A stretch of DNA of 64,000 nt from a virus. Made by a program: the position numbers and the translations under genes. Shown piece by piece: positions 1 to 64,000 of the stretch. The stretch is taken from the IMG/VR virus record IMGVR_UViG_3300032246_002821, positions 64,001-128,000 of that record. One strand, given 5' to 3'. Below the pieces are notes generated by a model that saw nothing but the letters and a program-made list of their open reading frames with translations, was not told the origin of the DNA and ran no database searches. How positions within the stretch are numbered: position 1 is the stretch's first letter; the number at the start of each line of letters is the position of its first letter.

Positions 1-1008
1 CTGGCCAATCGTGGACTGAGCCAGCTGCACGAGATAGAGCCAAACATGAACCTGTGTGACTATCCCGAAACGGACGAGGCTACCAGCGCACTGCTGAGTC
101 GTGGTGATGTGCTGGGTGTGACGCAGGGCGAAAGCCCAGCGATGCGTAGGTTGTTCCGCGCCATACAACCCAAGAGCCGTGCTGATTGCATCTTTGCCAC
201 GGCACTGATCAGACCAGTGGCCACTACCGGCAGACAGAAGGCCACGTTCTTCCACGACTTCACACAGGGCAGGCTCACGGACAACATCGTGTATGAAGAC
301 GATGCCATAGAAAAGATCAGCAGGCTCATAGGCTGTGATGCCAATGAGGCAGATATGTTTCGCCGTGCCTTCGCCAAGAAGAACGAGGAGCGTGTGCTGG
401 AATTCATGACACGTATGGGCGAGCATCCGGACAAGAAAAGCATCATCGATGAACTGTATCAGCTGGGCAACTTCGGCCTGTGTCGCGCACACGCTGTAAA
501 CCTGGGTAGGCTGATCTGGGCATTGGCTTATCAGAAGGCACATAACCCCAAAGCATTCTGGGCTGCCTGCCTCAAGCACTGTGAAGGCAGCTATCGCAAA
601 TGGGTCTACAAGAACGAAGCCAAGCTGTCGGGCTGGGACCTGAGAGAGCTGGGATACCACAACAGCATAATGAACGACCCTGTCTGGGAATTCAACAAAT
701 ATGGCTGGTGGGGAGCCAAGGAATTCCTGCCGGGCTTCTACTGTAGCGAACAATATATGGATCGTTACGAATTTGCCGGGCTCATAGCCAACGGTCGCGT
801 GTTCAAAGCAGACAAGGGCAAGTACATCACGTTCCTCACTCTGGGCGTAGGCAACGGCAAATACATAGATATCACGGTGAATAAACCCATATCTTATGCA
901 GATGCCGATGCTATAACCGGTGTGGGCAAGATGCGTATGCTCAACGGCACACAGTATCTGGAATGCCAGATAGTCAAAGCGGTCAAGCTGAAATCTATTG
1001 CTTCTTGA
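1..1008 (+). CDS. dnaE: DNA polymerase III alpha (family C, DnaE-like), C-terminal part; 5' end outside window
   Basis: Frame is open from base 1 (LANRGLSQL, matching the DnaE KxDxLGLRxL region). Contains GVxQxES, ALIRP, IVYEDD, EADMFRRAFAKK and FGLCRAHA..Y motifs, plus a C-terminal OB-fold-like segment (FAGLIANGR...FLTLG). Confidence 0.85.
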   Translation: MANRGLSQLHEIEPNMNLCDYPETDEATSALLSRGDVLGVTQGESPAMRRLFRAIQPKSRADCIFATALIRPVATTGRQKATFFHDFTQGRLTDNIVYEDDAIEKISRLIGCDANEADMFRRAFAKKNEERVLEFMTRMGEHPDKKSIIDELYQLGNFGLCRAHAVNLGRLIWALAYQKAHNPKAFWAACLKHCEGSYRKWVYKNEAKLSGWDLRELGYHNSIMNDPVWEFNKYGWWGAKEFLPGFYCSEQYMDRYEFAGLIANGRVFKADKGKYITFLTLGVGNGKYIDITVNKPISYADADAITGVGKMRMLNGTQYLECQIVKAVKLKSIAS

Positions 1009-2398
1009 TGTTGCTGAGCATCTGCTTGAGCCTGCTGCTGTCCACCGTTGCTGATATCTTACCCGGCTCATTGGCCACCACTGCATCTGTGTTGGGCTTG
1101 ACAACACTGCCTGTTTTTAGACTGTCATAGATGCTGCTGCTCTGCTTCTTGAACTGCTGATACTCACCGTCCTCGGCTAGATCTCTGATACGCAGGCTGT
1201 CTATGTCGAATTCCAGATCCACTTTCTGTCCCACGCCCGAACTGCTGCGTGTTTTCATTATCTGGATCTGGTACCTGCCGTGCTCGCGCATCGCACGACT
1301 GGTAAAGATGCCGAACAGGTTATCTGCTGTGTTGATCTTACTGATACCACCGGAAATGTGGCTGTGATCGAATTCCACTTCTTCCACACTGGCACGATTC
1401 AACTGGCTGGCTGTCACAAGCAACACATCCATCTCTTTGGCAAAGTTCCTGATCTCTTCGCTTACATATTTGTCCTTGATGAACAGATCGCTGGGACTGA
1501 CTTTGGCACTCACTGGCATCAGCAGATCCAGATAATCGATCATCACGAAGTCCACACGCTTGCCTGTGCGTATCTGTAGTTCTTTGATATATGCACGGAC
1601 ATCATTGATGGTGCTCTGCGCTGGCATATATTTGATCTGGAATTTACCAGCTTTCTTGCCCAGCATAATCACCTTCATTTCCACTGTTTCCAGGTCCTTG
1701 AATATCTCCCTGGCTGGCACACTGGTCAACATACTATCGATACGCATACTAGTGAGCTCTTCGCTCAGTTCCAGCGTGATGTAGACACCGTTCAGTCCAG
1801 CAAGCATCCAGTTACAAGCGATGTTCTGCATAAACAAGCTCTTGCCTGATCCGGATCCACCAGCAAAGATGTTGAGCTCGCCGCGATTGAATCCACCGAA
1901 CAGCTTCTTGTCCAGGCTGTTCCAGCCAGTGCTGATCTGACCGTTGCTGTCTTTCAGCTTCTGCAATCTAGCCACAGGATCCGCAAAATAATCCGTGCCC
2001 AGATCCTTTGTAAGGCTTATCTGCACCGCGTCCTTGATCAGTTTTTCCACTGGATCGAAATCGCCCTTTTCCAGCAGGTCCGCCGCTTTCAGGATTGCTC
2101 GTTCCAGTTCTTTCTGTTTGGTAAACTCTTCGAACTCTTCCATGAACCAGCTCTGATGATCTTCATTCAGTCCTGGTATCAGCTGGAAGTTGTTGCCTGT
2201 GACAGCATTGATCTGTTCTGGCACCGGCATAGTGGTATGTTCAGCACAATGCTTCTTGATGAACTCGGCCGCAGATTTGAGACTGCGATCGAAGTTGTCA
2301 GGATTATAGATGTTTTGTACACGTACATAAGTCTGGCTGTCAGTGAGCATCATCTCAATAAACAACTTCTGTACATCAGTGCTGAATGTTTTTGCCAT
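995..2398 (-). CDS. gp41: Replicative DNA helicase, T4 gp41/DnaB family
   Basis: Walker A AGGSGSGKS, YITLELSE, VMIDYLDL, TASQLNR and KTRSS motifs; adjacent to primase. Confidence 0.95.
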   Translation of the reverse strand: MAKTFSTDVQKLFIEMMLTDSQTYVRVQNIYNPDNFDRSLKSAAEFIKKHCAEHTTMPVPEQINAVTGNNFQLIPGLNEDHQSWFMEEFEEFTKQKELERAILKAADLLEKGDFDPVEKLIKDAVQISLTKDLGTDYFADPVARLQKLKDSNGQISTGWNSLDKKLFGGFNRGELNIFAGGSGSGKSLFMQNIACNWMLAGLNGVYITLELSEELTSMRIDSMLTSVPAREIFKDLETVEMKVIMLGKKAGKFQIKYMPAQSTINDVRAYIKELQIRTGKRVDFVMIDYLDLLMPVSAKVSPSDLFIKDKYVSEEIRNFAKEMDVLLVTASQLNRASVEEVEFDHSHISGGISKINTADNLFGIFTSRAMREHGRYQIQIMKTRSSSGVGQKVDLEFDIDSLRIRDLAEDGEYQQFKKQSSSIYDSLKTGSVVKPNTDAVVANEPGKISATVDSSRLKQMLSNIKKQ

Positions 2399-2405
2399 AA
2401 ATTAT

Positions 2406-2434
2406 AATATACGCTTTTTATTGTTGAAAGTCAA
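2406..2434 (-). promoter_or_regulatory. sigma70-like promoter upstream of helicase
   Basis: TTGACT-17bp-TATATT on minus strand, 8 nt before helicase ATG. Confidence 0.6.
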
Positions 2435-3435
2435 AACCATTTGCGGCTGTGCAAATTTATTTTCAATTGATTGTGTTGAGCACTGTTAATTATGCTTCGC
2501 ATAGTGAACAATCTGCCATACCTGGCACAGGCATCAGCAACATCCTTGATGCCTGGTTCCCAATCGGGAAATGCCACGCTCCAACCATATTTTATCGCAG
2601 CGTTAACCATAGCCCTGCCAGCAGCATCGCGATCAGGAACAACGATGATATCACGGTCCAGGCTCTCTATGACCTGTGCTTGTGCGGCGTTGATCTCATT
2701 GCTGCAGACGCCGATGGCATCGATACTGACCGCATCCAATAATCCTTCCACAACGATGACAAACTTGCGATCTCTGGTTTGACGATCATATCCCCAGACC
2801 ATATTGGCTGGATAGTTGCTGAGATATTTAACACGTTTGCTTTCCCCCGCAAACAGCCTGCCGCTATAACCCATGGGCTTACCCTGCCAGGTGAAAGGCA
2901 CCAGCACACGGTTACGCAGACCCGGATCATCTGTCCAGCAGATAAGATCCAGTTTGTCACCTAGCCCACGGCTGTCCAGATAATTCACAGCCTGTTCCAG
3001 GCTGTAATAGTTTTCTTCTGTGATGTGACCATCACAAAGCCAACTGTGGATGCTACGCCCAGGACAAGGCTCCCTGGCTTCATACACCGGCAATTCAGTC
3101 TTTTCTGGCGCAACATAAGCGTCATCGGTAAGTTGTGTGAGAGCGAATAGTGCCAGGCGGTTGACAGTGTCTTCCGCCATACCCATCCACTGCATCCAGC
3201 GGCGCATCTTGTAGCTGAGACGCCTGCCTGGTTGCCAGCCTGTGCTGAAATGGCAGTTGAAACAATGGTAAGTCAAACCACCTTCAGGGGTCATCATTAT
3301 GCCGCCACGACCACGATCATCAGGTCGCTGACCATTGTGCTGGCAACATACAGCATTGAAGCTGGTCCAGCCAGACGGCGTCGCCTTTTTCTTCCAGGGA
3401 AGATGCGACAAGATCTCTACGGTTATTTCCATCAT
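2431..3435 (-). CDS. gp61: DNA primase, T4 gp61-like (Zn finger + TOPRIM)
   Basis: CCxH...YHCFNC Zn-binding domain; VVEGLLDA and VPDRDAAG TOPRIM motifs; KDVAD. Confidence 0.93.
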   Translation of the reverse strand: MMEITVEILSHLPWKKKATPSGWTSFNAVCCQHNGQRPDDRGRGGIMMTPEGGLTYHCFNCHFSTGWQPGRRLSYKMRRWMQWMGMAEDTVNRLALFALTQLTDDAYVAPEKTELPVYEAREPCPGRSIHSWLCDGHITEENYYSLEQAVNYLDSRGLGDKLDLICWTDDPGLRNRVLVPFTWQGKPMGYSGRLFAGESKRVKYLSNYPANMVWGYDRQTRDRKFVIVVEGLLDAVSIDAIGVCSNEINAAQAQVIESLDRDIIVVPDRDAAGRAMVNAAIKYGWSVAFPDWEPGIKDVADACARYGRLFTMRSIINSAQHNQLKINLHSRKWF

Positions 3436-3456
3436 AAACAGATTATAACACTAAAA

Positions 3457-4263
3457 TCACGGTCTGTAAAGTATTTTTGTGAGACTACCGCTAGTGGTGG
3501 TGACGTGGAACCTGACCTGGCTGTATTTGCCTGGATTCAAGTTGAAATAATTGGTTCCTGTCAGATTGTTAACACTGACACTGTTGATGGTGAACCAGGC
3601 GTTGGGCAGACTAGTGGGAATGGGATCCAGGCTGCCCTGTGTCTCGATGGTGCCCACGAAAGCATTGCCATAATACTGTACTGTCTCTGTAACTGCACGG
3701 CTCTTGGTGCGATTGTTGACAATGATGACAGGTGTCAGCACCTGATTGGCATCGCTGTATCCATAGATGGCATTGCTGGCATTGTTGTAGAAAGGACCTA
3801 GATTGGGATTGTAACTGGCTGTGAATTGTGGATAGGCTTTGTCGCTGATGTAGCAGGTGCCCTGTGCGTTGTAATTGTCATCCGCATAGGCTATCTGTTG
3901 TTGGCCTTCACCGTTGGTCACGATAACGCTGTAGTTGTATTGGCCTGCCAGGATATCATCCAGCAACCTGCTTTCTAAGACAGTTGTGACAGTGCCTTTG
4001 GCGTTATAAACTATCTGCAGATTACGGCTGAATACCAATTCTTGATTACTGGGATCTATTAGATTAAATACAATCGTACTGTCCAACAGGCTTACAGGTT
4101 TTTGATCTGCATTTTTGATCAGTAACTGAAACTGGTTATCTACGCCCTTGTAGATTTGCAGAGGTTTGGCATACACTAGCTGATTCTCCCTGAAAGGTGT
4201 GAAGTCGGCATTCTTTACTACCGTGATAGATTGCTTATATAAATAACCCAGAATTGGTTGCAC
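3457..4263 (-). CDS. Putative virion structural protein (beta-rich)
   Basis: GTG start with AGGAG RBS and TAAATA late promoter (4282-4287); Asn/Thr-rich beta-strand composition. Confidence 0.5.
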   Translation of the reverse strand: MQPILGYLYKQSITVVKNADFTPFRENQLVYAKPLQIYKGVDNQFQLLIKNADQKPVSLLDSTIVFNLIDPSNQELVFSRNLQIVYNAKGTVTTVLESRLLDDILAGQYNYSVIVTNGEGQQQIAYADDNYNAQGTCYISDKAYPQFTASYNPNLGPFYNNASNAIYGYSDANQVLTPVIIVNNRTKSRAVTETVQYYGNAFVGTIETQGSLDPIPTSLPNAWFTINSVSVNNLTGTNYFNLNPGKYSQVRFHVTTTSGSLTKILYRP

Positions 4264-4289
4264 TTATTAGGACTCCTGTAATATTTATT

Positions 4290-4658
4290 ATGATTTCCAT
4301 AGAACAAATGCTTGAACAATACCCGTTTCTCAGTTATATCAAATATACTCATTCTGACTACATAGGTGTTATACAAAACCACGATACCGATCTCGTCAGT
4401 ATGTATGCCTTTAATAAATTACGTACGGAAGATCACAAGCGTAGATTCCTGGAACAGGCCGATGTCTGGTGGTGGGAGAGCAACCGTATGATACCCATCA
4501 ACATCTTTTTGAAAGAAGGTTGGAATGAATTCCGTTACAGCACAGTGACACTTACCTGCAAAGATATACAGGAACAACAGGGTCACATCGTAAGCATCGC
4601 AAAACTAGCCGATCGCAGGACCAAACGCAGGGTGGTACAGTTGGTCAGGAAGATGTGA
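4290..4658 (+). CDS. Hypothetical phage protein
   Basis: ORF with WWWESNR motif; TATAAATA at 4238-4245 upstream; ATG start chosen at 4290 (track start 4254). Confidence 0.6.
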   Translation: MISIEQMLEQYPFLSYIKYTHSDYIGVIQNHDTDLVSMYAFNKLRTEDHKRRFLEQADVWWWESNRMIPINIFLKEGWNEFRYSTVTLTCKDIQEQQGHIVSIAKLADRRTKRRVVQLVRKM

Positions 4659-5205
4659 GCAGGTTCATATGGACCACCACTAGCTGAGCATATCCATATG
4701 CGTGTGCCTTCTTAAAATAGTACCCTTCAGGCGGTTTGATCCATATCTCATCATTGATCTGTCGCCAGGTCTTGCCTGCCAAGTACCGTTTGCTGGGCCT
4801 GATCAATGCCAGCACCATCGCCAGCTTGTCCATTGTATCTGTAAAATGCTGCTGTAACAGGTCATAATGACCATTCAGATGGATCAGTTTGCCAACAAAC
4901 TCTGGATCGCGTAGTCGTGACCAATCTGGATCGCTAGCAAGCAACCGATCAAGATGAGCATTATCGTGTATCTGATTATAAACGTGTACATTTAAAATAT
5001 CCAGTTTTATATATCCCAGCTGTTCTGCTGTATGATAATCCATATTACACAAACCAGTCAAAGGATCAGCTGGCACAGGATTCACATAAATGCCTGTGTT
5101 GTGTTTGCTTATGGTATCATCTCTATACATACTGGCTGGTGTGTGTTCTATCAAACGTAATAGTTTGTCACGGTCACCCACATCTATGTCAATGTCAAAA
5201 CTCAT
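4645..5205 (-). CDS. Minimal family-C DNA polymerase (DnaE palm-like, 186 aa)
   Basis: FDIDID, KHNTG, YIKLDIL, ALIRP and YFKKAHAYGY motifs in DnaE order; no PHP or OB domain. Confidence 0.8.
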   Translation of the reverse strand: MSFDIDIDVGDRDKLLRLIEHTPASMYRDDTISKHNTGIYVNPVPADPLTGLCNMDYHTAEQLGYIKLDILNVHVYNQIHDNAHLDRLLASDPDWSRLRDPEFVGKLIHLNGHYDLLQQHFTDTMDKLAMVLALIRPSKRYLAGKTWRQINDEIWIKPPEGYYFKKAHAYGYAQLVVVHMNLLTSS

Positions 5206-5392
5206 CTATGGCCTCTTGTTGATCCTTAAGGGTAGGCAAACGATACTCGGTCCAGCCACGTCGCATCATATCACAAAGCCAATGCCATTCACCCTTTACA
5301 AAGACCGGATACCAGAGGAACACCAGCCTCCAGCGCAGTTCTTCTGGTATGCTGTAGTCATATTTGCTGCTGCTGGGATGTGGTCCTCTCAT
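5195..5392 (-). CDS. Small hypothetical protein
   Basis: Translationally coupled ORF inside the operon. Confidence 0.5.
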   Translation of the reverse strand: MRGPHPSSSKYDYSIPEELRWRLVFLWYPVFVKGEWHWLCDMMRRGWTEYRLPTLKDQQEAIDEF

Positions 5393-6129
5393 AGTCCTGC
5401 CTGCTCCAATATGTGTTTGGTCATCGCCGTATCTGCCGGATAATCTTGTATCTTACGCTGCCAGAATTCCGGATCTATCCAGCGTATTATAAGACCTATC
5501 TGCTCGTCTGTCAATGTTTCCATCTTCTCGATACCGCTTTCGCTGCAATATATCACCCAGGGACTGATGCGACCATTCTGCACGTGCAACACAAACCTGC
5601 TGTTGCTGATAACACGGAAATAGTCGCTAAACTCCGGTGGTTGTTCTGGTTGTTGCGCTTCTTCCGACCATTCCTGCATGGTCAGTATGCTGCGTTCCAG
5701 TGCATCTGTGGCAGATTCGGTACGCATCAGCTGGAACAGATAGGCATCATACACCTTGTCCTGACACCAGCGATCGATCTTGATCTGTTGTTTCAGTACA
5801 TAATCCATGAACTGATTGGTATTGATGGCATTGATACTGACGCAATGTCTACCGAACTTGACGAAAGCGTTGTAGAACTGGTTCTTGCAGAAATCGTCAT
5901 ACGTTTTCAGCTTGGCTGATCCCTGTGTGATCTCATAGAATCTCAGCCAGGCAGCGAATCCGATCTGCACACCTTTCTCGCCTTTCTGTTGGGCGCGACG
6001 TTTGGGCTCACACTGATGTACAGCCAGCGTGGTTTCCTTGGCGAATCCCTGCCCACAATTACGGCATTTATGTTCGCCCGGCTTGACATCTGCCGCTGCT
6101 TCACGTATCAATTTGTGTAATTCACTCAC
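5389..6129 (-). CDS. Zn-finger protein, possibly gp59-like helicase loader
   Basis: N-terminal CxxC-x12-HxC; C-terminal VQNGRISPWVIY resembles T4 gp59 LQSNIISFETF; located in the replication operon. Confidence 0.45.
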   Translation of the reverse strand: MSELHKLIREAAADVKPGEHKCRNCGQGFAKETTLAVHQCEPKRRAQQKGEKGVQIGFAAWLRFYEITQGSAKLKTYDDFCKNQFYNAFVKFGRHCVSINAINTNQFMDYVLKQQIKIDRWCQDKVYDAYLFQLMRTESATDALERSILTMQEWSEEAQQPEQPPEFSDYFRVISNSRFVLHVQNGRISPWVIYCSESGIEKMETLTDEQIGLIIRWIDPEFWQRKIQDYPADTAMTKHILEQAGL

Positions 6130-6355
6130 TATCGATTATTACCACTTCTGATTCGGTCTCGATCCAGACTTTAGCCCCACAGCTCAGCGGTTTGTCTGGA
6201 CTGTAGACGACAAAGCTGGGACCTAGTATTTCTACCCGGTGAGCGTATATATTACTGCGTCCACTCTTGACAGTCAATACAGGATTACGTTCCCCAGTCT
6301 TGCTGTTCTTCTTGATAACGTGTTGATTTACATGGATTTTTGTTTTCACATCCAC
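6122..6355 (-). CDS. Conserved small phage hypothetical protein
   Basis: IHVNQHVIKKN...YSPDKPLSCGAKVWIET, recognisable from aquatic T4-like phages. Confidence 0.65.
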   Translation of the reverse strand: MDVKTKIHVNQHVIKKNSKTGERNPVLTVKSGRSNIYAHRVEILGPSFVVYSPDKPLSCGAKVWIETESEVVIIDSE

Positions 6356-6558
6356 CTCAGTGCATACATGACAGCATCGTCCTCATGTTCGAAATATATA
6401 TGGCTGTGTGTCCTATAATATCTGCCCTGTGTTTCATTCCTAAGCCAACCGTAGAATTCCATATCGGGCCAGTGCCTGTGTGTGCTAAACGGCAGACAGT
6501 ACCATTCCGCGATGTCATCGGGAGGTAGCATACAATGTTTAGGATCTTGAGACGTCAT
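6346..6558 (-). CDS. Small hypothetical protein (DAxMxxLRW-ending type)
   Basis: ORF in operon with C-terminal DAVMYALRW. Confidence 0.55.
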   Translation of the reverse strand: MTSQDPKHCMLPPDDIAEWYCLPFSTHRHWPDMEFYGWLRNETQGRYYRTHSHIYFEHEDDAVMYALRWM

Positions 6559-6766
6559 GTAAAACTTTAACCTGTTTCAGGGCATCCGTCACAGTGGGAT
6601 TAGTGTTTGTAAACACTGGTCCCCATTCCTTCCACCATTTTATCATCTCTGATAATTCATGGGCTAGCTGGATGTTGATATCCTGCCCACCGTGTGTATC
6701 CTGTGCATTACCCCAGCCCAGGCTGTTGCCATAGTTGTCCTTGACAAAGACATTCTTGACTGTCAT
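6539..6766 (-). CDS. Small hypothetical protein
   Basis: Coupled ORF downstream of clamp loader. Confidence 0.5.
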   Translation of the reverse strand: MTVKNVFVKDNYGNSLGWGNAQDTHGGQDINIQLAHELSEMIKWWKEWGPVFTNTNPTVTDALKQVKVLHDVSRS

Positions 6767-7230
6767 TTCAGTGCCTCCTTGATCCGCTTATCTTCCCAAC
6801 CTAGATCGGTTAGATACTGTTTGAGTTCTTTTTCACTTATAGTTTCCGCTAATAAGTCAGCATCAGACATTTTTATATCTGGGAATATCTCACCTATCAG
6901 CTTGCCACGTTTGTTTTTGGCCTGCTTGCCTTTGAAAGCGATCCACTCGTGCTTGTGGACACCCATACCTGGACTGATGGTGGTCAACAACAACCATTGC
7001 AGCTTGGGATGGCGGCTCAGGTTCCAGAAGTTGCGATTCACCTGTTGGTTGCAGCTCTGCACATAATAGCTTTGCAATTCTCCAGCCGAACCAGCCAGGC
7101 TGGTGCCCCAGCGCAGTGCGAGATAAGTGCTGAACTTCTTCTTTTCTTCATCATTGAGCTCATCGTAGAAGCCACGATTCTTACGATCCAGCTGCGCCAT
7201 CTCATTGTTGATGTTTAATTTATCTGACAT
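6763..7230 (-). CDS. gp62: Clamp loader small subunit, T4 gp62-like
   Basis: FSTYLALRW, HPKLQWLLL and HEWIAFK pattern typical of gp62 homologs; size 155 aa; replication context. Confidence 0.75.
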   Translation of the reverse strand: MSDKLNINNEMAQLDRKNRGFYDELNDEEKKKFSTYLALRWGTSLAGSAGELQSYYVQSCNQQVNRNFWNLSRHPKLQWLLLTTISPGMGVHKHEWIAFKGKQAKNKRGKLIGEIFPDIKMSDADLLAETISEKELKQYLTDLGWEDKRIKEALK

Positions 7231-7235
7231 ATGTT

Positions 7236-7264
7236 ACTCTACTGTATATTTGATGATTTGTCAA
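7236..7264 (-). promoter_or_regulatory. sigma70-like promoter of clamp loader operon
   Basis: TTGACA-17bp-TAGAGT on minus strand. Confidence 0.6.
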
Positions 7265-7944
7265 TAGTCCAGATAGCCATAATCTCGGGGATAATATTTT
7301 TTGCCATATAATTCTATTTGTTCAGGCAGGATTGTCCTTTCAACCAGTCTTTTGTATCCTTCTATTTCCACATCTGTGAATATATCATAGTCAGGCGTAC
7401 CCAGGTATAATTTTTCGTAATCCAATAAAACTTTACCTTGATTATCGTTCTTATTGAAAAAATTATAAAAATAATAATTGCTATGATTTTTTATATTCTG
7501 CAAAAAATCATCCACAGCCAATGACCGGTTCTCCTGAACATTTGGTAAATTATTCTGGGTTAGATATCTGCCTATAGCTGGGGTCAATTCTATGTTCTTG
7601 AAAAATGCTTCGATCAAGATGGTGACATAATATTTTTTGCCGAAGGTTATTTTACAGATCTGGAAATTCCTATCCTTTATCATCTGCCTACATCCTGCGC
7701 TTAGATAAAACAAACCGTGCGAGGGGGTGAACTGATCTTTGCAATTATACAGATGATTGTCCAAAACACTGATTTCCGGAGATTTTTTTGCATAATAAGA
7801 TTGCATACTTAAATATTTTAAACTACCTCCAATAGTACTACTGGTCCTTGTTTCACTATTTTTTAAAAACATTTGTCCTGTGTTTAAAAAATTGCATAGG
7901 AAATCTCCCCTAGTGCCCCCCAGATATTCGATGATGTATTTCAT
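7261..7944 (-). CDS. AT-rich hypothetical protein, possible sulfotransferase-like fold
   Basis: N-terminal YLGGTRGDFL loop and C-terminal LDYEKL; paralog of 8449-9120. Confidence 0.45.
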   Translation of the reverse strand: MKYIIEYLGGTRGDFLCNFLNTGQMFLKNSETRTSSTIGGSLKYLSMQSYYAKKSPEISVLDNHLYNCKDQFTPSHGLFYLSAGCRQMIKDRNFQICKITFGKKYYVTILIEAFFKNIELTPAIGRYLTQNNLPNVQENRSLAVDDFLQNIKNHSNYYFYNFFNKNDNQGKVLLDYEKLYLGTPDYDIFTDVEIEGYKRLVERTILPEQIELYGKKYYPRDYGYLDY

Positions 7945-7946
7945 TA

Positions 7947-8447
7947 CTATACTATCCGTTGTATGTCTATCAACTCGCTAGCACGGCTTATCTCTTTAAC
8001 GAAGTAGGCACATATAGGCTTGGGCCCGTCGCTCAGCGGCACACACAGCAGTTGGCCGTTCTTGATCTTGGGAAAATACCATCTGACGTCCTGGTACACA
8101 TCCGTGATCTCTATGGGCATGAACGCTGCACGGAAACTGCTTATGGGATTGAATGTGAACGCTTCGAATCCTCGGTCGTTCAATTTGCTCAGCGGCAGTG
8201 CTTCCAGATCTCCGATCTCCGCTTCTCCTATCAAGATGCGCCAGTTGTAGGGCATCATTATCTTGTAATCACCGATATTCAACATCAGTGCCGGATCGTT
8301 GAAACTTTCCAGGAACACCAGCGGCAGGAAATAGTAGTCTGGGTCAGTGGGATTACTGTTGTCCAGCACACAGAAACGCATATCGTCCACCTGCTCTGGC
8401 AGATTATTCATTTCAAACACTGTGTTTTCGACTGTTAATATTCTCAA
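7947..8447 (-). CDS. Conserved hypothetical protein, possible degenerate Hint-fold
   Basis: 166 aa all-beta pattern; see finding. Confidence 0.55.
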   Translation of the reverse strand: MRILTVENTVFEMNNLPEQVDDMRFCVLDNSNPTDPDYYFLPLVFLESFNDPALMLNIGDYKIMMPYNWRILIGEAEIGDLEALPLSKLNDRGFEAFTFNPISSFRAAFMPIEITDVYQDVRWYFPKIKNGQLLCVPLSDGPKPICAYFVKEISRASELIDIQRIV

Positions 8448-8448
8448 T

Positions 8449-9120
8449 TCATTTTCCTTTGTTTTTATATGTTTGTAAAAAGGGATATAATACCCAATTG
8501 GTTTCTCTGTATGATTTTATAAATTGCTTTGTCTGATCGCTCACTGGTAGATTCGTGATATCAGCAATGATATTTTCCAGATTACTGGTAGTGGAAAATA
8601 TATCCTTGAACGATATATTGTAGTCGGAAGGTATTTCAGTATGTAGATGATAATCTATCAACCGGGAATAACCGAATTGGAAAATCTCTTGGTTCAATAC
8701 TGGGTCTGAGAAATCATATTGGTTCACATCTAACTGTTTCTGATTTTTTATCAACCGGTACAGTTTGTGAGGCCAACTACGCATCAGTATGGGATTATTT
8801 TTGATGGTTTTCAACCAATACAGATCGCTGATGTTCTGCACATCGTCCTGGTCGAACGAGACATTGATTATTCGCCTGAGGAATCTTTCTTGTAAAAATT
8901 CCACATCCACACAGTTAGTGATCATTATATGATTTCTATCAATCAGATCTGCATTGTGTAGATTTATTTTCAGGTTGCTGACTGCTGGATTAGTAAAATC
9001 CATGCTGCCATCCATATTCATTTGCAACTTACAATCATCTATGGTAGCTATGATCAGGTTAGCTATGAAAGTACCAGCCGCACCACCTGGATATATCACC
9101 ATATAGTCACTTATTTTCAT
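8449..9120 (-). CDS. AT-rich hypothetical protein, possible sulfotransferase-like fold
   Basis: N-terminal YPGGAAGTFI loop and C-terminal ISFKDI; paralog of 7261-7944. Confidence 0.45.
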   Translation of the reverse strand: MKISDYMVIYPGGAAGTFIANLIIATIDDCKLQMNMDGSMDFTNPAVSNLKINLHNADLIDRNHIMITNCVDVEFLQERFLRRIINVSFDQDDVQNISDLYWLKTIKNNPILMRSWPHKLYRLIKNQKQLDVNQYDFSDPVLNQEIFQFGYSRLIDYHLHTEIPSDYNISFKDIFSTTSNLENIIADITNLPVSDQTKQFIKSYRETNWVLYPFLQTYKNKGK

Positions 9121-10571
9121 TTATACGTGACCTTTTCCTGTGTGAAGGGATAATTGGCTTCGCGGTAGAACTGCTTGCGCTGTGTGAGATGTCGCTTGGC
9201 GAACTTGCAATCGGCAGTTATGTCCCAGATCTGGACGAAGTCCTTGTCCTCAGCTTTGCGGATGCCACGTCCAATAGACTGGATAACTCGGACAAAGCTC
9301 TTTCCCGGCTCCAGCAGTACAAGATTAAAAATACGAGGAATGTTAATACCCACAGCAGCAACTCCATAGGTAGCGACAATAATCTTTCCAGTACTGGTGG
9401 CAATTTCCGCATATTCTTCCTGCCTGTCTTTGTCCTTCATTTCGCCCGATACGAACACGCTGTCCGGCAGCCTAGACACCAGTTCCTCTCCTGCGCTGAT
9501 GCGATCCACCAGCACCAGTGTGTTACCTGTCTTGTTGATCTGTGCGATCAAACCTGACAGATAGTCCAGCCGGTCGCTGTTGGTAGTCAGGTACTTGAGT
9601 TCGTTCTGATAGTTGGTGAATGCGCTGTGCTCTGTGGTCTGCACTATGTTCACGTGGCAGTTGGCCAGCACACCTTTGTCTTGTAGTTCTTTGGCACTGA
9701 GCTGTCCTATGACATCGCCCAGGCTGACTTTCAGTGCCACTTTTTCAAAGTCCTGCTTGGGTATGGTCCCGGTGAGCCCCCAACGGATGGGTATATCTCC
9801 CATGACACCAGTGAGCAGTGTCTTGAGCGCATCAGCTTTGGCCATATGCACTTCGTCCACTATCACACATACCACACCAGCTAAAAATTCCTGTATTGTC
9901 ACATCGGCTTCGTGGTTCTGTGTGTTTTTCAACATTATGTTCAGGCTTTGCCAGGTGCATATGGTATGCGTCTTGCCCAGCTCTTTGCGATCACCGAAGT
10001 AAACACCTGCATCCAGTTCCAGATTTTTGTAGTCTTTCTCGGTCTGTGTCACAAGGCTTTTGTTGGGCACGATCACGATACTGCGCCCATAGGGCTCGAC
10101 CATATTGCTCAGTGCAGCAGTCATTATTGTCTTGCCAGCACCAGTTGCCACCTCTTGCACACACTGCGGATTTTCCAGGAAGCGATTGATGATATCGATC
10201 TGATAGTCGCGCAACACTATGGGTTTACCAGCTTCAGGATGGCCTACTGGCCACACCTTATGGCTGAATGTGTCTTCGTCCACCTGGTTAAATTCAAAGG
10301 GATCACGTGCAGGACGCTGATCCTCCAGTTCGAAGTCCCAGTTACGTTCGCTCAGATACTCTATGATCTCTGGCAAGTGATTTACAAAACCGCTGCCGCC
10401 CAGCTGGAAATAGGCCTGCTTGCCATCCCATCGGCCCAGTCTTACAGCTGGCAAGTGCCTGGCATTGGGCACTTCATACTTGAACTTTGTGACAAGGCGA
10501 CGCCTAGTGTCCAGATCCAGGCCTTCGATCTTGCAGTTGACTTCGTCTTTGATAATGATTTTACACAGCAT
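9117..10571 (-). CDS. uvsW: UvsW-like SF2 DNA helicase
   Basis: LRDYQ, ATGAGKT, VDEVH, GLTGT, GINIP and QSIGRGIR motifs; start corrected to 10571. Confidence 0.93.
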   Translation of the reverse strand: MLCKIIIKDEVNCKIEGLDLDTRRRLVTKFKYEVPNARHLPAVRLGRWDGKQAYFQLGGSGFVNHLPEIIEYLSERNWDFELEDQRPARDPFEFNQVDEDTFSHKVWPVGHPEAGKPIVLRDYQIDIINRFLENPQCVQEVATGAGKTIMTAALSNMVEPYGRSIVIVPNKSLVTQTEKDYKNLELDAGVYFGDRKELGKTHTICTWQSLNIMLKNTQNHEADVTIQEFLAGVVCVIVDEVHMAKADALKTLLTGVMGDIPIRWGLTGTIPKQDFEKVALKVSLGDVIGQLSAKELQDKGVLANCHVNIVQTTEHSAFTNYQNELKYLTTNSDRLDYLSGLIAQINKTGNTLVLVDRISAGEELVSRLPDSVFVSGEMKDKDRQEEYAEIATSTGKIIVATYGVAAVGINIPRIFNLVLLEPGKSFVRVIQSIGRGIRKAEDKDFVQIWDITADCKFAKRHLTQRKQFYREANYPFTQEKVTYK

Positions 10572-10614
10572 TACTATCCAATATAATGGTTTTAGATTAC
10601 AAATACGATAAAAA

Positions 10615-10634
10615 AACACCGCTGTTGCGGTGTT
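10615..10634 (-). terminator. Rho-independent terminator
   Basis: AACACCGC-TGTT-GCGGTGTT hairpin followed by a T-run on the minus strand. Confidence 0.7.
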
Positions 10635-10896
10635 AGTTTGCTATCTCTTCTTTGATATTAGGTCGTCTCTGTTCCAGCTCTTGTAGCACTTTGCTGGTCA
10701 GTTCTTTCACAGATATATCCATTCCAGTGTCTTCATTTGTTCCTGCCAGATAACCTTTGGCCACCAACCAACTCACAGTCTCATAAACACCGTATTGATG
10801 GCCGCCACAGATACCTTCGTGGTAACCGCGACGATAATTGAGGTAGATTCCCACCATAAACACTGCAAACAACAGGGCTGCTGTAATAATGTCCAT
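10633..10896 (-). CDS. Hypothetical membrane protein
   Basis: N-terminal hydrophobic helix. Confidence 0.6.
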   Translation of the reverse strand: MDIITAALLFAVFMVGIYLNYRRGYHEGICGGHQYGVYETVSWLVAKGYLAGTNEDTGMDISVKELTSKVLQELEQRRPNIKEEIAN

Positions 10897-10905
10897 ATAA
10901 CACCT

Positions 10906-11082
10906 TTATTTTTTTGGTTTTACTTCCAGGATTTTCTGGATTGTCACCGAACCACCCACACCGTATTGCATCATGACCAGACGCTTGGCGCTCGTCTGGT
11001 CATTTGCGTTCACAGTAACAGTGAACTGTGTCTGTGGCTCGCCTTTCTTGTAGACGTAGCCTTTGATATCATATTGTTTCAT
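10906..11082 (-). CDS. Small hypothetical protein
   Basis: ATGA-coupled to ATPase stop; start corrected to MKQYDIK. Confidence 0.55.
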   Translation of the reverse strand: MKQYDIKGYVYKKGEPQTQFTVTVNANDQTSAKRLVMMQYGVGGSVTIQKILEVKPKK

Positions 11083-11879
11083 TTGTTTCTCATCACTGTG
11101 ACTTCCGCTACACGCTGCCAACGAGCTGGTTGGCTCTTACGCAAGTCTGCCAATTTAAGGGCAGTACGCAAGCTCATTTCGCGGAAACGTTTGGCATTAT
11201 CCCGCATAAAATCCAGGATCTCGTTCTGTTGGTCTGGATCCAGGTCATAACCTGTGAACAACTTACCAGTCTGGGCTATCTGCACGATACGCAGATATTT
11301 ATCATGCTCTGTGTCCAGGGTCAGATCAATGTAGTGACAACGACTCTGCAGAGCATTCAGGTGGTCCTGCAATTTCTTGCTCTTGATGTTCTCGAACTTG
11401 AGGTTAGTGATGAAGATAACACCGCCCTTGAAGTCGAATTTGTTGGGGATACCTTCGCGGAACAACAGACGGCTGTCTGCGTTCCAGTGGATGGTACGTT
11501 TGCGGCCAGTGTCCAGTGCAGCTTTGAGGATGTTCAAGCTGAGGTCATCCATGAGCACACTGTCACAATCGTCGAAAACCAGCACACAGCCGCTTTCGCT
11601 GAACTCATACAGTTTGGCATACAAGCCCAGGGCAGTCATAGCACCTTTGACCACCTGGTATTTGGTCTGCCCTGCCACCGCATCCACAAGGCTGGCTTCT
11701 TCCAGCTTGCGCTGTACACCATAGCTCTTGCCCACACCAGGAGGACCCACCACTATCATGCTGCGAACGTCGCCTTCTTTGACAGCTTGGGCCATATCTT
11801 CCAGGATATCGAAACGTTCAGCGATCCGTTCCATGGACTGCACATCTGCGGGTTTCAATTGCATAGTTTGCTCCATCAT
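11079..11879 (-). CDS. P-loop ATPase (AAA+-like), function unknown
   Basis: GPPGVGKS Walker A and VLVFDDCD Walker B. Confidence 0.85.
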   Translation of the reverse strand: MMEQTMQLKPADVQSMERIAERFDILEDMAQAVKEGDVRSMIVVGPPGVGKSYGVQRKLEEASLVDAVAGQTKYQVVKGAMTALGLYAKLYEFSESGCVLVFDDCDSVLMDDLSLNILKAALDTGRKRTIHWNADSRLLFREGIPNKFDFKGGVIFITNLKFENIKSKKLQDHLNALQSRCHYIDLTLDTEHDKYLRIVQIAQTGKLFTGYDLDPDQQNEILDFMRDNAKRFREMSLRTALKLADLRKSQPARWQRVAEVTVMRNK

Positions 11880-11895
11880 CTGTTGTTATAATACC

Positions 11896-11923
11896 AATAT
11901 ACAGCCTTTTTACAAAGTGTCAA
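11896..11923 (-). promoter_or_regulatory. sigma70-like promoter of ATPase
   Basis: TTGACA-16bp-TATATT on minus strand; back-to-back with plus-strand TAAATA at 11927-11932. Confidence 0.55.
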
Positions 11924-11951
11924 GCATAAATATTCCAAACAGGAGATAAAA

Positions 11952-12278
11952 ATGGCAATTATTGTTTTAAGATGGACGGTGACCAGAACAAATTTGGATC
12001 AGCCTTTCGATGATGCTACCAATCCGTTCGAAGGATACTGGTTAAATTTACACGCACAGCAATTACGTTCTGGAGAAATTTTGGAAAAAAGTTTCCAATT
12101 CTCTCCCGATAATTTAACCAGAACAACTGTTTATCGATTCCCTGATTGGCAAACATTTGCCAGATTGACAATGGATCGCGCTCTCGACCCTCAGATCAAG
12201 AGCAAGACCTTGTTAGATGTACCGTTTATTCTAAATAACTTTGGTGGTCTTAATATCGATATACGTTACGAAGCATAA
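11952..12278 (+). CDS. Hypothetical protein (late-type promoter)
   Basis: TAAATA plus AGGAG RBS upstream. Confidence 0.6.
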   Translation: MAIIVLRWTVTRTNLDQPFDDATNPFEGYWLNLHAQQLRSGEILEKSFQFSPDNLTRTTVYRFPDWQTFARLTMDRALDPQIKSKTLLDVPFILNNFGGLNIDIRYEA

Positions 12279-12976
12279 TTGCTTCTAGGATATCTTTCAC
12301 GATAATGTCTCTCGCCCGGAATTAAACTCTGGGCGATTTCATATTGACGGGGATTTTTACTACCGATCCAGGCCTCGTTATCGAACCTCCAGTGTGGTTC
12401 GGTAGGATGAGGTTTGAATTGCGTGATCTGCCTGTTTACTTTGTCTTCTGGATGAACTAAAGTGTCCAGTTTTTTCACGTAGTCGCTGCGAGCCCACCAA
12501 AAATTCCCTGAAAAATGTGGCCAAGGATCAGTATTCCAATTGGTTCCGGAACAATCATGATCTGCTAATGCAGCAACATTATCCTGCCATTTCTCGATGG
12601 CTCCCCAATTCATGAATTCACGCCAGTCCCCCACATTGGGATCTCCCCAGCGCAACAGCCCTTTCAAGTGGATGTAACAGATATAAAAATTTTCTTCGCT
12701 GGCTTTGGCCTGCTGGTGCATGAAGTTTAACGTGGGATATTCATGAAATGCAGCATGATTGCACACGGATACCAGGCGTGTCTTGGGTTTAGGTTTGCTG
12801 GCATTCTTCGCGGTTAACCAAGGTTCGAAAGTCCAGGGCTGCCCATTGGCACACACATTGATTTCTGTTACAGCTTTTTCCAAACCTGATTTTTCTATCA
12901 GGGCCCATTGTTGGTCCGCGACATCGCGCCAACCACCCAGTTCGTTCACGTGCCAAAAAACTCGAATATCAGTCAT
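12266..12976 (-). CDS. Putative glycosyltransferase-like protein
   Basis: YIHLKG and HFSGNFWWARSDY motifs of a virus-associated GT-like family. Confidence 0.5.
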   Translation of the reverse strand: MTDIRVFWHVNELGGWRDVADQQWALIEKSGLEKAVTEINVCANGQPWTFEPWLTAKNASKPKPKTRLVSVCNHAAFHEYPTLNFMHQQAKASEENFYICYIHLKGLLRWGDPNVGDWREFMNWGAIEKWQDNVAALADHDCSGTNWNTDPWPHFSGNFWWARSDYVKKLDTLVHPEDKVNRQITQFKPHPTEPHWRFDNEAWIGSKNPRQYEIAQSLIPGERHYRERYPRSNYAS

Positions 12977-12993
12977 ATTTTACCTTGTTGATT

Positions 12994-13067
12994 TGGTGGA
13001 GAATAAGAGAGTCGAACTCTTGATTGAAGCTTGCAAAGCTACCGTTATCCCGTTTAACTAATTCCCC
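12994..13067 (-). tRNA. tRNA-Ala(UGC) with encoded CCA
   Basis: Acceptor stem GGGGAAT/ATTCTCC with the G3:U70 Ala identity pair, discriminator A then CCA; anticodon loop TTTGCAA; T-arm AAGAG-TTCGACT-CTCTT. Confidence 0.92.
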
Positions 13068-13082
13068 AGTATTAAAAGTATA

Positions 13083-13361
13083 CTATTTACGGTTGATTCT
13101 GTCAAGCAAATCTTTCAGCACATCGATAGTCATCTGTACGTCGCGATCTGAACCCATACTCAACATCTGCTGTTGTGTTTCCAGTTCCGATTGGATCAGT
13201 TTGGTAATACGGATCCGTTCTGGTGTATCAGCACGATGCTCAGACACATTGGCGATACGATTCAAACTCTTTAGCACAACCCTGCCGAAATAGATCACAC
13301 AGCCCAACAGACCAATGTTCATCAACAGCAGCCACATATCCATCACAGTTACGAATTTCAT
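13083..13361 (-). CDS. Hypothetical membrane protein
   Basis: N-terminal hydrophobic helix. Confidence 0.55.
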   Translation of the reverse strand: MKFVTVMDMWLLLMNIGLLGCVIYFGRVVLKSLNRIANVSEHRADTPERIRITKLIQSELETQQQMLSMGSDRDVQMTIDVLKDLLDRINRK

Positions 13362-13370
13362 CTTGCCCTC

Positions 13371-13658
13371 TTATAAGTCATATATGTCGTTAGCCCCAAA
13401 GTTATCATAGTCTTTGAACTCTTTGGGTTGGGGTAACATCTTGGCTATGCGTTGGTCGATGTAATCGTCCAATGCCTGGCGGAATTGTTCTTTAGCAGGC
13501 TCATACCTGCTTTCCTTGATACTATCACGTTTGTTGATACTGCCACGTTGCTCGGCTTCCCAAGCATCATCAGCTGCATCCATCATCTCTTCCAGTGCTT
13601 GACAGATTTTATCCATAATATTATCGCCCATTACAAATTTCCTTACAGTATATAACAT
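13371..13658 (-). CDS. Hypothetical protein
   Basis: Helical acidic ORF; true start probably slightly downstream; sigma70-like promoter at 13647-13674. Confidence 0.5.
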   Translation of the reverse strand: MLYTVRKFVMGDNIMDKICQALEEMMDAADDAWEAEQRGSINKRDSIKESRYEPAKEQFRQALDDYIDQRIAKMLPQPKEFKDYDNFGANDIYDL

Positions 13659-13675
13659 TTAAAAATATAGTCAAT

Positions 13676-13701
13676 AAAAAAGGTGGCCTAAGCCACCTTT
13701 T
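13676..13701. terminator. Rho-independent terminator (symmetrical A/T flanks)
   Basis: AAAAAAGGTGGC-CTAA-GCCACCTTTT. Confidence 0.8.
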
Positions 13702-13722
13702 CCATACCAAGTGTGGCGATTA

Positions 13723-14280
13723 TCAGAACTTGTAGTTGAGGCCTAGAGTAACGATGTTGTTATCCTTGATCTTGGTGCCGTCGCTCCAAGTATTCACATA
13801 ACGGTAACGTGCATCTGCTTCCCAGTTCTTGGCGATAGCATACTTCACGCCACCACCCACATTATAGATTGCCTTGTTGTTGTCGCGAACGCCATCACGG
13901 AAATCGTGATTCTGGACGCCAACACCAGCTAGAGCATAAGGTGTGAAACCAAATACTGAACCAAATGGGCTTACCACACCATTGGCTGCGACGCGAGTCT
14001 CGGCCTTCTGTGCGCCCTTCTTGAACTGTTCATCGACTGTGATTTCAGTTGCGAACATTGGACTCCACTTGTATCCAACCACGCCGCCGACGGTGGCAGG
14101 GTTGTCAGTTACTGTACGATCCAACTTTACTGCACCACCAGCATTAACACCAACGTACCAGCTATCTGGTGCTTCCACTTTAGGTGGAGGGGTTGGAGTA
14201 GTCTTCTTGCTGGGCAGATCACCAGCATATGCTGAGGTGACTGACAATGCAAGGATTGCTGCTGCGATATACTTTTTCAT
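13723..14280 (-). CDS. Outer-membrane beta-barrel protein (OmpA-TM / Omp25-RopB-like)
   Basis: Signal peptide MKKYIAAAILALSVTSAYA, then GDLPSKK, Pro linker, SWYVGVNAGG, YNVGGGVKY, and terminal LGLNYKF. Confidence 0.88.
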   Translation of the reverse strand: MKKYIAAAILALSVTSAYAGDLPSKKTTPTPPPKVEAPDSWYVGVNAGGAVKLDRTVTDNPATVGGVVGYKWSPMFATEITVDEQFKKGAQKAETRVAANGVVSPFGSVFGFTPYALAGVGVQNHDFRDGVRDNNKAIYNVGGGVKYAIAKNWEADARYRYVNTWSDGTKIKDNNIVTLGLNYKF

Positions 14281-14306
14281 TTTCTTTTCCTTTTGGTTTT
14301 TATAAC

Positions 14307-14343
14307 ACCCTGTTAATATACTAAGTTTGTACAGGGTTGTCAA
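14307..14343 (-). promoter_or_regulatory. sigma70-like promoter of OMP gene with overlapping inverted repeat
   Basis: TTGACA-17bp-TATATT; ACCCTGT (14307-13) and ACAGGGT (14331-37) flank the -10. Confidence 0.6.
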
Positions 14344-14428
14344 CAATTACTTGAATTTAATTCATTGTTGATCTAGTAGCAATTTATTTATGCTTTTCAA
14401 ATCCGTTGTGCGTGTTTGCGACGCAACA

Positions 14429-15163
14429 TCACACTGCTAAAATCTGCACACTTCTGTCCAACCACTGCAAAATCAAGTCGGTTTCTTCGAAAAAACCCTT
14501 GGATTCGATGATTTCGTCCAGACAGGCGGGCAATCTCATACTATTTTTCAGATCATACAAATTATTGGTGTAATTGGGCGCATTAGTAGTCTTGTATACC
14601 ACCAGATTGATCCAACCATTTTGCTTGTCCAATTGGAAATGTGCGTCCCTGCAATCGAATCCCGTAGCAGCCAGCTGTAATATGAGATTGCTGAGTGTAT
14701 GGACGAAATACACGCCTGGTTCCACCACCAGATTTACTTTGTTGGTGTCGTTGGCCTGATTGACGCCCAATCTATAGGGCACCTGTATACACAAGCATCC
14801 ATCTGGTTTCAGGATCCTGTGCCAATTTATCAGTGTGCCCAGAGGGTTCAGACTGTATTGGAAACTATTGTGGCACCAGATCAGGTCCTGTTCAGGCAGT
14901 TCAACTTGGCTGAAATCAGTGTAGATCCATTTGATATTGGGATGGCTACGCATGATATTCACGTCAGGATACATCTCCACTGCTGTCACTTTGATGCCAT
15001 AGCTGACATTATCCCTGTTACAGAGTTCAGCCCACCACACTGCGTCCAGTCCTGCACCTGCTCCCATCACAGCTACATTTTTAATACCATCCATCCAGTC
15101 TTGGTACTTTTCCAGGATGGACAGTGTTTTTAGGCTGTATTGGTGACTTGCTAATGTATCCAT
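14429..15163 (-). CDS. Class I SAM-dependent methyltransferase
   Basis: VAVMGAGAGLD motif I, DLIWCHNSFQY and RILKPDG; start corrected to MDTLAS. Confidence 0.85.
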   Translation of the reverse strand: MDTLASHQYSLKTLSILEKYQDWMDGIKNVAVMGAGAGLDAVWWAELCNRDNVSYGIKVTAVEMYPDVNIMRSHPNIKWIYTDFSQVELPEQDLIWCHNSFQYSLNPLGTLINWHRILKPDGCLCIQVPYRLGVNQANDTNKVNLVVEPGVYFVHTLSNLILQLAATGFDCRDAHFQLDKQNGWINLVVYKTTNAPNYTNNLYDLKNSMRLPACLDEIIESKGFFEETDLILQWLDRSVQILAV

Positions 15164-15255
15164 TTTTTCTTCCTCTTTGTGTTTATGCTTGCACATTGTT
15201 ATTGCATTAAAGTCTGGAATTTGTTACCATAGTTTTAAAGGAAATAAGTATTCAT

Positions 15256-16059
15256 ATGAAAATCACCATTTATCAACCACATCACGAACAAAATCAAAAA
15301 CTTACCCCCGAGTTCCAGGCGGTGCTTAATCCCAATATCAGCGACAGCGACTGGCATATCCAGAACTATCTGGGTATCTGTAAGATAGCAGAAACCCAGG
15401 AAATGGATTACTGGGGCACATTCAACAGCGATTGGCAAAGCCTGATTCCGGGATACACTGCACAGGACATCATAGATCACGTCAACGACAATCCAGATAA
15501 TGATGTGTACGTGTTCACTGCGTTCAGTTTCCTGGATGCCACTATTTACAATGTGTGGGAACAGGGACAGTGGTGCCACCCCGAGATCATTAAGCTGGCC
15601 AGCAGCATCTTGAACAAGATGGGTTATGATCCCGATCTGGTCAAACAGCCCATGACCTTCGCAGAAATGAGTTATGGACAGTGCATCATAGGCAACAAAA
15701 AGTTCTGGTCCGGCTGGTGCGAATTTCTCAACAAGATGAGCGAAGCTATGTATGAGCTCAGCGATTACGAAAAAGAAATCCTCAACAGCAACGCAGACAA
15801 AGCCAATACCAAAGACACCTACGTGCCTTATCTGGTGGAGCGTATGCTGGCCACCTATCTGCTGATCAATCGGGACGAGCTGACAGTGATGCCGCATCTG
15901 GACAATTACGAAAAAACACTGGGTGCAGAAATGCTGGGGCGGGTGCAAGACAAATACAATGCAGTGGCCGATGATGACCAGCAAGCACTGGGCAAATGGG
16001 TAGCTACACGCAGATTGGAAGCTGGCTGCTTCGACTGGGCCACATACTGGCGCACATGA
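15256..16059 (+). CDS. Hypothetical protein, possible glycosyltransferase-like
   Basis: YWGTFN...YLVERM pattern; located in sugar cluster; TAAGTA 5 nt upstream. Confidence 0.45.
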   Translation: MKITIYQPHHEQNQKLTPEFQAVLNPNISDSDWHIQNYLGICKIAETQEMDYWGTFNSDWQSLIPGYTAQDIIDHVNDNPDNDVYVFTAFSFLDATIYNVWEQGQWCHPEIIKLASSILNKMGYDPDLVKQPMTFAEMSYGQCIIGNKKFWSGWCEFLNKMSEAMYELSDYEKEILNSNADKANTKDTYVPYLVERMLATYLLINRDELTVMPHLDNYEKTLGAEMLGRVQDKYNAVADDDQQALGKWVATRRLEAGCFDWATYWRT

Positions 16060-16853
16060 AAATATTGATCACTGGTGCCGGCGGGTTCGTCGGCACCCAT
16101 TTAACCAAACACTACTCGCAGACAGAATGGCTGATACACAGCCCGGGCAGATCCCAATTGGATCTCACAGATGCACCGGCAGTTGCACGTTTTTTCGACA
16201 CCACCAGATATGATTGTGTCATACACACAGCACTGCACGGCCGAGATCGCGTGTACAACACAGATGCAGATCTGTATGATGTAAACCTGCAGATATGGCA
16301 GAATCTATCAGCTAACAGGCATAAGTTCGCTAAACTGATAAACATCAGCACAGGTATGGAGTATGATCCCAGCCGCAATATAGATCACGCCAGCGAAGAC
16401 GATATCAATTATGTGGAACCAGTGCTGCCCTATGCTGCTGTGAAAAATCTCATAGCCAAGCAGGTGTTGGCTCATCCCGACAGTTACAATCTCAGACTGT
16501 TCGGAGCATTACATTATTCTGAGAAAAACAGGTTTTTCGATAACCTGTTGAAACAGCAGCAATTCCATATAAAAACAGATAGGCGTTATGATTATTTCAA
16601 TCTGGATGATTTACCCACTGTGATAGACGCTGTTATGTTCGATAACTGTGTGCATCGTGACATAAACTGCGTGTATGAAAACAAATACACACTGGGCCAA
16701 TTGGCAGAGATGTTCTGCCAGATTCAAAATCTAAATTATAATAAAGTCATCATTGACGATGTACACCCGCACAGCTACACAGGTGATAGTTCTAGGCTCA
16801 GCAGTCTGAATATTCCTTTGCTGGGCCTGGAATTGGGTATGTTACGGTATTAA
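16056..16853 (+). CDS. NAD-dependent epimerase/dehydratase/reductase (extended SDR)
   Basis: ILITGAGGFVG and YxxxK (YAAVK); ATGA-coupled start at 16056. Confidence 0.88.
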   Translation: MKILITGAGGFVGTHLTKHYSQTEWLIHSPGRSQLDLTDAPAVARFFDTTRYDCVIHTALHGRDRVYNTDADLYDVNLQIWQNLSANRHKFAKLINISTGMEYDPSRNIDHASEDDINYVEPVLPYAAVKNLIAKQVLAHPDSYNLRLFGALHYSEKNRFFDNLLKQQQFHIKTDRRYDYFNLDDLPTVIDAVMFDNCVHRDINCVYENKYTLGQLAEMFCQIQNLNYNKVIIDDVHPHSYTGDSSRLSSLNIPLLGLELGMLRY

Positions 16854-17810
16854 CCGTTCGAGCATGGCTGTGTAATCTGCCCACACACTCTGTTTGCTAT
16901 AGGCTTCATACAACGGCTCCAAGGGTTTGGTGCCATTAGTGATGATTTCTCGTAGACTGCTGTTTTCAATCAAAATGCCAGGTTCCAGATTCCACATATT
17001 ACGCATCTGATGGCTGCGTGTTATGGCGATGGGACGACGGGCGGCCAGAGCATAATCAGGGCTGCTGGCGATGCCACAACCATCCAGATAATCATAAAAG
17101 TAGCAGTTGATGGTGTTGTGTGCTAGCAGATCCACTATCTGTGCGGTATCCAATAATTCGTGTGTGGCTATGATTTCGATACCAGGCTTTGTGATGATAT
17201 CACGCACTTCCTGCACACGACGATGTGCATCCACGCCGTGTGGATCTCCGTAGAATCCATAGGGAATATGCAATCTGATGATAGCCTCATCGAATTCTTC
17301 TTGCACCTGATGTGCGATCCGTGGAATGCCTTTGTGTACTGGTCCGAAACCCTGGAAACCGATGATGGGTTTGGCACCGTCCTGATACACGTGGGTGGTG
17401 GGATCTGGTAATAGCCTGTTGGTGATAAAAACGTGGTCATTGCCCACTACGCTGGGATCATCTGCCAGCAGGTATTTCCAACCCCAGTGATCTTCTGGAC
17501 GGAAATTATCTGCCAGGGCCTGATGCATATCGTGATGTATTTTCACGTGCGGAATATTGGTAAAAGGCGCACGGAGAGCTGGATCATTCATCCAGGGCGT
17601 GGTGCCGACCGCATAGTTATAGATCACCACTTTGGGTTCGAAGCTTCGGATCTTGTCGTGTACTTCGGCAATGCTGTCGGTATACAACAGATCGAATTCA
17701 TATTCCGGATGCTGTAGCAGCGTTTCTCCGATAAGCTTACCGATAATGCCGATGCCGCAGGCTGCTTTTGCGCCCAGTGTCTGTGTTACGAATAATACTT
17801 TATGTTTCAT
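16842..17810 (-). CDS. GT-B (GT4-like) glycosyltransferase paralog 1
   Basis: IGFQGFGPVHKG and ALAARRPIAIT; paralog of 18776-19738 and 19735-20778. Confidence 0.65.
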   Translation of the reverse strand: MKHKVLFVTQTLGAKAACGIGIIGKLIGETLLQHPEYEFDLLYTDSIAEVHDKIRSFEPKVVIYNYAVGTTPWMNDPALRAPFTNIPHVKIHHDMHQALADNFRPEDHWGWKYLLADDPSVVGNDHVFITNRLLPDPTTHVYQDGAKPIIGFQGFGPVHKGIPRIAHQVQEEFDEAIIRLHIPYGFYGDPHGVDAHRRVQEVRDIITKPGIEIIATHELLDTAQIVDLLAHNTINCYFYDYLDGCGIASSPDYALAARRPIAITRSHQMRNMWNLEPGILIENSSLREIITNGTKPLEPLYEAYSKQSVWADYTAMLERLIP

Positions 17811-18766
17811 TTGTTTACCTGTTGATTGATCCAATTATAAGTCTTAGTGAGGTCAGCCAACAAATCCTGTTTGGGTGCCCATTGTAATTTATCTTTGATC
17901 AGATCGTTGTTGCTGTTTCTGCCACGCACACCTTCCGGTCCAGGAATGTGCTTTTTGACCAGTGTTTTACCAGCTATGCCCGATACCATATCCACCAGTT
18001 GATTGATGCTGATCATCTGATCCGATCCGATGTTGACTGGTCCTGGGAAATCACTGGTTACCAGACGCATCACGCCTTCCACACAATCATCTATGTGCAG
18101 GAAGCTACGCAACTGTTCACCATCGCCCCAGATCTCGATCTCTGATCCATCGGCTGCCTCAGCTACTTTGCGGCAGATAGCAGCTGGTGCTTTTTCCTTG
18201 CCGCCCTGCCAGGTGCCATATTCACCGAAGATGTTGTGGAACCTGGCGATGCGATTTTTCATACCATATTGTTTGTTGTAGGCCAGATACATACGTTCGC
18301 TGAACAGTTTCTCCCAGCCGTATTCGCTGTCAGGATATGCAGGATATGCCGACTCTTCACGGCAATCTGGATTGGCATCCATCTGCAGATGCTCGTTGTA
18401 TACGCAGGCACTGCTGCTGAAGAACACCTGTTTACATCCCACACGATTGGCTGCTGCCAACACATTCAGGTTGATACCAGCACTGTTGTTCATGACATCT
18501 GCATCGTGTTCGCCTGTGTTGATATATCCGGCACCGCCCATATCTGCTGCCAATTGGAAGATGATGTCGGCGGGAAAATCCACTATGTTATCCACTTGTT
18601 CCTGATAATACAGATTGGCGATGTGAAAATCATCCGCTTCCGTTTCCGCGAATTCAGGAAACTTCAAGTCAGCACCACGTACCCAATAACCTTCTGCTTT
18701 CAATCTTTTAACGATATGGCTGCCGATGAATCCACCTGCGCCACAAACTATTGCTGTCTTTTGCAT
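17807..18766 (-). CDS. GDP-mannose 3,5-epimerase-like SDR
   Basis: GAGGFIG, FQLAADMGGAGY, FFSSSACVY, YGWEKLFSE and KEKAPAAICRK, the GME-family signature. Confidence 0.88.
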   Translation of the reverse strand: MQKTAIVCGAGGFIGSHIVKRLKAEGYWVRGADLKFPEFAETEADDFHIANLYYQEQVDNIVDFPADIIFQLAADMGGAGYINTGEHDADVMNNSAGINLNVLAAANRVGCKQVFFSSSACVYNEHLQMDANPDCREESAYPAYPDSEYGWEKLFSERMYLAYNKQYGMKNRIARFHNIFGEYGTWQGGKEKAPAAICRKVAEAADGSEIEIWGDGEQLRSFLHIDDCVEGVMRLVTSDFPGPVNIGSDQMISINQLVDMVSGIAGKTLVKKHIPGPEGVRGRNSNNDLIKDKLQWAPKQDLLADLTKTYNWINQQVNK

Positions 18767-18775
18767 TTTACCACC

Positions 18776-19738
18776 TTATTCGAATAATATTTCTATGAGT
18801 CTTTTCTGACAGCCAGCTGGACTCCAGTTTGCGGCCATCTGCTTAACATATGTATCTCCTGCGTCTATCAGTTGTCGTAAATCGCATTGTGGATACACAG
18901 GTTGATACGCCATTATATGACGGAATGTGTCGTTGGCCAATATGGCCAGGGGACGTTGGCTAGCGATGGCCTGGTCCGTGGCTGCTGCCAATCCCGGCAT
19001 CTGCCTGGTATAGAAGAAGGCATTGATGGTATTCTGGCTACACCAGTGTATCAGGTCCTCATCGCTCATGAAATCGTGTGTTATTTTCACCTCTATTCCA
19101 GGCTTGGCTGCTGCTCTGCACTGCGCCTCTATCTGGTTTGCCAGGGCCTGGTTGCCATCTGCGTAACTGGCCTGTGGTATGTTGATGTGTACCACAGCCT
19201 GGTCGAATTCTTTGCTGGCTGCTTCCACTATCAGATGGAACCCTTTGTCTATGGTGGCATAACCGAAACTGCCTATCACAGGCACTGCCTTTTCCTGATA
19301 AGGTTGTAGTTGCACCTGTGGCAGGGGCCTGGGGAATGCCTGGAATTTCTTGTTATGATATTCCATAGTGGGGTCCATAACCAGATAGTAATCGAAATCA
19401 TCACCTGTCAGGTTCACCACTGGATTGTTGGGGCTCATTTCCAGGATGATGTTTACTTTGATACCTGGTAATTTTTTAAATCTGGTGCTGTCTACGCTTT
19501 CAAAAGCTCGCATAGTCGCGTGGTGATAATTAAAAATATAAACATCGTAATCCCCGCGAGGCAGGCCATCAACAACAATGGTACCATTATGAAGCTGGCC
19601 AATATCTAGTTGATTGATTTCCACATAGTCTATGTTCCAATTTTCATTATCTCTGATGGCATTGTAGATCATCTGTCCTGATTTATAGATGCTGCAACTC
19701 GCTGCACGGGTGTTTATATATAAAAATCTGTAGGTCAT
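18776..19738 (-). CDS. GT-B (GT4-like) glycosyltransferase paralog 2
   Basis: IGSFGYATIDKG and AIASQRPLAI. Confidence 0.65.
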   Translation of the reverse strand: MTYRFLYINTRAASCSIYKSGQMIYNAIRDNENWNIDYVEINQLDIGQLHNGTIVVDGLPRGDYDVYIFNYHHATMRAFESVDSTRFKKLPGIKVNIILEMSPNNPVVNLTGDDFDYYLVMDPTMEYHNKKFQAFPRPLPQVQLQPYQEKAVPVIGSFGYATIDKGFHLIVEAASKEFDQAVVHINIPQASYADGNQALANQIEAQCRAAAKPGIEVKITHDFMSDEDLIHWCSQNTINAFFYTRQMPGLAAATDQAIASQRPLAILANDTFRHIMAYQPVYPQCDLRQLIDAGDTYVKQMAANWSPAGCQKRLIEILFE

Positions 19739-20778
19739 CTTGTAATCATTTCCGCTAATACAGGTGCCAGGTTACGGTAGTCGTGTGCCTTCCTCCAATC
19801 AGCCAATCTTTGCAATTTGCTGATGGTGGCTGCATCTGGATTCTGTAATTTGTTCCAGGTGTCCACTATACCTGCTGCTATATCGAACATCTTGTCTCCC
19901 GGCAGATAAAATAGTATGTCTTCCAATTCTTCGAATATCATTTGCGGTGTAACTGCCACAGGCCTACCGCTGGCTATACCATAACGCACACTACCACTCA
20001 CTGGCTCCGTGGTGTGCTGGTAGCTGTTGACTATCAGATCACATTCGCTCAACAGGCGCAGGCTTTCCGTATCTGGCAAGAATTTGGTGTGTAATTCCAC
20101 ATATTCAGATATACCCAGGTTATCTATCAGTATACGTGCTTCTGCTATCATATCCCTGCTGATGCTGGCAGGATGTTCGGCATTGACCAGTCGCAGGCGG
20201 AAATCCATATCCTGACCACGTAACAGTGCCACCGCCGATATCAATTCCAACAGTCCTTTGTTGGGTAGGAAGAAACCGAAGTTGCCTATCAGTACGCTGC
20301 CCTGGGTCTGATCTTTGTCAGGCACTGGCAAGCATTGTATACCGTGGGGGAATACCTGTGCTGTGGTCACACCCTGTGCTTTGATTGTTTTGAGATCAGG
20401 CGTGCTTTGCACAGTGACAAATTTACACATATTCAGTTCGGTGCTTATATTAGCTACACCTGAACCCAGGCTGTGGATCATAACAATGACCTGGGTGTTT
20501 TTAGCTGTCATGCTGCGTATCAGATTGGCCAGATGACCGTTGTTGAACAGGCCATAATGATATTGCACCACTAGCACATCAAAGTCCATCTGGCTGATGA
20601 CATCAAAACCGCCAGCCACATTCCAACATCTGATGACATTGGCAGGATCAGGCGCAAGCAAATCTGAAGTGTGAGCAGCTAAAACTGTCACAGGCATACC
20701 CAGATGTTCCAACAAATGATCTGTATATGTGGCAATACCGCACCTGGTATTGTAGGTGCTTATCCAACCTATCCTCAT
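19735..20778 (-). CDS. GT4-family glycosyltransferase paralog 3
   Basis: YNTRCGIATY, FGFFLPNKGL and SGSVRYGIASGRPV. Confidence 0.8.
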   Translation of the reverse strand: MRIGWISTYNTRCGIATYTDHLLEHLGMPVTVLAAHTSDLLAPDPANVIRCWNVAGGFDVISQMDFDVLVVQYHYGLFNNGHLANLIRSMTAKNTQVIVMIHSLGSGVANISTELNMCKFVTVQSTPDLKTIKAQGVTTAQVFPHGIQCLPVPDKDQTQGSVLIGNFGFFLPNKGLLELISAVALLRGQDMDFRLRLVNAEHPASISRDMIAEARILIDNLGISEYVELHTKFLPDTESLRLLSECDLIVNSYQHTTEPVSGSVRYGIASGRPVAVTPQMIFEELEDILFYLPGDKMFDIAAGIVDTWNKLQNPDAATISKLQRLADWRKAHDYRNLAPVLAEMITR

Positions 20779-21683
20779 AGAATCCTGAATCCCGGCTTTG
20801 TATGTGTAGTGTCTGCACAGTCTGAGAAAATCACCACCGCTTTGTTATCGTCCGTGGTGTTACTGAAATTGAATTCACTAACAAAGTTGAGCCCATAGGG
20901 CAAAACATCTTCGGGCTTATGACTGAAACAAATGAATTTTTTATTACTGTTTAGATTTTTATGTGTGGTACTATAGGTAAAAGGTCCTGAGTTTTTACCC
21001 ACGATGATGTCGCAACTGTGGCTCAACACACCTATCTCACATATATCACAACCCATGTTGAAAATGTCATCTGTGAAGTATATGTTTGCAAAGTCCGTCA
21101 CAAAACGTTCGGTTACCACAAAGTTATCCTGTGGATATTTTTGTGCCAACGTGATGATGATGTCTGCCATATTACCCATACTACTCTGTGTGCTCTGTAC
21201 TTGACCGTTGCAGAACAAAAATGTCCTGCCTGTCTTGTCTGCAAAAAACTTGCTGACGCTCGTGCTATCTATTTTGCTGAGATCATAATCAGGCACATAA
21301 TGCCACACATCAGACAGACGCAGATCCAGATTATAGTGTGCTGACAAATGATTGTACAACTCACTGTAGATTTTACGATGGTCTATATAACTGGGATGAG
21401 TATTGGGCCACAGTCCCTGGTAAGCACCTACCCAGGTATTGATGAACAAAGTGTTGCCCGTGTGTGCTAACCTCTGGTGCATGGGTATCTGAGCCAGCAT
21501 ACGCTGGCAAGTTTCTGCATCAGGGGAAGGTGCCAGATCCTGTGTGGACCTGGCATTTTTGCTGTGTATATATTGATAATTTAACCCAGGCAACTGGCTC
21601 TGGATGTCAGTGACTAAACCTCTAGTGCTGAACAGATCACCGTAGTGCCAATGGTTAAAAAATACAATATCAGTGATTTGCAT
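20775..21683 (-). CDS. Hypothetical protein, possible GT-B-like
   Basis: HYGDLF N-terminus and CDIIVGKNSGP (GT9-like) C-terminus. Confidence 0.45.
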   Translation of the reverse strand: MQITDIVFFNHWHYGDLFSTRGLVTDIQSQLPGLNYQYIHSKNARSTQDLAPSPDAETCQRMLAQIPMHQRLAHTGNTLFINTWVGAYQGLWPNTHPSYIDHRKIYSELYNHLSAHYNLDLRLSDVWHYVPDYDLSKIDSTSVSKFFADKTGRTFLFCNGQVQSTQSSMGNMADIIITLAQKYPQDNFVVTERFVTDFANIYFTDDIFNMGCDICEIGVLSHSCDIIVGKNSGPFTYSTTHKNLNSNKKFICFSHKPEDVLPYGLNFVSEFNFSNTTDDNKAVVIFSDCADTTHTKPGFRIL

Positions 21684-21684
21684 A

Positions 21685-22908
21685 TCAGCCGATTACTTGG
21701 AATTTAGGGCAAGGCACCACCAGTTTACCGCCGCCAGCAATGAAGTCCTGCTCGCGCTTGACAAACTCGTCGATGAAGTGCCAAGGCAATACCAGCAGAT
21801 AGTCTGGCTTTGCTGCTCGCATTTCTTCTTCACTGACGATAGGGATCTGCGTACCCACTGTTTGCAATCCGAACTTATATGGGCTGCGTTCTGCAATGGC
21901 AGTGAGCAGGTCTGGAGTGATTCCAAATAACTGCAACAGCGTGTTGCCTTTGGTACTAGCACCGTAGCCGTATACCTTCTTGCCTTCCAGTTTAGCCTGG
22001 TGCAGGAAGTCCATGACCTGATGCTTTAATTCATCGATGTTGGCACCGAACGCCTGCCACAATTCAGGATTAGCGATGTCCCAGTTGTCTTTTTCATATT
22101 CCAGTGTGCTGGCGATACGGAAGTTACACACATCGCGGATCTGTTGCGTACCGAACGTCTTTTCATCACTGTCAGCTTTCTGGAAGTACACACGGAAACT
22201 GCCGCCATTGGTGTCGTTGAGGCTGCAATCACGCAGCACAAAACCTTCCTGCTCGAATAACTTCTTGATGCTATTGAGGTCATAGTAGTACACGTGCTCG
22301 TGGCAGATGTTGTCGAATGCCAGCTGCTTGAGCATCAGTGGAGTATAGCTCATCTGCAACACGAACACACCATCGTCTGCCAGGATGCGATGTGCATCAC
22401 GGATGAATGGGCGAGGATCGTTCAGGTCATAGAACATAGCGATACAAGTGATGACCTTGGTTTTCTTATCGCCGTGGCCTGTGCGCTGATAAGCGTCCCA
22501 GCTGAAGAAGTCTTGCACGATGGTGCCGTGCTTGCTGCTCTCTGCTACATAACTGTCATCCGCAGGATCGATACCGATCTTGGTCATATAGTCAGGCGCC
22601 TGGCGCAACAGTGTGCCGTCGTTACAGGCGATATCCAGCCATACATCACCGCTGCTGGTTGTTACCCGAGTGCTGATTTCAGCGACGATATCGCCCAGTT
22701 GTTTGGTCATGCTGGTGTTGATACCGGAACGGTACCAGTATTGTCCGTACATGGTGTCCAGCGGAGCAACCCCATCCAGACGCACAGCGCCGATGGTTTC
22801 GTCCAGATACAAGTCCAGGCTCCAGGGTTTGGCTTCACGTCCTGTTAGATTGCCAGGTTTTACGAAGTCACTGACATAGTGTTCGCCCAGCTCTAGTAAT
22901 TTTTTCAT
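21685..22908 (-). CDS. NDP-sugar C-methyltransferase (TylCIII/EryBIII-like)
   Basis: LDIACNDG, CHEHVYYY, NGGSFR, YGASTKGNTLL and LVLPWHF motifs. Confidence 0.9.
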   Translation of the reverse strand: MKKLLELGEHYVSDFVKPGNLTGREAKPWSLDLYLDETIGAVRLDGVAPLDTMYGQYWYRSGINTSMTKQLGDIVAEISTRVTTSSGDVWLDIACNDGTLLRQAPDYMTKIGIDPADDSYVAESSKHGTIVQDFFSWDAYQRTGHGDKKTKVITCIAMFYDLNDPRPFIRDAHRILADDGVFVLQMSYTPLMLKQLAFDNICHEHVYYYDLNSIKKLFEQEGFVLRDCSLNDTNGGSFRVYFQKADSDEKTFGTQQIRDVCNFRIASTLEYEKDNWDIANPELWQAFGANIDELKHQVMDFLHQAKLEGKKVYGYGASTKGNTLLQLFGITPDLLTAIAERSPYKFGLQTVGTQIPIVSEEEMRAAKPDYLLVLPWHFIDEFVKREQDFIAGGGKLVVPCPKFQVIG

Positions 22909-22911
22909 CGA

Positions 22912-23289
22912 TTAGTCTCCTGACATATATGATTTTGTTTCAACGATTTCACTGTTGCATTTCTGATTGATTGTCTTCTTGATCTCAGCCCTGCGAGTGT
23001 TGGCTTTGTAGGTGCTGTTGGCCAGGTCTATGAAACCCTGATCAAAGGTGCCAGTTTTCTGATATTGCCTGGCCAGATCTTCGTTATCCCAGATGATCTT
23101 GTTGACTATCAGCAGCTCTGAAATTTCAGCTGCCAAGTTTATTTCTATATCATAGAATAACTTTTCCAGTTCTGCTTTTTCCTTGGACACGTGTGCAAGT
23201 TTGACCTGATCCGTATATTCGGACTCTTTGATGTCCAGGATGGTTATCTTGTCCACCAGTTCGCCAACACTGATAGGTGCTAGGATCAT
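22912..23289 (-). CDS. Conserved hypothetical protein (DUF6165-like)
   Basis: APISVGELVDKITILDIK...N..R..IK motif. Confidence 0.7.
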   Translation of the reverse strand: MILAPISVGELVDKITILDIKESEYTDQVKLAHVSKEKAELEKLFYDIEINLAAEISELLIVNKIIWDNEDLARQYQKTGTFDQGFIDLANSTYKANTRRAEIKKTINQKCNSEIVETKSYMSGD

Positions 23290-24305
23290 CTGGCACTCGC
23301 AATGTCGTAATCTGACTTACACATATCGTTCACCAGGTCCTGAAGTGTGTGTTCCGGTGCCCAACCAAGCACAGTGCGAGCTTTTGTTGCATCGCCCTGG
23401 ATATTGACCACATCCACTGGACGATAAAACTCTGGATTGATACGGATGATCACCTTGCCAGTTTTAGTATCTGTGGCGATCTCATCCACGCCAGTTCCTG
23501 ACCATACCAGGTTCATACCAAAGTATTCACCAGCATACTGGCAAAATTCTCTGATGCTGGTCTGCACACCAGTAGCGATAACATAATCGTCTGCCACAGG
23601 CTGCTGTAACATCTGCCACATGGCTTTCACATAGTCTTTGGCGTGGCCCCAGTCTCTGAGACTGTCCAGGTTGCCCAGTTCCAGATGGCTCTGTTTGCCC
23701 AGTATGATATTGGCCATTGCTTTGGTGATCTTGCGTGTGACAAAAAGTTCGCCGCGGCGTGGGCTTTCGTGATTGAACAGGATGCCGTTGCAACCGAAGA
23801 TCTTGTAGCTTTCACGATAGTTGATGGTGATCCAGTAGGCATACAACTTGGCAGCACTGTAAGGGCTACCAGGATAGAAAGGAGTATCTTCTTTCTGTGG
23901 GTTGTATTTCTGGATACCGAACATTTCGCTGGTGCTGGCCTGATAGAACTTGGTATGGTCTTCCATATGCAATGCACGGATGGCATCTAGGATACGCAAT
24001 GGTCCCAGTGCATTGGTATTACCTGTGAGTTCAGGCATATCGAAGCTGACCTTGACGTGACTCTGTGCTGCCAGGTTATAGATTTCATCGGGCTTGACCT
24101 TGTCGATCAAGTTGCGGATGCTGTTGCTGTCGCCCAGGTCTCCATTATGAAACTCCACATCATTCTTGATGTCGGCGATGTTAACGTGGTCGAAGTTGGC
24201 GCTGCGACGGATCAGGCCGTGTACTTCATAACCTTTGCTCAGCAAAAGTTCTGCAAGGTAACTGCCATCTTGTCCAGCGATGCCTGTGATAAGAGCTTTT
24301 TTCAT
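23286..24305 (-). CDS. gmd: GDP-mannose 4,6-dehydratase
   Basis: ITGIAGQDGSYL, NLAAQSHV, QASTSE, YSAAK, FNHESPRRGELFVTRK and RDWGHA. Confidence 0.97.
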   Translation of the reverse strand: MKKALITGIAGQDGSYLAELLLSKGYEVHGLIRRSANFDHVNIADIKNDVEFHNGDLGDSNSIRNLIDKVKPDEIYNLAAQSHVKVSFDMPELTGNTNALGPLRILDAIRALHMEDHTKFYQASTSEMFGIQKYNPQKEDTPFYPGSPYSAAKLYAYWITINYRESYKIFGCNGILFNHESPRRGELFVTRKITKAMANIILGKQSHLELGNLDSLRDWGHAKDYVKAMWQMLQQPVADDYVIATGVQTSIREFCQYAGEYFGMNLVWSGTGVDEIATDTKTGKVIIRINPEFYRPVDVVNIQGDATKARTVLGWAPEHTLQDLVNDMCKSDYDIASAR

Positions 24306-24354
24306 GTGTGTCCTTTGTTATTTCTATATAGTTGAAATTATATTAGCATATAAA

Positions 24355-24816
24355 TTAATTGATTTGTATATCTTCCATACCAGCCACACGCAATTTCACT
24401 ATACTGCTCATTTGCCACTGTTTGCTGTCCAGACCCTTCATAATACCCAGCCAGCGATTACGCAGTAATGCCACTTCGTTTATGATGGTTTCGAAATCAA
24501 TAACTTCCGGTTCACCGTCCACATATTTCTCTGCATCACGGCTGGTCAATGCCCGGGCATAATGCTCCAGATACTTCTGGAAATGTTTACGGCGTATCTG
24601 TCTCAGTTGGATATTGAGATAATTCAATACTGCTTCGATCTCTTGTAGCTGATTGAATCTGTGTTCGGTTATACCAGGCAATGCGCTGATGCTTTTTTCC
24701 ACGTTTCCGCTCACTCTCACATCAGCTTTGGCACGATCCAGTTCAGCCTCATAGTGTGCTATGAAGTCCGGAATATTGGCCAAATTTTGTGTAACCCTGG
24801 TGTACCAATTGCTCAT
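24355..24816 (-). CDS. uvsY: UvsY recombination mediator
   Basis: Helical 153-aa ORF with YVDGE and GIMKGLDSK, downstream of UvsX. Confidence 0.8.
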   Translation of the reverse strand: MSNWYTRVTQNLANIPDFIAHYEAELDRAKADVRVSGNVEKSISALPGITEHRFNQLQEIEAVLNYLNIQLRQIRRKHFQKYLEHYARALTSRDAEKYVDGEPEVIDFETIINEVALLRNRWLGIMKGLDSKQWQMSSIVKLRVAGMEDIQIN

Positions 24817-25055
24817 TCATCAAAATCTTCTTCAGATTCCTCTAGATCCATATGTTCGCTGATGGCATTTTCCATTATCTTGTCCACTGCCATCTCTTGT
24901 AGATCGCGATCATCGATTCCCAATTCCACTAGTTCATTTATAACATGATCTGCTGCAATTTGTCTATCTTTAGCAGGAATGTATTCTTTCACAGTCTGCC
25001 AAAATTGTGTTAGCAATTCGCCACTATCACTCATCAATATTATCCTCTGGTTCAA
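24813..25055 (-). CDS. Small acidic hypothetical protein
   Basis: Coupled between uvsX and uvsY. Confidence 0.6.
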   Translation of the reverse strand: MNQRIILMSDSGELLTQFWQTVKEYIPAKDRQIAADHVINELVELGIDDRDLQEMAVDKIMENAISEHMDLEESEEDFDE

Positions 25056-26097
25056 TTAAAACTCGCTGTTTGCCAAGTTCGGCATACTTAGCACCAAACT
25101 CTTGCATAACCACATCTAATTTGTCGTCTGTCCAGCCTTTGCGGAACTCCTTGATAATTTCACCAGTTACTGGGCTAGTATAGCTGAGCTTGTTGCCATC
25201 CTTTACCAACATGCCCTGTGACTCGAACATCTCCAACAGTCCCGAATATGGGCTCATTCCAGTGCTATAGGGAATCTTTACCTGCACACTCTCGAAAGGT
25301 TTGGCATATCGGGTTTTCATGACCTTGCAAGCAGCGCGAATGCCATTTACCTCTGATGTCTTGTTGCCATCCTCATCTTCTTTCAGCTTGAGCTTACGCA
25401 TAGCAACCACGATGCTACTGGCATAGATAAAGCCCTGACCACCTGAGATCTTGTCATCAGGATCGAACATATCCTGTGATGCATAGGTGTGATTGGTAGC
25501 CACGATACCGATGTTCAAGCTGCCGATCATATTCACCGTGTTACGCACCAGGCTTGTCAGTGCTTTAGGCTTACGACCCATATCACCCTTCATATCACCA
25601 GCTTCAAACTGGTTAACGTCAGTGGGTGTGAGCAACATACCCAGGCTGTCTATAACGAACAGCACCTTGGGACGATCTTCTATGGATAGTGCCTTGTAAC
25701 CTTTGATAAATTCACTAATGGTCTTGGCCACATCATCGATCATAGCCATGTTAAGTTTCAGCAGTTTATCTTCGCTGGTGTCCACGCCCAGTGCTTTGAG
25801 CCAATCTTCATCCAGAGCATTTTCGCTGTCGATCAGGATCACATAGATGCCCTGCTCTTGTGCGTTCTTGACGATGTTGCCTGAGCAAATGTAGCTCTTG
25901 CCTGCACCAGATTCACCAGCGAACACTGTGACCTTGCCCAGTGGGATGCCACGATTAAAGCTGCCTGAGATCAGGTAATTAAGTGTGTAATTGCCAGTGC
26001 TGACCCAATCTGTGGGATCATTGTATCCGATGCTGAGTCCATCGATACTCTTGGTTAAGTCTTTTCTGAATTTACTGATGTCGAAAGGTTTTGCCAT
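25027..26097 (-). CDS. uvsX: UvsX/RecA-like recombinase
   Basis: AGESGAGKS, IDSENA, VIDSLG, NHTY and SGGQG motifs. Confidence 0.95.
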   Translation of the reverse strand: MAKPFDISKFRKDLTKSIDGLSIGYNDPTDWVSTGNYTLNYLISGSFNRGIPLGKVTVFAGESGAGKSYICSGNIVKNAQEQGIYVILIDSENALDEDWLKALGVDTSEDKLLKLNMAMIDDVAKTISEFIKGYKALSIEDRPKVLFVIDSLGMLLTPTDVNQFEAGDMKGDMGRKPKALTSLVRNTVNMIGSLNIGIVATNHTYASQDMFDPDDKISGGQGFIYASSIVVAMRKLKLKEDEDGNKTSEVNGIRAACKVMKTRYAKPFESVQVKIPYSTGMSPYSGLLEMFESQGMLVKDGNKLSYTSPVTGEIIKEFRKGWTDDKLDVVMQEFGAKYAELGKQRVLIEPEDNIDE

Positions 26098-26138
26098 TGT
26101 TTTTTCCTATGTGTGTATTATACTGTATATTGTCGCGT

Positions 26139-26912
26139 TCATAAAGAAAGAAATAGATTATTTTCAATATTTTTTGCGAATAAAGATCTGACTTTGCTCA
26201 TATCATCTGAGAAATTACCCAGTGGTATTTCCGTACCTGTGGGTTTGACATTTTTTGCTGTACAAAAATCCAGATACTCTTGAGGCAGAGCAAGCGTGTA
26301 GGGCCGAGACAGATTGAATTCCAGTTTACCGCCCAGTTTTTCATAACAGTTGGTATCTATGTCGAGAACATTGTCATCATAGTTCTGCCATTTATTGAAT
26401 GTGCATCTGCCCAGGTTATCATAATTGATTATGATGTTGAATTTACCCAGAGCCATCAGCTCGCTGTCATAAGGGTTGTCTATCTGCCACAGTTCCTGAT
26501 CATAATTTTTGTAAACAAAATAAAACATTTTTTCGATATGATGGCACAAGTGATTGACCTGATCAAATTCATAAGCTACGCCAGCTCGTGCAGCCAGGAT
26601 ACCAATGTTGGGATATTTGATGTACAATTTCACCCATTTTTCGTGTAATCTGTTGATGCTGTTTATATCTGTACAATCACTGCCCAAATCAAAAGGTTCC
26701 AATTTGCATTTCTGTAAAAATGAATTGGCCTTGGCCAGCACCTGATGCATTAGTGCAAACTTGTCTGTTTGAAAAAGTGTTTCATCTGGATGCAGGGTAA
26801 ATGTATTGAAAGCCTGTAGGCTAGTGATATAATATTCCACTATACCATAATACGCAGGAGATATAGGAATGAAGTCAACATAATCACCTGAATTTTGCCA
26901 CACCACTTTCAT
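26139..26912 (-). CDS. AT-rich hypothetical protein
   Basis: 257-aa ORF with AGGA RBS, inserted between gp32 and uvsX. Confidence 0.6.
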   Translation of the reverse strand: MKVVWQNSGDYVDFIPISPAYYGIVEYYITSLQAFNTFTLHPDETLFQTDKFALMHQVLAKANSFLQKCKLEPFDLGSDCTDINSINRLHEKWVKLYIKYPNIGILAARAGVAYEFDQVNHLCHHIEKMFYFVYKNYDQELWQIDNPYDSELMALGKFNIIINYDNLGRCTFNKWQNYDDNVLDIDTNCYEKLGGKLEFNLSRPYTLALPQEYLDFCTAKNVKPTGTEIPLGNFSDDMSKVRSLFAKNIENNLFLSL

Positions 26913-26932
26913 AGAGATTTCCTAATAAAGAT

Positions 26933-26954
26933 GCGGGGTAGTTTCCTACCCCGC
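26933..26954 (-). terminator. Terminator after gp32
   Basis: GCGGGGTAG-GAAA-CTACCCCGC hairpin. Confidence 0.7.
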
Positions 26955-26962
26955 TTTATAAT

Positions 26963-27985
26963 TTAGGCAGTTTTACGGTTCCGGATCATAGCCAGGATTT
27001 CTGCTGCCCTGTCATTACCACCGGCCTTAGGAACGGCTGTGGTAACGGGTGCGGTTGCAGCCGCAACTTCGTCATCGGTCTCGAATGGGACCGAGTCGTC
27101 TACATCAGCAACCGGTGCAGGTGCTGATGCTGGACGAGCAATGGTCGCTGGGCGGGCAGCTGGTACATCATCTGTATCAGCATTGGAGTTGCCCCCCAGT
27201 CCGGCTGGTTTAAAATATTGTCCCCAGCGGCTTTCATCATATGTGGCACCATCCACTGATGCCTCAAACATTTCCTTCATGATCTTGAGCTCTGCACCTC
27301 CGGGCTTCTTGGGAAGGAATTCGCTCAGGTTATGTAAACCATACGCTTCAATAGCAGCACGTTCTGCCTGTGTCAGAGCCGACTCTTTGCGAGCCCACTT
27401 GCTGGTGGCATAATCTGCATACTGACCTTTGCTGGTCTTTGTGATGCTGAAGTCCAGTCCACGATCGAAATCTGTGGGCAGTTCTTCGATATCAGGATCT
27501 TTCAGTGCAGCGATGATCAGCGGATAGATGCTGGGGCTCACAACGAAACGACGGATGGGATTTTCAGGAGTGGTATCGTCAGCCAGTGGGTTATCACGCA
27601 CAAAACCCTGGAACACATAACTGCGCTTCTTCCAATACTTTTTGCCCATATCTTCCAGGCTCTTGTCCTTGAACCAGGTACGTACCTCGGTCAAGATCGG
27701 ACAAGTTTCGTTCCACATCTCAACGCAAGGGATCTGGACTGTCACAGGCTTGCTGTTCATCTGTCCTTTGATGCCTGCAAATGGCAAGCGGATCATCGCA
27801 CGTTCCACCCAGAAGAAGTCGTTCTTAGTGTCACCATCAGGCAAGAACCTGATACGTGCTGTGCTACCTTCTGGGATATTCCAATGTGGGTAAATTGCGT
27901 TGTCGCGACCGCCGCCGTTGTTGTTTCCGCCTGCGCGGTTCTCTTGTTGTGCAAGTTTTGCACGGATTTCTGCCAATGAAGCCAT
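26963..27985 (-). CDS. gp32: Single-stranded DNA-binding protein, T4 gp32-like
   Basis: RIRFLPD, CPIL, YWKKRSY and YATSKW motifs; acidic Ala/Pro-rich tail. Confidence 0.9.
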   Translation of the reverse strand: MASLAEIRAKLAQQENRAGGNNNGGGRDNAIYPHWNIPEGSTARIRFLPDGDTKNDFFWVERAMIRLPFAGIKGQMNSKPVTVQIPCVEMWNETCPILTEVRTWFKDKSLEDMGKKYWKKRSYVFQGFVRDNPLADDTTPENPIRRFVVSPSIYPLIIAALKDPDIEELPTDFDRGLDFSITKTSKGQYADYATSKWARKESALTQAERAAIEAYGLHNLSEFLPKKPGGAELKIMKEMFEASVDGATYDESRWGQYFKPAGLGGNSNADTDDVPAARPATIARPASAPAPVADVDDSVPFETDDEVAAATAPVTTAVPKAGGNDRAAEILAMIRNRKTA

Positions 27986-28021
27986 AATTTGTTTTCCTTT
28001 TTCTATGTGCCTATAATGTGC

Positions 28022-28051
28022 CTAGACAATACAATTCTTTGTATTGTCTAG
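28022..28051. promoter_or_regulatory. Perfect 13-bp hairpin in gp32 leader
   Basis: CTAGACAATACAA-TTCT-TTGTATTGTCTAG. Confidence 0.7.
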
Positions 28052-28081
28052 TATATAGCCTTCGATGTCAGTGATAATATA

Positions 28082-29143
28082 TTAATATAATCGGCTGGTG
28101 TCGATACCATATTCAGTCACTATACGCTGAATAAAGCCACATGTCAAATTATTATAATAGGCCAGAGGCACACCAGAATGTTTTTCCATATCGATAAGGA
28201 ATTTTACCAAGCTGATCTGTTGGAATTTTTTGTTAGAGTAATCCCGTACAGGTATGTTTAATTGGTCACAGGCCACCTGGTCTAGCACTGCTAGATTCAA
28301 GTATTTGGGGAATTCCAGATAATTGTCATCCACAGTCACCAATTTATCTGGTGGTTGACGGTAGACATAATCGTCAAACCCTGCCTTGTCGAAGATGGTG
28401 AGGCAATTTATCGTGTTGATAAATTCCACGTGTGTCACTTGTGGTATCTGATATAATTTTTGTTGATTTTTTTCAAACTTCTCTGCATCAAATCCCAGTC
28501 GTATTTTTTCAGCCACAGGCAGACTGCTATCCAGACTGACACTGATTTTTATTTCGCAGCCAGATGTCTTGCTGAAAAATTTATCCCAGATAGTCATTGT
28601 TTCTGGGCACAGATTACTGGTGATCTTATACAGTATGCCAGGTTTAAAAACATATTCATCTATGAATCTACTGAAATGTTTGCTCATAAACGGTTCGCCA
28701 CCCATTACCTGGATTTCAGTAAATTGGTCCTGTTCCAAAGCCGCTATTAGATCCGGTATATCCACCTGTTTGGTTAAGCTGTTTACTGGGGTATTCTTTA
28801 TGCTCTGCCAACGGCTGCTGAATTTGGGACCGCAATACAGACAAGTGAAATTACAGGTGTTATCAAAAGTTATCTCCACACTCTTGTGGTTTAAAGATCG
28901 ATTTTTATGATAACGTCTGCTGATCAGATTGTTTTTTTCAGCTTGCCAGCAATAGTCGCAACTGGGATCAGGTATACCGGCATCCAATGCAGCTTTCTGC
29001 TGTTGTATCGCTGGATGGTTTAACAGTGAACTCACGCTAGTGTCTGTGATATGTACCGGTGTGCTTTTACAGCAACTGGCTATCAACCCTGTGTGTAACC
29101 ATAGATTGATCTCTGAACCTTTGGCTCGGCAACTGTAATCCAT
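28082..29143 (-). CDS. Radical SAM protein with N-terminal twitch/SPASM-like Cys motifs
   Basis: CCK...CDYCW, then TCNFTCLYC (CxxxCxxC) and MGGEPF. Confidence 0.88.
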   Translation of the reverse strand: MDYSCRAKGSEINLWLHTGLIASCCKSTPVHITDTSVSSLLNHPAIQQQKAALDAGIPDPSCDYCWQAEKNNLISRRYHKNRSLNHKSVEITFDNTCNFTCLYCGPKFSSRWQSIKNTPVNSLTKQVDIPDLIAALEQDQFTEIQVMGGEPFMSKHFSRFIDEYVFKPGILYKITSNLCPETMTIWDKFFSKTSGCEIKISVSLDSSLPVAEKIRLGFDAEKFEKNQQKLYQIPQVTHVEFINTINCLTIFDKAGFDDYVYRQPPDKLVTVDDNYLEFPKYLNLAVLDQVACDQLNIPVRDYSNKKFQQISLVKFLIDMEKHSGVPLAYYNNLTCGFIQRIVTEYGIDTSRLY

Positions 29144-29159
29144 ACTTTATATATGAAAA

Positions 29160-29178
29160 AGCCCGGCATTGCCGGGCT
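29160..29178 (-). terminator. Rho-independent terminator
   Basis: AGCCCGGC-AAT-GCCGGGCT followed by TTTT on minus strand. Confidence 0.75.
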
Positions 29179-29187
29179 AATCTGTTC

Positions 29188-31317
29188 TTAACGTAGGCCT
29201 GCCAACCAGGCTATCTTTTCTATGCTTGACTCTGCCACAGCATCGGCACTTTCAATAGTTGTCATACCAATACCAGGAGGCATTTTTTTGATCACATTGT
29301 CTCGTTCTTTCTTGTCTGCATTGTATGCAGGAGCATTGGGCACGTAGTGTTGATTGCCTTTTCTGTCTGTGTAGCTGTCTTTGACCGCTGGGCTAGTGTC
29401 AGCACCTAGATCTGCCGGACGGCGTGGTGGCAGTGGCACATTGCCAGTCTTGTCTGTGAAAGCTGTGTTGCTGAACATCTTGTTCAAACCTTCACGATCA
29501 GCTTGACTGGGTTGGCTAACAAAGGGATCTGCAATTCTTCTACTCTGATTATCAAAGCTAGCAGGACGATCAGCTTGACTGGGTTGGCTAACAAAGGGAT
29601 CTGCAATTCTTCTACTCTGATTATCAAAGCTAGCAGGACGATCAGATGGACTGGGTTGATCGCTTTCATTCTTCTGGAAGAACTGGCGAGCATCTGGCAT
29701 AGGAGCAGGACCGCTGTCTGGTGACATTTGTGGAATACCACTGTTTGGTGGCATTGGTGGAAGATAGTTTTCCTGATCCGGTGGGCCTTGGATACCGCTC
29801 AATGCTTTGAGTTTGTCTAGCACCTTTGAGTAGTAAGTATCATCAGTACTTTTTGCATATTTTGCGTGAACAGGTCTAATTGGATTATATGTGATGCCGT
29901 ACTGAGTACCCAAGTTAGCGATATCGCTACTTAAACCAGCATTATCTCTGTCCACTTTCGATCCAGGTGCGGCCATCGCCGCGCGATCATATGGAGTGGG
30001 TTCTGCTTCATCCTTGGTGCTGGTGCCACCACTGTCTGGTGCCATATCACCCGGACCTTCTTGAATACCGCTCAGTGTTTTGAGTCTGGCGATATCGTCA
30101 GATACCATTTCTTCACCTGGATGATCATTACTGTCCCACATGGTTTTAGTGCCTGTGCCTTGCAGTGTATAGGGATCAGGATTAATTCGGCCAGGGATAA
30201 CAGGCATATTCAATTCAGGTGCAGATTTTGGAGCAGCAGGTGGGGTAGACATTTTTGGTGCAGGGCCATCAGGTGTCTGCATGAATTTAGGAACATCTGC
30301 TTTGGGCGCATCTCTTCCACCACCCATAGAATATGGGTCCCGTCTGCCTGCCTGTGGTACGGTTGTAGGAGGCGGAGGAGGAGGGGCATCTAGACCACCA
30401 CCCATAGAATATGGGTCCTGTCTGCCTGCCTGTGGTACAGAAACTGGATTACTGGGCGGATTTTTCATCTTGGGAGCAGGTCCATCTGAACTTCCGCCAC
30501 CCCAGTCATAGGGATTAGGCTTGATAGGCGCAATAGGAGCAGTACCAGTTGGTGGTGGAACAGGTTTAGCGCCAGGACCGAAACCAGGAATTGGTTCATT
30601 TATTGTTAATAATGGTTTTTCACGAGGAGGAGTGCCTGGCTCTGGTGCGCCAGGTTGTTTCAATTGGGCAGGGTCTGGTCTGCTCATTTGGTTAGGAGGA
30701 ATATTTGCAGCAGGAGGAGTCATACCTGTTGTGCTGCCAGGACCGAATTGACCGCCAGGTGCGGTTGGACTGGGTGTAGCAGGTGCTGGTGCTGGTTTAG
30801 CAGGTGCGGGTGTTGCTGGTTGTGTTGGCGCAGCAGGACGATAGGCCTGTTGATCAGGATTCAGATTCTTCTGGATCACGTCAGGATCGTTTGCTCCGCC
30901 CTTACGTGCAGTCAAACCTTTTTGTTGGTTCATATACTGGCCCAGTGTGGCATTGGGATTGCCGACTTCTTTTCTAAACTGATCCAATTGATCTTTGGTA
31001 ACAACAGGTGCTTTAGCAGCTGGTGCCGGGGCAGCGGGTGCTGGTTTAGCAGTTTCAGGCCCAGGAGTGCTGAAGAATCTGGTGTTGTCACCAGGCATCT
31101 TGTCGAAACGGCCTTTTTCATCGCCATACAAGCCAGGACCGGCCTGTGATTTAGTGCCCAGTGGAACCACAGGACCGCCATCGCCGGGATCACGATAATA
31201 TTGTCTGCCATCGTCAGCAGGCGCAGCAGACTTTTTAGGTGCTTCTGCGATATTGAATTCGTTCAGCTGTAGACCAGCTAATTTTTTCATTTCGTTCAAA
31301 GGGTCTTTGTTGGCCAT
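29188..31317 (-). CDS. Pro-rich low-complexity putative virion/head protein (709 aa)
   Basis: TAAATA late promoter; four L-x-x-L(A/S)G(L/I) motifs; internal repeats. Confidence 0.7.
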   Translation of the reverse strand: MANKDPLNEMKKLAGLQLNEFNIAEAPKKSAAPADDGRQYYRDPGDGGPVVPLGTKSQAGPGLYGDEKGRFDKMPGDNTRFFSTPGPETAKPAPAAPAPAAKAPVVTKDQLDQFRKEVGNPNATLGQYMNQQKGLTARKGGANDPDVIQKNLNPDQQAYRPAAPTQPATPAPAKPAPAPATPSPTAPGGQFGPGSTTGMTPPAANIPPNQMSRPDPAQLKQPGAPEPGTPPREKPLLTINEPIPGFGPGAKPVPPPTGTAPIAPIKPNPYDWGGGSSDGPAPKMKNPPSNPVSVPQAGRQDPYSMGGGLDAPPPPPPTTVPQAGRRDPYSMGGGRDAPKADVPKFMQTPDGPAPKMSTPPAAPKSAPELNMPVIPGRINPDPYTLQGTGTKTMWDSNDHPGEEMVSDDIARLKTLSGIQEGPGDMAPDSGGTSTKDEAEPTPYDRAAMAAPGSKVDRDNAGLSSDIANLGTQYGITYNPIRPVHAKYAKSTDDTYYSKVLDKLKALSGIQGPPDQENYLPPMPPNSGIPQMSPDSGPAPMPDARQFFQKNESDQPSPSDRPASFDNQSRRIADPFVSQPSQADRPASFDNQSRRIADPFVSQPSQADREGLNKMFSNTAFTDKTGNVPLPPRRPADLGADTSPAVKDSYTDRKGNQHYVPNAPAYNADKKERDNVIKKMPPGIGMTTIESADAVAESSIEKIAWLAGLR
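29494..29637. repeat. Two perfect tandem 72-bp repeats (24 aa) plus partial third
   Basis: DRPASFDNQSRRIADPFVSQPSQA x2, identical at DNA level. Confidence 0.95.
30317..30438. repeat. Two 44-bp direct repeats (VPQAGRxDPYSMGGG)
   Basis: 30317-30360 and 30395-30438, one mismatch. Confidence 0.9.
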
Positions 31318-31341
31318 CTCTTTTCCAGTATGTTGTTGTAA

Positions 31342-34300
31342 TTATTTATTCAATCCGGCTAATCTACGCAGCGTATTGATGCTTTCTGTTGTCTCGCCTG
31401 AGTTTTCCACCGGCTCGCTATTATTGGCAGGTTTGGGCATATTGGTGCTGTTGTTGGCAGAACTGGTACCACTTGCTGGATTGGCTGAACTGGTATCCAC
31501 AGGTTTAGGCGCAGTTATACCAGCTGGTCCAGCAGGTTGGGTAGGAGGTACTGGTGTACCCGCCGCAGTAGTTTTACTGGCATTGGGATCAGTGCTCATA
31601 GGAGCAGGTGTAGCTGGTTTAGGTTGTCCTGCAGGTACGCTCACTGCCACTTGGGCTTTGTCTGATTGCGGAGGTGTAGCTTCCGCCACTCCAGTTTCCT
31701 TGTAGTAAGCACGTTCACGCAATGTTTTGGCCATCTTGCTCAGAGCCTGAAGATCTAAGTTGCGGCTGTCTTCTATGCGACTTTTGGCCCAATCCCTTGT
31801 GCCATAACCTTGTTCTGTATTTTGTGGTTCTGCTAAATCCAGATATTTGTAATCAGGATGGCCTTTGTGTAACCTGCTGCGATAAATGCCAGGTCCCATT
31901 CTCTCCCAGTCTTTGCCCAGTTCACGGACTTTATGGGGAATATCCGCTAATCTATCACCAGAATACATCTCCAGCCATCTGTGATCCACGTCACGACCGC
32001 TTTTGCCAGGACCCTTGCCGTCTCCTCTGCCTGTTCCTTCCCCGCCACCTTGTCCGCCACCAGTGCCTGTGCCCTGTCCTGGACCTCTGCCTGTGCCATC
32101 GCCTTTACCTGCGCCGCCACCACGGCCGCCGCCACCGGGGCTCATATTGTATTCACGTTCACGGGGATCGCCTTTGCCGCCACCAGCTCTGCTAGCACGT
32201 TGTTCAGCACTGCTGCCGAATTCCTTTTGTGCGAATTCCTCGCGGCTGATGCCACTAGTGGGTCCGCCTTTGGTGATATATGGATCAATGATTTTTCTGC
32301 CCTGGTTGTCATAGGTAACAGGTCTGTTATCGTTGGGATCATCGGTAGCCAGCTCGTGACCGTTTTCAGTGTATTTGGGACCGCTTGCTCCAGGCTTGCC
32401 TCTCTGAGGACTAGGCTGAACATCCACACCAGTGGGGGTATTACGCACTGTGCTGCCCTTGGGGCTGGTCATCACACCAGGTTGATCAGCAGGTGCTATG
32501 GCATTGGCATCACCTGTGCCGCCTGGCACTCCGGGTTTACCAAAAGTACCACTGGGAGCAGGTCTGCCGTAACTGGGTGTAGGTGGTGTCTGAGTAGGTT
32601 CTGCTTTAGGCTCAGGTGGTTTTTCCGTAGGTTTATCGAATGTGGTAGTGGGACTTGGCCTTGCATAGCTGGGTGCTTGAGGCTGTGGTTCAGTCTTTGC
32701 TGGTTCTGGTGGTTTCTCAGGTGGCTTTTCCACAGGTTTATTGAAAGTGGTTGTAGGCGCAGGTCTGGCGTAACTGGGTGCCTGGGGCTGTGGTTCAGTC
32801 TTTGCTGGTTCTGGTGGTTTCTCAGGTGGCTTTTCCACAGGTTTATTGAAAGTGGTTGTAGGCGCAGGTCTGGCGTAACTGGGCGCCTGCGGCTTGGGTT
32901 CTGTTTTTTCTGGTTCGGTTTTCTCAGGTTCTGTAGGCGTGACCCGCTGTTGTTCAGGTTCTTTGGCCAAGAGTTCTTTGTACAACTCATCCTGAGTTTT
33001 GGGCTGTGTCTGAGGTTTAGGCGCAGGCTGTGGTTCCAGTTCCTGATCTTGTGCCAATTTATCCATCATATCTTTGAAAGCAGCCAACGCATCAGGCGTG
33101 GGTTTATCGACTGGCTGCTCTGGCTTTACAGTGACTTTTTGCTTTGGTGTGATGATGATAGGATTGTTTTCAGCGCCAGGTCCGCCTTGTCCAGGCAGCT
33201 TGCTGAAATCTTGTTGCGGTTCTTTGTCATCGGCACTGGTAGCATCAGCACTTGTAGCAGGTACTGTACCCGTTGTGCTTGATTGTGTACTGGTGTTACC
33301 AGATCCGCCTTGATCTCTGGGTGCGTGGATTTCTGGATTGTACCTTACTCTGGGATCGTGCTGCTGGGTGTCGGTGCCAGGGGGCAATTCAGGAATAGTT
33401 GTTACTCTCATCGGGGAATCAGGAGGAGGGGGTTCGTATGGTTCTAATTCAGCATCTGGATCAGGATAAATGTGAGGACCTGGCAGGTTAACATCAGGTA
33501 AATTGGGGTCTTTTGCAATACCATAAGGAAGTGGTGGAGTTTTATTTGGGTCGTTCAAACCAGCATTTTTCTTTAAGGCATCCAGTGGATCTGTTTTAAC
33601 TGGTTGTTGACCAGCAGGCTGAGGAACATCTCGTTGATCCATATCTTGTGCTTGCTGTGCTTGCTTTTCGCTAGGATCTATCTTTACTTGCACTCCTGCA
33701 TTTTTCTTGAGTGTGTCCAAGGGATCCTCAGGATCCCATAAAAAAATTTCAAACGGCTCTGTTCTTTTATATTTTACGCTATCAGGCACATTATCTATAT
33801 CTTTTGCTTTGAATGTGTCAACTTTTTTATCAGGATTTGCCTGATTCCACTTTTGCAATTCATTATGGGTATAAGATTCTGGACTAGTGGCAGGGCTCAT
33901 TGGCTGATATTCACCAGGAGGCGGCGCAGGTGACTGAGCCGGAGTACCGCCTACTTCAGATCCTGGCGTTGTGGCTTGTGAAGGACTGGGTGTCTTTTCA
34001 GCTGAACTGGGTCCACCTGTACTGGCGGCACTGTCTGGCGATCCACCGCCACCACCGCCACCGCCTTTTTTAAACACAACCACACCAGTTGGTGCGTTCA
34101 TTGCATAACTGCCACTGGGACTGGTCATCACACCAGGCTGGGATTTCAGTGGTATGGTATCCTGGCTGAATTCATCATCTGGAGTATTTTTTTTTAAATC
34201 GGGAGTAGTAGTACTAGCTGGAGGTTCAGGGTTAGTAATTACTTTGTCCTGATTACTTGCAGGAGGTGTATTAGATGGCGCCTCGGGATCTGGACTGTCA

Positions 34301-35124
34301 TCATTCAAGATACCAGCCAGTCTCTGTAATTCTGTCAGCTTACTGTTGTTTTTTACTGTTGCGCTTTCCTCAGGATTAAACCCACTGCTCTTGTTGAAAA
34401 CATCCAGGGTCTTTTGATCAGGTTTATCAGTCTTACTTTGTGGAGGCAAATCGTTGACATCTCGTTTATCCATAGCTTGAGCTTGAGCTTGAGCTTGATT
34501 ATCTGCAGGCTGCGGTTGCTGTTTTTGAGCAGCAGCTTGTTTTTCATTATAACCATAAACGGTTTTATCGTAGGGTATGGTGGTGATACCAGTATCTGGA
34601 TCAGGTAGAGGATCTTGACCAGGAAATTGAGATAGTGCATCTTTAGCAAGTTGTCCTGCTATAGGTGCAGCTAAAGCACCGTGAAGTGCTGCACTTACTT
34701 TTGCGCCTGGACTCATCAATGGTTTGGCAGGTGTTGCAGGCGCTGGTGGTGGCGGTGCGCTTATAGTATTACCAGGAGGATTGGGTTGGCCTGGAGACCA
34801 AGTGGGTACTTCCTGATAAGGTACAATGTTTTTTGGTGCAGAAACAGCAGATGGTTCTGCACTAGTAGTGCTGCGTGTGGTACGCATACTGGGATCCACC
34901 CGCACTTCAGGCCCGCCAGGACTGGGTCTGCTGGGCATATAACGGCTGGCTGGCACGATAGGTGGTACTTCTGGTCCCACCTTATTTCTACTACCATAAG
35001 GATCAGTTGGGTCGCCAGGACCCGCCTCTGCTATGCTCTGTACTTCGCGCATTTTGGCACGGTTACGCAAGTTGTGTGTGAATTCTTTAAGTGCGTTAAA
35101 GTAGTTTCTTGGATCTTGTGCCAT
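31342..35124 (-). CDS. Very large Pro/Thr/Gly-rich putative virion/head protein (1260 aa)
   Basis: TAAGTA late-like promoter; LxxLAG/LKKNAG motifs; internal repeats. Confidence 0.7.
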   Translation of the reverse strand: MAQDPRNYFNALKEFTHNLRNRAKMREVQSIAEAGPGDPTDPYGSRNKVGPEVPPIVPASRYMPSRPSPGGPEVRVDPSMRTTRSTTSAEPSAVSAPKNIVPYQEVPTWSPGQPNPPGNTISAPPPPAPATPAKPLMSPGAKVSAALHGALAAPIAGQLAKDALSQFPGQDPLPDPDTGITTIPYDKTVYGYNEKQAAAQKQQPQPADNQAQAQAQAMDKRDVNDLPPQSKTDKPDQKTLDVFNKSSGFNPEESATVKNNSKLTELQRLAGILNDDSPDPEAPSNTPPASNQDKVITNPEPPASTTTPDLKKNTPDDEFSQDTIPLKSQPGVMTSPSGSYAMNAPTGVVVFKKGGGGGGGGSPDSAASTGGPSSAEKTPSPSQATTPGSEVGGTPAQSPAPPPGEYQPMSPATSPESYTHNELQKWNQANPDKKVDTFKAKDIDNVPDSVKYKRTEPFEIFLWDPEDPLDTLKKNAGVQVKIDPSEKQAQQAQDMDQRDVPQPAGQQPVKTDPLDALKKNAGLNDPNKTPPLPYGIAKDPNLPDVNLPGPHIYPDPDAELEPYEPPPPDSPMRVTTIPELPPGTDTQQHDPRVRYNPEIHAPRDQGGSGNTSTQSSTTGTVPATSADATSADDKEPQQDFSKLPGQGGPGAENNPIIITPKQKVTVKPEQPVDKPTPDALAAFKDMMDKLAQDQELEPQPAPKPQTQPKTQDELYKELLAKEPEQQRVTPTEPEKTEPEKTEPKPQAPSYARPAPTTTFNKPVEKPPEKPPEPAKTEPQPQAPSYARPAPTTTFNKPVEKPPEKPPEPAKTEPQPQAPSYARPSPTTTFDKPTEKPPEPKAEPTQTPPTPSYGRPAPSGTFGKPGVPGGTGDANAIAPADQPGVMTSPKGSTVRNTPTGVDVQPSPQRGKPGASGPKYTENGHELATDDPNDNRPVTYDNQGRKIIDPYITKGGPTSGISREEFAQKEFGSSAEQRASRAGGGKGDPREREYNMSPGGGGRGGGAGKGDGTGRGPGQGTGTGGGQGGGEGTGRGDGKGPGKSGRDVDHRWLEMYSGDRLADIPHKVRELGKDWERMGPGIYRSRLHKGHPDYKYLDLAEPQNTEQGYGTRDWAKSRIEDSRNLDLQALSKMAKTLRERAYYKETGVAEATPPQSDKAQVAVSVPAGQPKPATPAPMSTDPNASKTTAAGTPVPPTQPAGPAGITAPKPVDTSSANPASGTSSANNSTNMPKPANNSEPVENSGETTESINTLRRLAGLNK
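32681..32890. repeat. 105-bp (35 aa) tandem repeat, about 2 near-perfect copies plus degenerate flanks
   Basis: TEPQPQAPSYARPAPTTTFNKPVEKPPEKPPEPAK unit; period 105 measured between 32681 and 32786. Confidence 0.9.
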
Positions 35125-35141
35125 TATGATTTCCGTTTATA

Positions 35142-37556
35142 TTACTTAGGTGCGTAAGGTGTTAGCTGGCCTGCCAGTTTCATAAGTTCCAAGATACTTT
35201 CATCCATCTTGTTACCTTCCACTTTGTATGTCTTTCCACCCACTTCGAACTCATCTTTGTGTGCGGCTCTGGCTTTGGCTAGCTCTCCAGAGAATTCATT
35301 GCCTTCGTCTGTGACTTCTTCTTCCACATCTGTTTTCTTGTCGGCAGCGGCTTTCTTCATGCTTTCTTTTCTGTCGCCGTCTTTATCCAGATCGATATAA
35401 TCGGGTTTAGCAGCTTCTTTGATTCCAGCCAGGTTTTTTAAAGTATCCATTGCTTCGTCTGTCTTCTTGTCGCCACGCATCATTGCGAAATCGTCAGCAT
35501 CTATCTTGTCGTTATGGTTTTTATCCAGTTGTTTCTGTTTACCTTTCAGCATATCTTCTTCCATATCGTCCTCTGTGGCCATATGATGTACTTGGCCTTG
35601 TTCGTGACGGCTGGCCATAGTGTCAGTGGCCATAGCCAGATAGTCAGCTGCTTTGGTAATTTTAGCCTGGATCCATTCTGGCAGATTCTCATCGCTAGCC
35701 ATCAGTGCATCCAGTTCTTCAGCAGCACGAGCGATAGTGTGCAACTGTGTCTTGGCCATACCAGCTTCGCCATCATATTCATCGTGGCTGTGTGGCGCGG
35801 CCTGATCATCGTCTGTGCTCATTTCCATACCATCATCAGTGGTCTCATCTTCATCAGCATAGATGTAGTTTTCCTGGATGATGTTACGTATGCTGTATAT
35901 CATACCGTCCAGGTGTTCGCTGATCTGTTCATGTGTCCAAGGAGCAAAACTTTCTTCCATATGTTCTGCATCATATGCTTCTGTTGTTTCTGTGTGATCC
36001 TGTTCGGTTTCTGTCATTCCTGAACCGCTCCAGCACTCATCCATACCGTGTACTGGGCACATCTCACCAGCTTCTGTCATATTGCAACTGGCTTCGTTCA
36101 CAGGTTCTTCACCCATACCCATGATCTGTTCTTCGAATTCGTCTGCAGGACTACGGCTCTTTTTTGCCATTAGTTTACGAGCTTCGGGATTCTGTCTCAC
36201 CTGTTCTGCGTATGCAGGATTGCGTTTGATCTCAGCTAAATCACGCATATACTTCTGCGCCAACATGATAGCCAGCTTCTTATCTCTATTGTATTCATCA
36301 TTGGGACGTTGGCCGAAGGCTTCGCCTTCGCTGCTGACCAGGTCGCCCATCAGTGCAGCAAAGTTGGCTACATCGTCGCCGTCTGATGCGATTGTGCGGT
36401 TTGCCACATCGCCCAGCACAGCACTCAACAGTGCTTTGTTGTCTGTGTAACGACGGCTGATCATCAGGCTGTCCATTGCTGGATCAGCTTTGAGTACCAA
36501 CTGCCAATCGGGGTCCATAATTTTTTGTTCTACAGCGCCTGATGCTTCTGATAGATTTAACATTGCACTTTCCTTTAATCTTTTGTAAGCACCGGCTGCA
36601 CTGCCAATGTAATTGTCCAAATTCTCGTTGTAAGCCTGGGTGGTGAACCAGCCTTTCACTTCTGTGATGTCATCGTCAGATTCAGGCAATAGCTGCACCA
36701 ATGATTCCAGACAGTCTGTGAAATTACGGCTGTTGTTGCTCATACGTAGCAGATTGCCACGGATGCTTTCTTTCATCTGTTGAGCAGCACGGATAACGTG
36801 ACCTGCCTGTTCAGATTCGAATGTCTTGGTGCGTGTTGCGCTGGTAAATCTGCTGAGATTACGCATCTCGTTTACCGCGCGGCTGATGATCTTTCCATTT
36901 GTATCGTAGGGATTGCCACCGCGACCGATGTAATTCGCCATGGCCTTTGCCCCGCTCACACTCTTGAATGGCAGCAGGAATTTCTCACCTGACTCGTTGA
37001 CACAATAGATACGATCCACTTTGAGCAGACGATTGTTGGTGTTCTCCAGCATCTTTTCACTGTGTACAACGTGGATTGTGACATTGTTCACATTACCTTC
37101 GCTGATCTTACCACGGCGTCTCCAGTCCACACGCCCTTCCATGATGCTTTCATTCTTAATCTTTTTCTTTTCTGGATTTAGCTTAATCATATACTGCAAG
37201 TCCTGTCTGCTGAGTGTGTCTTTGGTGATGTCACGTACATCGAAGTTTAACATATGACTCTTGGCCATCCTGCGTAATTCACGCAGGAATCGGTACCAGT
37301 AGGGCTTGTCTTCTGGCAACATACGTTCGGTGATATCAGTGTCGAAAAACACTTTTAAACTGTTGTTATCCACGACACTGCACATGATATGCCCGTAGGG
37401 TCTCAGGCTTTCTTTATCTGTGTATACGAAATTAAAAAATCTGGCTTTATCTGGATCTACAGTGGTGTTGCCATCCTCGTCTCCCATATTGATCTTGGGA
37501 AAGCGATTACGCAGTTTAAAAAATAGATCTTGTGCAGCGTTGCTAATATCAGTCAT
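35142..37556 (-). CDS. Putative head/prohead-core structural protein (804 aa)
   Basis: TAAATA promoter; globular N-terminal half; acidic C-terminal half with many xxE potential cleavage sites and EF-hand-like loops. Confidence 0.6.
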   Translation of the reverse strand: MTDISNAAQDLFFKLRNRFPKINMGDEDGNTTVDPDKARFFNFVYTDKESLRPYGHIMCSVVDNNSLKVFFDTDITERMLPEDKPYWYRFLRELRRMAKSHMLNFDVRDITKDTLSRQDLQYMIKLNPEKKKIKNESIMEGRVDWRRRGKISEGNVNNVTIHVVHSEKMLENTNNRLLKVDRIYCVNESGEKFLLPFKSVSGAKAMANYIGRGGNPYDTNGKIISRAVNEMRNLSRFTSATRTKTFESEQAGHVIRAAQQMKESIRGNLLRMSNNSRNFTDCLESLVQLLPESDDDITEVKGWFTTQAYNENLDNYIGSAAGAYKRLKESAMLNLSEASGAVEQKIMDPDWQLVLKADPAMDSLMISRRYTDNKALLSAVLGDVANRTIASDGDDVANFAALMGDLVSSEGEAFGQRPNDEYNRDKKLAIMLAQKYMRDLAEIKRNPAYAEQVRQNPEARKLMAKKSRSPADEFEEQIMGMGEEPVNEASCNMTEAGEMCPVHGMDECWSGSGMTETEQDHTETTEAYDAEHMEESFAPWTHEQISEHLDGMIYSIRNIIQENYIYADEDETTDDGMEMSTDDDQAAPHSHDEYDGEAGMAKTQLHTIARAAEELDALMASDENLPEWIQAKITKAADYLAMATDTMASRHEQGQVHHMATEDDMEEDMLKGKQKQLDKNHNDKIDADDFAMMRGDKKTDEAMDTLKNLAGIKEAAKPDYIDLDKDGDRKESMKKAAADKKTDVEEEVTDEGNEFSGELAKARAAHKDEFEVGGKTYKVEGNKMDESILELMKLAGQLTPYAPK

Positions 37557-37567
37557 ACGGTATTTAT

Positions 37568-39154
37568 TTAGAAGATGACAATCGGCATAGGTGGTATGAT
37601 CTCACTTTTATCCACCTGTAGGCTCTGGCTCAAGCTGGCATCGTATTGTCTCAGATGCAGAATGATACGCACAGCCAACAGTGTAGCACTGACAAGATCG
37701 TCGGTTTCTCCTATTTTTGCCATATAACTGTTGCCGCTAGCAACAAAACTCTTGAGCTCGCTTATGAGGTTCTTGCTGTATATCTTAAGTTTATTTGTTT
37801 CCATCCACAGTTTGAACTTGCTGCAAGCTGCCAATTTGGTGCTGTTCGTAGTTGTGAAACCCTTGCGATATCTTCGTCCTGCTCCCATGGCTTTGGGCTC
37901 GCTGAGGAAGTCACCGGGTATATTTTCTTCTCCTAGATCTGCGATAGCCATCAGTGCCGCCTCGCCTATGGTGTTGTTTTCCACACTGTAATACAAGTTA
38001 GTTGGGTCATTGGTGATTCCCGCGATATATTTGCATATCTCTGACAATATACCTATCTGTTTTTGTATGGGTGTGAGGTTATGTTGCCATTCGGCCACCT
38101 GTTTCATAGTTGTGGCATTGAAAACTTCGATAGCACTGGGATCACCCCCTGTACCCAAGCTGGGATCCAGAGCTACCACGTATACGTTGCCCTTGACTGG
38201 CTTTTCATACCATCTGACCTGGCCCTGTTTCTCGATGGGATCTATTCCCACCATATCTACCAACACACTAGGTGCAATCAGTGTTTCGTCATAGATGATA
38301 AATTTGCAGTTATTCTCACGTTCGAATCTGTCGTCGCCCACGCTGGCTCTTTCTCTGGCTGCCCATTTCTCATCCCGTTCAGGATGTCTGTCCCAGGTCG
38401 CCAGGAAAGCACTAAATCCATTACGTCCTATCTGGGTTGTATTGCCGAATTCGTCGAAACACTTGTTGGCTTCTTTCCATATAGTAGCGAACATATCCTC
38501 ATCACTGTTGGGTGTGCTGGTGATGATGGCCTTACCACCTGTAGATAGTGTAGGGCTGATGGATGTCCAGAATTCTCGAGCGATAGTAGGTCTGACGAAC
38601 GCCAACTCGTCACAGTACAGCAGTGAGATACTCATACCACGTCCGGTTGTTTCGGTAGTGGTAGCTGACACTATACGACTGCTATTGTCGAAACCAATGT
38701 TGCCCTTGTTGTAGTCCACAACACCCGCCCGGATGTGGTCAGGCACGTTTTCATAGGCAAATCTGATACGCTGCATAATTTCCTGTGCGCCGGTGAACTT
38801 GTTGCTGGCCACAAGTATTGTGCTGTCTGGAATAAACATAGCATACCATAACAGATATCCTGATGCAACAGTGGTCTTGCCCATCTGACGACCCAGCATA
38901 TTGATGCTGAAGCGATTGTTATGATAGTTGTTTAACAGTTCTTCCTGATAGTCGTAAGGTTGAAATTGTTGTCTGCCTCTGGTAGGATGCTGGATATAAA
39001 AGAAATTTCTCAGGAAATAATCGCAACCGGTTTCGGGATCAGCACAGAGACTGAATTCCAATAATTCCTGTTCGCTCATCTTAGTGCGCTTATAGGCTTT
39101 TTTTACTAGTACGCCATCTAAACTTTTTTGGGCCATAAAGATATTTATTGACAT
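37568..39154 (-). CDS. gp17: Terminase large subunit, T4 gp17-like
   Basis: RQMGKTT Walker A, LLYCDELAF, IITSTPN, RNase-H-like VALDPS and DDLVSA. Confidence 0.96.
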   Translation of the reverse strand: MSINIFMAQKSLDGVLVKKAYKRTKMSEQELLEFSLCADPETGCDYFLRNFFYIQHPTRGRQQFQPYDYQEELLNNYHNNRFSINMLGRQMGKTTVASGYLLWYAMFIPDSTILVASNKFTGAQEIMQRIRFAYENVPDHIRAGVVDYNKGNIGFDNSSRIVSATTTETTGRGMSISLLYCDELAFVRPTIAREFWTSISPTLSTGGKAIITSTPNSDEDMFATIWKEANKCFDEFGNTTQIGRNGFSAFLATWDRHPERDEKWAARERASVGDDRFERENNCKFIIYDETLIAPSVLVDMVGIDPIEKQGQVRWYEKPVKGNVYVVALDPSLGTGGDPSAIEVFNATTMKQVAEWQHNLTPIQKQIGILSEICKYIAGITNDPTNLYYSVENNTIGEAALMAIADLGEENIPGDFLSEPKAMGAGRRYRKGFTTTNSTKLAACSKFKLWMETNKLKIYSKNLISELKSFVASGNSYMAKIGETDDLVSATLLAVRIILHLRQYDASLSQSLQVDKSEIIPPMPIVIF

Positions 39155-39209
39155 ATATTCAGAGTAAAGTAAAATGATTAAAGTTCAATAACCGTAGTAA
39201 ATAAATGAT

Positions 39210-39719
39210 ATGTCAGACACACTGATTTTGAACGCAAACTATCAACCACTCAGCTGGCTCCCGCTCAGCGTGATCCCGTGGCAACAGGCTATCAAGTTGC
39301 AATTCATGGATAAGATCAAGGTACTGGAATATTACAATGACTGGCAGGTGCACAGTCCCAGCACCACTCTGAATGTGCCAGCGTTGGCTATTACCAAAGA
39401 CTATCATGCTTTCCAGAAAGGTGTTAGGTTCAGTCGTAGCAACCTGTATCTGCGGGATTTATTCCAGTGCCAATATTGTGCCGACACTTACGACTATCAT
39501 GAGTTGAACATCGATCACGTGCAACCATTGAGCAAGGGCGGTAAGACCAATTGGGAAAACTGTGTAACCAGTTGTATTCCTTGCAATAGCAAAAAGAAAA
39601 ACAAGTTTCAAAAACCCATCAGGGAACCATTTAAACCTGATTACTGGACACTGACAGCTAGGCGTAAGAAATTCCAGTATGATCTAAAACATCCCAGCTG
39701 GCGAGATTATATCAATTAA
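39210..39719 (+). CDS. HNH endonuclease (Zn-binding)
   Basis: RDLFQCQYC, IDHVQPLSKGG, WENCVTSCIPCNSKK. Confidence 0.93.
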   Translation: MSDTLILNANYQPLSWLPLSVIPWQQAIKLQFMDKIKVLEYYNDWQVHSPSTTLNVPALAITKDYHAFQKGVRFSRSNLYLRDLFQCQYCADTYDYHELNIDHVQPLSKGGKTNWENCVTSCIPCNSKKKNKFQKPIREPFKPDYWTLTARRKKFQYDLKHPSWRDYIN

Positions 39720-40453
39720 TCTGGATTATTGGGGTCGAAAACTTTGGCTTTATTAAAGGCATTAACCCCTTGCTGTCTACGAGATTCTTCTTCGTCTCTG
39801 GCTCGCTGTCTCAAAAATTCTTCTTCGCCTGTATTGAGATCGGTAGGTTCAAAAACGCTGCCAATAATACCTGGTACACTAGCTAGTCTAGTGCCTTTGA
39901 GTGCTGCGCCTGCTAGACCCTTGGCAATATCACCGCCCAGGTTTTTGAGTTCGTCTTTCATTTCCGGCCAACTCAATGTGCCTGATCTGGGCTGAGTCTT
40001 GGGATTGGGACCTGCGGAAAAATCAGGCGGCAGACTGGGATTATTGAACGTAGGTGTAGAACCGCCTGTGGGTTTGGGTGGCATTTCCAAGTTAGGCGGT
40101 TGTATACGGCCCTGTGGTTTGCTCTGACCCAGATTGGGTGTGTCGCCCAGAGGCGGCAATTTGCTACCAGCTGGTGTTTCAGGAGGTGCGACTGGACCAG
40201 TTGCTGCACGTACACTCATACGGGGTTTTACACCTGCTTCAGGATTGCCAGGCACTGCATTGGCAGTGTCAGCAAAACTACCAGGTATGTCTGGTAATTG
40301 AGGCATGACTTTAACTTGACCAGATACAGGTTGGCTGCCTGCGCCCGCAGGGCTGTATGGTTTTAAATTTGTGTAGTTTTCAGGACTAGGAGCAGACCAG
40401 TCTATGCCAGCTGGACCTTCTGTCAAAAGGGTCATAAATTCTTTAGCTCTCAT
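39716..40453 (-). CDS. Pro-rich putative internal head protein
   Basis: N-terminus MRAKEFMTLLTE. Confidence 0.55.
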   Translation of the reverse strand: MRAKEFMTLLTEGPAGIDWSAPSPENYTNLKPYSPAGAGSQPVSGQVKVMPQLPDIPGSFADTANAVPGNPEAGVKPRMSVRAATGPVAPPETPAGSKLPPLGDTPNLGQSKPQGRIQPPNLEMPPKPTGGSTPTFNNPSLPPDFSAGPNPKTQPRSGTLSWPEMKDELKNLGGDIAKGLAGAALKGTRLASVPGIIGSVFEPTDLNTGEEEFLRQRARDEEESRRQQGVNAFNKAKVFDPNNPD

Positions 40454-40886
40454 CAGTATCTAGTCCTTTTGTTTTATTAATTGCAGGCACTTCTGTATTA
40501 CTTTGGCTGGGACGCTTAGTAGGTACAAATTTAGCCACTGGGCTCACTTTGTTTGTGTTGCCATCTTCGTCTCTCAAATGTTTAGTATGTGCTTTGACCG
40601 CAGCCTGGCCTGTGACTTTGCTCGCACCCTGCATTATATCTATATCGGCCTGTTCATAGGGTATGATGATCAGCTTGTCGGCCAGTTGGCTCTGTTGATC
40701 GAAACCTTCGGGTTGTGGATCAGGGCTACGTGCCATCATTATGCCATAACGATACATTGTATAAAAGTTTTGGCTGGCATCAGGAACGATATAAGCATTG
40801 GGCACAGTACGAGATTCGTGTTCAGGATGATCGCTCATCAATTCCTGTTGGCTGTATTGTTCACTGATAAATTCTTTTGCTCTCAT
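40443..40886 (-). CDS. Putative internal head protein, paralog A
   Basis: MRAKEFISE; YRYG..A..P and NKVSPV. Confidence 0.6.
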   Translation of the reverse strand: MRAKEFISEQYSQQELMSDHPEHESRTVPNAYIVPDASQNFYTMYRYGIMMARSPDPQPEGFDQQSQLADKLIIIPYEQADIDIMQGASKVTGQAAVKAHTKHLRDEDGNTNKVSPVAKFVPTKRPSQSNTEVPAINKTKGLDTDES

Positions 40887-41272
40887 CTGCCACGATTCCT
40901 TTTGGCACCGCTGTTGAATGGCACAGGGCTGGTCTTATTAGTATTACTCAATTCTTCGCTGCGGTTGCTGCTAAGTTTTTTCACAGGTCCAGCACCCACC
41001 ATCTTGGCAGCAGCATTGATGATATCTATCTCGGCGTCTGTGTAGGTGCTCAATAGTGGATCACCACTAAATGCACCAGCTGCTTTTGTGGGATAATCAG
41101 GAGCACCAGCCATAGCCAATCCGAAACGATATTGCAGATAGCTGCTGCCATTGCTCTTGTTCATGCTGATAGCAGGCATACTCACTGCGCCTTTGATGGC
41201 AGCACTTACATCATCAGGAGCATCTGATAGGTCTGCACCAGGCACATCTTCAAACAGTTCAAAAAGTTTCAT
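40883..41272 (-). CDS. Putative internal head protein, paralog B
   Basis: MKLFELFE; YRFG.AMA and NKTSPV. Confidence 0.6.
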   Translation of the reverse strand: MKLFELFEDVPGADLSDAPDDVSAAIKGAVSMPAISMNKSNGSSYLQYRFGLAMAGAPDYPTKAAGAFSGDPLLSTYTDAEIDIINAAAKMVGAGPVKKLSSNRSEELSNTNKTSPVPFNSGAKRNRGR

Positions 41273-41625
41273 TTTTTCTTCCTTTTGCCACTGTTGTGCG
41301 GCACAGGACTGACTTTATGTACACTGTCCGGCTCTTTGCCTTTTTCTTTGGTGAGCCATTTGGTTTTATGTCCCAATCCCTTGAGGCTGTCCTTCAACAT
41401 TTTATGTTCTTCATCAGTGTAAACACTGGCAAAGGGATGATCTCTGAAGTGATCGTGATCGTGAGGTGCTTTATGATGGGGATGAGCTGCTACTACATTC
41501 ATGAAACGATAGTAGTTGTAGCCAGGATCCATATCAGGAAAAACCATACTGCGAGGCATAGTGCTCACGTGCTCTGGATGAGCCTTGGATTTTTTTGCTT
41601 CTGATATGAATTCGCTGGCTCTCAT
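41269..41625 (-). CDS. Putative internal head protein, paralog C (His/Lys-rich)
   Basis: MRASEFISE; YYRFM and HKVSPV. Confidence 0.6.
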   Translation of the reverse strand: MRASEFISEAKKSKAHPEHVSTMPRSMVFPDMDPGYNYYRFMNVVAAHPHHKAPHDHDHFRDHPFASVYTDEEHKMLKDSLKGLGHKTKWLTKEKGKEPDSVHKVSPVPHNSGKRKKK

Positions 41626-41627
41626 TT

Positions 41628-42230
41628 TTAGCCCCAGGTTTTTACTGGTAGACTCCAGTGATTAGCAAGTGCCTGTTTGACACTGCAATCATAAGATTCT
41701 AAGAACATCCTGGGACGTTCTGGAGTGGTCTTGGTGAAGTGACATTCGAATGTCACACGAGCCTGTTCATTTGCTGGATTACGTGCAAAAACTGTCACTT
41801 CTGATTCAGGTAGCTGGTCTGTCTCTACCAATCTGGCTTCTGCTTTTTTCAGCTTATAACCTTCAGCTGCCATCTGTTCGTGTACACTGTTGCTCTTGGC
41901 GATATTGCGTACGAAGTCGGCAGTGATACCAGCTGCTTCCATAGGAGGCTGATGCATGAATTTCTTGTGTACTTTTTCTGACCCGCGATGGAATTCCAAC
42001 ACGAATTCTGCCATTTTTTGAGTGTTGCCTTCGCTCAAAAACTGCATCTGATCCATATATTTCCAAGCGTTTTCATCCAACAATACAGTCACGCTGTCTT
42101 GTGTATGTTCTACCACAGTGCTGGCGATAAGATGTATCTTGTTGATCTCAAAGTTTACAACATCACCAGTCACTGGTGCTACGCTAGCTCTGTAAGTTTG
42201 GTTAAAGTAATCTTTGAAACTCATCGTCAT
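41628..42230 (-). CDS. Hypothetical virion-associated protein
   Basis: MSFKDYF N-terminus; late operon. Confidence 0.5.
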   Translation of the reverse strand: MTMSFKDYFNQTYRASVAPVTGDVVNFEINKIHLIASTVVEHTQDSVTVLLDENAWKYMDQMQFLSEGNTQKMAEFVLEFHRGSEKVHKKFMHQPPMEAAGITADFVRNIAKSNSVHEQMAAEGYKLKKAEARLVETDQLPESEVTVFARNPANEQARVTFECHFTKTTPERPRMFLESYDCSVKQALANHWSLPVKTWG

Positions 42231-42233
42231 TCC

Positions 42234-42803
42234 TCAATCAAATGTCACTGCTACGTGTACTGGGTTATCACCACCGGCCACTTTAGGAGCAGTGAGTTTG
42301 CTTTTAGCCAAGTCATTGCCATTGGGCACAGCAGCACTGATGCCTTTCTCATATTCGTGTGGACTATTGCTGTATGGTCTATCATCGCTTGCCTCGGCAG
42401 CTACAACAGTTTCTTCATCTGGCATTCCACCTGGACTGGGCATCGCACCAGGAATGTCACCAGGAGGTGTCATTGGCAATCCAGCACCAGGTGCAGCTAT
42501 AGTTGGTTTACTGACAGGATGTGGGATGCCCATATGGTGACCAACATCCATTGGCACACCAGGCGCTGCTGCAAGGGCCATATTGTCTTGTGGACCGGCA
42601 TTGAAGTCTATGACTTCTTCTGCATTTATCATACCAGCCAATTTAAGGATCTGAGCAAGCACAGCATCGCTACCAGTTGTTGTAACCTGCACGCCTTCTG
42701 ACACTGGACCATTCATACGCTGTAAGCTGTCTATAGCACGGCCTGCTTCTGGGTTATTATCTGCTATCTCTCGCAGTTTTTTCATTACATCAATCATTTG
42801 CAT
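42234..42803 (-). CDS. Putative prohead core/scaffold-type protein
   Basis: ILKLAGM motif; Pro/Gly/Met-rich. Confidence 0.5.
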   Translation of the reverse strand: MQMIDVMKKLREIADNNPEAGRAIDSLQRMNGPVSEGVQVTTTGSDAVLAQILKLAGMINAEEVIDFNAGPQDNMALAAAPGVPMDVGHHMGIPHPVSKPTIAAPGAGLPMTPPGDIPGAMPSPGGMPDEETVVAAEASDDRPYSNSPHEYEKGISAAVPNGNDLAKSKLTAPKVAGGDNPVHVAVTFD

Positions 42804-43369
42804 TATTTGGATCTCCGTGCCATCAGCGGCGGCAATTTGTTCTTCTTTGTTCCCACTGGGCTGGTGTTGCCTTGTGGTAGATCATTGCTTGTTTTGGCTG
42901 CTTTGGTTTTAGGCGCAGCAAAGGGATGATCTATGGTTTTTTCTTTAAGGGCATTGGCCAGATCTGCAAGTAATTGTGGTGCTTTGCTAGCTGGGTACTC
43001 GCTGGTAAGCACAGGCTGCTCGTTAGGTACTATGGGAGCAGCTAAAACTTCCTGTTGTGGTGTCAGCACAAGTATGTGGCTGAGTGGTATCTCAGTTGCT
43101 TCGTGTACTGCTGCCTGTACTTCTGCAGGAGTGCAGGGATAATTCACCACGATGTCCACGATACTGATGGGAGTATTTCTCAAATGTGCAAAGCCAGGTT
43201 GTACTTCTGCGATAGGAAGTGTCTTGGGTTCACTGATAGCTTCCATATTCCATTTGGCAAGGGTGCGTTTTAGAGCTTCCATATGGTCGCTGTCTACATC
43301 GGTAGCGAATTTTACACGGAATCCGTATTTCTTTTCGCTTTCAAATAGATAATCTTTATAGGTCTTCAT
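42803..43369 (-). CDS. Putative internal head protein with T4 CTS-like N-terminus
   Basis: MKTYKDYLFE versus T4 IPIII MKTYQEFIAE; TAAATA at 43388-93. Confidence 0.6.
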   Translation of the reverse strand: MKTYKDYLFESEKKYGFRVKFATDVDSDHMEALKRTLAKWNMEAISEPKTLPIAEVQPGFAHLRNTPISIVDIVVNYPCTPAEVQAAVHEATEIPLSHILVLTPQQEVLAAPIVPNEQPVLTSEYPASKAPQLLADLANALKEKTIDHPFAAPKTKAAKTSNDLPQGNTSPVGTKKNKLPPLMARRSK

Positions 43370-43390
43370 TGCAATGCCTCTATCCGATAT

Positions 43391-43822
43391 TTATTGTTTC
43401 TTGCCAAAAGTTTTAAGAAGCTCGTTGCGATCGAATACTTGAGCAGATATTTCCATGGGTTCATCGTTACCAGGTGCTGATGCTTTTTTCATAGCCAGGC
43501 TTTCTGCTCTTAGTGCCAGTTCTTGTTGTTTGAGTTTCTTTTGCACTTTGCCCAGCTTGGCTGTGACAGCGTGGCCCAACATCTTGCTGGCAGCATCGAA
43601 TATGGGCGCCGAAAATCTGGCTTCCACATTCATACCCAGGCTTTGCAAGTTCTCGAAACTCTCCATTGCCTGATCTGCCAGGCTGTCCAGTTCTTTATCC
43701 ATTGTATCATCTGGCTGCTCAGGCATACTATGGTCTATGGCTATGGCTGTCTGCAATGCCTCGCTTACTTCTCTGGAAGGTGCTGGCGGCAGATCGAATA
43801 AGGCTTCTAACTTTTGTGTCAT
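43391..43822 (-). CDS. Terminase small subunit candidate (gp16-like)
   Basis: Helical coiled-coil with C-terminal DRNELLK; size and position in morphogenesis cluster. Confidence 0.5.
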   Translation of the reverse strand: MTQKLEALFDLPPAPSREVSEALQTAIAIDHSMPEQPDDTMDKELDSLADQAMESFENLQSLGMNVEARFSAPIFDAASKMLGHAVTAKLGKVQKKLKQQELALRAESLAMKKASAPGNDEPMEISAQVFDRNELLKTFGKKQ

Positions 43823-43829
43823 ATCGTAG

Positions 43830-44270
43830 TTATCGTTTCTTTTTCTTGGTGTTGGCAAACATATCGTGCTCTGTTATCACACGAAAATTGATCTGATTTT
43901 GTTTACACCAGGCATTAGCTGCTGCCCATTTGGCCTGATTGGTCACAGCCATGAGTTGGTTGTGGGCACTCCTACCTGCTGCTTCCATAGTGGTTTCTTT
44001 ACTGGGTTTTATTTCCACAAGTTCTGCACGACGATTGCCTTTGGCATCCTGATACACCACGAAAAAATCAGGTATATAATTGGTGTTCCTGCCTTTTATA
44101 GGGTTATAATATGGTATGCTTATACTTTCACTGGCCCAGTGTATGATACTGGGATGGTTATCGCAAAAGCTCATAAATGCCAATTCCCAACTGCTGCGAT
44201 ATTTTATGGCGCCTTTTCCAGCATATTTGTTGAGATTTTTAGGAGTGAAGATTCCCTGGCTGTATCTCAT
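43830..44270 (-). CDS. gp4: Head completion nuclease, T4 gp4-like
   Basis: YRSSWE, WASE..IPY, YIPDF, VEIKP and NQAKWAAA motifs. Confidence 0.92.
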   Translation of the reverse strand: MRYSQGIFTPKNLNKYAGKGAIKYRSSWELAFMSFCDNHPSIIHWASESISIPYYNPIKGRNTNYIPDFFVVYQDAKGNRRAELVEIKPSKETTMEAAGRSAHNQLMAVTNQAKWAAANAWCKQNQINFRVITEHDMFANTKKKKR

Positions 44271-44626
44271 GCTACTATGTTTCTTTTAGCGAACGCACTG
44301 GTGCTTTGGTTCAATTGATAACCCAGCTTGCTAGTGCTGCCTTTGGTTGCATTGAAAAACGCTATCAGCAGTTGTTTAAGGTCGCTGCTATCAGCTGCTT
44401 TGCCAAAATCCGCTATAACGTCTAGTGGATTGAGATTATTGTTATATGTGAGCGTCAGTACTGCTTGGCTGAGGCTACTGGCTGCCCCGGGATCGCGCAT
44501 TTTAGTCAGGAAAAAATTATATACCTGCTGATATACCATTTCGCTGATCTGTATGGGCTGTGTGAAGTAACCATTGAAAAAAGTTTGTGTATTGGTACTT
44601 TCCACATTATTAGCTACATTAGACAA
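44267..44626 (-). CDS. Hypothetical virion-associated protein
   Basis: TTG start with GGAG RBS overlapping upstream stop. Confidence 0.55.
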   Translation of the reverse strand: MSNVANNVESTNTQTFFNGYFTQPIQISEMVYQQVYNFFLTKMRDPGAASSLSQAVLTLTYNNNLNPLDVIADFGKAADSSDLKQLLIAFFNATKGSTSKLGYQLNQSTSAFAKRNIVA

Positions 44627-46142
44627 TTTGAGTATCTCCACTTGTTTTATTGTAGTTAATATAATCTTGGGCCAATGGTAATAAATCGGTATCAGGAGCC
44701 ACATTCAATTGGCTCAGATGGCTGGCAGCTATGTTGATGTCATTATCGCTGTAACCCTGTTGGGCTAGCCTGGATTGCCAAGTGTTGCTTTCATAAGTGG
44801 CATTTACCTGATTGCCAGGTTCGCTGAAGTTGATGTTGGCTGGTATGTTTTCCGGTTGGCCATAATTAACTTTACCCAAGTTAAGCTGAGCCATGTTATC
44901 TGGATTATCGATATAACTCTGAGCTATGGCTAATTTATTGGTTTGCAGGTTGTCACTGTTTACCAAACCGCTGTTAGATATGGTATCGTTAGATAAAGTG
45001 TTTATATATTGATCTGCGCTGTTGATCTGGTTTTGTGTATATCCACGATCCAGCAGGCTCTGCTGATAGCTGCCATCTTGGTATACTGTGTTGTTTTGCA
45101 GAGGAGTAGCCACAGTTTCACCATTGCTCGTGGCAGGAACGGCTTGCACATTGTCAGGATTAGCAGCATTCAGGCTGTTGATGGGTATGCTGGCATCTGC
45201 CACAGGAAAATTATACAAGTTATTTGTGTTGTTGTTTCGTGTGTTTTGCACGATGCTCTGGATCTCAGGTATACTGAAATTGTTCGTGCTAGTGGGATTA
45301 TATCTGTAGGCCTGATTCTGTTGGTTGTAGAAATAATTGCTGCTTTGTCGGTTTATGTAGCGATTCCTGAATTGGTCTGTGGCAGGCACATACTGTCCTA
45401 TGGTATTATCGAACACGCTGCCCACCAGAGATCCGGTGAGATCACTGAGAGTGGGATCATAGAATTGGGGATTACCAAATCCTGGTGTACCCACAGCGTA
45501 ACCATCTTCATAGGTCACACCGTTATAATGTATAGTTACAGTTGCTTCCATTATGCCTTGACCAGCTTCGTAATCATGAGTATCGTGAGCGAAACTGGTT
45601 ATCACAGGATTCATCAGACTGATCTTGCTACTGGTACCATTGACTAGACTGTAAATTTCTATACAACTGAAGAAGGGATCGGTGCTACCATTGTCCAGAC
45701 CCCAATTTGGTGTGATCTTAGCCTGATATCTATCATCAAAATTATATTCGTTAAGCGTGTATGTGCCGTCTGCCACGTAATAGTTGTAGTAATCTTCCCA
45801 CAAACCACGCACATTGTTGGCACCATCGTCGTGGAATCTTATGGAGATGGGATCATATTTTATCTTGGTTTGTACATAACCTTTGCGATTATACTGATTG
45901 ATATCTCGAACTTCGAATGTGAATTTAGGAAGTTCTATGTTCTTAACCAGGTATGCCACGGTTCTTGTGTCAGCGTAGCTGGGCGCATTGGAACTCAGTA
46001 CAAAATTTACTTGGAAAAGATACTTGCTTTTGGGGCTTAATTCAAAATTGTTTGTGCGAAAGACATCGGCGGCGTGCGAATAATCATGCAGCCTGCCGCC
46101 GTTGCCTAACCCCTGCCATAAAAACTTGCCTAACGCACTCAT
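44619..46142 (-). CDS. Tail tube-like baseplate/tube initiator (gp19/gp54-like) with long C-terminal extension
   Basis: LVKNIELPKF, NQYNRK, YDPISIRFHDD; follows tube gene. Confidence 0.7.
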   Translation of the reverse strand: MSALGKFLWQGLGNGGRLHDYSHAADVFRTNNFELSPKSKYLFQVNFVLSSNAPSYADTRTVAYLVKNIELPKFTFEVRDINQYNRKGYVQTKIKYDPISIRFHDDGANNVRGLWEDYYNYYVADGTYTLNEYNFDDRYQAKITPNWGLDNGSTDPFFSCIEIYSLVNGTSSKISLMNPVITSFAHDTHDYEAGQGIMEATVTIHYNGVTYEDGYAVGTPGFGNPQFYDPTLSDLTGSLVGSVFDNTIGQYVPATDQFRNRYINRQSSNYFYNQQNQAYRYNPTSTNNFSIPEIQSIVQNTRNNNTNNLYNFPVADASIPINSLNAANPDNVQAVPATSNGETVATPLQNNTVYQDGSYQQSLLDRGYTQNQINSADQYINTLSNDTISNSGLVNSDNLQTNKLAIAQSYIDNPDNMAQLNLGKVNYGQPENIPANINFSEPGNQVNATYESNTWQSRLAQQGYSDNDINIAASHLSQLNVAPDTDLLPLAQDYINYNKTSGDTQIV

Positions 46143-46153
46143 AATATTAACCT

Positions 46154-46777
46154 TTAACCGGTAATACTTGCGCCAGAAGTCCTTGTAACTGCCTTACCAA
46201 CACCAGTTCCGCCTGGCACTTGTAGAGCATTGTCATATCTGATAGTCAAACTAATTGTAGCGGGATCGTTACTGGTATAATCGAAGTTGTTGTAATTCAC
46301 TTCGCTTAAGAAACAACCATACATTTCCCAAGTTTCCAGGACGTTCGGTGAATTTGCACCATTGCCGCCATCCAGAGCTTCGAATCGGGTAAGGAATTTG
46401 TAATCGATACCTGAAACAGCACTGGCTTGTTCTGCAAAATCAAATTGTTTCTGTAACTGTTCACCTACAAGCAATCTTACGTTACCGTTGATATCGTCAC
46501 GTAGTTCTACTGTAACTGTCTGCCATTCTGGTTTGCCTGCCAGATACATTCTGCTGTTGTACAGCTGGATTTCTATCGGGCTAAACTGTAAATTTGGTCT
46601 GGTGAAAGTCATAACCTGTTTGGTAAGTTCAGTACGTGGACTTGTGACACCGAAGTTCTCAAAATTCACTCTGAAACGATACTTTAACAGGGGCATCAAC
46701 AGAGCCTGGCTGTTGGCGCTCTGATCGCTGCTTGACGCCACCGGCACTGTCATATTAAGTAATGATGCAACTGCCAT
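46154..46777 (-). CDS. gp19: Tail tube protein, T4 gp19-like
   Basis: KYRFRV, YLAGKPEWQ..TVELRDD, ETWEMYGCF; follows sheath. Confidence 0.9.
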   Translation of the reverse strand: MAVASLLNMTVPVASSSDQSANSQALLMPLLKYRFRVNFENFGVTSPRTELTKQVMTFTRPNLQFSPIEIQLYNSRMYLAGKPEWQTVTVELRDDINGNVRLLVGEQLQKQFDFAEQASAVSGIDYKFLTRFEALDGGNGANSPNVLETWEMYGCFLSEVNYNNFDYTSNDPATISLTIRYDNALQVPGGTGVGKAVTRTSGASITG

Positions 46778-46795
46778 TCTAATCTCCTATACAAT

Positions 46796-46803
46796 TATTT
46801 ATA
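46796..46803 (-). promoter_or_regulatory. T4-type late promoter TATAAATA
   Basis: Exact TATAAATA upstream of AGGAG RBS of tube gene. Confidence 0.8.
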
Positions 46804-46839
46804 TAAGATCAAGGAGTTTTTTTCAGCCCCAGTCAGAGA

Positions 46840-46863
46840 AAAGCCGCTGTTTCCAGCGGCTTT
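46840..46863 (-). terminator. Terminator after tail sheath
   Basis: AAAGCCGCTG-GAAA-CAGCGGCTTTT. Confidence 0.8.
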
Positions 46864-46874
46864 ATTTTTTTATT

Positions 46875-49800
46875 TTAAGCGCCTAAACCTACACTTGGCG
46901 TTGTATTGCTCAATCCACCTTGGTTGGGATTGGTACCAGCAATAGCCCCTGTGTTCAGGATACGCACCGGTACGTAGATAAATTCCACAGCCTTGGTTGG
47001 TTCGATAGCGATATCGATGTGCAATTCATTACGGTCGATGGTTGATGGTGTGTTGTTTGTGGTATCGCACACAACCAAGTAATCATAGATACCGCGTTGT
47101 GCCACCACATCATTCAACAATCCTTCGATAGCCTGCTTGGCTTCGTTACGAGTGATGGTATCATTGGGTTCGAACACCAGAGGCTTAACCAGACGTTCCA
47201 GATTGTAACGCAGGTAGTTGATCAAACGTGCCACATTGATACGATCCAACGCTGTGGCAGTCGCCTGGCGTGTATGGTTACCATAGTTCAGGATACCTTC
47301 TGTCGGGAACACTGCCACTGGATTCACGTTGTTTTCGTAAAGCAGATCACGTAGTCCCTGGTTGGTACCGATGCTGACAAACTTGCCTGAGGCACGATCC
47401 ACATATCCGATCTTGCTGACGTTGTCGATCTTACCACGAATCGTTCCAGCTGGTGCGAACCAAGGATGGCTGTTCTGGTCTGATTTAACGATCATACGCA
47501 GGATAGCGTGTGTGATTGGCACAACAACTTGTCCTACTCCATCCAATGCATTGGTATAAGCAGCACCTGGGTAGAATGTACCCACGAAACTGTCATTTAT
47601 GCTCAGTCCTTCTTCATTTGTGTTGGCCACTGAAGCAGTGTTCATCACATAATTGCTGACACTTGTTAAATCGTTGCTCAGGCCCATCGGGCTGTCTGCA
47701 AGGATGAATGCTGTATTGCGTCTGTCATTGTTCAATGTCACTAGGTTATGTGTCAACTCAGGATAACCTGGGCAAACCATAAGATTGAAATGACGTTGAT
47801 CTTCTCTGGCCATATCATTCAAATCGACCGCTTCAGCCAATTTGCTTACAACAACATTACGCACAGCCTTACGACCAAAGTATGGAACACTATTCTGGTC
47901 TTTGCCGCTCAAACTCTGCCAAGTGCTTGTGTAATCCGGCAGGGTGTTGAGTGGGTAGCTGGTGCTGTTGAATTTATCTGCAACATAAGTTTTAACGTTG
48001 AAGCTGCTGCGGCGTGTGTTGAACAACAGTGTACCACGAGGATAGATCTGAGGATTAGGTGCATCCAGATCCACGTGATCGCTTGTCAACAGACTAACGA
48101 TAGTGGGTTTGGTTCCCAGCGCAGGATCTACCATACCTCCAGCGATTGTGCTGGCGATGTCCCAACGAGCATCTGCAAACACTATACCATTTTCACTAGT
48201 GTGATCAGTGTTGTCTATTGCTACCCACTGATCTGTGCCGCTCACACGCTGCCAACGATAGATCATTGGATAGTTTTCCAAATCGCTAGTGTCCACCCAA
48301 ATGTCGCCGTAAACCAATGCAGTGCCATCGCTTTGTTTTGTTGGCGCACTCGCTTGGATGAATGGTCCCAGAGGATCGGTATTGGACAAGTTATAACCGC
48401 GGCTGTCGCTGGTCACATTGTGATAACCTTTCCAGATCGTACCATTGCTGACCATGATGTCCACTTCCAGCGGACTATTGTAATACCAGATGGTGCCATC
48501 TGGAGGTGCAATCACTGGTGCTGTGCTTTGCTGATATAGATCACTTGCATCTGCCCATAAACTCGCTGCTATCTTATTGGATCCAGCATCTATCATATAA
48601 GGTGTTGTGCTACTCGCACCATTCACACCAGCAACAGTGAATCCTGCTGTGGCTAGCGGAGTGTTAGTACCATCAGTGAATCTTATCTGACCACCAGTTG
48701 TATGTGTGAACACTATGTGACCTGTGCTGTCCAAACTGCAAGTCAAATATGGGATATTTTTAGCCAACACATCTGTGACAAAACTGCTTGCTGTTGTGCT
48801 GCTTAGTGTAACAGTCACGCCAGCGGTATAAGAGTTTGAACCAGGATTGGTCATTTCTATGGTAAATGTGCTGCTGGCTGTGAATGTGGGATTGGCTGTG
48901 GAACCAGTGACACTAGTGATGCCAGTACCAATCCTTTGGAACACTTTGAATGTGGCAGTAGATGCCACGTTTACATCATACATTATGTATAGTGTATCTT
49001 GGGCAATACCCAGACCACCTAGACTTGGATCCAACTGGTAGAGTGCTTCGCGAGGACCTGAGTAGATCGGAGTCGGAATCAATACCCACTGGCTAGTGGC
49101 ACTGTTCCAACGATATACTGGAATGCTCGCGCCATTATTGACAGCAGTCGTTTTGATCCAAACGCTGCCGCTGGGAGCAACCGTACCACCATCTGTGCTT
49201 TTCCATAATGGCACATTATAGTGATTGGCAAAAGTGAACTGTGCTGCATAATATGTGCCCGGACCGGTCCAACCACCAGCTGGATTGGTGCCAGCTGTGT
49301 AACTACCAAAGATAGCAGTCAGTGGTGTGTTGCTGCTGTTAGCGATAGCAACCTTTCCATCCACAGTGCTACCATTACTCCTAGCAAGGCTTGTGGCAAA
49401 AATGTAAAAATAACCGTTGACATAAGCAGCGGTAACACCAGGAATCGCGGCATTGTTGATCTGAGTCGCAACATTGCTTGCACTACCAGTGCTTGCAACA
49501 GTAATAGTAGTACCATTGATGGTAAATGCGTCGTTAGCTGTGACGTTTGTGCTTTGAACGTTACTGCGGAATGCAGGTGTTTTGGCCTGCCAGGCAGTGC
49601 TGCCTACCAGGTTCCAGCTGTTGTCATATGCTTTCTGATAGATGGGATTCTTAACGTCAGTGCTTACCACAGCGAATTGGCCCACAGTACCTACAGTGGT
49701 CTTGGGCACAGTTTGTCCGCTGACAAGGTCACTTGTGCTAGTGATAGTGATAGGTGCCTGTAAATTGAATGTAGGATTCGGTGTTGAACTGAAATCCTGG

Positions 49801-50249
49801 CTGAAAGTGAAGATACCCCAATTGGCAAGAGCAGTGTCCAACCATTGAGTACCACCATCAGGACTGCCATATGGGCGGCTGCTGCTGCCAGTAAGCTGAG
49901 CCATATCGATATCAGCACGTAGGATGTATGCTTGGTTGGTGATACCCAACACGCTGTGTGCTGCCATCAGGCCATATTCAGCAGTTTCACTACCAAATAG
50001 TCTGTTACCACTCGCATCCGTTGGGAAAATAGGTAATCCATAATTGCTCAATAGTTCTTTTTGGCTCGCTACCAGCTGCAATGTGTTGGCTGTAGCTGAT
50101 GTAGTATAGCTAGCTATACCACCTGCGGTGCTTGTTTTGTTCTGTGCTGTAGCTAGCAAGATAAAGGGTACTGTACCGGGACCGGTCGGAGCATAATTGC
50201 TCTGGTCAATCACTGTAACTGATACGCCTGGTGATACTAAAGTTGCCAT
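46875..50249 (-). CDS. gp18: Tail sheath protein, gp18-like, with large insertion (1124 aa)
   Basis: LVSPGVSVTVID N-terminus; PWFAPAG.RG, NPV, RINVARL, FEPND C-terminal sheath domain. Confidence 0.95.
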   Translation of the reverse strand: MATLVSPGVSVTVIDQSNYAPTGPGTVPFILLATAQNKTSTAGGIASYTTSATANTLQLVASQKELLSNYGLPIFPTDASGNRLFGSETAEYGLMAAHSVLGITNQAYILRADIDMAQLTGSSSRPYGSPDGGTQWLDTALANWGIFTFSQDFSSTPNPTFNLQAPITITSTSDLVSGQTVPKTTVGTVGQFAVVSTDVKNPIYQKAYDNSWNLVGSTAWQAKTPAFRSNVQSTNVTANDAFTINGTTITVASTGSASNVATQINNAAIPGVTAAYVNGYFYIFATSLARSNGSTVDGKVAIANSSNTPLTAIFGSYTAGTNPAGGWTGPGTYYAAQFTFANHYNVPLWKSTDGGTVAPSGSVWIKTTAVNNGASIPVYRWNSATSQWVLIPTPIYSGPREALYQLDPSLGGLGIAQDTLYIMYDVNVASTATFKVFQRIGTGITSVTGSTANPTFTASSTFTIEMTNPGSNSYTAGVTVTLSSTTASSFVTDVLAKNIPYLTCSLDSTGHIVFTHTTGGQIRFTDGTNTPLATAGFTVAGVNGASSTTPYMIDAGSNKIAASLWADASDLYQQSTAPVIAPPDGTIWYYNSPLEVDIMVSNGTIWKGYHNVTSDSRGYNLSNTDPLGPFIQASAPTKQSDGTALVYGDIWVDTSDLENYPMIYRWQRVSGTDQWVAIDNTDHTSENGIVFADARWDIASTIAGGMVDPALGTKPTIVSLLTSDHVDLDAPNPQIYPRGTLLFNTRRSSFNVKTYVADKFNSTSYPLNTLPDYTSTWQSLSGKDQNSVPYFGRKAVRNVVVSKLAEAVDLNDMAREDQRHFNLMVCPGYPELTHNLVTLNNDRRNTAFILADSPMGLSNDLTSVSNYVMNTASVANTNEEGLSINDSFVGTFYPGAAYTNALDGVGQVVVPITHAILRMIVKSDQNSHPWFAPAGTIRGKIDNVSKIGYVDRASGKFVSIGTNQGLRDLLYENNVNPVAVFPTEGILNYGNHTRQATATALDRINVARLINYLRYNLERLVKPLVFEPNDTITRNEAKQAIEGLLNDVVAQRGIYDYLVVCDTTNNTPSTIDRNELHIDIAIEPTKAVEFIYVPVRILNTGAIAGTNPNQGGLSNTTPSVGLGA

Positions 50250-50330
50250 CTGGTAATTCCTCTGTAGGTGTTACCAGTATTTAGTGATCTGCCATAAAAC
50301 CAGCGTGTTATCGCAAGTTATAATAGTATA

Positions 50331-50915
50331 TTATAGTTTATCAGCGACCGATTTTTGTAGGTCTTGCAGTGTGCCATTGTTGAAGATTGTATGATCGAAA
50401 TCAGATTTGGCCCAGGCATATTCGCTGGAATGTATGTGTTCTGGTATTATGCTGTGTGATTTGTATTTTAAAAACCATTCCGAATCTTCACCGCGTTTGA
50501 CACACCAGACTTCACCATCCATCCGCTTGATCATATCCACTTCATTCACGAATCTGCAATCAGGTATCACGTAGTTTTTACCAGTGTCACTGAGTTTTCT
50601 CTCCATACTGGCTATCCAGATGTCTTTATGGAAACCATCGCGACATACTTCTGTGCCCCATAATTGCAATATCAACCTGGGAGTTAGATCATTAATATTC
50701 AATCGGTTGGCCCACCAGGGATCCACCTGTTCACGAAATTCTCGGCTGAGATCTGTATCGCCTTCCAGCAGGTATCTGGGCCAGCCGAACACGGATGATA
50801 CCGCATCTTTCAAACTGTCTGCAAAACTTAATTTAATAAAACCGTGTTTGTGTTGCAATATATCTGCAACTGTTCCTTTACCGGAACCAATGAATCCACA
50901 TACGCCTATAATCAT
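50331..50915 (-). CDS. gp1: Deoxynucleoside monophosphate kinase, T4 gp1-like
   Basis: GFIGSGKGT, SFADSLK, PRLILQLWGTE, DCRFVNE and HSSE. Confidence 0.93.
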   Translation of the reverse strand: MIIGVCGFIGSGKGTVADILQHKHGFIKLSFADSLKDAVSSVFGWPRYLLEGDTDLSREFREQVDPWWANRLNINDLTPRLILQLWGTEVCRDGFHKDIWIASMERKLSDTGKNYVIPDCRFVNEVDMIKRMDGEVWCVKRGEDSEWFLKYKSHSIIPEHIHSSEYAWAKSDFDHTIFNNGTLQDLQKSVADKL

Positions 50916-50951
50916 AAGCGTAATTATACAGATTTAAATTTACAAGTCAAA

Positions 50952-51704
50952 TTATCCTATTACGAACCACATGGGTGTTTCACCAGCCATATAATTGGTG
51001 ATCTCGCCTTCCAGTTTCTCAATCTTTTCCTTGGCTCTGGCTATTAGATCAGCGCCGTTGAGGCTGGTTCCGCCCTGTGGACCTGGTAGTGTACTGAACT
51101 TGCTGCGGGCTTCACCTATCATCATCATGCACAGGGCCAGCGTATATTCACGAATCCAGGGATTGCTATAGATGTCTGTCAATAAGGTCACATCAGGACG
51201 ATAATTTTCCGTCCACAACAAGATGGTTTCCTTATCTGCCCTGGGTCTACGCATTATGGTCAGTTCTTTAGTGACATTATTGAATTTATAATTGATGTAT
51301 CCACCGAACATCTTGGCAGCTTCTTTGAGGAAACTGCTGTACAGGAAGTATGTGCTGAGACCGCCCACACGTCCTGACTGGATCATATAGAAGTTGACGA
51401 AGCCTGCTTCGAATGGCTCGTATTGGCTGCTGGTGCCTGAGTTTGCACCAATATTGCGTTTAAAACAGTTGCGTACACTGATGACTTCATTGGGTAGCTG
51501 ATATGTGTTGGTGTCCATTTGCAGTTCCAGGAAACTGTAACTTTCTTCCACACTGTTGCTGCTGCGTTGACGGAAACGAATCAGGGATTGTTTCAGTGCA
51601 GTTTCATAATGAACTGGATCCAGTTCGATATCGATCATCCCGTCACCAAGGGTATAACGGACATAATCAAATACTTCTGTTTTTAATTGCTGTATATTTG
51701 CCAT
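50952..51704 (-). CDS. gp13: Neck protein, T4 gp13-like
   Basis: LGDGMIDIEL, WIREYTLA, RSKF..LPG, LNGADL. Confidence 0.85.
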   Translation of the reverse strand: MANIQQLKTEVFDYVRYTLGDGMIDIELDPVHYETALKQSLIRFRQRSSNSVEESYSFLELQMDTNTYQLPNEVISVRNCFKRNIGANSGTSSQYEPFEAGFVNFYMIQSGRVGGLSTYFLYSSFLKEAAKMFGGYINYKFNNVTKELTIMRRPRADKETILLWTENYRPDVTLLTDIYSNPWIREYTLALCMMMIGEARSKFSTLPGPQGGTSLNGADLIARAKEKIEKLEGEITNYMAGETPMWFVIG

Positions 51705-51757
51705 TGTCCAGTATTTATGTTATTTTAGTCTGTTGTATGATGCCGGTAAATATTGAA

Positions 51758-53665
51758 ATGAACATCAGTGACAAAGAAATAGAAGCTGCTATCGTCAATA
51801 ACAAAGACTGGGCGATGACCAGGACCATGGCAGATTATGTCAGAGATAAGCCGCAGAAAAACCTCACACCTGTGGTTTTCAACCCCAGTACCAAGAAAAC
51901 CAAACTGACACTGATGATGATACCCGAATGGGGAGTGTGGTTTCCGCCTTACAATCTCAGCAGACTTAGTGCAGTAGCTCGTGCAGCAGGATATCCTGTC
52001 ACAGTGTATGATGTAAATGTCAAAGCCTGGCATATAATGAAAAAACAGATGCCCTATGATGCCTGGGACCACAGCAGGGAATGGTTATGGACCAACGAAA
52101 ACTATCACAAAGAGATACATCCCTATCTGGAACCCATCCTCAACGACTATCTGGAAAAACTCATAGCAGATAAACCAGATGTGGTGGGTTTTTGCTTGTA
52201 CTATACAAATGAACGACCAGTGACCTGGCTGGCAGCCAAGATCAGGAAAGCACTGCCAGGCACCAAGATCATTGTGGGAGGGCCGCAGGCAGAAGCAATG
52301 AACCGTTATATGAAGGGAGATATGAACAGGTTCATGAAAGGTGTTTTCCATCACGTGGTTGAGGGAGAAGGTGAACAAGTGTTGCTGGATATCCTGGAAG
52401 CCATTGAAGCAGGCGCACCATTAAAACAAAAAACATTCGAAAAAAACATCAAGATACGCATAGATCTGGACAGTTTGCCTTTTCCTGACTACAGCGATTA
52501 TGATATGCAGGATTATCTCACGCCCCAGGGAATGAGCAGCGAGATCAGTCGTGGTTGTATCGCCAAATGTGTTTTTTGTACAGAAGTCCATTTCTGGAAA
52601 TATCGTGATCGCACAGCCCAGCGATTACTAAACGAACTGGAATATCAGATCAAGCACTTTGGTCTGAAATTTGTATGGTTCATAGACAGTTTAGTCAATG
52701 GCAATCTCAGGCAACTGAGAGGTTTTTGCCTGGGAGTGAAAGAACGCGGCATAGACATCAGATGGCAGGGTTATGCCCGTTGCGATGGCAGGATGGATCT
52801 GGAATATTTCCAGGACCTGGCGGCCAGCGGTTGTATGCACCTGAGCTACGGTATAGAGTCAGGAAGCCAAAAAGTATTGGATTCCATGAAAAAAGAGATA
52901 CGGTTGGGTGAGATAGAAGCCAATATGGCTCACGGCAGGCAGGTGGGCATACTGGCTCAGACAAATTGGATAGTGGGGTTCCCGAATGAAGATCCCGAAG
53001 CCTTCGCCGACACGCTGATACTGATTTGGCGCATCCGTAATGACAACCTGTTCGCCATAAGCGCGGGCATCAGTATGATGTTGAGTCCTGGCAGCGAGAT
53101 AAGCGATAACAGGAACAAATGGAACATTGCAGAAAAGGATTTCCTGAATCTGTGGACCACGACAGATCTAAAAAACACCAAAGTGCATCGTCTTATCAGA
53201 CAGAAAAGTTTCGCAATATTCATAGAACATCTGAATAGCAATAGGCACATCTATGGTTGCGAACGCCCCAATATGAAAAAAACATATGAGATAAAATACA
53301 ACGACCTTTATGTAAACACAACTATAGATCGGGAAACTTACGATTATGAAATAATAAAGACAGATCTAGGTGATTTTGCCAACACAGTGATGAATGAGAT
53401 ATGGCCCTTGTTACGGACCTTTTACCGGGCACTGAACGATTATGAGATCACAGTAAGATTCGATCCAGAGGCAGACAAGGCGGAATTTGGTGACAGGCTT
53501 GGATGCAACTATACAGCACTACACAAATTCAGCATCGATAAAACAGGCGCTTGGCAAGCTGATTTCCATTATGATTTCAAACACCTGGATCACAATGACA
53601 AACCCGATCCCTTCTGGCCAGACAGCAGCTTCACATACCACTGGACTGGCACAGGGCAGTGGTGA
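51758..53665 (+). CDS. Cobalamin-binding radical SAM enzyme (class B-like)
   Basis: PPYNLSRL, DVVGFCLY and IIVGGP (B12 domain); SRGCIAKCVFC; YGIESGSQ, IVGFPNE; start at 51758 follows TAAATA. Confidence 0.9.
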   Translation: MNISDKEIEAAIVNNKDWAMTRTMADYVRDKPQKNLTPVVFNPSTKKTKLTLMMIPEWGVWFPPYNLSRLSAVARAAGYPVTVYDVNVKAWHIMKKQMPYDAWDHSREWLWTNENYHKEIHPYLEPILNDYLEKLIADKPDVVGFCLYYTNERPVTWLAAKIRKALPGTKIIVGGPQAEAMNRYMKGDMNRFMKGVFHHVVEGEGEQVLLDILEAIEAGAPLKQKTFEKNIKIRIDLDSLPFPDYSDYDMQDYLTPQGMSSEISRGCIAKCVFCTEVHFWKYRDRTAQRLLNELEYQIKHFGLKFVWFIDSLVNGNLRQLRGFCLGVKERGIDIRWQGYARCDGRMDLEYFQDLAASGCMHLSYGIESGSQKVLDSMKKEIRLGEIEANMAHGRQVGILAQTNWIVGFPNEDPEAFADTLILIWRIRNDNLFAISAGISMMLSPGSEISDNRNKWNIAEKDFLNLWTTTDLKNTKVHRLIRQKSFAIFIEHLNSNRHIYGCERPNMKKTYEIKYNDLYVNTTIDRETYDYEIIKTDLGDFANTVMNEIWPLLRTFYRALNDYEITVRFDPEADKAEFGDRLGCNYTALHKFSIDKTGAWQADFHYDFKHLDHNDKPDPFWPDSSFTYHWTGTGQW

Positions 53666-53896
53666 TCAACTACCATATTTTAATACGAATTCCACCTGGT
53701 GTTCCTTAGACAATTCCGCACTTATTACGATATCCCAGCCCAGCTGATGATTGGGTGTGCAGATGTAAGTGGCTTGTACGATAGCTCTTTCTTTCAACCA
53801 CAGAGCTTTCTCCGTTTTTTCCCAATCGTATAATGGAAAACTGGCCATGAGATAGGGATCTTCTGAATCTCCCATTTTTAAAACTTCGACTATCAT
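53666..53896 (-). CDS. Small hypothetical protein
   Basis: TGATG-coupled start; ends EFVLKYGS. Confidence 0.55.
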   Translation of the reverse strand: MIVEVLKMGDSEDPYLMASFPLYDWEKTEKALWLKERAIVQATYICTPNHQLGWDIVISAELSKEHQVEFVLKYGS

Positions 53897-54741
53897 CAGC
53901 AGAATCCCTGTAAATTTTCGCTGCGGACGATCTTTGTCAGCCTCCTGATATCTGTGCAATCCATCCAGGGCCAGATGTTGTTTTGCTGTGCCTGTTCAGT
54001 GATGTGTTTACGCAGATTGTCCTGGCTGTCAGAGACTGATGTGATCGTATCTGGACGCCAGTCGTGATCATAAGTTTTTTGCAGATAAGACAAATGCTCT
54101 TGAGGTAGTGGGTGTCCGTCGTTGAATCTCGGATGTATCGTCTGTTGATCTATATGGAATTTGCTTTGCAAATCATTATTCCACAGCACATCATAATAAC
54201 TAGCTGGTATCTTTTGTAGCACATCGCTGTACATCTTTATCAGCCTGTGCATCTGTTCAGGTGTACCAAACATACTGGCATCTGGATTCCACTGGTCCTT
54301 GCGCCTGATTATGTCCATCATGGCCATATGATGATACTGGCATCCACGTTGTTGCAGGAAAGCGTCCGTGGCTGCGATGGTAGCCAGGTCTCGGATCAGA
54401 TAGCCCAGTGGGTCGGCGCACTTGTCCACAAAATGCTGATCGTAAAAATCTTGTGTATAGATGTTGCCGCACAGCTGCCAATGATCCTGGATATACCGGT
54501 CTTCTCTACACACATTTGTCCAACAGATTATTATCAGATCCGTGCTGCGGAATTTAAAATTGGCATCAGCTTGCATCAGCATATTGAATATGTACTGATT
54601 ACCTGCTGCTATACGCCCGTAATTGTACAGTGGGACCTGCAGGTCATAGGCCACTATCTCAGGCCATCCGGTCCAGTTGTAATCTGTAAAGCTGCATCCA
54701 AATGTGAACAATCTTTGCGGTTTTTGTGCTATCAATTTCAA
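53896..54741 (-). CDS. SGNH-like hypothetical protein
   Basis: FTFGCSFT, NYG..AAGN and C-terminal DGHP. Confidence 0.65.
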   Translation of the reverse strand: MKLIAQKPQRLFTFGCSFTDYNWTGWPEIVAYDLQVPLYNYGRIAAGNQYIFNMLMQADANFKFRSTDLIIICWTNVCREDRYIQDHWQLCGNIYTQDFYDQHFVDKCADPLGYLIRDLATIAATDAFLQQRGCQYHHMAMMDIIRRKDQWNPDASMFGTPEQMHRLIKMYSDVLQKIPASYYDVLWNNDLQSKFHIDQQTIHPRFNDGHPLPQEHLSYLQKTYDHDWRPDTITSVSDSQDNLRKHITEQAQQNNIWPWMDCTDIRRLTKIVRSENLQGFC

Positions 54742-54977
54742 TAATTATTCTCCCATTTAAGCAGGCAAAGAGTCAGTTGATCTCTTTGTTCAGGACCTCC
54801 GGTCACAGACCAATAGGGATTGCCATTGTTGAAATTGTAACTGATTTCTGCAGGAGATTCGATATTGTCTTCCAACCAGGCGTGTAATTCCCTGCTCTGT
54901 TCCCAGTGCCTGGCCCACTTGTATATTTTCACTTGCCATCTGCCATCAGGATGATCTGACAATTCGATAGGTTTCAA
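54738..54977 (-). CDS. Small hypothetical protein
   Basis: TTG start overlapping upstream stop; ends CLLKWE. Confidence 0.5.
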   Translation of the reverse strand: MKPIELSDHPDGRWQVKIYKWARHWEQSRELHAWLEDNIESPAEISYNFNNGNPYWSVTGGPEQRDQLTLCLLKWENNY

Positions 54978-55264
54978 TGTAACAGTACCTTGATCCAGCC
55001 CACGGAATCCATGCTTGCAATCATCAGGCCTGTGGCCAACATACCGAAACTGCCTCTGCTCCAGGCACACCAGGCATAGATTAATGTGCCGCTGATCCAC
55101 AAAGGATACAGCAACAGGAATGGCAGATCAGGTACAGTGGCATTGACTATGATAGCACACAACAGGCTGTTTAGCCAACACAACACTTCCAGCACGAATC
55201 TGATCTTGTTTTCTGCCCAATCGTCCTTGATCCATTCCCAGATGTTTTTTATGAATCCGTTCAT
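54974..55264 (-). CDS. Small membrane protein
   Basis: Three hydrophobic helices. Confidence 0.6.
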   Translation of the reverse strand: MNGFIKNIWEWIKDDWAENKIRFVLEVLCWLNSLLCAIIVNATVPDLPFLLLYPLWISGTLIYAWCAWSRGSFGMLATGLMIASMDSVGWIKVLLH

Positions 55265-55674
55265 TTTTTTTCCAGTTGCGGGTATCCCAGATAACGGCGC
55301 AGTTCCTTGTCCTGCGGTTCGAATCGTTCTCCCAGGAAGAAGATACGATAGCTCTCACTACCATACTGTCCTATGCCATATAACACATTAGCATCTGCGC
55401 CGTCCCAGGTCAAGAAGTCTATGCTCATACGGTAGATCCTTTTGGCCCGGACCTTGTACATACCCAATGGTTGTATCACAGCCTCGATGTCTATGATGCG
55501 GCTACGAAGCAATGCTTCAGGTGTGGGCCAGCGACTGAGAAATTCTGGCAGCACTGTCTTGACAGGTTTACAACCAGTCTGGTTAAGCATTATAACGCCC
55601 ACCATATGTTGCCAGGCGCCAGAGATCTGTTGCTGCACCATCAGGTCATCAGAAAGGGGCGTTGTGTTCGCCAT
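55261..55674 (-). CDS. HhH-GPD DNA glycosylase, MBD4-like
   Basis: WQHMVGVIMLNQT, FLSRWPTPE, PLGMY..RA and LYGIGQYGSESYRIF parallel MBD4 catalytic domain; no Fe-S Cys motif. Confidence 0.85.
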   Translation of the reverse strand: MANTTPLSDDLMVQQQISGAWQHMVGVIMLNQTGCKPVKTVLPEFLSRWPTPEALLRSRIIDIEAVIQPLGMYKVRAKRIYRMSIDFLTWDGADANVLYGIGQYGSESYRIFFLGERFEPQDKELRRYLGYPQLEKK

Positions 55675-56053
55675 CAGGTAATACCCCACTGTAACCAGGA
55701 TCACGGCCTTGCACGATAGCCTGCTTTAACCGCTCGCCCTTGTAATGGTCGGCGGTCTTACGTTCAGCATTGGTGATCTTCTGTTTGAAGCCCAGTGCAT
55801 TCAGGTATTCCTGATGCTTCTGCCAGCCACGGAGGAAACACTCACACTCAGCGAGATCGCCGGCAAACAGTTCGATACCACGGGTGTATACAGGCAGTAT
55901 GGTGCCGTCATCTTCCGGCACACGGATGAAGAAAATATCTTCATTTCCAGGAAATCCGTAACCGTGGCGACCGTGGCCCTCCAGCATGAAGCCCAGTTTG
56001 TTACAGTTGTGTTCCAGATCCATCATACGCTTATAAGTCTTGTAACCGCTCAT
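55649..56053 (-). CDS. Hypothetical protein
   Basis: Coupled ORF in operon. Confidence 0.55.
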   Translation of the reverse strand: MSGYKTYKRMMDLEHNCNKLGFMLEGHGRHGYGFPGNEDIFFIRVPEDDGTILPVYTRGIELFAGDLAECECFLRGWQKHQEYLNALGFKQKITNAERKTADHYKGERLKQAIVQGRDPGYSGVLPDGEHNAPF

Positions 56054-56469
56054 CTTGTTTTCTCCACTATGTCTTTGTAGCCGGTATGGCTGGGATGAAT
56101 CTGATCTGGTTGTACATTACGGATGGGAACCAAACCGTCTCCGTGCTGAGCTGCCACTTCCCGTACCCACTGCTGTATCTGTTCGATGGGCAGGTTCTGT
56201 GGAGCATGTAGGTTGCCATGTGGCAATACCCAGAACACTCGTTCAGCTGTCACACGCTGGCGTATGCGAAGCAGTTCTTCCTTTGTCCTGACACCCTTGT
56301 GATCGTTGGAACCCATGCTGATCACTACAGTGCGAGCAGTCAGTGGCATAGTATACATCTTATTGAACTGCCAGCTGTTGATACCGCCCTTGGCTACCAT
56401 CTCACAATGTGGAGCAAACTGATGGATGCCCACTGCAATGCTGTCACCTGCTATCAGACATTCAAACAT
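56050..56469 (-). CDS. SGNH/GDSL hydrolase-like protein
   Basis: AGDSIAVG, SMGSND and DQIHPSHTGY. Confidence 0.8.
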   Translation of the reverse strand: MFECLIAGDSIAVGIHQFAPHCEMVAKGGINSWQFNKMYTMPLTARTVVISMGSNDHKGVRTKEELLRIRQRVTAERVFWVLPHGNLHAPQNLPIEQIQQWVREVAAQHGDGLVPIRNVQPDQIHPSHTGYKDIVEKTR

Positions 56470-56629
56470 TTCTCTGCCTTTCCCATTCGTTATATCCTGC
56501 ATCTACCACAGTCATGGTCACGCCCATCTCGCTCAGCTGTTGTATCTGCTGGTATGCAGCATCGTATAGACGATTGCAGACACACATCTTCACACGATGC
56601 GCCAGCTTCATGAACTCGTAGTCTTTCAT
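56462..56629 (-). CDS. Small hypothetical protein (55 aa, not in ORF track)
   Basis: Hand-translated MKDYEFMKL...ERQRNV; coupled on both sides. Confidence 0.5.
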   Translation of the reverse strand: MKDYEFMKLAHRVKMCVCNRLYDAAYQQIQQLSEMGVTMTVVDAGYNEWERQRNV

Positions 56630-56799
56630 TCCATCTCTTCCAACATCGCGACGAAATCTCTGCCCACTTGGGCGAAGTATTCATCTAGATCCTTAGCCAT
56701 CTGATCCTCTGCTAGTTGCAGGTCCAGAGCAATCGTGAGGATCATCTGGGGTTTGAAAGTCTCTGGATCTACTTTTATCTCACGATTGATAAGTTTCAT
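56626..56799 (-). CDS. Small acidic hypothetical protein (57 aa, not in ORF track)
   Basis: Hand-translated MKLINREIK...MLEEME; TTGACA-16-TACATT promoter at 56824-56851. Confidence 0.5.
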   Translation of the reverse strand: MKLINREIKVDPETFKPQMILTIALDLQLAEDQMAKDLDEYFAQVGRDFVAMLEEME

Positions 56800-56847
56800 C
56801 ACCAATCCTTCTGCTTATAATAAAATGTAACACATCTTTCACAGTTG

Positions 56848-57069
56848 TCAAGGGCGATATTTGCCATACCAGAATTTGCTGCTGTGCCGTAGTCTAAGAT
56901 TGCTTTCACGAATATGCTCCAGCAATGCTTTTGCCAGAGTAGCCTGATCTCTACGCCAGCTGACATCTTCTTCGTCGGTGATCTTATCCAGCAGATCCTG
57001 TACCATATCGATGTATGGGCAGGTGTCATCAGGTACCACAGGCTTCTTTATAACTGGACGGTGTGCCAT
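56848..57069 (-). CDS. Small hypothetical protein
   Basis: PVVPDDTCPYID motif; coupled ORF. Confidence 0.55.
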   Translation of the reverse strand: MAHRPVIKKPVVPDDTCPYIDMVQDLLDKITDEEDVSWRRDQATLAKALLEHIRESNLRLRHSSKFWYGKYRP

Positions 57070-57290
57070 GCTGCCAGTTTTTCCTCGTCCAACATCTTCT
57101 TGGCTGTCTTGACTTCTTGGGCAAAGTCGATGCCATTCTGCTCACAGTATGCTTGCAGGTCGGTCAGCAGATCTGCCACACGGTCATAGGTGTAATGCTC
57201 CACCTTGTAGCTTGCTACCATCAGCTCACCACGGCGCACACTCTTTTGATAATCGGTCATGATCTCAGTCATATACAAATCTCGCTTCAT
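57048..57290 (-). CDS. Small hypothetical protein
   Basis: Coupled ORF. Confidence 0.5.
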   Translation of the reverse strand: MKRDLYMTEIMTDYQKSVRRGELMVASYKVEHYTYDRVADLLTDLQAYCEQNGIDFAQEVKTAKKMLDEEKLAAWHTVQL

Positions 57291-57531
57291 AATTGCCAGT
57301 GGGCATATCTTTAGATGTGGGATAATGATTATTTACCACTACCCAAGCTAAGTTGTGAGCATTATCGTTTTTGCCCATCCACACTGTTTCTTCGATGGTG
57401 TGTTTGGTTACCTTCTCATAGAAAGTGATACGCAACTTGCGCTGTTCTTTTTTCTTGCTATTCTTATTGTGGCGTTGCAGCCAGCCGATCTCTGTGCTAT
57501 TCCAGATCTTATCCAACTGTTGCTTGTTCAT
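57265..57531 (-). CDS. Small basic hypothetical protein
   Basis: Start corrected to MNKQQL immediately after upstream stop. Confidence 0.5.
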   Translation of the reverse strand: MNKQQLDKIWNSTEIGWLQRHNKNSKKKEQRKLRITFYEKVTKHTIEETVWMGKNDNAHNLAWVVVNNHYPTSKDMPTGNYEARFVYD

Positions 57532-57532
57532 A

Positions 57533-58195
57533 TCATGCCTCACCCAGGGGTTCATAATTCCGCCAGGTGGTCTCATAACTGGCTTCGAAGATGTCGGGCT
57601 TGCAGGGATAAAACTCACCCCGGATGCCTTTGATGATATAGTCGCCCAGTGTAGCGATATGTTCCACCTGTGCATCACTACCATCTTCCAGTGTGCGGAT
57701 GTGTGCTTCAGTATCAGTGACCTCTCCCAAAGCATCACCGCAGAAGTCGCGCAAAACTTCTACTGTCTCGGCAGTGAAAGGCACTGCTTGTACCACTACT
57801 GGTTTCTTAACATAGTTCTGGATCACATATTCCACTTTCAGCGGGCCAGTGACAAAGTATTCTGTGTCTGTGCTATCCCAATCTTCGTTCTCCAGACCTT
57901 CCGCACCATCTTCGTTATAGATATCTTCCAGTCGTTCGATCTCATCAGGATCCATATCATCTGGCCAGGTCCATTCCTGCCAGCAACCATCATCCTGTTC
58001 CTGATCACTGATATCACCGAAGCTGAACACTTCGGTCTGACCTTCAGGATCATGACCACTGATATCCGGTTTGATTTCATAATCCCAATGCCCCCAGCGC
58101 CAACCGATCTCCAGCTGAGCTGTGAGTTCGCCATTGGTCCAGGTTTCGATCTGGGTGATGCTTTTCTTTTCTTGTGTACTGAGACGCCAGGTCAT
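57533..58195 (-). CDS. Two-domain hypothetical protein
   Basis: Acidic Trp-rich N-domain; C-domain KKPVVVQAV...GDYIIKGIRGEFYPCKPDIFEASY typical of small phage proteins. Confidence 0.65.
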   Translation of the reverse strand: MTWRLSTQEKKSITQIETWTNGELTAQLEIGWRWGHWDYEIKPDISGHDPEGQTEVFSFGDISDQEQDDGCWQEWTWPDDMDPDEIERLEDIYNEDGAEGLENEDWDSTDTEYFVTGPLKVEYVIQNYVKKPVVVQAVPFTAETVEVLRDFCGDALGEVTDTEAHIRTLEDGSDAQVEHIATLGDYIIKGIRGEFYPCKPDIFEASYETTWRNYEPLGEA

Positions 58196-58428
58196 TGTTG
58201 TTCCTCTTCTAGGGTTTGTGCTTCGGTATAGGGCAAATAGTATTCCATCATGATCTTGATAGCTTCAAAATATCGGATAGCAGTTTCCAGATCTTCCTGC
58301 TCAAAGTCTGGCAATTCACCACGGGCTCGCAGATCATATATCTGCCTACGCAGTCCACGATAGTCTGTGACTAAGATGTCACGGAACAGGGCATCAGCAG
58401 TTTCGTCACTGATATCAATCTGAGGCAT
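58192..58428 (-). CDS. Small hypothetical protein
   Basis: Coupled ORF. Confidence 0.55.
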   Translation of the reverse strand: MPQIDISDETADALFRDILVTDYRGLRRQIYDLRARGELPDFEQEDLETAIRYFEAIKIMMEYYLPYTEAQTLEEEQQ

Positions 58429-58606
58429 GGTCAGTCTCCTGAGGTTGTGCTTTCATTTGTTCTACTAGTACAGTCATCTCTTTGAGCCGTATGTCCAAGC
58501 TGTGTAGCAGAGCAGCGTTCATAGTGATCAGTTTCTTGTTCTGTTGTTGGAGATCAGCAATCTGCTGATCTCTGTTGTAGTTGTGGATCGCATCGTTGTC
58601 GGTCAT
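58415..58606 (-). CDS. Small coiled-coil protein
   Basis: Coupled ORF. Confidence 0.5.
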   Translation of the reverse strand: MTDNDAIHNYNRDQQIADLQQQNKKLITMNAALLHSLDIRLKEMTVLVEQMKAQPQETDHASD

Positions 58607-59763
58607 TTCTGTACCTTTAATAGCATAGTGTCTGCGTTGAGTCGACCATTCATTTGCACTCCAGTGGTGCTCATTTCCTCCAGCCAGCTACGCAGGGCAA
58701 CCTTGCCAGCTGCCATGAACTTCTTCATCACCACCTCGGGCTTGCGTACAGTCTTGGCCACACTGGCACTGGCATCATAACCCAGGATAGCAGTACCACG
58801 GATGCCCAGTGTACCTGAATCTGCTGCTGCCACATACTTGCCCAGCTTGCGGGTCTTTTTGTTGTAGACCCACAACTCTTTGGCGCCAATCACATCCACA
58901 GGATTGATGCTGACCAGGTTCAGTGTGGTGTCCTCAGTGCAATACTTGACCTTCTTGACCAGCTTTTCTTTGCTCACAGGCTTCTTGACGCGAGCCTTAC
59001 GCACCGCTGCCTTGACTGCACCATATGTATTCAGTGCATCTGTCAGCTTGGTATAGAACTGTTGCATACGTTTGAGGTCAGTCTTTGTGACCCACTTGTA
59101 TGCTTCTGCCAACTGGCTGTCAGCACCCTTGCCCTGGCTGGCGGTTAGCTCTGCTTCGATCTCTGCATAATAGGCAGTGATGCGGCTGACAAACTGCTGG
59201 GGCATCTTGATTTCACGAAAGTATGTGACAAAGTCCGGCAATTCAGCACCAGCAAGATAGGCGTCATACTGGGCTTCCAGTTCGCCGATGACATCATACT
59301 GCTTTTCACGCATATGATCCTGGATAGTGCGTTTGGCCTGTGGAGCTTTGACGGCTTGTTTCTCCGTCAACTTGGCTGTGCCATAGGCCAGCAATTCAGT
59401 GAGCTTGTTTGTCACATAATCCGGCACTGCATCGGGCAAGCCGTTGATCTTCATCTTGCTGAAGCTGCAAACCGTCATACCCACACGGCTGTCTTCGCAC
59501 TCTGTGAAAGCGGCTATCTCGGCCTTGCCCCACTTGAGATCGCGTTGGCCATACTGCACCACATACTTCCGCATTTCTGCGGGAGTGTGATAATAATTAT
59601 AGAAATTGTAGCTACGCAACAGGGCGAAGCGTTGCTGTTCTTCCGTGAGTTTGTCCCACTTTTCAAAGGTCAGCTCACCACCAGTGAACTTCTCGTCAGT
59701 GTATTTGGGCTGACGAATAGCGGGTTTCTTCTTGGACTTGACGCTGAGCAAACTTTTGGCCAT
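58603..59763 (-). CDS. Conserved basic phage protein, function unknown
   Basis: 386 aa, strong phage codon bias, AGGAG RBS; LWVYNKKTRKL motif. Confidence 0.7.
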   Translation of the reverse strand: MAKSLLSVKSKKKPAIRQPKYTDEKFTGGELTFEKWDKLTEEQQRFALLRSYNFYNYYHTPAEMRKYVVQYGQRDLKWGKAEIAAFTECEDSRVGMTVCSFSKMKINGLPDAVPDYVTNKLTELLAYGTAKLTEKQAVKAPQAKRTIQDHMREKQYDVIGELEAQYDAYLAGAELPDFVTYFREIKMPQQFVSRITAYYAEIEAELTASQGKGADSQLAEAYKWVTKTDLKRMQQFYTKLTDALNTYGAVKAAVRKARVKKPVSKEKLVKKVKYCTEDTTLNLVSINPVDVIGAKELWVYNKKTRKLGKYVAAADSGTLGIRGTAILGYDASASVAKTVRKPEVVMKKFMAAGKVALRSWLEEMSTTGVQMNGRLNADTMLLKVQK

Positions 59764-59786
59764 ATGGCTATCTCCTGTTTATATCG

Positions 59787-60209
59787 TCAGAATACACTGT
59801 TTAGAGCTTCTGTCAACTGATTTGTCGGCACACCGTGTGCTATGTATCCTTCAGTACACATCTGCAGATATCCCGGACTGGGTTCCTGCAGATAGTCCTG
59901 ATCTGCCATAGTATAGACCCAGGCTATTATATGGTTTCCGTGTTTGTTCATAACCCATACACGCTGGCGCAGGTAATAATCAGGAAAACCTTCAAGGATA
60001 TCAAGTGCATCCAGATCATCGTCCGACACCTGCCACAGCACGCCGTGGACAGAGTTATAATCAGCCAGTTCCACATCTGCGTGGTTACGGAATACGAAGC
60101 GATATCCGGGCAGCAACGCTTCACCCAGGCACACAGATTCAGGGCATCTGCTAGCCATCTGTTCGGGGTGAGTGTTCATTCCATACGCGAAATAAAGATG
60201 TGTGTTCAT
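59787..60209 (-). CDS. Gamma-glutamylcyclotransferase (AIG2-like)
   Basis: YFAYGMN, HGVLW, LDILEG.P..Y and PSPGY. Confidence 0.9.
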   Translation of the reverse strand: MNTHLYFAYGMNTHPEQMASRCPESVCLGEALLPGYRFVFRNHADVELADYNSVHGVLWQVSDDDLDALDILEGFPDYYLRQRVWVMNKHGNHIIAWVYTMADQDYLQEPSPGYLQMCTEGYIAHGVPTNQLTEALNSVF

Positions 60210-61393
60210 CGTGGTACCTCAGTGCAAGTGTAAAATTTCTCCTGTTGCTCACGTGCATACTGAAAAAATCTACTACGGTTATGCTGCAACTCGGGTTGCA
60301 TCTGTTCATATAAGGCCACTATAGCTGACTTTTCCAGACCTGTCAACCACTTTATTATTTCACATATTTTGTCTGTGGTTTGTGATGCCATACGTTGTGC
60401 CGTGACATCGGTCACGTCCACAGGCCAATAATTCCTGAATGTGTGAAAACCCTGTGATTCCAAGTAGTTATAAATCACAGGATTAGTGTTGAGCAGGAAA
60501 GGTCTGTGTCCTATCAATGGCTTAAACAGCTTCTCGCTGATGAACATCCTGCGGGTGTTGTTGCTGTCCACGCTGTGGTGGCTGGGTTCCAGATCGTAAA
60601 ATTGGCTTTCATTTATGATATGCAGGAAGTGACGCTGCCAAAGATCCAAGTCGCCCAGGCTCCACAGATCGTGAGGTATGTTGTTGAAATTACTGGCATC
60701 TAACACATCCAGACCGCCTGTGTCTCTGTATTGTTCGGGCGTTTCAGCTATGTTCCTGCTGTATCTGCCCCACTGTGGATCTGCAGGATCCACGCCCAAT
60801 GTCACCACTCCATAGCCAGCCAGATCCTGTTCTATCAGCTTTTTTGTCAGCATCATACGATGCATCCTGGGCTTGCGGCTGTAGCTGATAAAGAGTTTTT
60901 CCGGTGTCATCTGTGACACCTGCTCATCGCTGTACTGCTGGAATTTATCCTTGGCTATGATGGCGAAACTATCGAAAAAAGCCTTATTTTCCAATGCGGT
61001 ATAACCCATTTCGGTATATGTGTAATCCGTTTCTGTGAGGTCCAAGGCTTTGAAAAGCTGCTCTATCTCACAGGGATCCACAATCGTGATGAAAAATACT
61101 TGCCAATCTGGGCTATTCAAAGCTGTCCGTATCAGTTCAGCCTGCTGTTGTATCCAGAAAAAATGATTATTTGCCTGTATTATCAATAGGTTAGCTCCTG
61201 GATACCTATACCTGGCATAGTTTTCCACCCTGCTAAACACTTGATCTTCATAGACTTTTAAACTTGTACCCACAGGATGGGTGTGGGTGTTGCCCAATTT
61301 AATGATTTCCATAGGAATAATTATGTTGACAATGGTGGCTTGTATGCTAGTATGAGTCATAAACACAACAAGGAGCGTGTGAAATGAATGCAT
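60206..61393 (-). CDS. Hypothetical protein, possible GT10/fucosyltransferase-like
   Basis: ISYSRKPR.HR and IINES...ISEKLFKPL..RPF...GF.TF; true start probably near 61311. Confidence 0.5.
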   Translation of the reverse strand: MHSFHTLLVVFMTHTSIQATIVNIIIPMEIIKLGNTHTHPVGTSLKVYEDQVFSRVENYARYRYPGANLLIIQANNHFFWIQQQAELIRTALNSPDWQVFFITIVDPCEIEQLFKALDLTETDYTYTEMGYTALENKAFFDSFAIIAKDKFQQYSDEQVSQMTPEKLFISYSRKPRMHRMMLTKKLIEQDLAGYGVVTLGVDPADPQWGRYSRNIAETPEQYRDTGGLDVLDASNFNNIPHDLWSLGDLDLWQRHFLHIINESQFYDLEPSHHSVDSNNTRRMFISEKLFKPLIGHRPFLLNTNPVIYNYLESQGFHTFRNYWPVDVTDVTAQRMASQTTDKICEIIKWLTGLEKSAIVALYEQMQPELQHNRSRFFQYAREQQEKFYTCTEVPR

Positions 61394-61557
61394 TGGGTTG
61401 GGTGGTATTTGTGTTAGTGCTTGCGCTTTTGGGCCCAGTTATCACTATCTGGAGTCTCAACACACTGTTTCCAGTGTTGAATATTCCTTATACCCTGGAA
61501 ACCTGGGCGGCAGCTGGTGTGCTTTTCGGCAGCGCCATCTGGAAAACCAAAGATTGA
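61384..61557 (+). CDS. Small membrane protein (57 aa, not in ORF track)
   Basis: Hand-translated MNALGWVVFVLVLALLGP...AIWKTKD; AGGAG RBS. Confidence 0.6.
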   Translation: MNALGWVVFVLVLALLGPVITIWSLNTLFPVLNIPYTLETWAAAGVLFGSAIWKTKD

Positions 61558-61562
61558 GGAAG

Positions 61563-62015
61563 ATGCCAATGACTAATTTCAAAGGTCCTGTGGTAGTTGA
61601 TGTGGACGGCACCCTTGCCAACGTGCTGCATCGTCGTCACTGGGTGGCCAGCAAGCCCAAGAACTGGGCTGCTTGGAACGCCAGTATGCATCTGGACACC
61701 TGCCACGAAGACATCAGGCAGCTGGTCGTGGAACTGAGCCTGCGTCGTGAGGTTATCGTATGCACTGGGCGTGAGGACAGTTATCGTGAAGTCACAGAAA
61801 AATGGCTCACGGATAATCAGATCCCGTTCGACCGTGTGTTCATGCGCCGAGCCAAAGATTATCGTCCAGACAGCGTGGTGAAAGCAGAGCTGCTGGATCA
61901 GATCAGGCAGTGGCACGGCGAGCCTTGGATTTGGCTGGACGATCGCAATCAGGTGGTGGATGCCATCCGTGCTGCCGGAGTACGTGTCCTGCAGGTGGCA
62001 CCCGGAGATTTCTGA
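61563..62015 (+). CDS. HAD-family polynucleotide 3'-phosphatase (T4 PseT C-domain-like)
   Basis: VVDVDGTLA, CTGRED, MRRAKDYRPDS.VK and LDDRNQVV. Confidence 0.9.
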   Translation: MPMTNFKGPVVVDVDGTLANVLHRRHWVASKPKNWAAWNASMHLDTCHEDIRQLVVELSLRREVIVCTGREDSYREVTEKWLTDNQIPFDRVFMRRAKDYRPDSVVKAELLDQIRQWHGEPWIWLDDRNQVVDAIRAAGVRVLQVAPGDF

Positions 62016-62284
62016 TGTGGGGTTCGCCCCTAGAACTGGAACGTCGCAACAGGATCAAACTTGCTGTTGCGGCGTACTCCTATGAATTTGAAAACCACAG
62101 CATCATGTCAGATGGAGAATTCGACGAGTTTGCCAAATTGATCGATCCTGATATCAGCACAGGTAATTACATATTGGATCAGTTCTTCCAGCAGGAATTC
62201 CAGCCTGATACTGGGCAATGGATACACCGGCATCCAGAGCTGGACAAAATCAAGCAGTTATATCTGAGGTTTTATAAAAAATGA
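62015..62284 (+). CDS. Stand-alone NAD-ligase N-terminal (Ia)-like protein
   Basis: AAYSYEFENHSIMSDGEFD resembles LigA HEYLY.....IPDAEYD; TGATG-coupled start. Confidence 0.6.
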   Translation: MWGSPLELERRNRIKLAVAAYSYEFENHSIMSDGEFDEFAKLIDPDISTGNYILDQFFQQEFQPDTGQWIHRHPELDKIKQLYLRFYKK

Positions 62285-62475
62285 AAGAACGTGTTAAAAT
62301 ATTCATCGATCGTTGGTATGGTACGGGTTGTCCTCCCTACACTTGGCCCTTGACAATCACGCCCATTGTGCTAAGTTTGTTTCATATAAACGGCATAGAA
62401 AACGCCATAATCTTTTTCAGTGGCTTGTGTTTTGGTTTGCTGTGTGCTACTATGATTTACTTGCACAATCACTGA
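62281..62475 (+). CDS. Small membrane protein
   Basis: Two hydrophobic segments. Confidence 0.5.
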   Translation: MKERVKIFIDRWYGTGCPPYTWPLTITPIVLSLFHINGIENAIIFFSGLCFGLLCATMIYLHNH

Positions 62476-62485
62476 TAAATAAAGG

Positions 62486-63865
62486 ATGCGTGTTTTGGAA
62501 TTGTTTGAGAGCGAATATCCTGCTAAAGCTGATCTAACCAACTTGGCTAAGATAATCCACAGTGAGCTGCCTGCTATCCGTCTTAAAGTAAAGGGACGTG
62601 AACGCGGCAAGGCTGTGGCACACATCCGTGCCTATGGTGTCAGCATCGCCGAACTGGTCAGCACTATGGATCAGTTGGGTTTCGCACAAGCAGATCTAGA
62701 CAAGGAACAGACTGGTCTCACTGGCAAAGCCGGTGCCACCACATTCAGTTTTGTTAGAGAAGGCAGCAAATATACCATCATCCTGATGCCCAGCGGCACA
62801 GTACAGCGCAAGGAATTCACACCAGTGAACCTGGGCCTGGCTGGCAAGAAATTCAACAGAGATCAATTGATCACTGCTGTGGTGGAAGCTGTCAGTACCC
62901 GAGTCAAAGACGCCACACTGCGAAAGGCACTGCTGGCACTGATCGACATCGCTGTGGCAGGACAGGGCAAATTGCCTCCCGAATTGAACGCTAGCATCGA
63001 TGCTGCTCGTGGCACCATCAGCCAGGACTTCGGTGAGATCCTGGCTCCCATAATGATCATGAAACCCGATGACATCGCAGAGTTTCCAGTGGGCAACAGT
63101 CCACTGGTTGATGTTACAGTGGGTGACACCAACATCAGCGTCAAGAGCCTCACAGGTTCTGGCACTAGTTTCGCCAGCATCAGCGATCTGATGGACCGAT
63201 TCGAAGCAGGTATGCAGGCAGATGATCCGCGCCGCAGCAAATACAGTATCCTGAAACAATTCCATCCCACTAGCGGTGGCAGCAACAAAGACAAGATCAT
63301 ACGTGCCGCAGGAGCGGCTGTTATTCCTGAATACCAGCAGATGCTCAAGACACTGGGTATCAGCAGACAGGTCACCGGCTGGGCGCAGATACACGCCTGG
63401 TTGCTGTCACAAGATATCGAATATGCCGGTTATGGAGAATGGTTACAGGGCGTTTATCCCATTATGATAGCAGGCGGTTGGGGTAGACCCGCAGGATTAC
63501 CGGCAGATGGTCAGCACTATATGGCCAAGCCTAATGCTCCTGATTTGCCACAACAGAAAAAAGCCGGCAAACGGGCCTTCGATCAGAATCCAGCCGCGGC
63601 AGGCGCAGACATCCTCACATACGTGCTGGGTGTGGGCTTGCTCAACTATGTCCGTAAGGGAAAAGACGCTCCAGACTACAGCCAGATGATGACAGACATT
63701 GTCAGCCAGAGCAACGCAGTGATCGGCAAGATCGACATCACGCTGGACGGCAGCTTGCGTCTGGTCACCAGACCATTCAGCGAACTGCAATTCGCTTTCC
63801 AGTATCACGCACCCAGCCATATCCCCGGCAACAATCTGCCGGGATTCATCGCACTTAATGTTTGA
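62486..63865 (+). CDS. Putative PD-(D/E)xK nuclease with head-targeting-like N-terminus
   Basis: DFGE...FP.GNSPLVD.....ISVKS pattern; MRVLELFESE; TAAATA 4 nt before ATG. Confidence 0.5.
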   Translation: MRVLELFESEYPAKADLTNLAKIIHSELPAIRLKVKGRERGKAVAHIRAYGVSIAELVSTMDQLGFAQADLDKEQTGLTGKAGATTFSFVREGSKYTIILMPSGTVQRKEFTPVNLGLAGKKFNRDQLITAVVEAVSTRVKDATLRKALLALIDIAVAGQGKLPPELNASIDAARGTISQDFGEILAPIMIMKPDDIAEFPVGNSPLVDVTVGDTNISVKSLTGSGTSFASISDLMDRFEAGMQADDPRRSKYSILKQFHPTSGGSNKDKIIRAAGAAVIPEYQQMLKTLGISRQVTGWAQIHAWLLSQDIEYAGYGEWLQGVYPIMIAGGWGRPAGLPADGQHYMAKPNAPDLPQQKKAGKRAFDQNPAAAGADILTYVLGVGLLNYVRKGKDAPDYSQMMTDIVSQSNAVIGKIDITLDGSLRLVTRPFSELQFAFQYHAPSHIPGNNLPGFIALNV

Positions 63866-63890
63866 CATTTAACTGTTCCAGTGCTAGGAT
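63862..63890 (+). promoter_or_regulatory. sigma70-like promoter of DNA methyltransferase
   Basis: TTGACA-17bp-TAGGAT. Confidence 0.65.
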
Positions 63891-63896
63891 GATAAA

Positions 63897-64000
63897 ATGA
63901 TAACTTTATTGAACACAGACTGTCTGCAGGCTGACGTGGCGGATAACAGCATCGATCTGCTGTTGACTGACCCCCCTTATAACATCAGTTCAGATGGTGC
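63897..64000 (+). CDS. N4/N6 DNA methyltransferase (beta class), truncated by window end
   Basis: Hand-translated MITLLNTDCLQADVADNSIDLLLTDPPYNISSDG, containing the DPPY catalytic motif IV. Confidence 0.85.
   Translation, partial: MITLLNTDCLQADVADNSIDLLLTDPPYNISSDG

Follow-up and report, generated by a model that had tools for sequence, protein, structure and literature searches.

A split minimal form of DNA polymerase III alpha (Pol III alpha) was described for group 2.2 jumbo phages (RaK2/Atu_ph07/PA5oct-like) by Iyer, Anantharaman, Krishnan, Burroughs and Aravind (2021, Viruses 13:63; PMC7824862). According to that study, the phages with the split version hold no other Pol III domains. 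The cellular relatives DnaE and PolC (E. coli, T. aquaticus, M. tuberculosis; PDB 2HNH, 2HPI, 5LEW; PolC 3F2B) are 1100-1400 aa in length. Furthermore, a "DnaE-like DNA polymerase III alpha" (PHROGs 405, 11165, 12219) is found in Streptomyces, Pseudomonas, Stenotrophomonas and other phages. In Bacillus subtilis, DnaE works with the primase DnaG and the helicase DnaC in primer extension and hands off to PolC (Rannou et al. 2013, PMC3664799).

Here we analyzed a window of 64,000 nt from a 183 kb contig (G000, ~54% complete). The host genome belongs, like those of group 2.2, to a T4-like jumbo phage and encodes UvsW/X/Y, gp32 and a DnaB-like helicase. A reading made from the sequence alone (the sequence-only reading) had proposed two distinct C-family polymerase genes on opposite strands, and both were confirmed: a 186-aa mini-DnaE (PHROG 11778; 4645-5205, minus strand) and a gene with the Pfam domain DNA_pol3_alpha (1-1008, plus strand), here named DnaE567 after its full length of 567 aa. 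Taken as a whole, we consider it likely that the mini-DnaE is the C-terminal half of a split Pol III alpha and that DnaE567, in the same module, is a separate, complete accessory enzyme. The mini-DnaE itself is already known, having been described in giant phages in 2021 (PMC7824862); the surmise that comparative genomics of jumbo phages might already have turned up small Pol III modules was thus correct. The modest new detail is its pairing with the compact DnaE567, which is unreported in the 2021 description. There no further Pol III domains were seen, whereas a complete palm-thumb-fingers DnaE is present in the same module here and, next to the helicase, in at least 95 contigs of environmental phages.

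In the split Pol III alpha known from group 2.2 jumbo phages, the mini-DnaE (P0002) is the C-terminal half, which binds Mg2+ and template. With the described system (PHROG 11778; Atu_ph07 gp074 with gp316) it shares the motifs, the start at the DxD strand, the length and the primase/helicase neighbourhood. PHROG 11778 ("DNA polymerase") covers it from end to end (E 7.5e-57), and it aligned over its full length with 36-46% identity to the proteins of Atu_ph07, PA5oct, RaK2, CBB and GAP32. A tblastn search hit 96 phage records, and those listed were all larger than 280 kb except for two partial Klebsiella records. The translation agreed with the motifs read earlier, which occur in DnaE order: D4-I-D6-I-D8, K34-H-N-T-G38, K67-L-D69, A133-L-I-R-P137 and F164-K-K-A-H168-A. 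In total, 12 residues (D4, D6, D8, H35, N36, G38, K67, D69, R136, P137, K165 and H168) were invariant in 22 diverse homologs. The KxD motif with the third catalytic aspartate (codons 4999-5007, minus strand) lies on strand E67-72 of the predicted model, and K67/D69 correspond to K553/D555 of E. coli DnaE. The D4-I-D6-I-D8 codons (5182-5196, minus strand), invariant in the same 22 homologs, were at least 97% conserved in a set of 100; by alignment, we take D6 and D8 to be the DxD metal ligands D401/D403 of E. coli DnaE (Lamers et al. 2006).

Since the ORF has only one sixth of the length of a cellular DnaE and had no match in a Pfam search, it might be taken for a full-length dnaE gene that has decayed to a remnant or become inactive. 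The conservation data contradict this. Homologs were found in 1276 clusters with a constant length of ~185-200 aa (180-220 aa in the conservation set), the catalytic residues are invariant, and dN/dS values of 0.09-0.14 indicate purifying selection, in agreement with the sequence-only reading, which had treated the ORF as a functional gene. Additionally, the ATG is preceded at 6 nt by a good ribosome-binding site (AGAGG), and the fold was predicted with confidence. A remnant is therefore extremely improbable.

The AlphaFold2 model of the mini-DnaE reached a pLDDT of 90.3. In the structural comparison, which the sequence-only reading had suggested for the DnaE palm, it matched only Pol III alpha/PolC: these made up all of the top 17 Foldseek hits and the first 15 entries in VIA-align (Z 9.2-6.1, rmsd 4.2-5.4 A, 153-185 residues aligned; best entry Z 9.2, rmsd 5.2 A, 185 aligned), followed by an unrelated structure with Z 3.6. 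Residues 1-186 of the model aligned with E. coli DnaE 399-778. Both window proteins have the Pol-beta-like palm of cellular DnaE/PolC, together with the carboxylates of DxD and KxD, the arginine of IRP and the histidine of KSH/KAH. Unlike the cellular enzymes, neither window protein has a PHP domain, and clamp-binding, OB and tau-binding domains are undetectable by sequence in both. The mini-DnaE thus carries the catalytic carboxylates without PHP, thumb, finger-tip, clamp-binding and OB parts, as first read. The thumb and finger-tip subdomains are deleted from it; the aspartate of KxD, the arginine of IRP and the "steric-gate" histidine of KxH are kept.

Its first element is the DxD beta-strand, so that it lacks the GRGS (GS) loop of cellular DnaE as well as the initial elements of the Pol-beta-like fold. 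In DnaE, the incoming nucleotide is bound through its triphosphate by the GRGS loop. In the relatives this loop is located on a separate protein of ~170 aa, here referred to as the N-unit, whose gene lies at a distance of tens of kb to more than 100 kb from the mini-DnaE gene. The N-unit ends with ...GRGSxVxS...EFL[KRE], which is the DnaE position directly before the DxD strand where the mini-DnaE begins, and its residues 95-169 matched residues 27-98 of the 567-aa DnaE (P0001; hhalign 82%). We identified N-units in Atu_ph07 and in 25 IMG/VR records, among them the complete 354 kb genome G001. When the cognate N-unit and mini-DnaE of G001 were folded as a complex, three runs gave an ipSAE of 0.90 compared to 0.00 for the best control, with an interface of ~170 contacts, at least 97% agreement in contacts between runs and a partner pLDDT of at least 89. 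In the calibration, 51 of 78 solved complexes and 2 of 108 mismatched pairs attained this mark. The N-unit is thus predicted to dock on the mini-DnaE; this pass may mirror likeness to solved structures, since both halves are adjoining parts of the single-chain DnaE. Together the two units would build a single active site of the Pol-beta type and act as a small DNA polymerase, which would probably be accessory to a T4-like replisome with a family B main replicase.

The sequence-only reading had regarded the 186-aa protein as a self-sufficient, minimal non-replicative nucleotidyltransferase acting alongside primase and helicase. The invariance of the three catalytic aspartates and of the steric-gate histidine would fit this, as would the constant location of the gene in the primase/helicase module and the absence of an N-unit from the 183 kb contig searched here. 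However, the lack of the triphosphate-binding loop and of the first fold elements argues against it, and the missing parts are found on an equally widespread N-unit (at least 457 IMG/VR loci, compared to at least 582 for the mini-DnaE) which ends where the mini-DnaE begins. The predicted interface points in the same direction, with the reservation made above, and the genome region expected to hold the N-unit is unsampled. We therefore did not retain the self-sufficient enzyme and rate it as very unlikely. Primer extension, hand-off or gap filling by the mini-DnaE are guesses, and so is the similar role suggested by Iyer et al. (PMC7824862). The papers searched contained no biochemical assays of either the split enzyme or the 567-aa type of DnaE.

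The incomplete sampling of the genome has to be considered here. The contig matches only the 195-351 kb portion of G001, and it lacks the clamp loader, GroES-like and MazG genes that surround the N-unit gene in G001 as well as in Atu_ph07. A search of the 183 kb for a family B polymerase was negative as well, and the block which in the relatives carries such a gene together with the N-unit and the clamp loader lies in the unsampled part. Because of this coverage the missing N-unit and family B polymerase carry little weight. For the N-unit, the proposed presence in this phage rests on the relatives, as none was found in the contig or in the five other records with DnaE567. Under the split-enzyme reading, both the N-unit and the family B polymerase would be expected in the unsampled ~46% of the genome.

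The second polymerase gene is open at the window edge, and its 3' 335 codons occupy positions 1-1008 (plus strand). The whole gene (G000:63305-65008; L003:9305-11008) starts 696 bp before the window. Pfam matches were DNA_pol3_alpha (PF07733, 5e-40) and DNA_pol3_finger (PF17657, 6e-15), PDB matches covered the DnaE palm, thumb and fingers, and the protein aligned to E. coli DnaE 312-787. No PHP domain was found in the Pfam and PDB comparisons. R68-G-S70, D109, D111 and D231 were invariant in an alignment of 11 sequences (A2). DnaE567 is thus a complete, PHP-less DnaE with GS loop, DxD, KxD, thumb and fingers, separate from the mini-DnaE and in these parts like the cellular enzyme. As to the OB-like tail of the sequence-only reading, the sequence matches stop at the fingers, and residues ~480-560 were beta-rich only in a model of low confidence (pLDDT 58). 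Homologs formed 623 representative clusters at E<=1e-30, of which ~40 had 540-600 aa and aligned end to end. To the phage DnaE-like proteins mentioned above the identity was 25-31% over palm and fingers. With 1190 positions, the PHROG 405 profile far exceeds DnaE567 in length. Unlike those phage genes, DnaE567 neighbours a DnaB-like helicase, and its T4-like jumbo phage has the split mini enzyme as well. The homolog of LR756508.1, an uncultured 484 kb phage, aligned over the full length with 38.6% identity, but this phage lacks the split units.

As a single gene inserted where the helicase gene has its 3' end, DnaE567 is conserved across a large environmental set: it was found in 95 IMG/VR loci with 65-93% identity and adjoins the helicase in every locus that includes the latter. 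It was absent from all cultured relatives examined (neighbourhood or whole record), and in G001 the interval from the helicase to the next conserved ORF does not contain it. In the comparison of the loci L014 and L015 both flanks aligned with ~70% nucleotide identity and exactly DnaE567 was missing from L015, i.e. its loss or gain in one close relative is a clean single-gene indel.

A further explanation is that DnaE567 took over in its clade, either as main replicase in place of family B or, after loss of the N-unit, with the mini C-unit repurposed beside or together with it. In line with this, neither a family B polymerase nor an N-unit was found in any of the six DnaE567-bearing records (this contig and five further ones, 10-38% complete), and DnaE567 was present in 0 of 21 long N-unit-bearing records, so that N-unit and DnaE567 never occurred together in one record. 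Moreover, within the clade the identity of DnaE567 (65-72%) exceeds that of the mini-DnaE (41-53%), and the dN/dS of DnaE567 is 0.03-0.04. However, all six records are fragments (10-54% complete) of the same genome half. The absence of DnaE567 alone from L015 is a poor fit to an essential replicase, and since this close relative does without it, DnaE567 is presumably not the sole replicase. Phage LR756508.1 carries a DnaE567 homolog and a family B polymerase in one genome, and the 12 catalytic-motif residues of the mini-DnaE were unchanged in 16 of 16 copies from DnaE567-bearing loci. We consider a takeover unlikely. As an accessory polymerase, DnaE567 may act with the neighbouring helicase and primase and possibly extend primers like B. 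subtilis DnaE. The functional analogy, which concerns DnaE567 alone of the two proteins, would be that of an additional C-family polymerase with links to helicase and primase, next to another main replicase. In contrast, B. subtilis DnaE has a PHP domain and PolC as main replicase, whereas the relatives of this phage have a family B main replicase.

The genes between and around both polymerases were assigned as follows. The DnaB-like replicative helicase (T4 gp41 type; 995-2398, minus strand; DnaB_C 1e-21, PHROG 19 1.5e-71) overlaps the DnaE567 gene by 14 nt at the 3' ends. A Toprim/DnaG-type primase (T4 gp61 type; 2431-3435, minus strand; PHROG 47 5.4e-27) follows, in which the Toprim_2 match was weak and just below the cut-off (21 compared to 22.1 bits). 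The conserved 268-aa ORF at 3457-4263 (minus strand; PHROG 14467 8.6e-13) is labelled as a virion structural protein in PHROGs and, as gp072, in Atu_ph07; synteny shows it to be a conserved part of the module. A conserved 134-aa ORF (4254-4658, plus strand; PHROG 11637 1.4e-30) is convergent with the mini-DnaE, overlaps its 3' end by 14 nt and occupies the same place in nearly all related loci. Upstream of the mini-DnaE, here and in most related loci, lies the gene of a conserved 246-aa protein (5389-6129, minus strand; PHROG 11058 9.9e-59) with one C2H2-type zinc finger (residues ~18-40; PDB matches up to E 3.6e-6). The gene order orf246, mini-DnaE, orf134, virion268, primase and helicase was kept in ~100 loci.

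The contig harboring the window, here named G000, is a linear IMG/VR viral contig of 182,953 bp with a CheckV completeness of 54%, and the window corresponds to its bases 64001-128000. A megablast search of the region against GenBank phages revealed no close relative. The window carried a T4-like replication and recombination set comprising a DnaB-like helicase, a Toprim primase, a UvsW-like helicase, UvsX, UvsY, a gp32-type SSB, a large terminase and a long tail sheath. The UvsW-like helicase, UvsY, UvsX, the SSB, the terminase and the tail sheath (1124 aa) were located at window positions 9117-10619, 24355-27985, 37568-39154 and 46875-50249 and represent ordinary T4-like jumbo-phage content. 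The sequence-only reading had proposed two distinct C-family polymerase genes, encoded on opposite strands and flanking the helicase and the primase. This was borne out by the translations and by the profile matches of both proteins, to PHROG in case of the small protein (here referred to as mini-DnaE) and to Pfam in case of the larger one (DnaE567).

The mini-DnaE gene (window 4645-5205, minus strand) encodes 186 aa. Its translation starts with MSFDIDIDV, followed by KHNTG (residues 34-38), KLD (67-69), ALIRP (133-137) and FKKAHA (164-169). The protein belongs to PHROG 11778 ("DNA polymerase", a profile of 197 positions), which it matched end to end (E 7.5e-57, residues 3-184 against positions 7-192); no Pfam match to it was found. 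Full-length homologs with 36-46% identity were detected by tblastn in 96 GenBank phage records. With the exception of two partial Klebsiella records all records listed were larger than 280 kb, and they included Atu_ph07, Phosso, PA5oct, RaK2, K64-1, CBB and GAP32. In a large protein collection 1276 homolog clusters were found at E<=1e-3, nearly all of 185-200 aa, and homolog lengths overall ranged from 180 to 220 aa. The mini-DnaE homologs P0031, P0036 and P0055, 65-67% identical to the protein of the window, originate from metagenome contigs of 328-348 kb. No longer fused form was present among proteins of 327-2000 aa, which is weak evidence.

An alignment of 22 sequences, down to 51% identity, showed twelve invariant residues: D4, D6, D8, H35, N36, G38, K67, D69, R136, P137, K165 and H168. 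All three catalytic aspartates (D6, D8 and D69) are retained, as had been read from the sequence. Nearly all of the twelve residues, among them D4, D6, D8, K67, D69, R136, P137, K165 and H168, were conserved to at least 97% among 100 sequences from the fetched loci. The possibility that the ORF is a decaying fragment was checked by length and by dN/dS. Lengths were near constant and pairwise dN/dS was 0.09-0.14, which rules out decay.

The AlphaFold2 model of mini-DnaE reached a pLDDT of 90.3. The top 17 Foldseek matches of the model were all Pol III alpha or PolC. The comparison to the E. coli DnaE palm suggested earlier gave an equally uniform picture with VIA-align: 15 Pol III alpha or PolC entries were matched with Z values of 9.2 to 6.1 (rmsd 4.2-5.4 A, 153-185 residues aligned) and nothing else down to Z 6.1, the next row being an unrelated entry at Z 3.6. 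The best entry had a Z of 9.2 with an rmsd of 5.2 A over 185 aligned residues. According to the model the whole protein would correspond to residues 399-778 of E. coli DnaE, i.e. the second half of the palm and the base of the fingers. A phmmer search of the PDB yielded no sequence match even at E 10; matches to PDB entries came from the fold comparison only.

Motif spacings of mini-DnaE and DnaE567 were mapped by eye. The distance from DxD to KH was 26 residues in mini-DnaE versus 81 in DnaE567, affecting the thumb, and that from IRP to AHA was approximately 30 versus 92, affecting the finger tips. The spacing from KxD to IRP was similar (~66 versus ~72 residues) with no part affected. Alignment of both profiles with hhalign gave only a local match of low probability (14.7%), in which the DxD motif was mis-registered due to the thumb insertion in DnaE567.

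Small Pol III modules had been suspected to be already noted in jumbo-phage comparative genomics, and this is indeed the case. Group 2.2 jumbo phages carry a split minimal Pol III alpha, in which NTP is bound by an N-terminal subdomain and Mg2+ and template by a C-terminal one; the enzyme co-occurs with a family B polymerase (Iyer et al. 2021, PMC7824862). The sequence-only interpretation of mini-DnaE was hence right in part: it is a distinct C-family gene and not decaying, but it is one half of the published split enzyme and lacks the GS loop. The other half (here named N-unit, mini-DnaE being the C-unit) is encoded elsewhere in the relatives. In the cultured phage Atu_ph07 the C-unit gp074 and the N-unit gp316 are encoded ~180 kb apart. 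In the complete 354-kb IMG/VR relative G001 the two genes lie at ~255 kb (C-unit) and 140.5 kb (N-unit), and 24 further records contained an N-unit as well.

The N-units are ~170 aa in length and end with ...G-x-G-R-G-S-x-V-x-S...E-F-L-[KRE]. This end aligned to residues 27-98 of DnaE567 (hhalign 82%), so that the N-unit terminates immediately ahead of the DxD strand, exactly where mini-DnaE begins. It follows from this split point that mini-DnaE is devoid of the GS loop. In DnaE ternary complexes the incoming nucleotide is held at its triphosphate by the GS loop.

Both subunits of G001 were folded as a complex. An ipSAE of 0.90 was obtained in three of three runs, the best control scoring 0.00; of 78 solved complexes 51 attain the mark of this test, and of 108 mismatched pairs 2 do so. 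Contact agreement between runs was at least 97%, the pLDDT of the partner at least 89 and the interface comprised ~170 contacts. Since both pieces correspond to adjoining parts of DnaE, this pass may stem from likeness to solved single-chain DnaE. The predicted complex therefore favors reconstitution of the enzyme from N-unit and C-unit, short of demonstrating it.

Together, both units would form one Pol-beta-like active site, and the pair may act as a small DNA-dependent DNA polymerase. The histidine of the KxH motif occupies the steric-gate position and is invariant, which suggests use of dNTPs. We regard the pair as a putative accessory to the T4-like replisome.

The gene of DnaE567 comprises 567 codons (G000:63305-65008); the ORF at window 1-1008 (plus strand) is its 3' part, cut by the window edge. 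Two Pfam domains were matched, DNA_pol3_alpha (PF07733) with 138.1 bits (5e-40, cut-off 23.9) and DNA_pol3_finger (PF17657) with 55.4 bits (6e-15, cut-off 22). The protein aligned to residues 312-787 of E. coli DnaE and 385-845 of T. aquaticus DnaE. It carries the motifs TRGSAGSS (GS loop), PDVDIDF, KHCGG, KID, ALIRP and CRAHA, and the residues R68-G69-S70, D109, D111, K229 and D231 were invariant in 11 homologs. A PHP domain is absent: none was matched in Pfam, and the protein starts ~20 residues before the equivalent of E. coli DnaE residue 312.

Beyond residue ~423 neither a Pfam nor a PDB sequence match was found. The AF2 model, built from an alignment of 11 sequences, had a pLDDT of 58 and placed beta-strands at 480-560 with low confidence. 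Similar proteins in the ESM Atlas that carry HHH_6 or OB families scored 0.85-0.87 only and serve as leads; the OB-like tail described previously is possible. For residues 425-567 (window ~577-1005) the nearest ESM Atlas clusters (0.92-0.95) were viral hypothetical proteins of 172-188 aa without a Pfam family. In these, the C-terminal part of compact phage DnaE might occur as a protein of its own.

Homologs of DnaE567 with 65-93% identity were present in at least 95 IMG/VR loci, and the assumption of a rare lineage-specific gene was dropped. A search of 1.84 billion representative proteins at a cut-off of E<=1e-30 gave 623 matches; end-to-end alignment was seen for about 40 clusters with lengths of 540-600 aa. 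Forms of 900-1050 aa with an additional N-terminal part occurred as well, and relatives of 900-1180 aa (P0155-P0157, P0170, P0173-P0176 and others) matched from about residue 400-630 onward, thus carrying a large extra N-terminal part (PHP or other). The dN/dS of DnaE567 was 0.03-0.04. Synteny was conserved: wherever the flank was long enough the gene adjoined that of the DnaB-like helicase, mostly in convergent orientation, and the order within these loci was DnaE567, helicase, primase, a virion-like ORF, orf134, mini-DnaE and orf246. Every catalytic residue was kept in the mini-DnaE copies of these loci.

DnaE567 was absent from the neighborhood and the whole record of Atu_ph07, from G001, in which no further gene lies between that of the helicase and the next conserved ORF, and from all 21 long records bearing an N-unit that were searched, five of which have a completeness of 90% or more. 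The related loci L014 and L015 shared ~70% nucleotide identity on both sides, and L015 lacked exactly the 1.7-kb DnaE567 gene. Such a difference is more in line with an accessory gene than with the only replicase. It represents a clean presence/absence of a single gene (L014:12935-14696 versus L015:5904-5930). We therefore consider DnaE567 a candidate for a further accessory polymerase, which would be tied to the helicase and the primase. The DnaE of B. subtilis, which extends primers before hand-off, offers a functional analogy for DnaE567.

The partner of mini-DnaE was searched for in G000 using PF07733, phmmer, tblastn and an HMM derived from the sequences of five N-units. Within the 183 kb these searches found nothing except DnaE567 itself. 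The check for a gp43 elsewhere in the genome, as proposed earlier, was run as well and gave no PF00136 match in the 183 kb (54% complete). A family B polymerase was present in G001, in Atu_ph07 and in LR756508.1, an uncultured phage of 484 kb. The latter is the only GenBank phage with a full-length DnaE567 homolog (38.6% identity) and lacks the split units.

The ORFs of G000 mapped, largely collinear, to 195-351 kb of G001 only. In G001 the family B polymerase is located at 102-104.5 kb, the clamp loader at 138 kb and a GroES-like gene, the N-unit and MazG at ~140-141 kb. Apart from the polymerase gene, these genes constitute a block common to G001 and Atu_ph07. None of these five genes of G001 had a homolog in G000. 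As G000 corresponds to the 195-351 kb part, the region in question was unsampled and the absence of all five says little.

None of the 165 fetched mini-DnaE and DnaE567 loci contained an N-unit, the only weak matches being to the DnaE567 gene itself, and no N-unit locus shared proteins of more than about 60% identity with G000. It could be argued that replication in the DnaE567 clade was rebuilt on C-family enzymes, DnaE567 having displaced the family B polymerase, or the N-unit having been lost and the mini C-subunit working with DnaE567. We consider such a rebuilding quite improbable and favor the reading of two accessory polymerase systems. As a check on whether mini-DnaE has maintained its partner-binding face, the entropy of predicted interface versus non-interface positions was compared, with the catalytic residues as a confounder. 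It was 0.86 versus 1.08 for mini-DnaE proteins from DnaE567-bearing loci (not significant, p 0.08) and, in a similar pattern, 1.10 versus 1.42 for those from other loci.

Mini-DnaE was already described in 2021, in a survey stating that no other Pol III domains occur in phages with this version (Iyer et al. 2021, PMC7824862). This statement needs qualifying, since a large group of uncultured jumbo phages has the split mini enzyme and DnaE567 in one helicase-primase module. No description of this pairing was found in the literature searched; a survey of marine jumbo phages goes no further on this matter than noting PF07733 as frequent in one phage cluster. As far as found, it is new that one module combines mini-DnaE with a compact DnaE devoid of PHP, and this extends a known kind of system rather than adding a new kind. 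Among C-family polymerases, the smallest one proposed is the split minimal Pol III alpha, which has also been suggested as a model for the ancestral enzyme. No biochemical test of it was found in the literature searched, which makes each confirmed and strongly conserved member a candidate for one. Two naturally minimised C-family polymerases are now available for comparison. The question is raised why a T4-like replisome keeps up to three polymerase systems; an answer would help to understand how labour is divided at the replication forks of phages.

The neighbors of mini-DnaE are largely conserved as well. The ORF orf246 (246 aa, PHROG 11058; window 5389-6129, minus strand) contains one classical C2H2-type zinc finger at residues ~18-40, with PDB C2H2 matches to E 3.6e-6. 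In most of about 100 related loci it was located upstream of mini-DnaE, often directly adjoining. It may assist the split polymerase as a DNA-binding accessory protein; orf246 goes unmentioned in the earlier description (Iyer et al. 2021, PMC7824862). The ORF orf134 (134 aa, PHROG 11637; window 4254-4658, plus strand) is convergent with mini-DnaE and overlaps its 3' end by 14 nt. Its position and orientation were kept in nearly all related loci. Between orf246 and mini-DnaE an ORF of 65 aa (window 5195-5392, minus strand) showed conservation among the nearest relatives (L008, 88%; L018, 44%) and is probably a small real gene. It was missing from more distant loci, where orf246 adjoins mini-DnaE.

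The gaps between the virion-like ORF (268 aa), the primase and the helicase varied from ~30 bp to 7 kb among relatives, e.g. L013:12749-14371, L087:12049-16771 and L089:6113-13272. This suggests repeated insertions, perhaps of mobile genes, inside the replication module. Finally, a PD-(D/E)XK-type exonuclease (PHROG 298, E 6.6e-54) is encoded on the minus strand 4.5 kb upstream of DnaE567, at positions 4114-4812 of the G000 locus L003 (G000:58114-58812).
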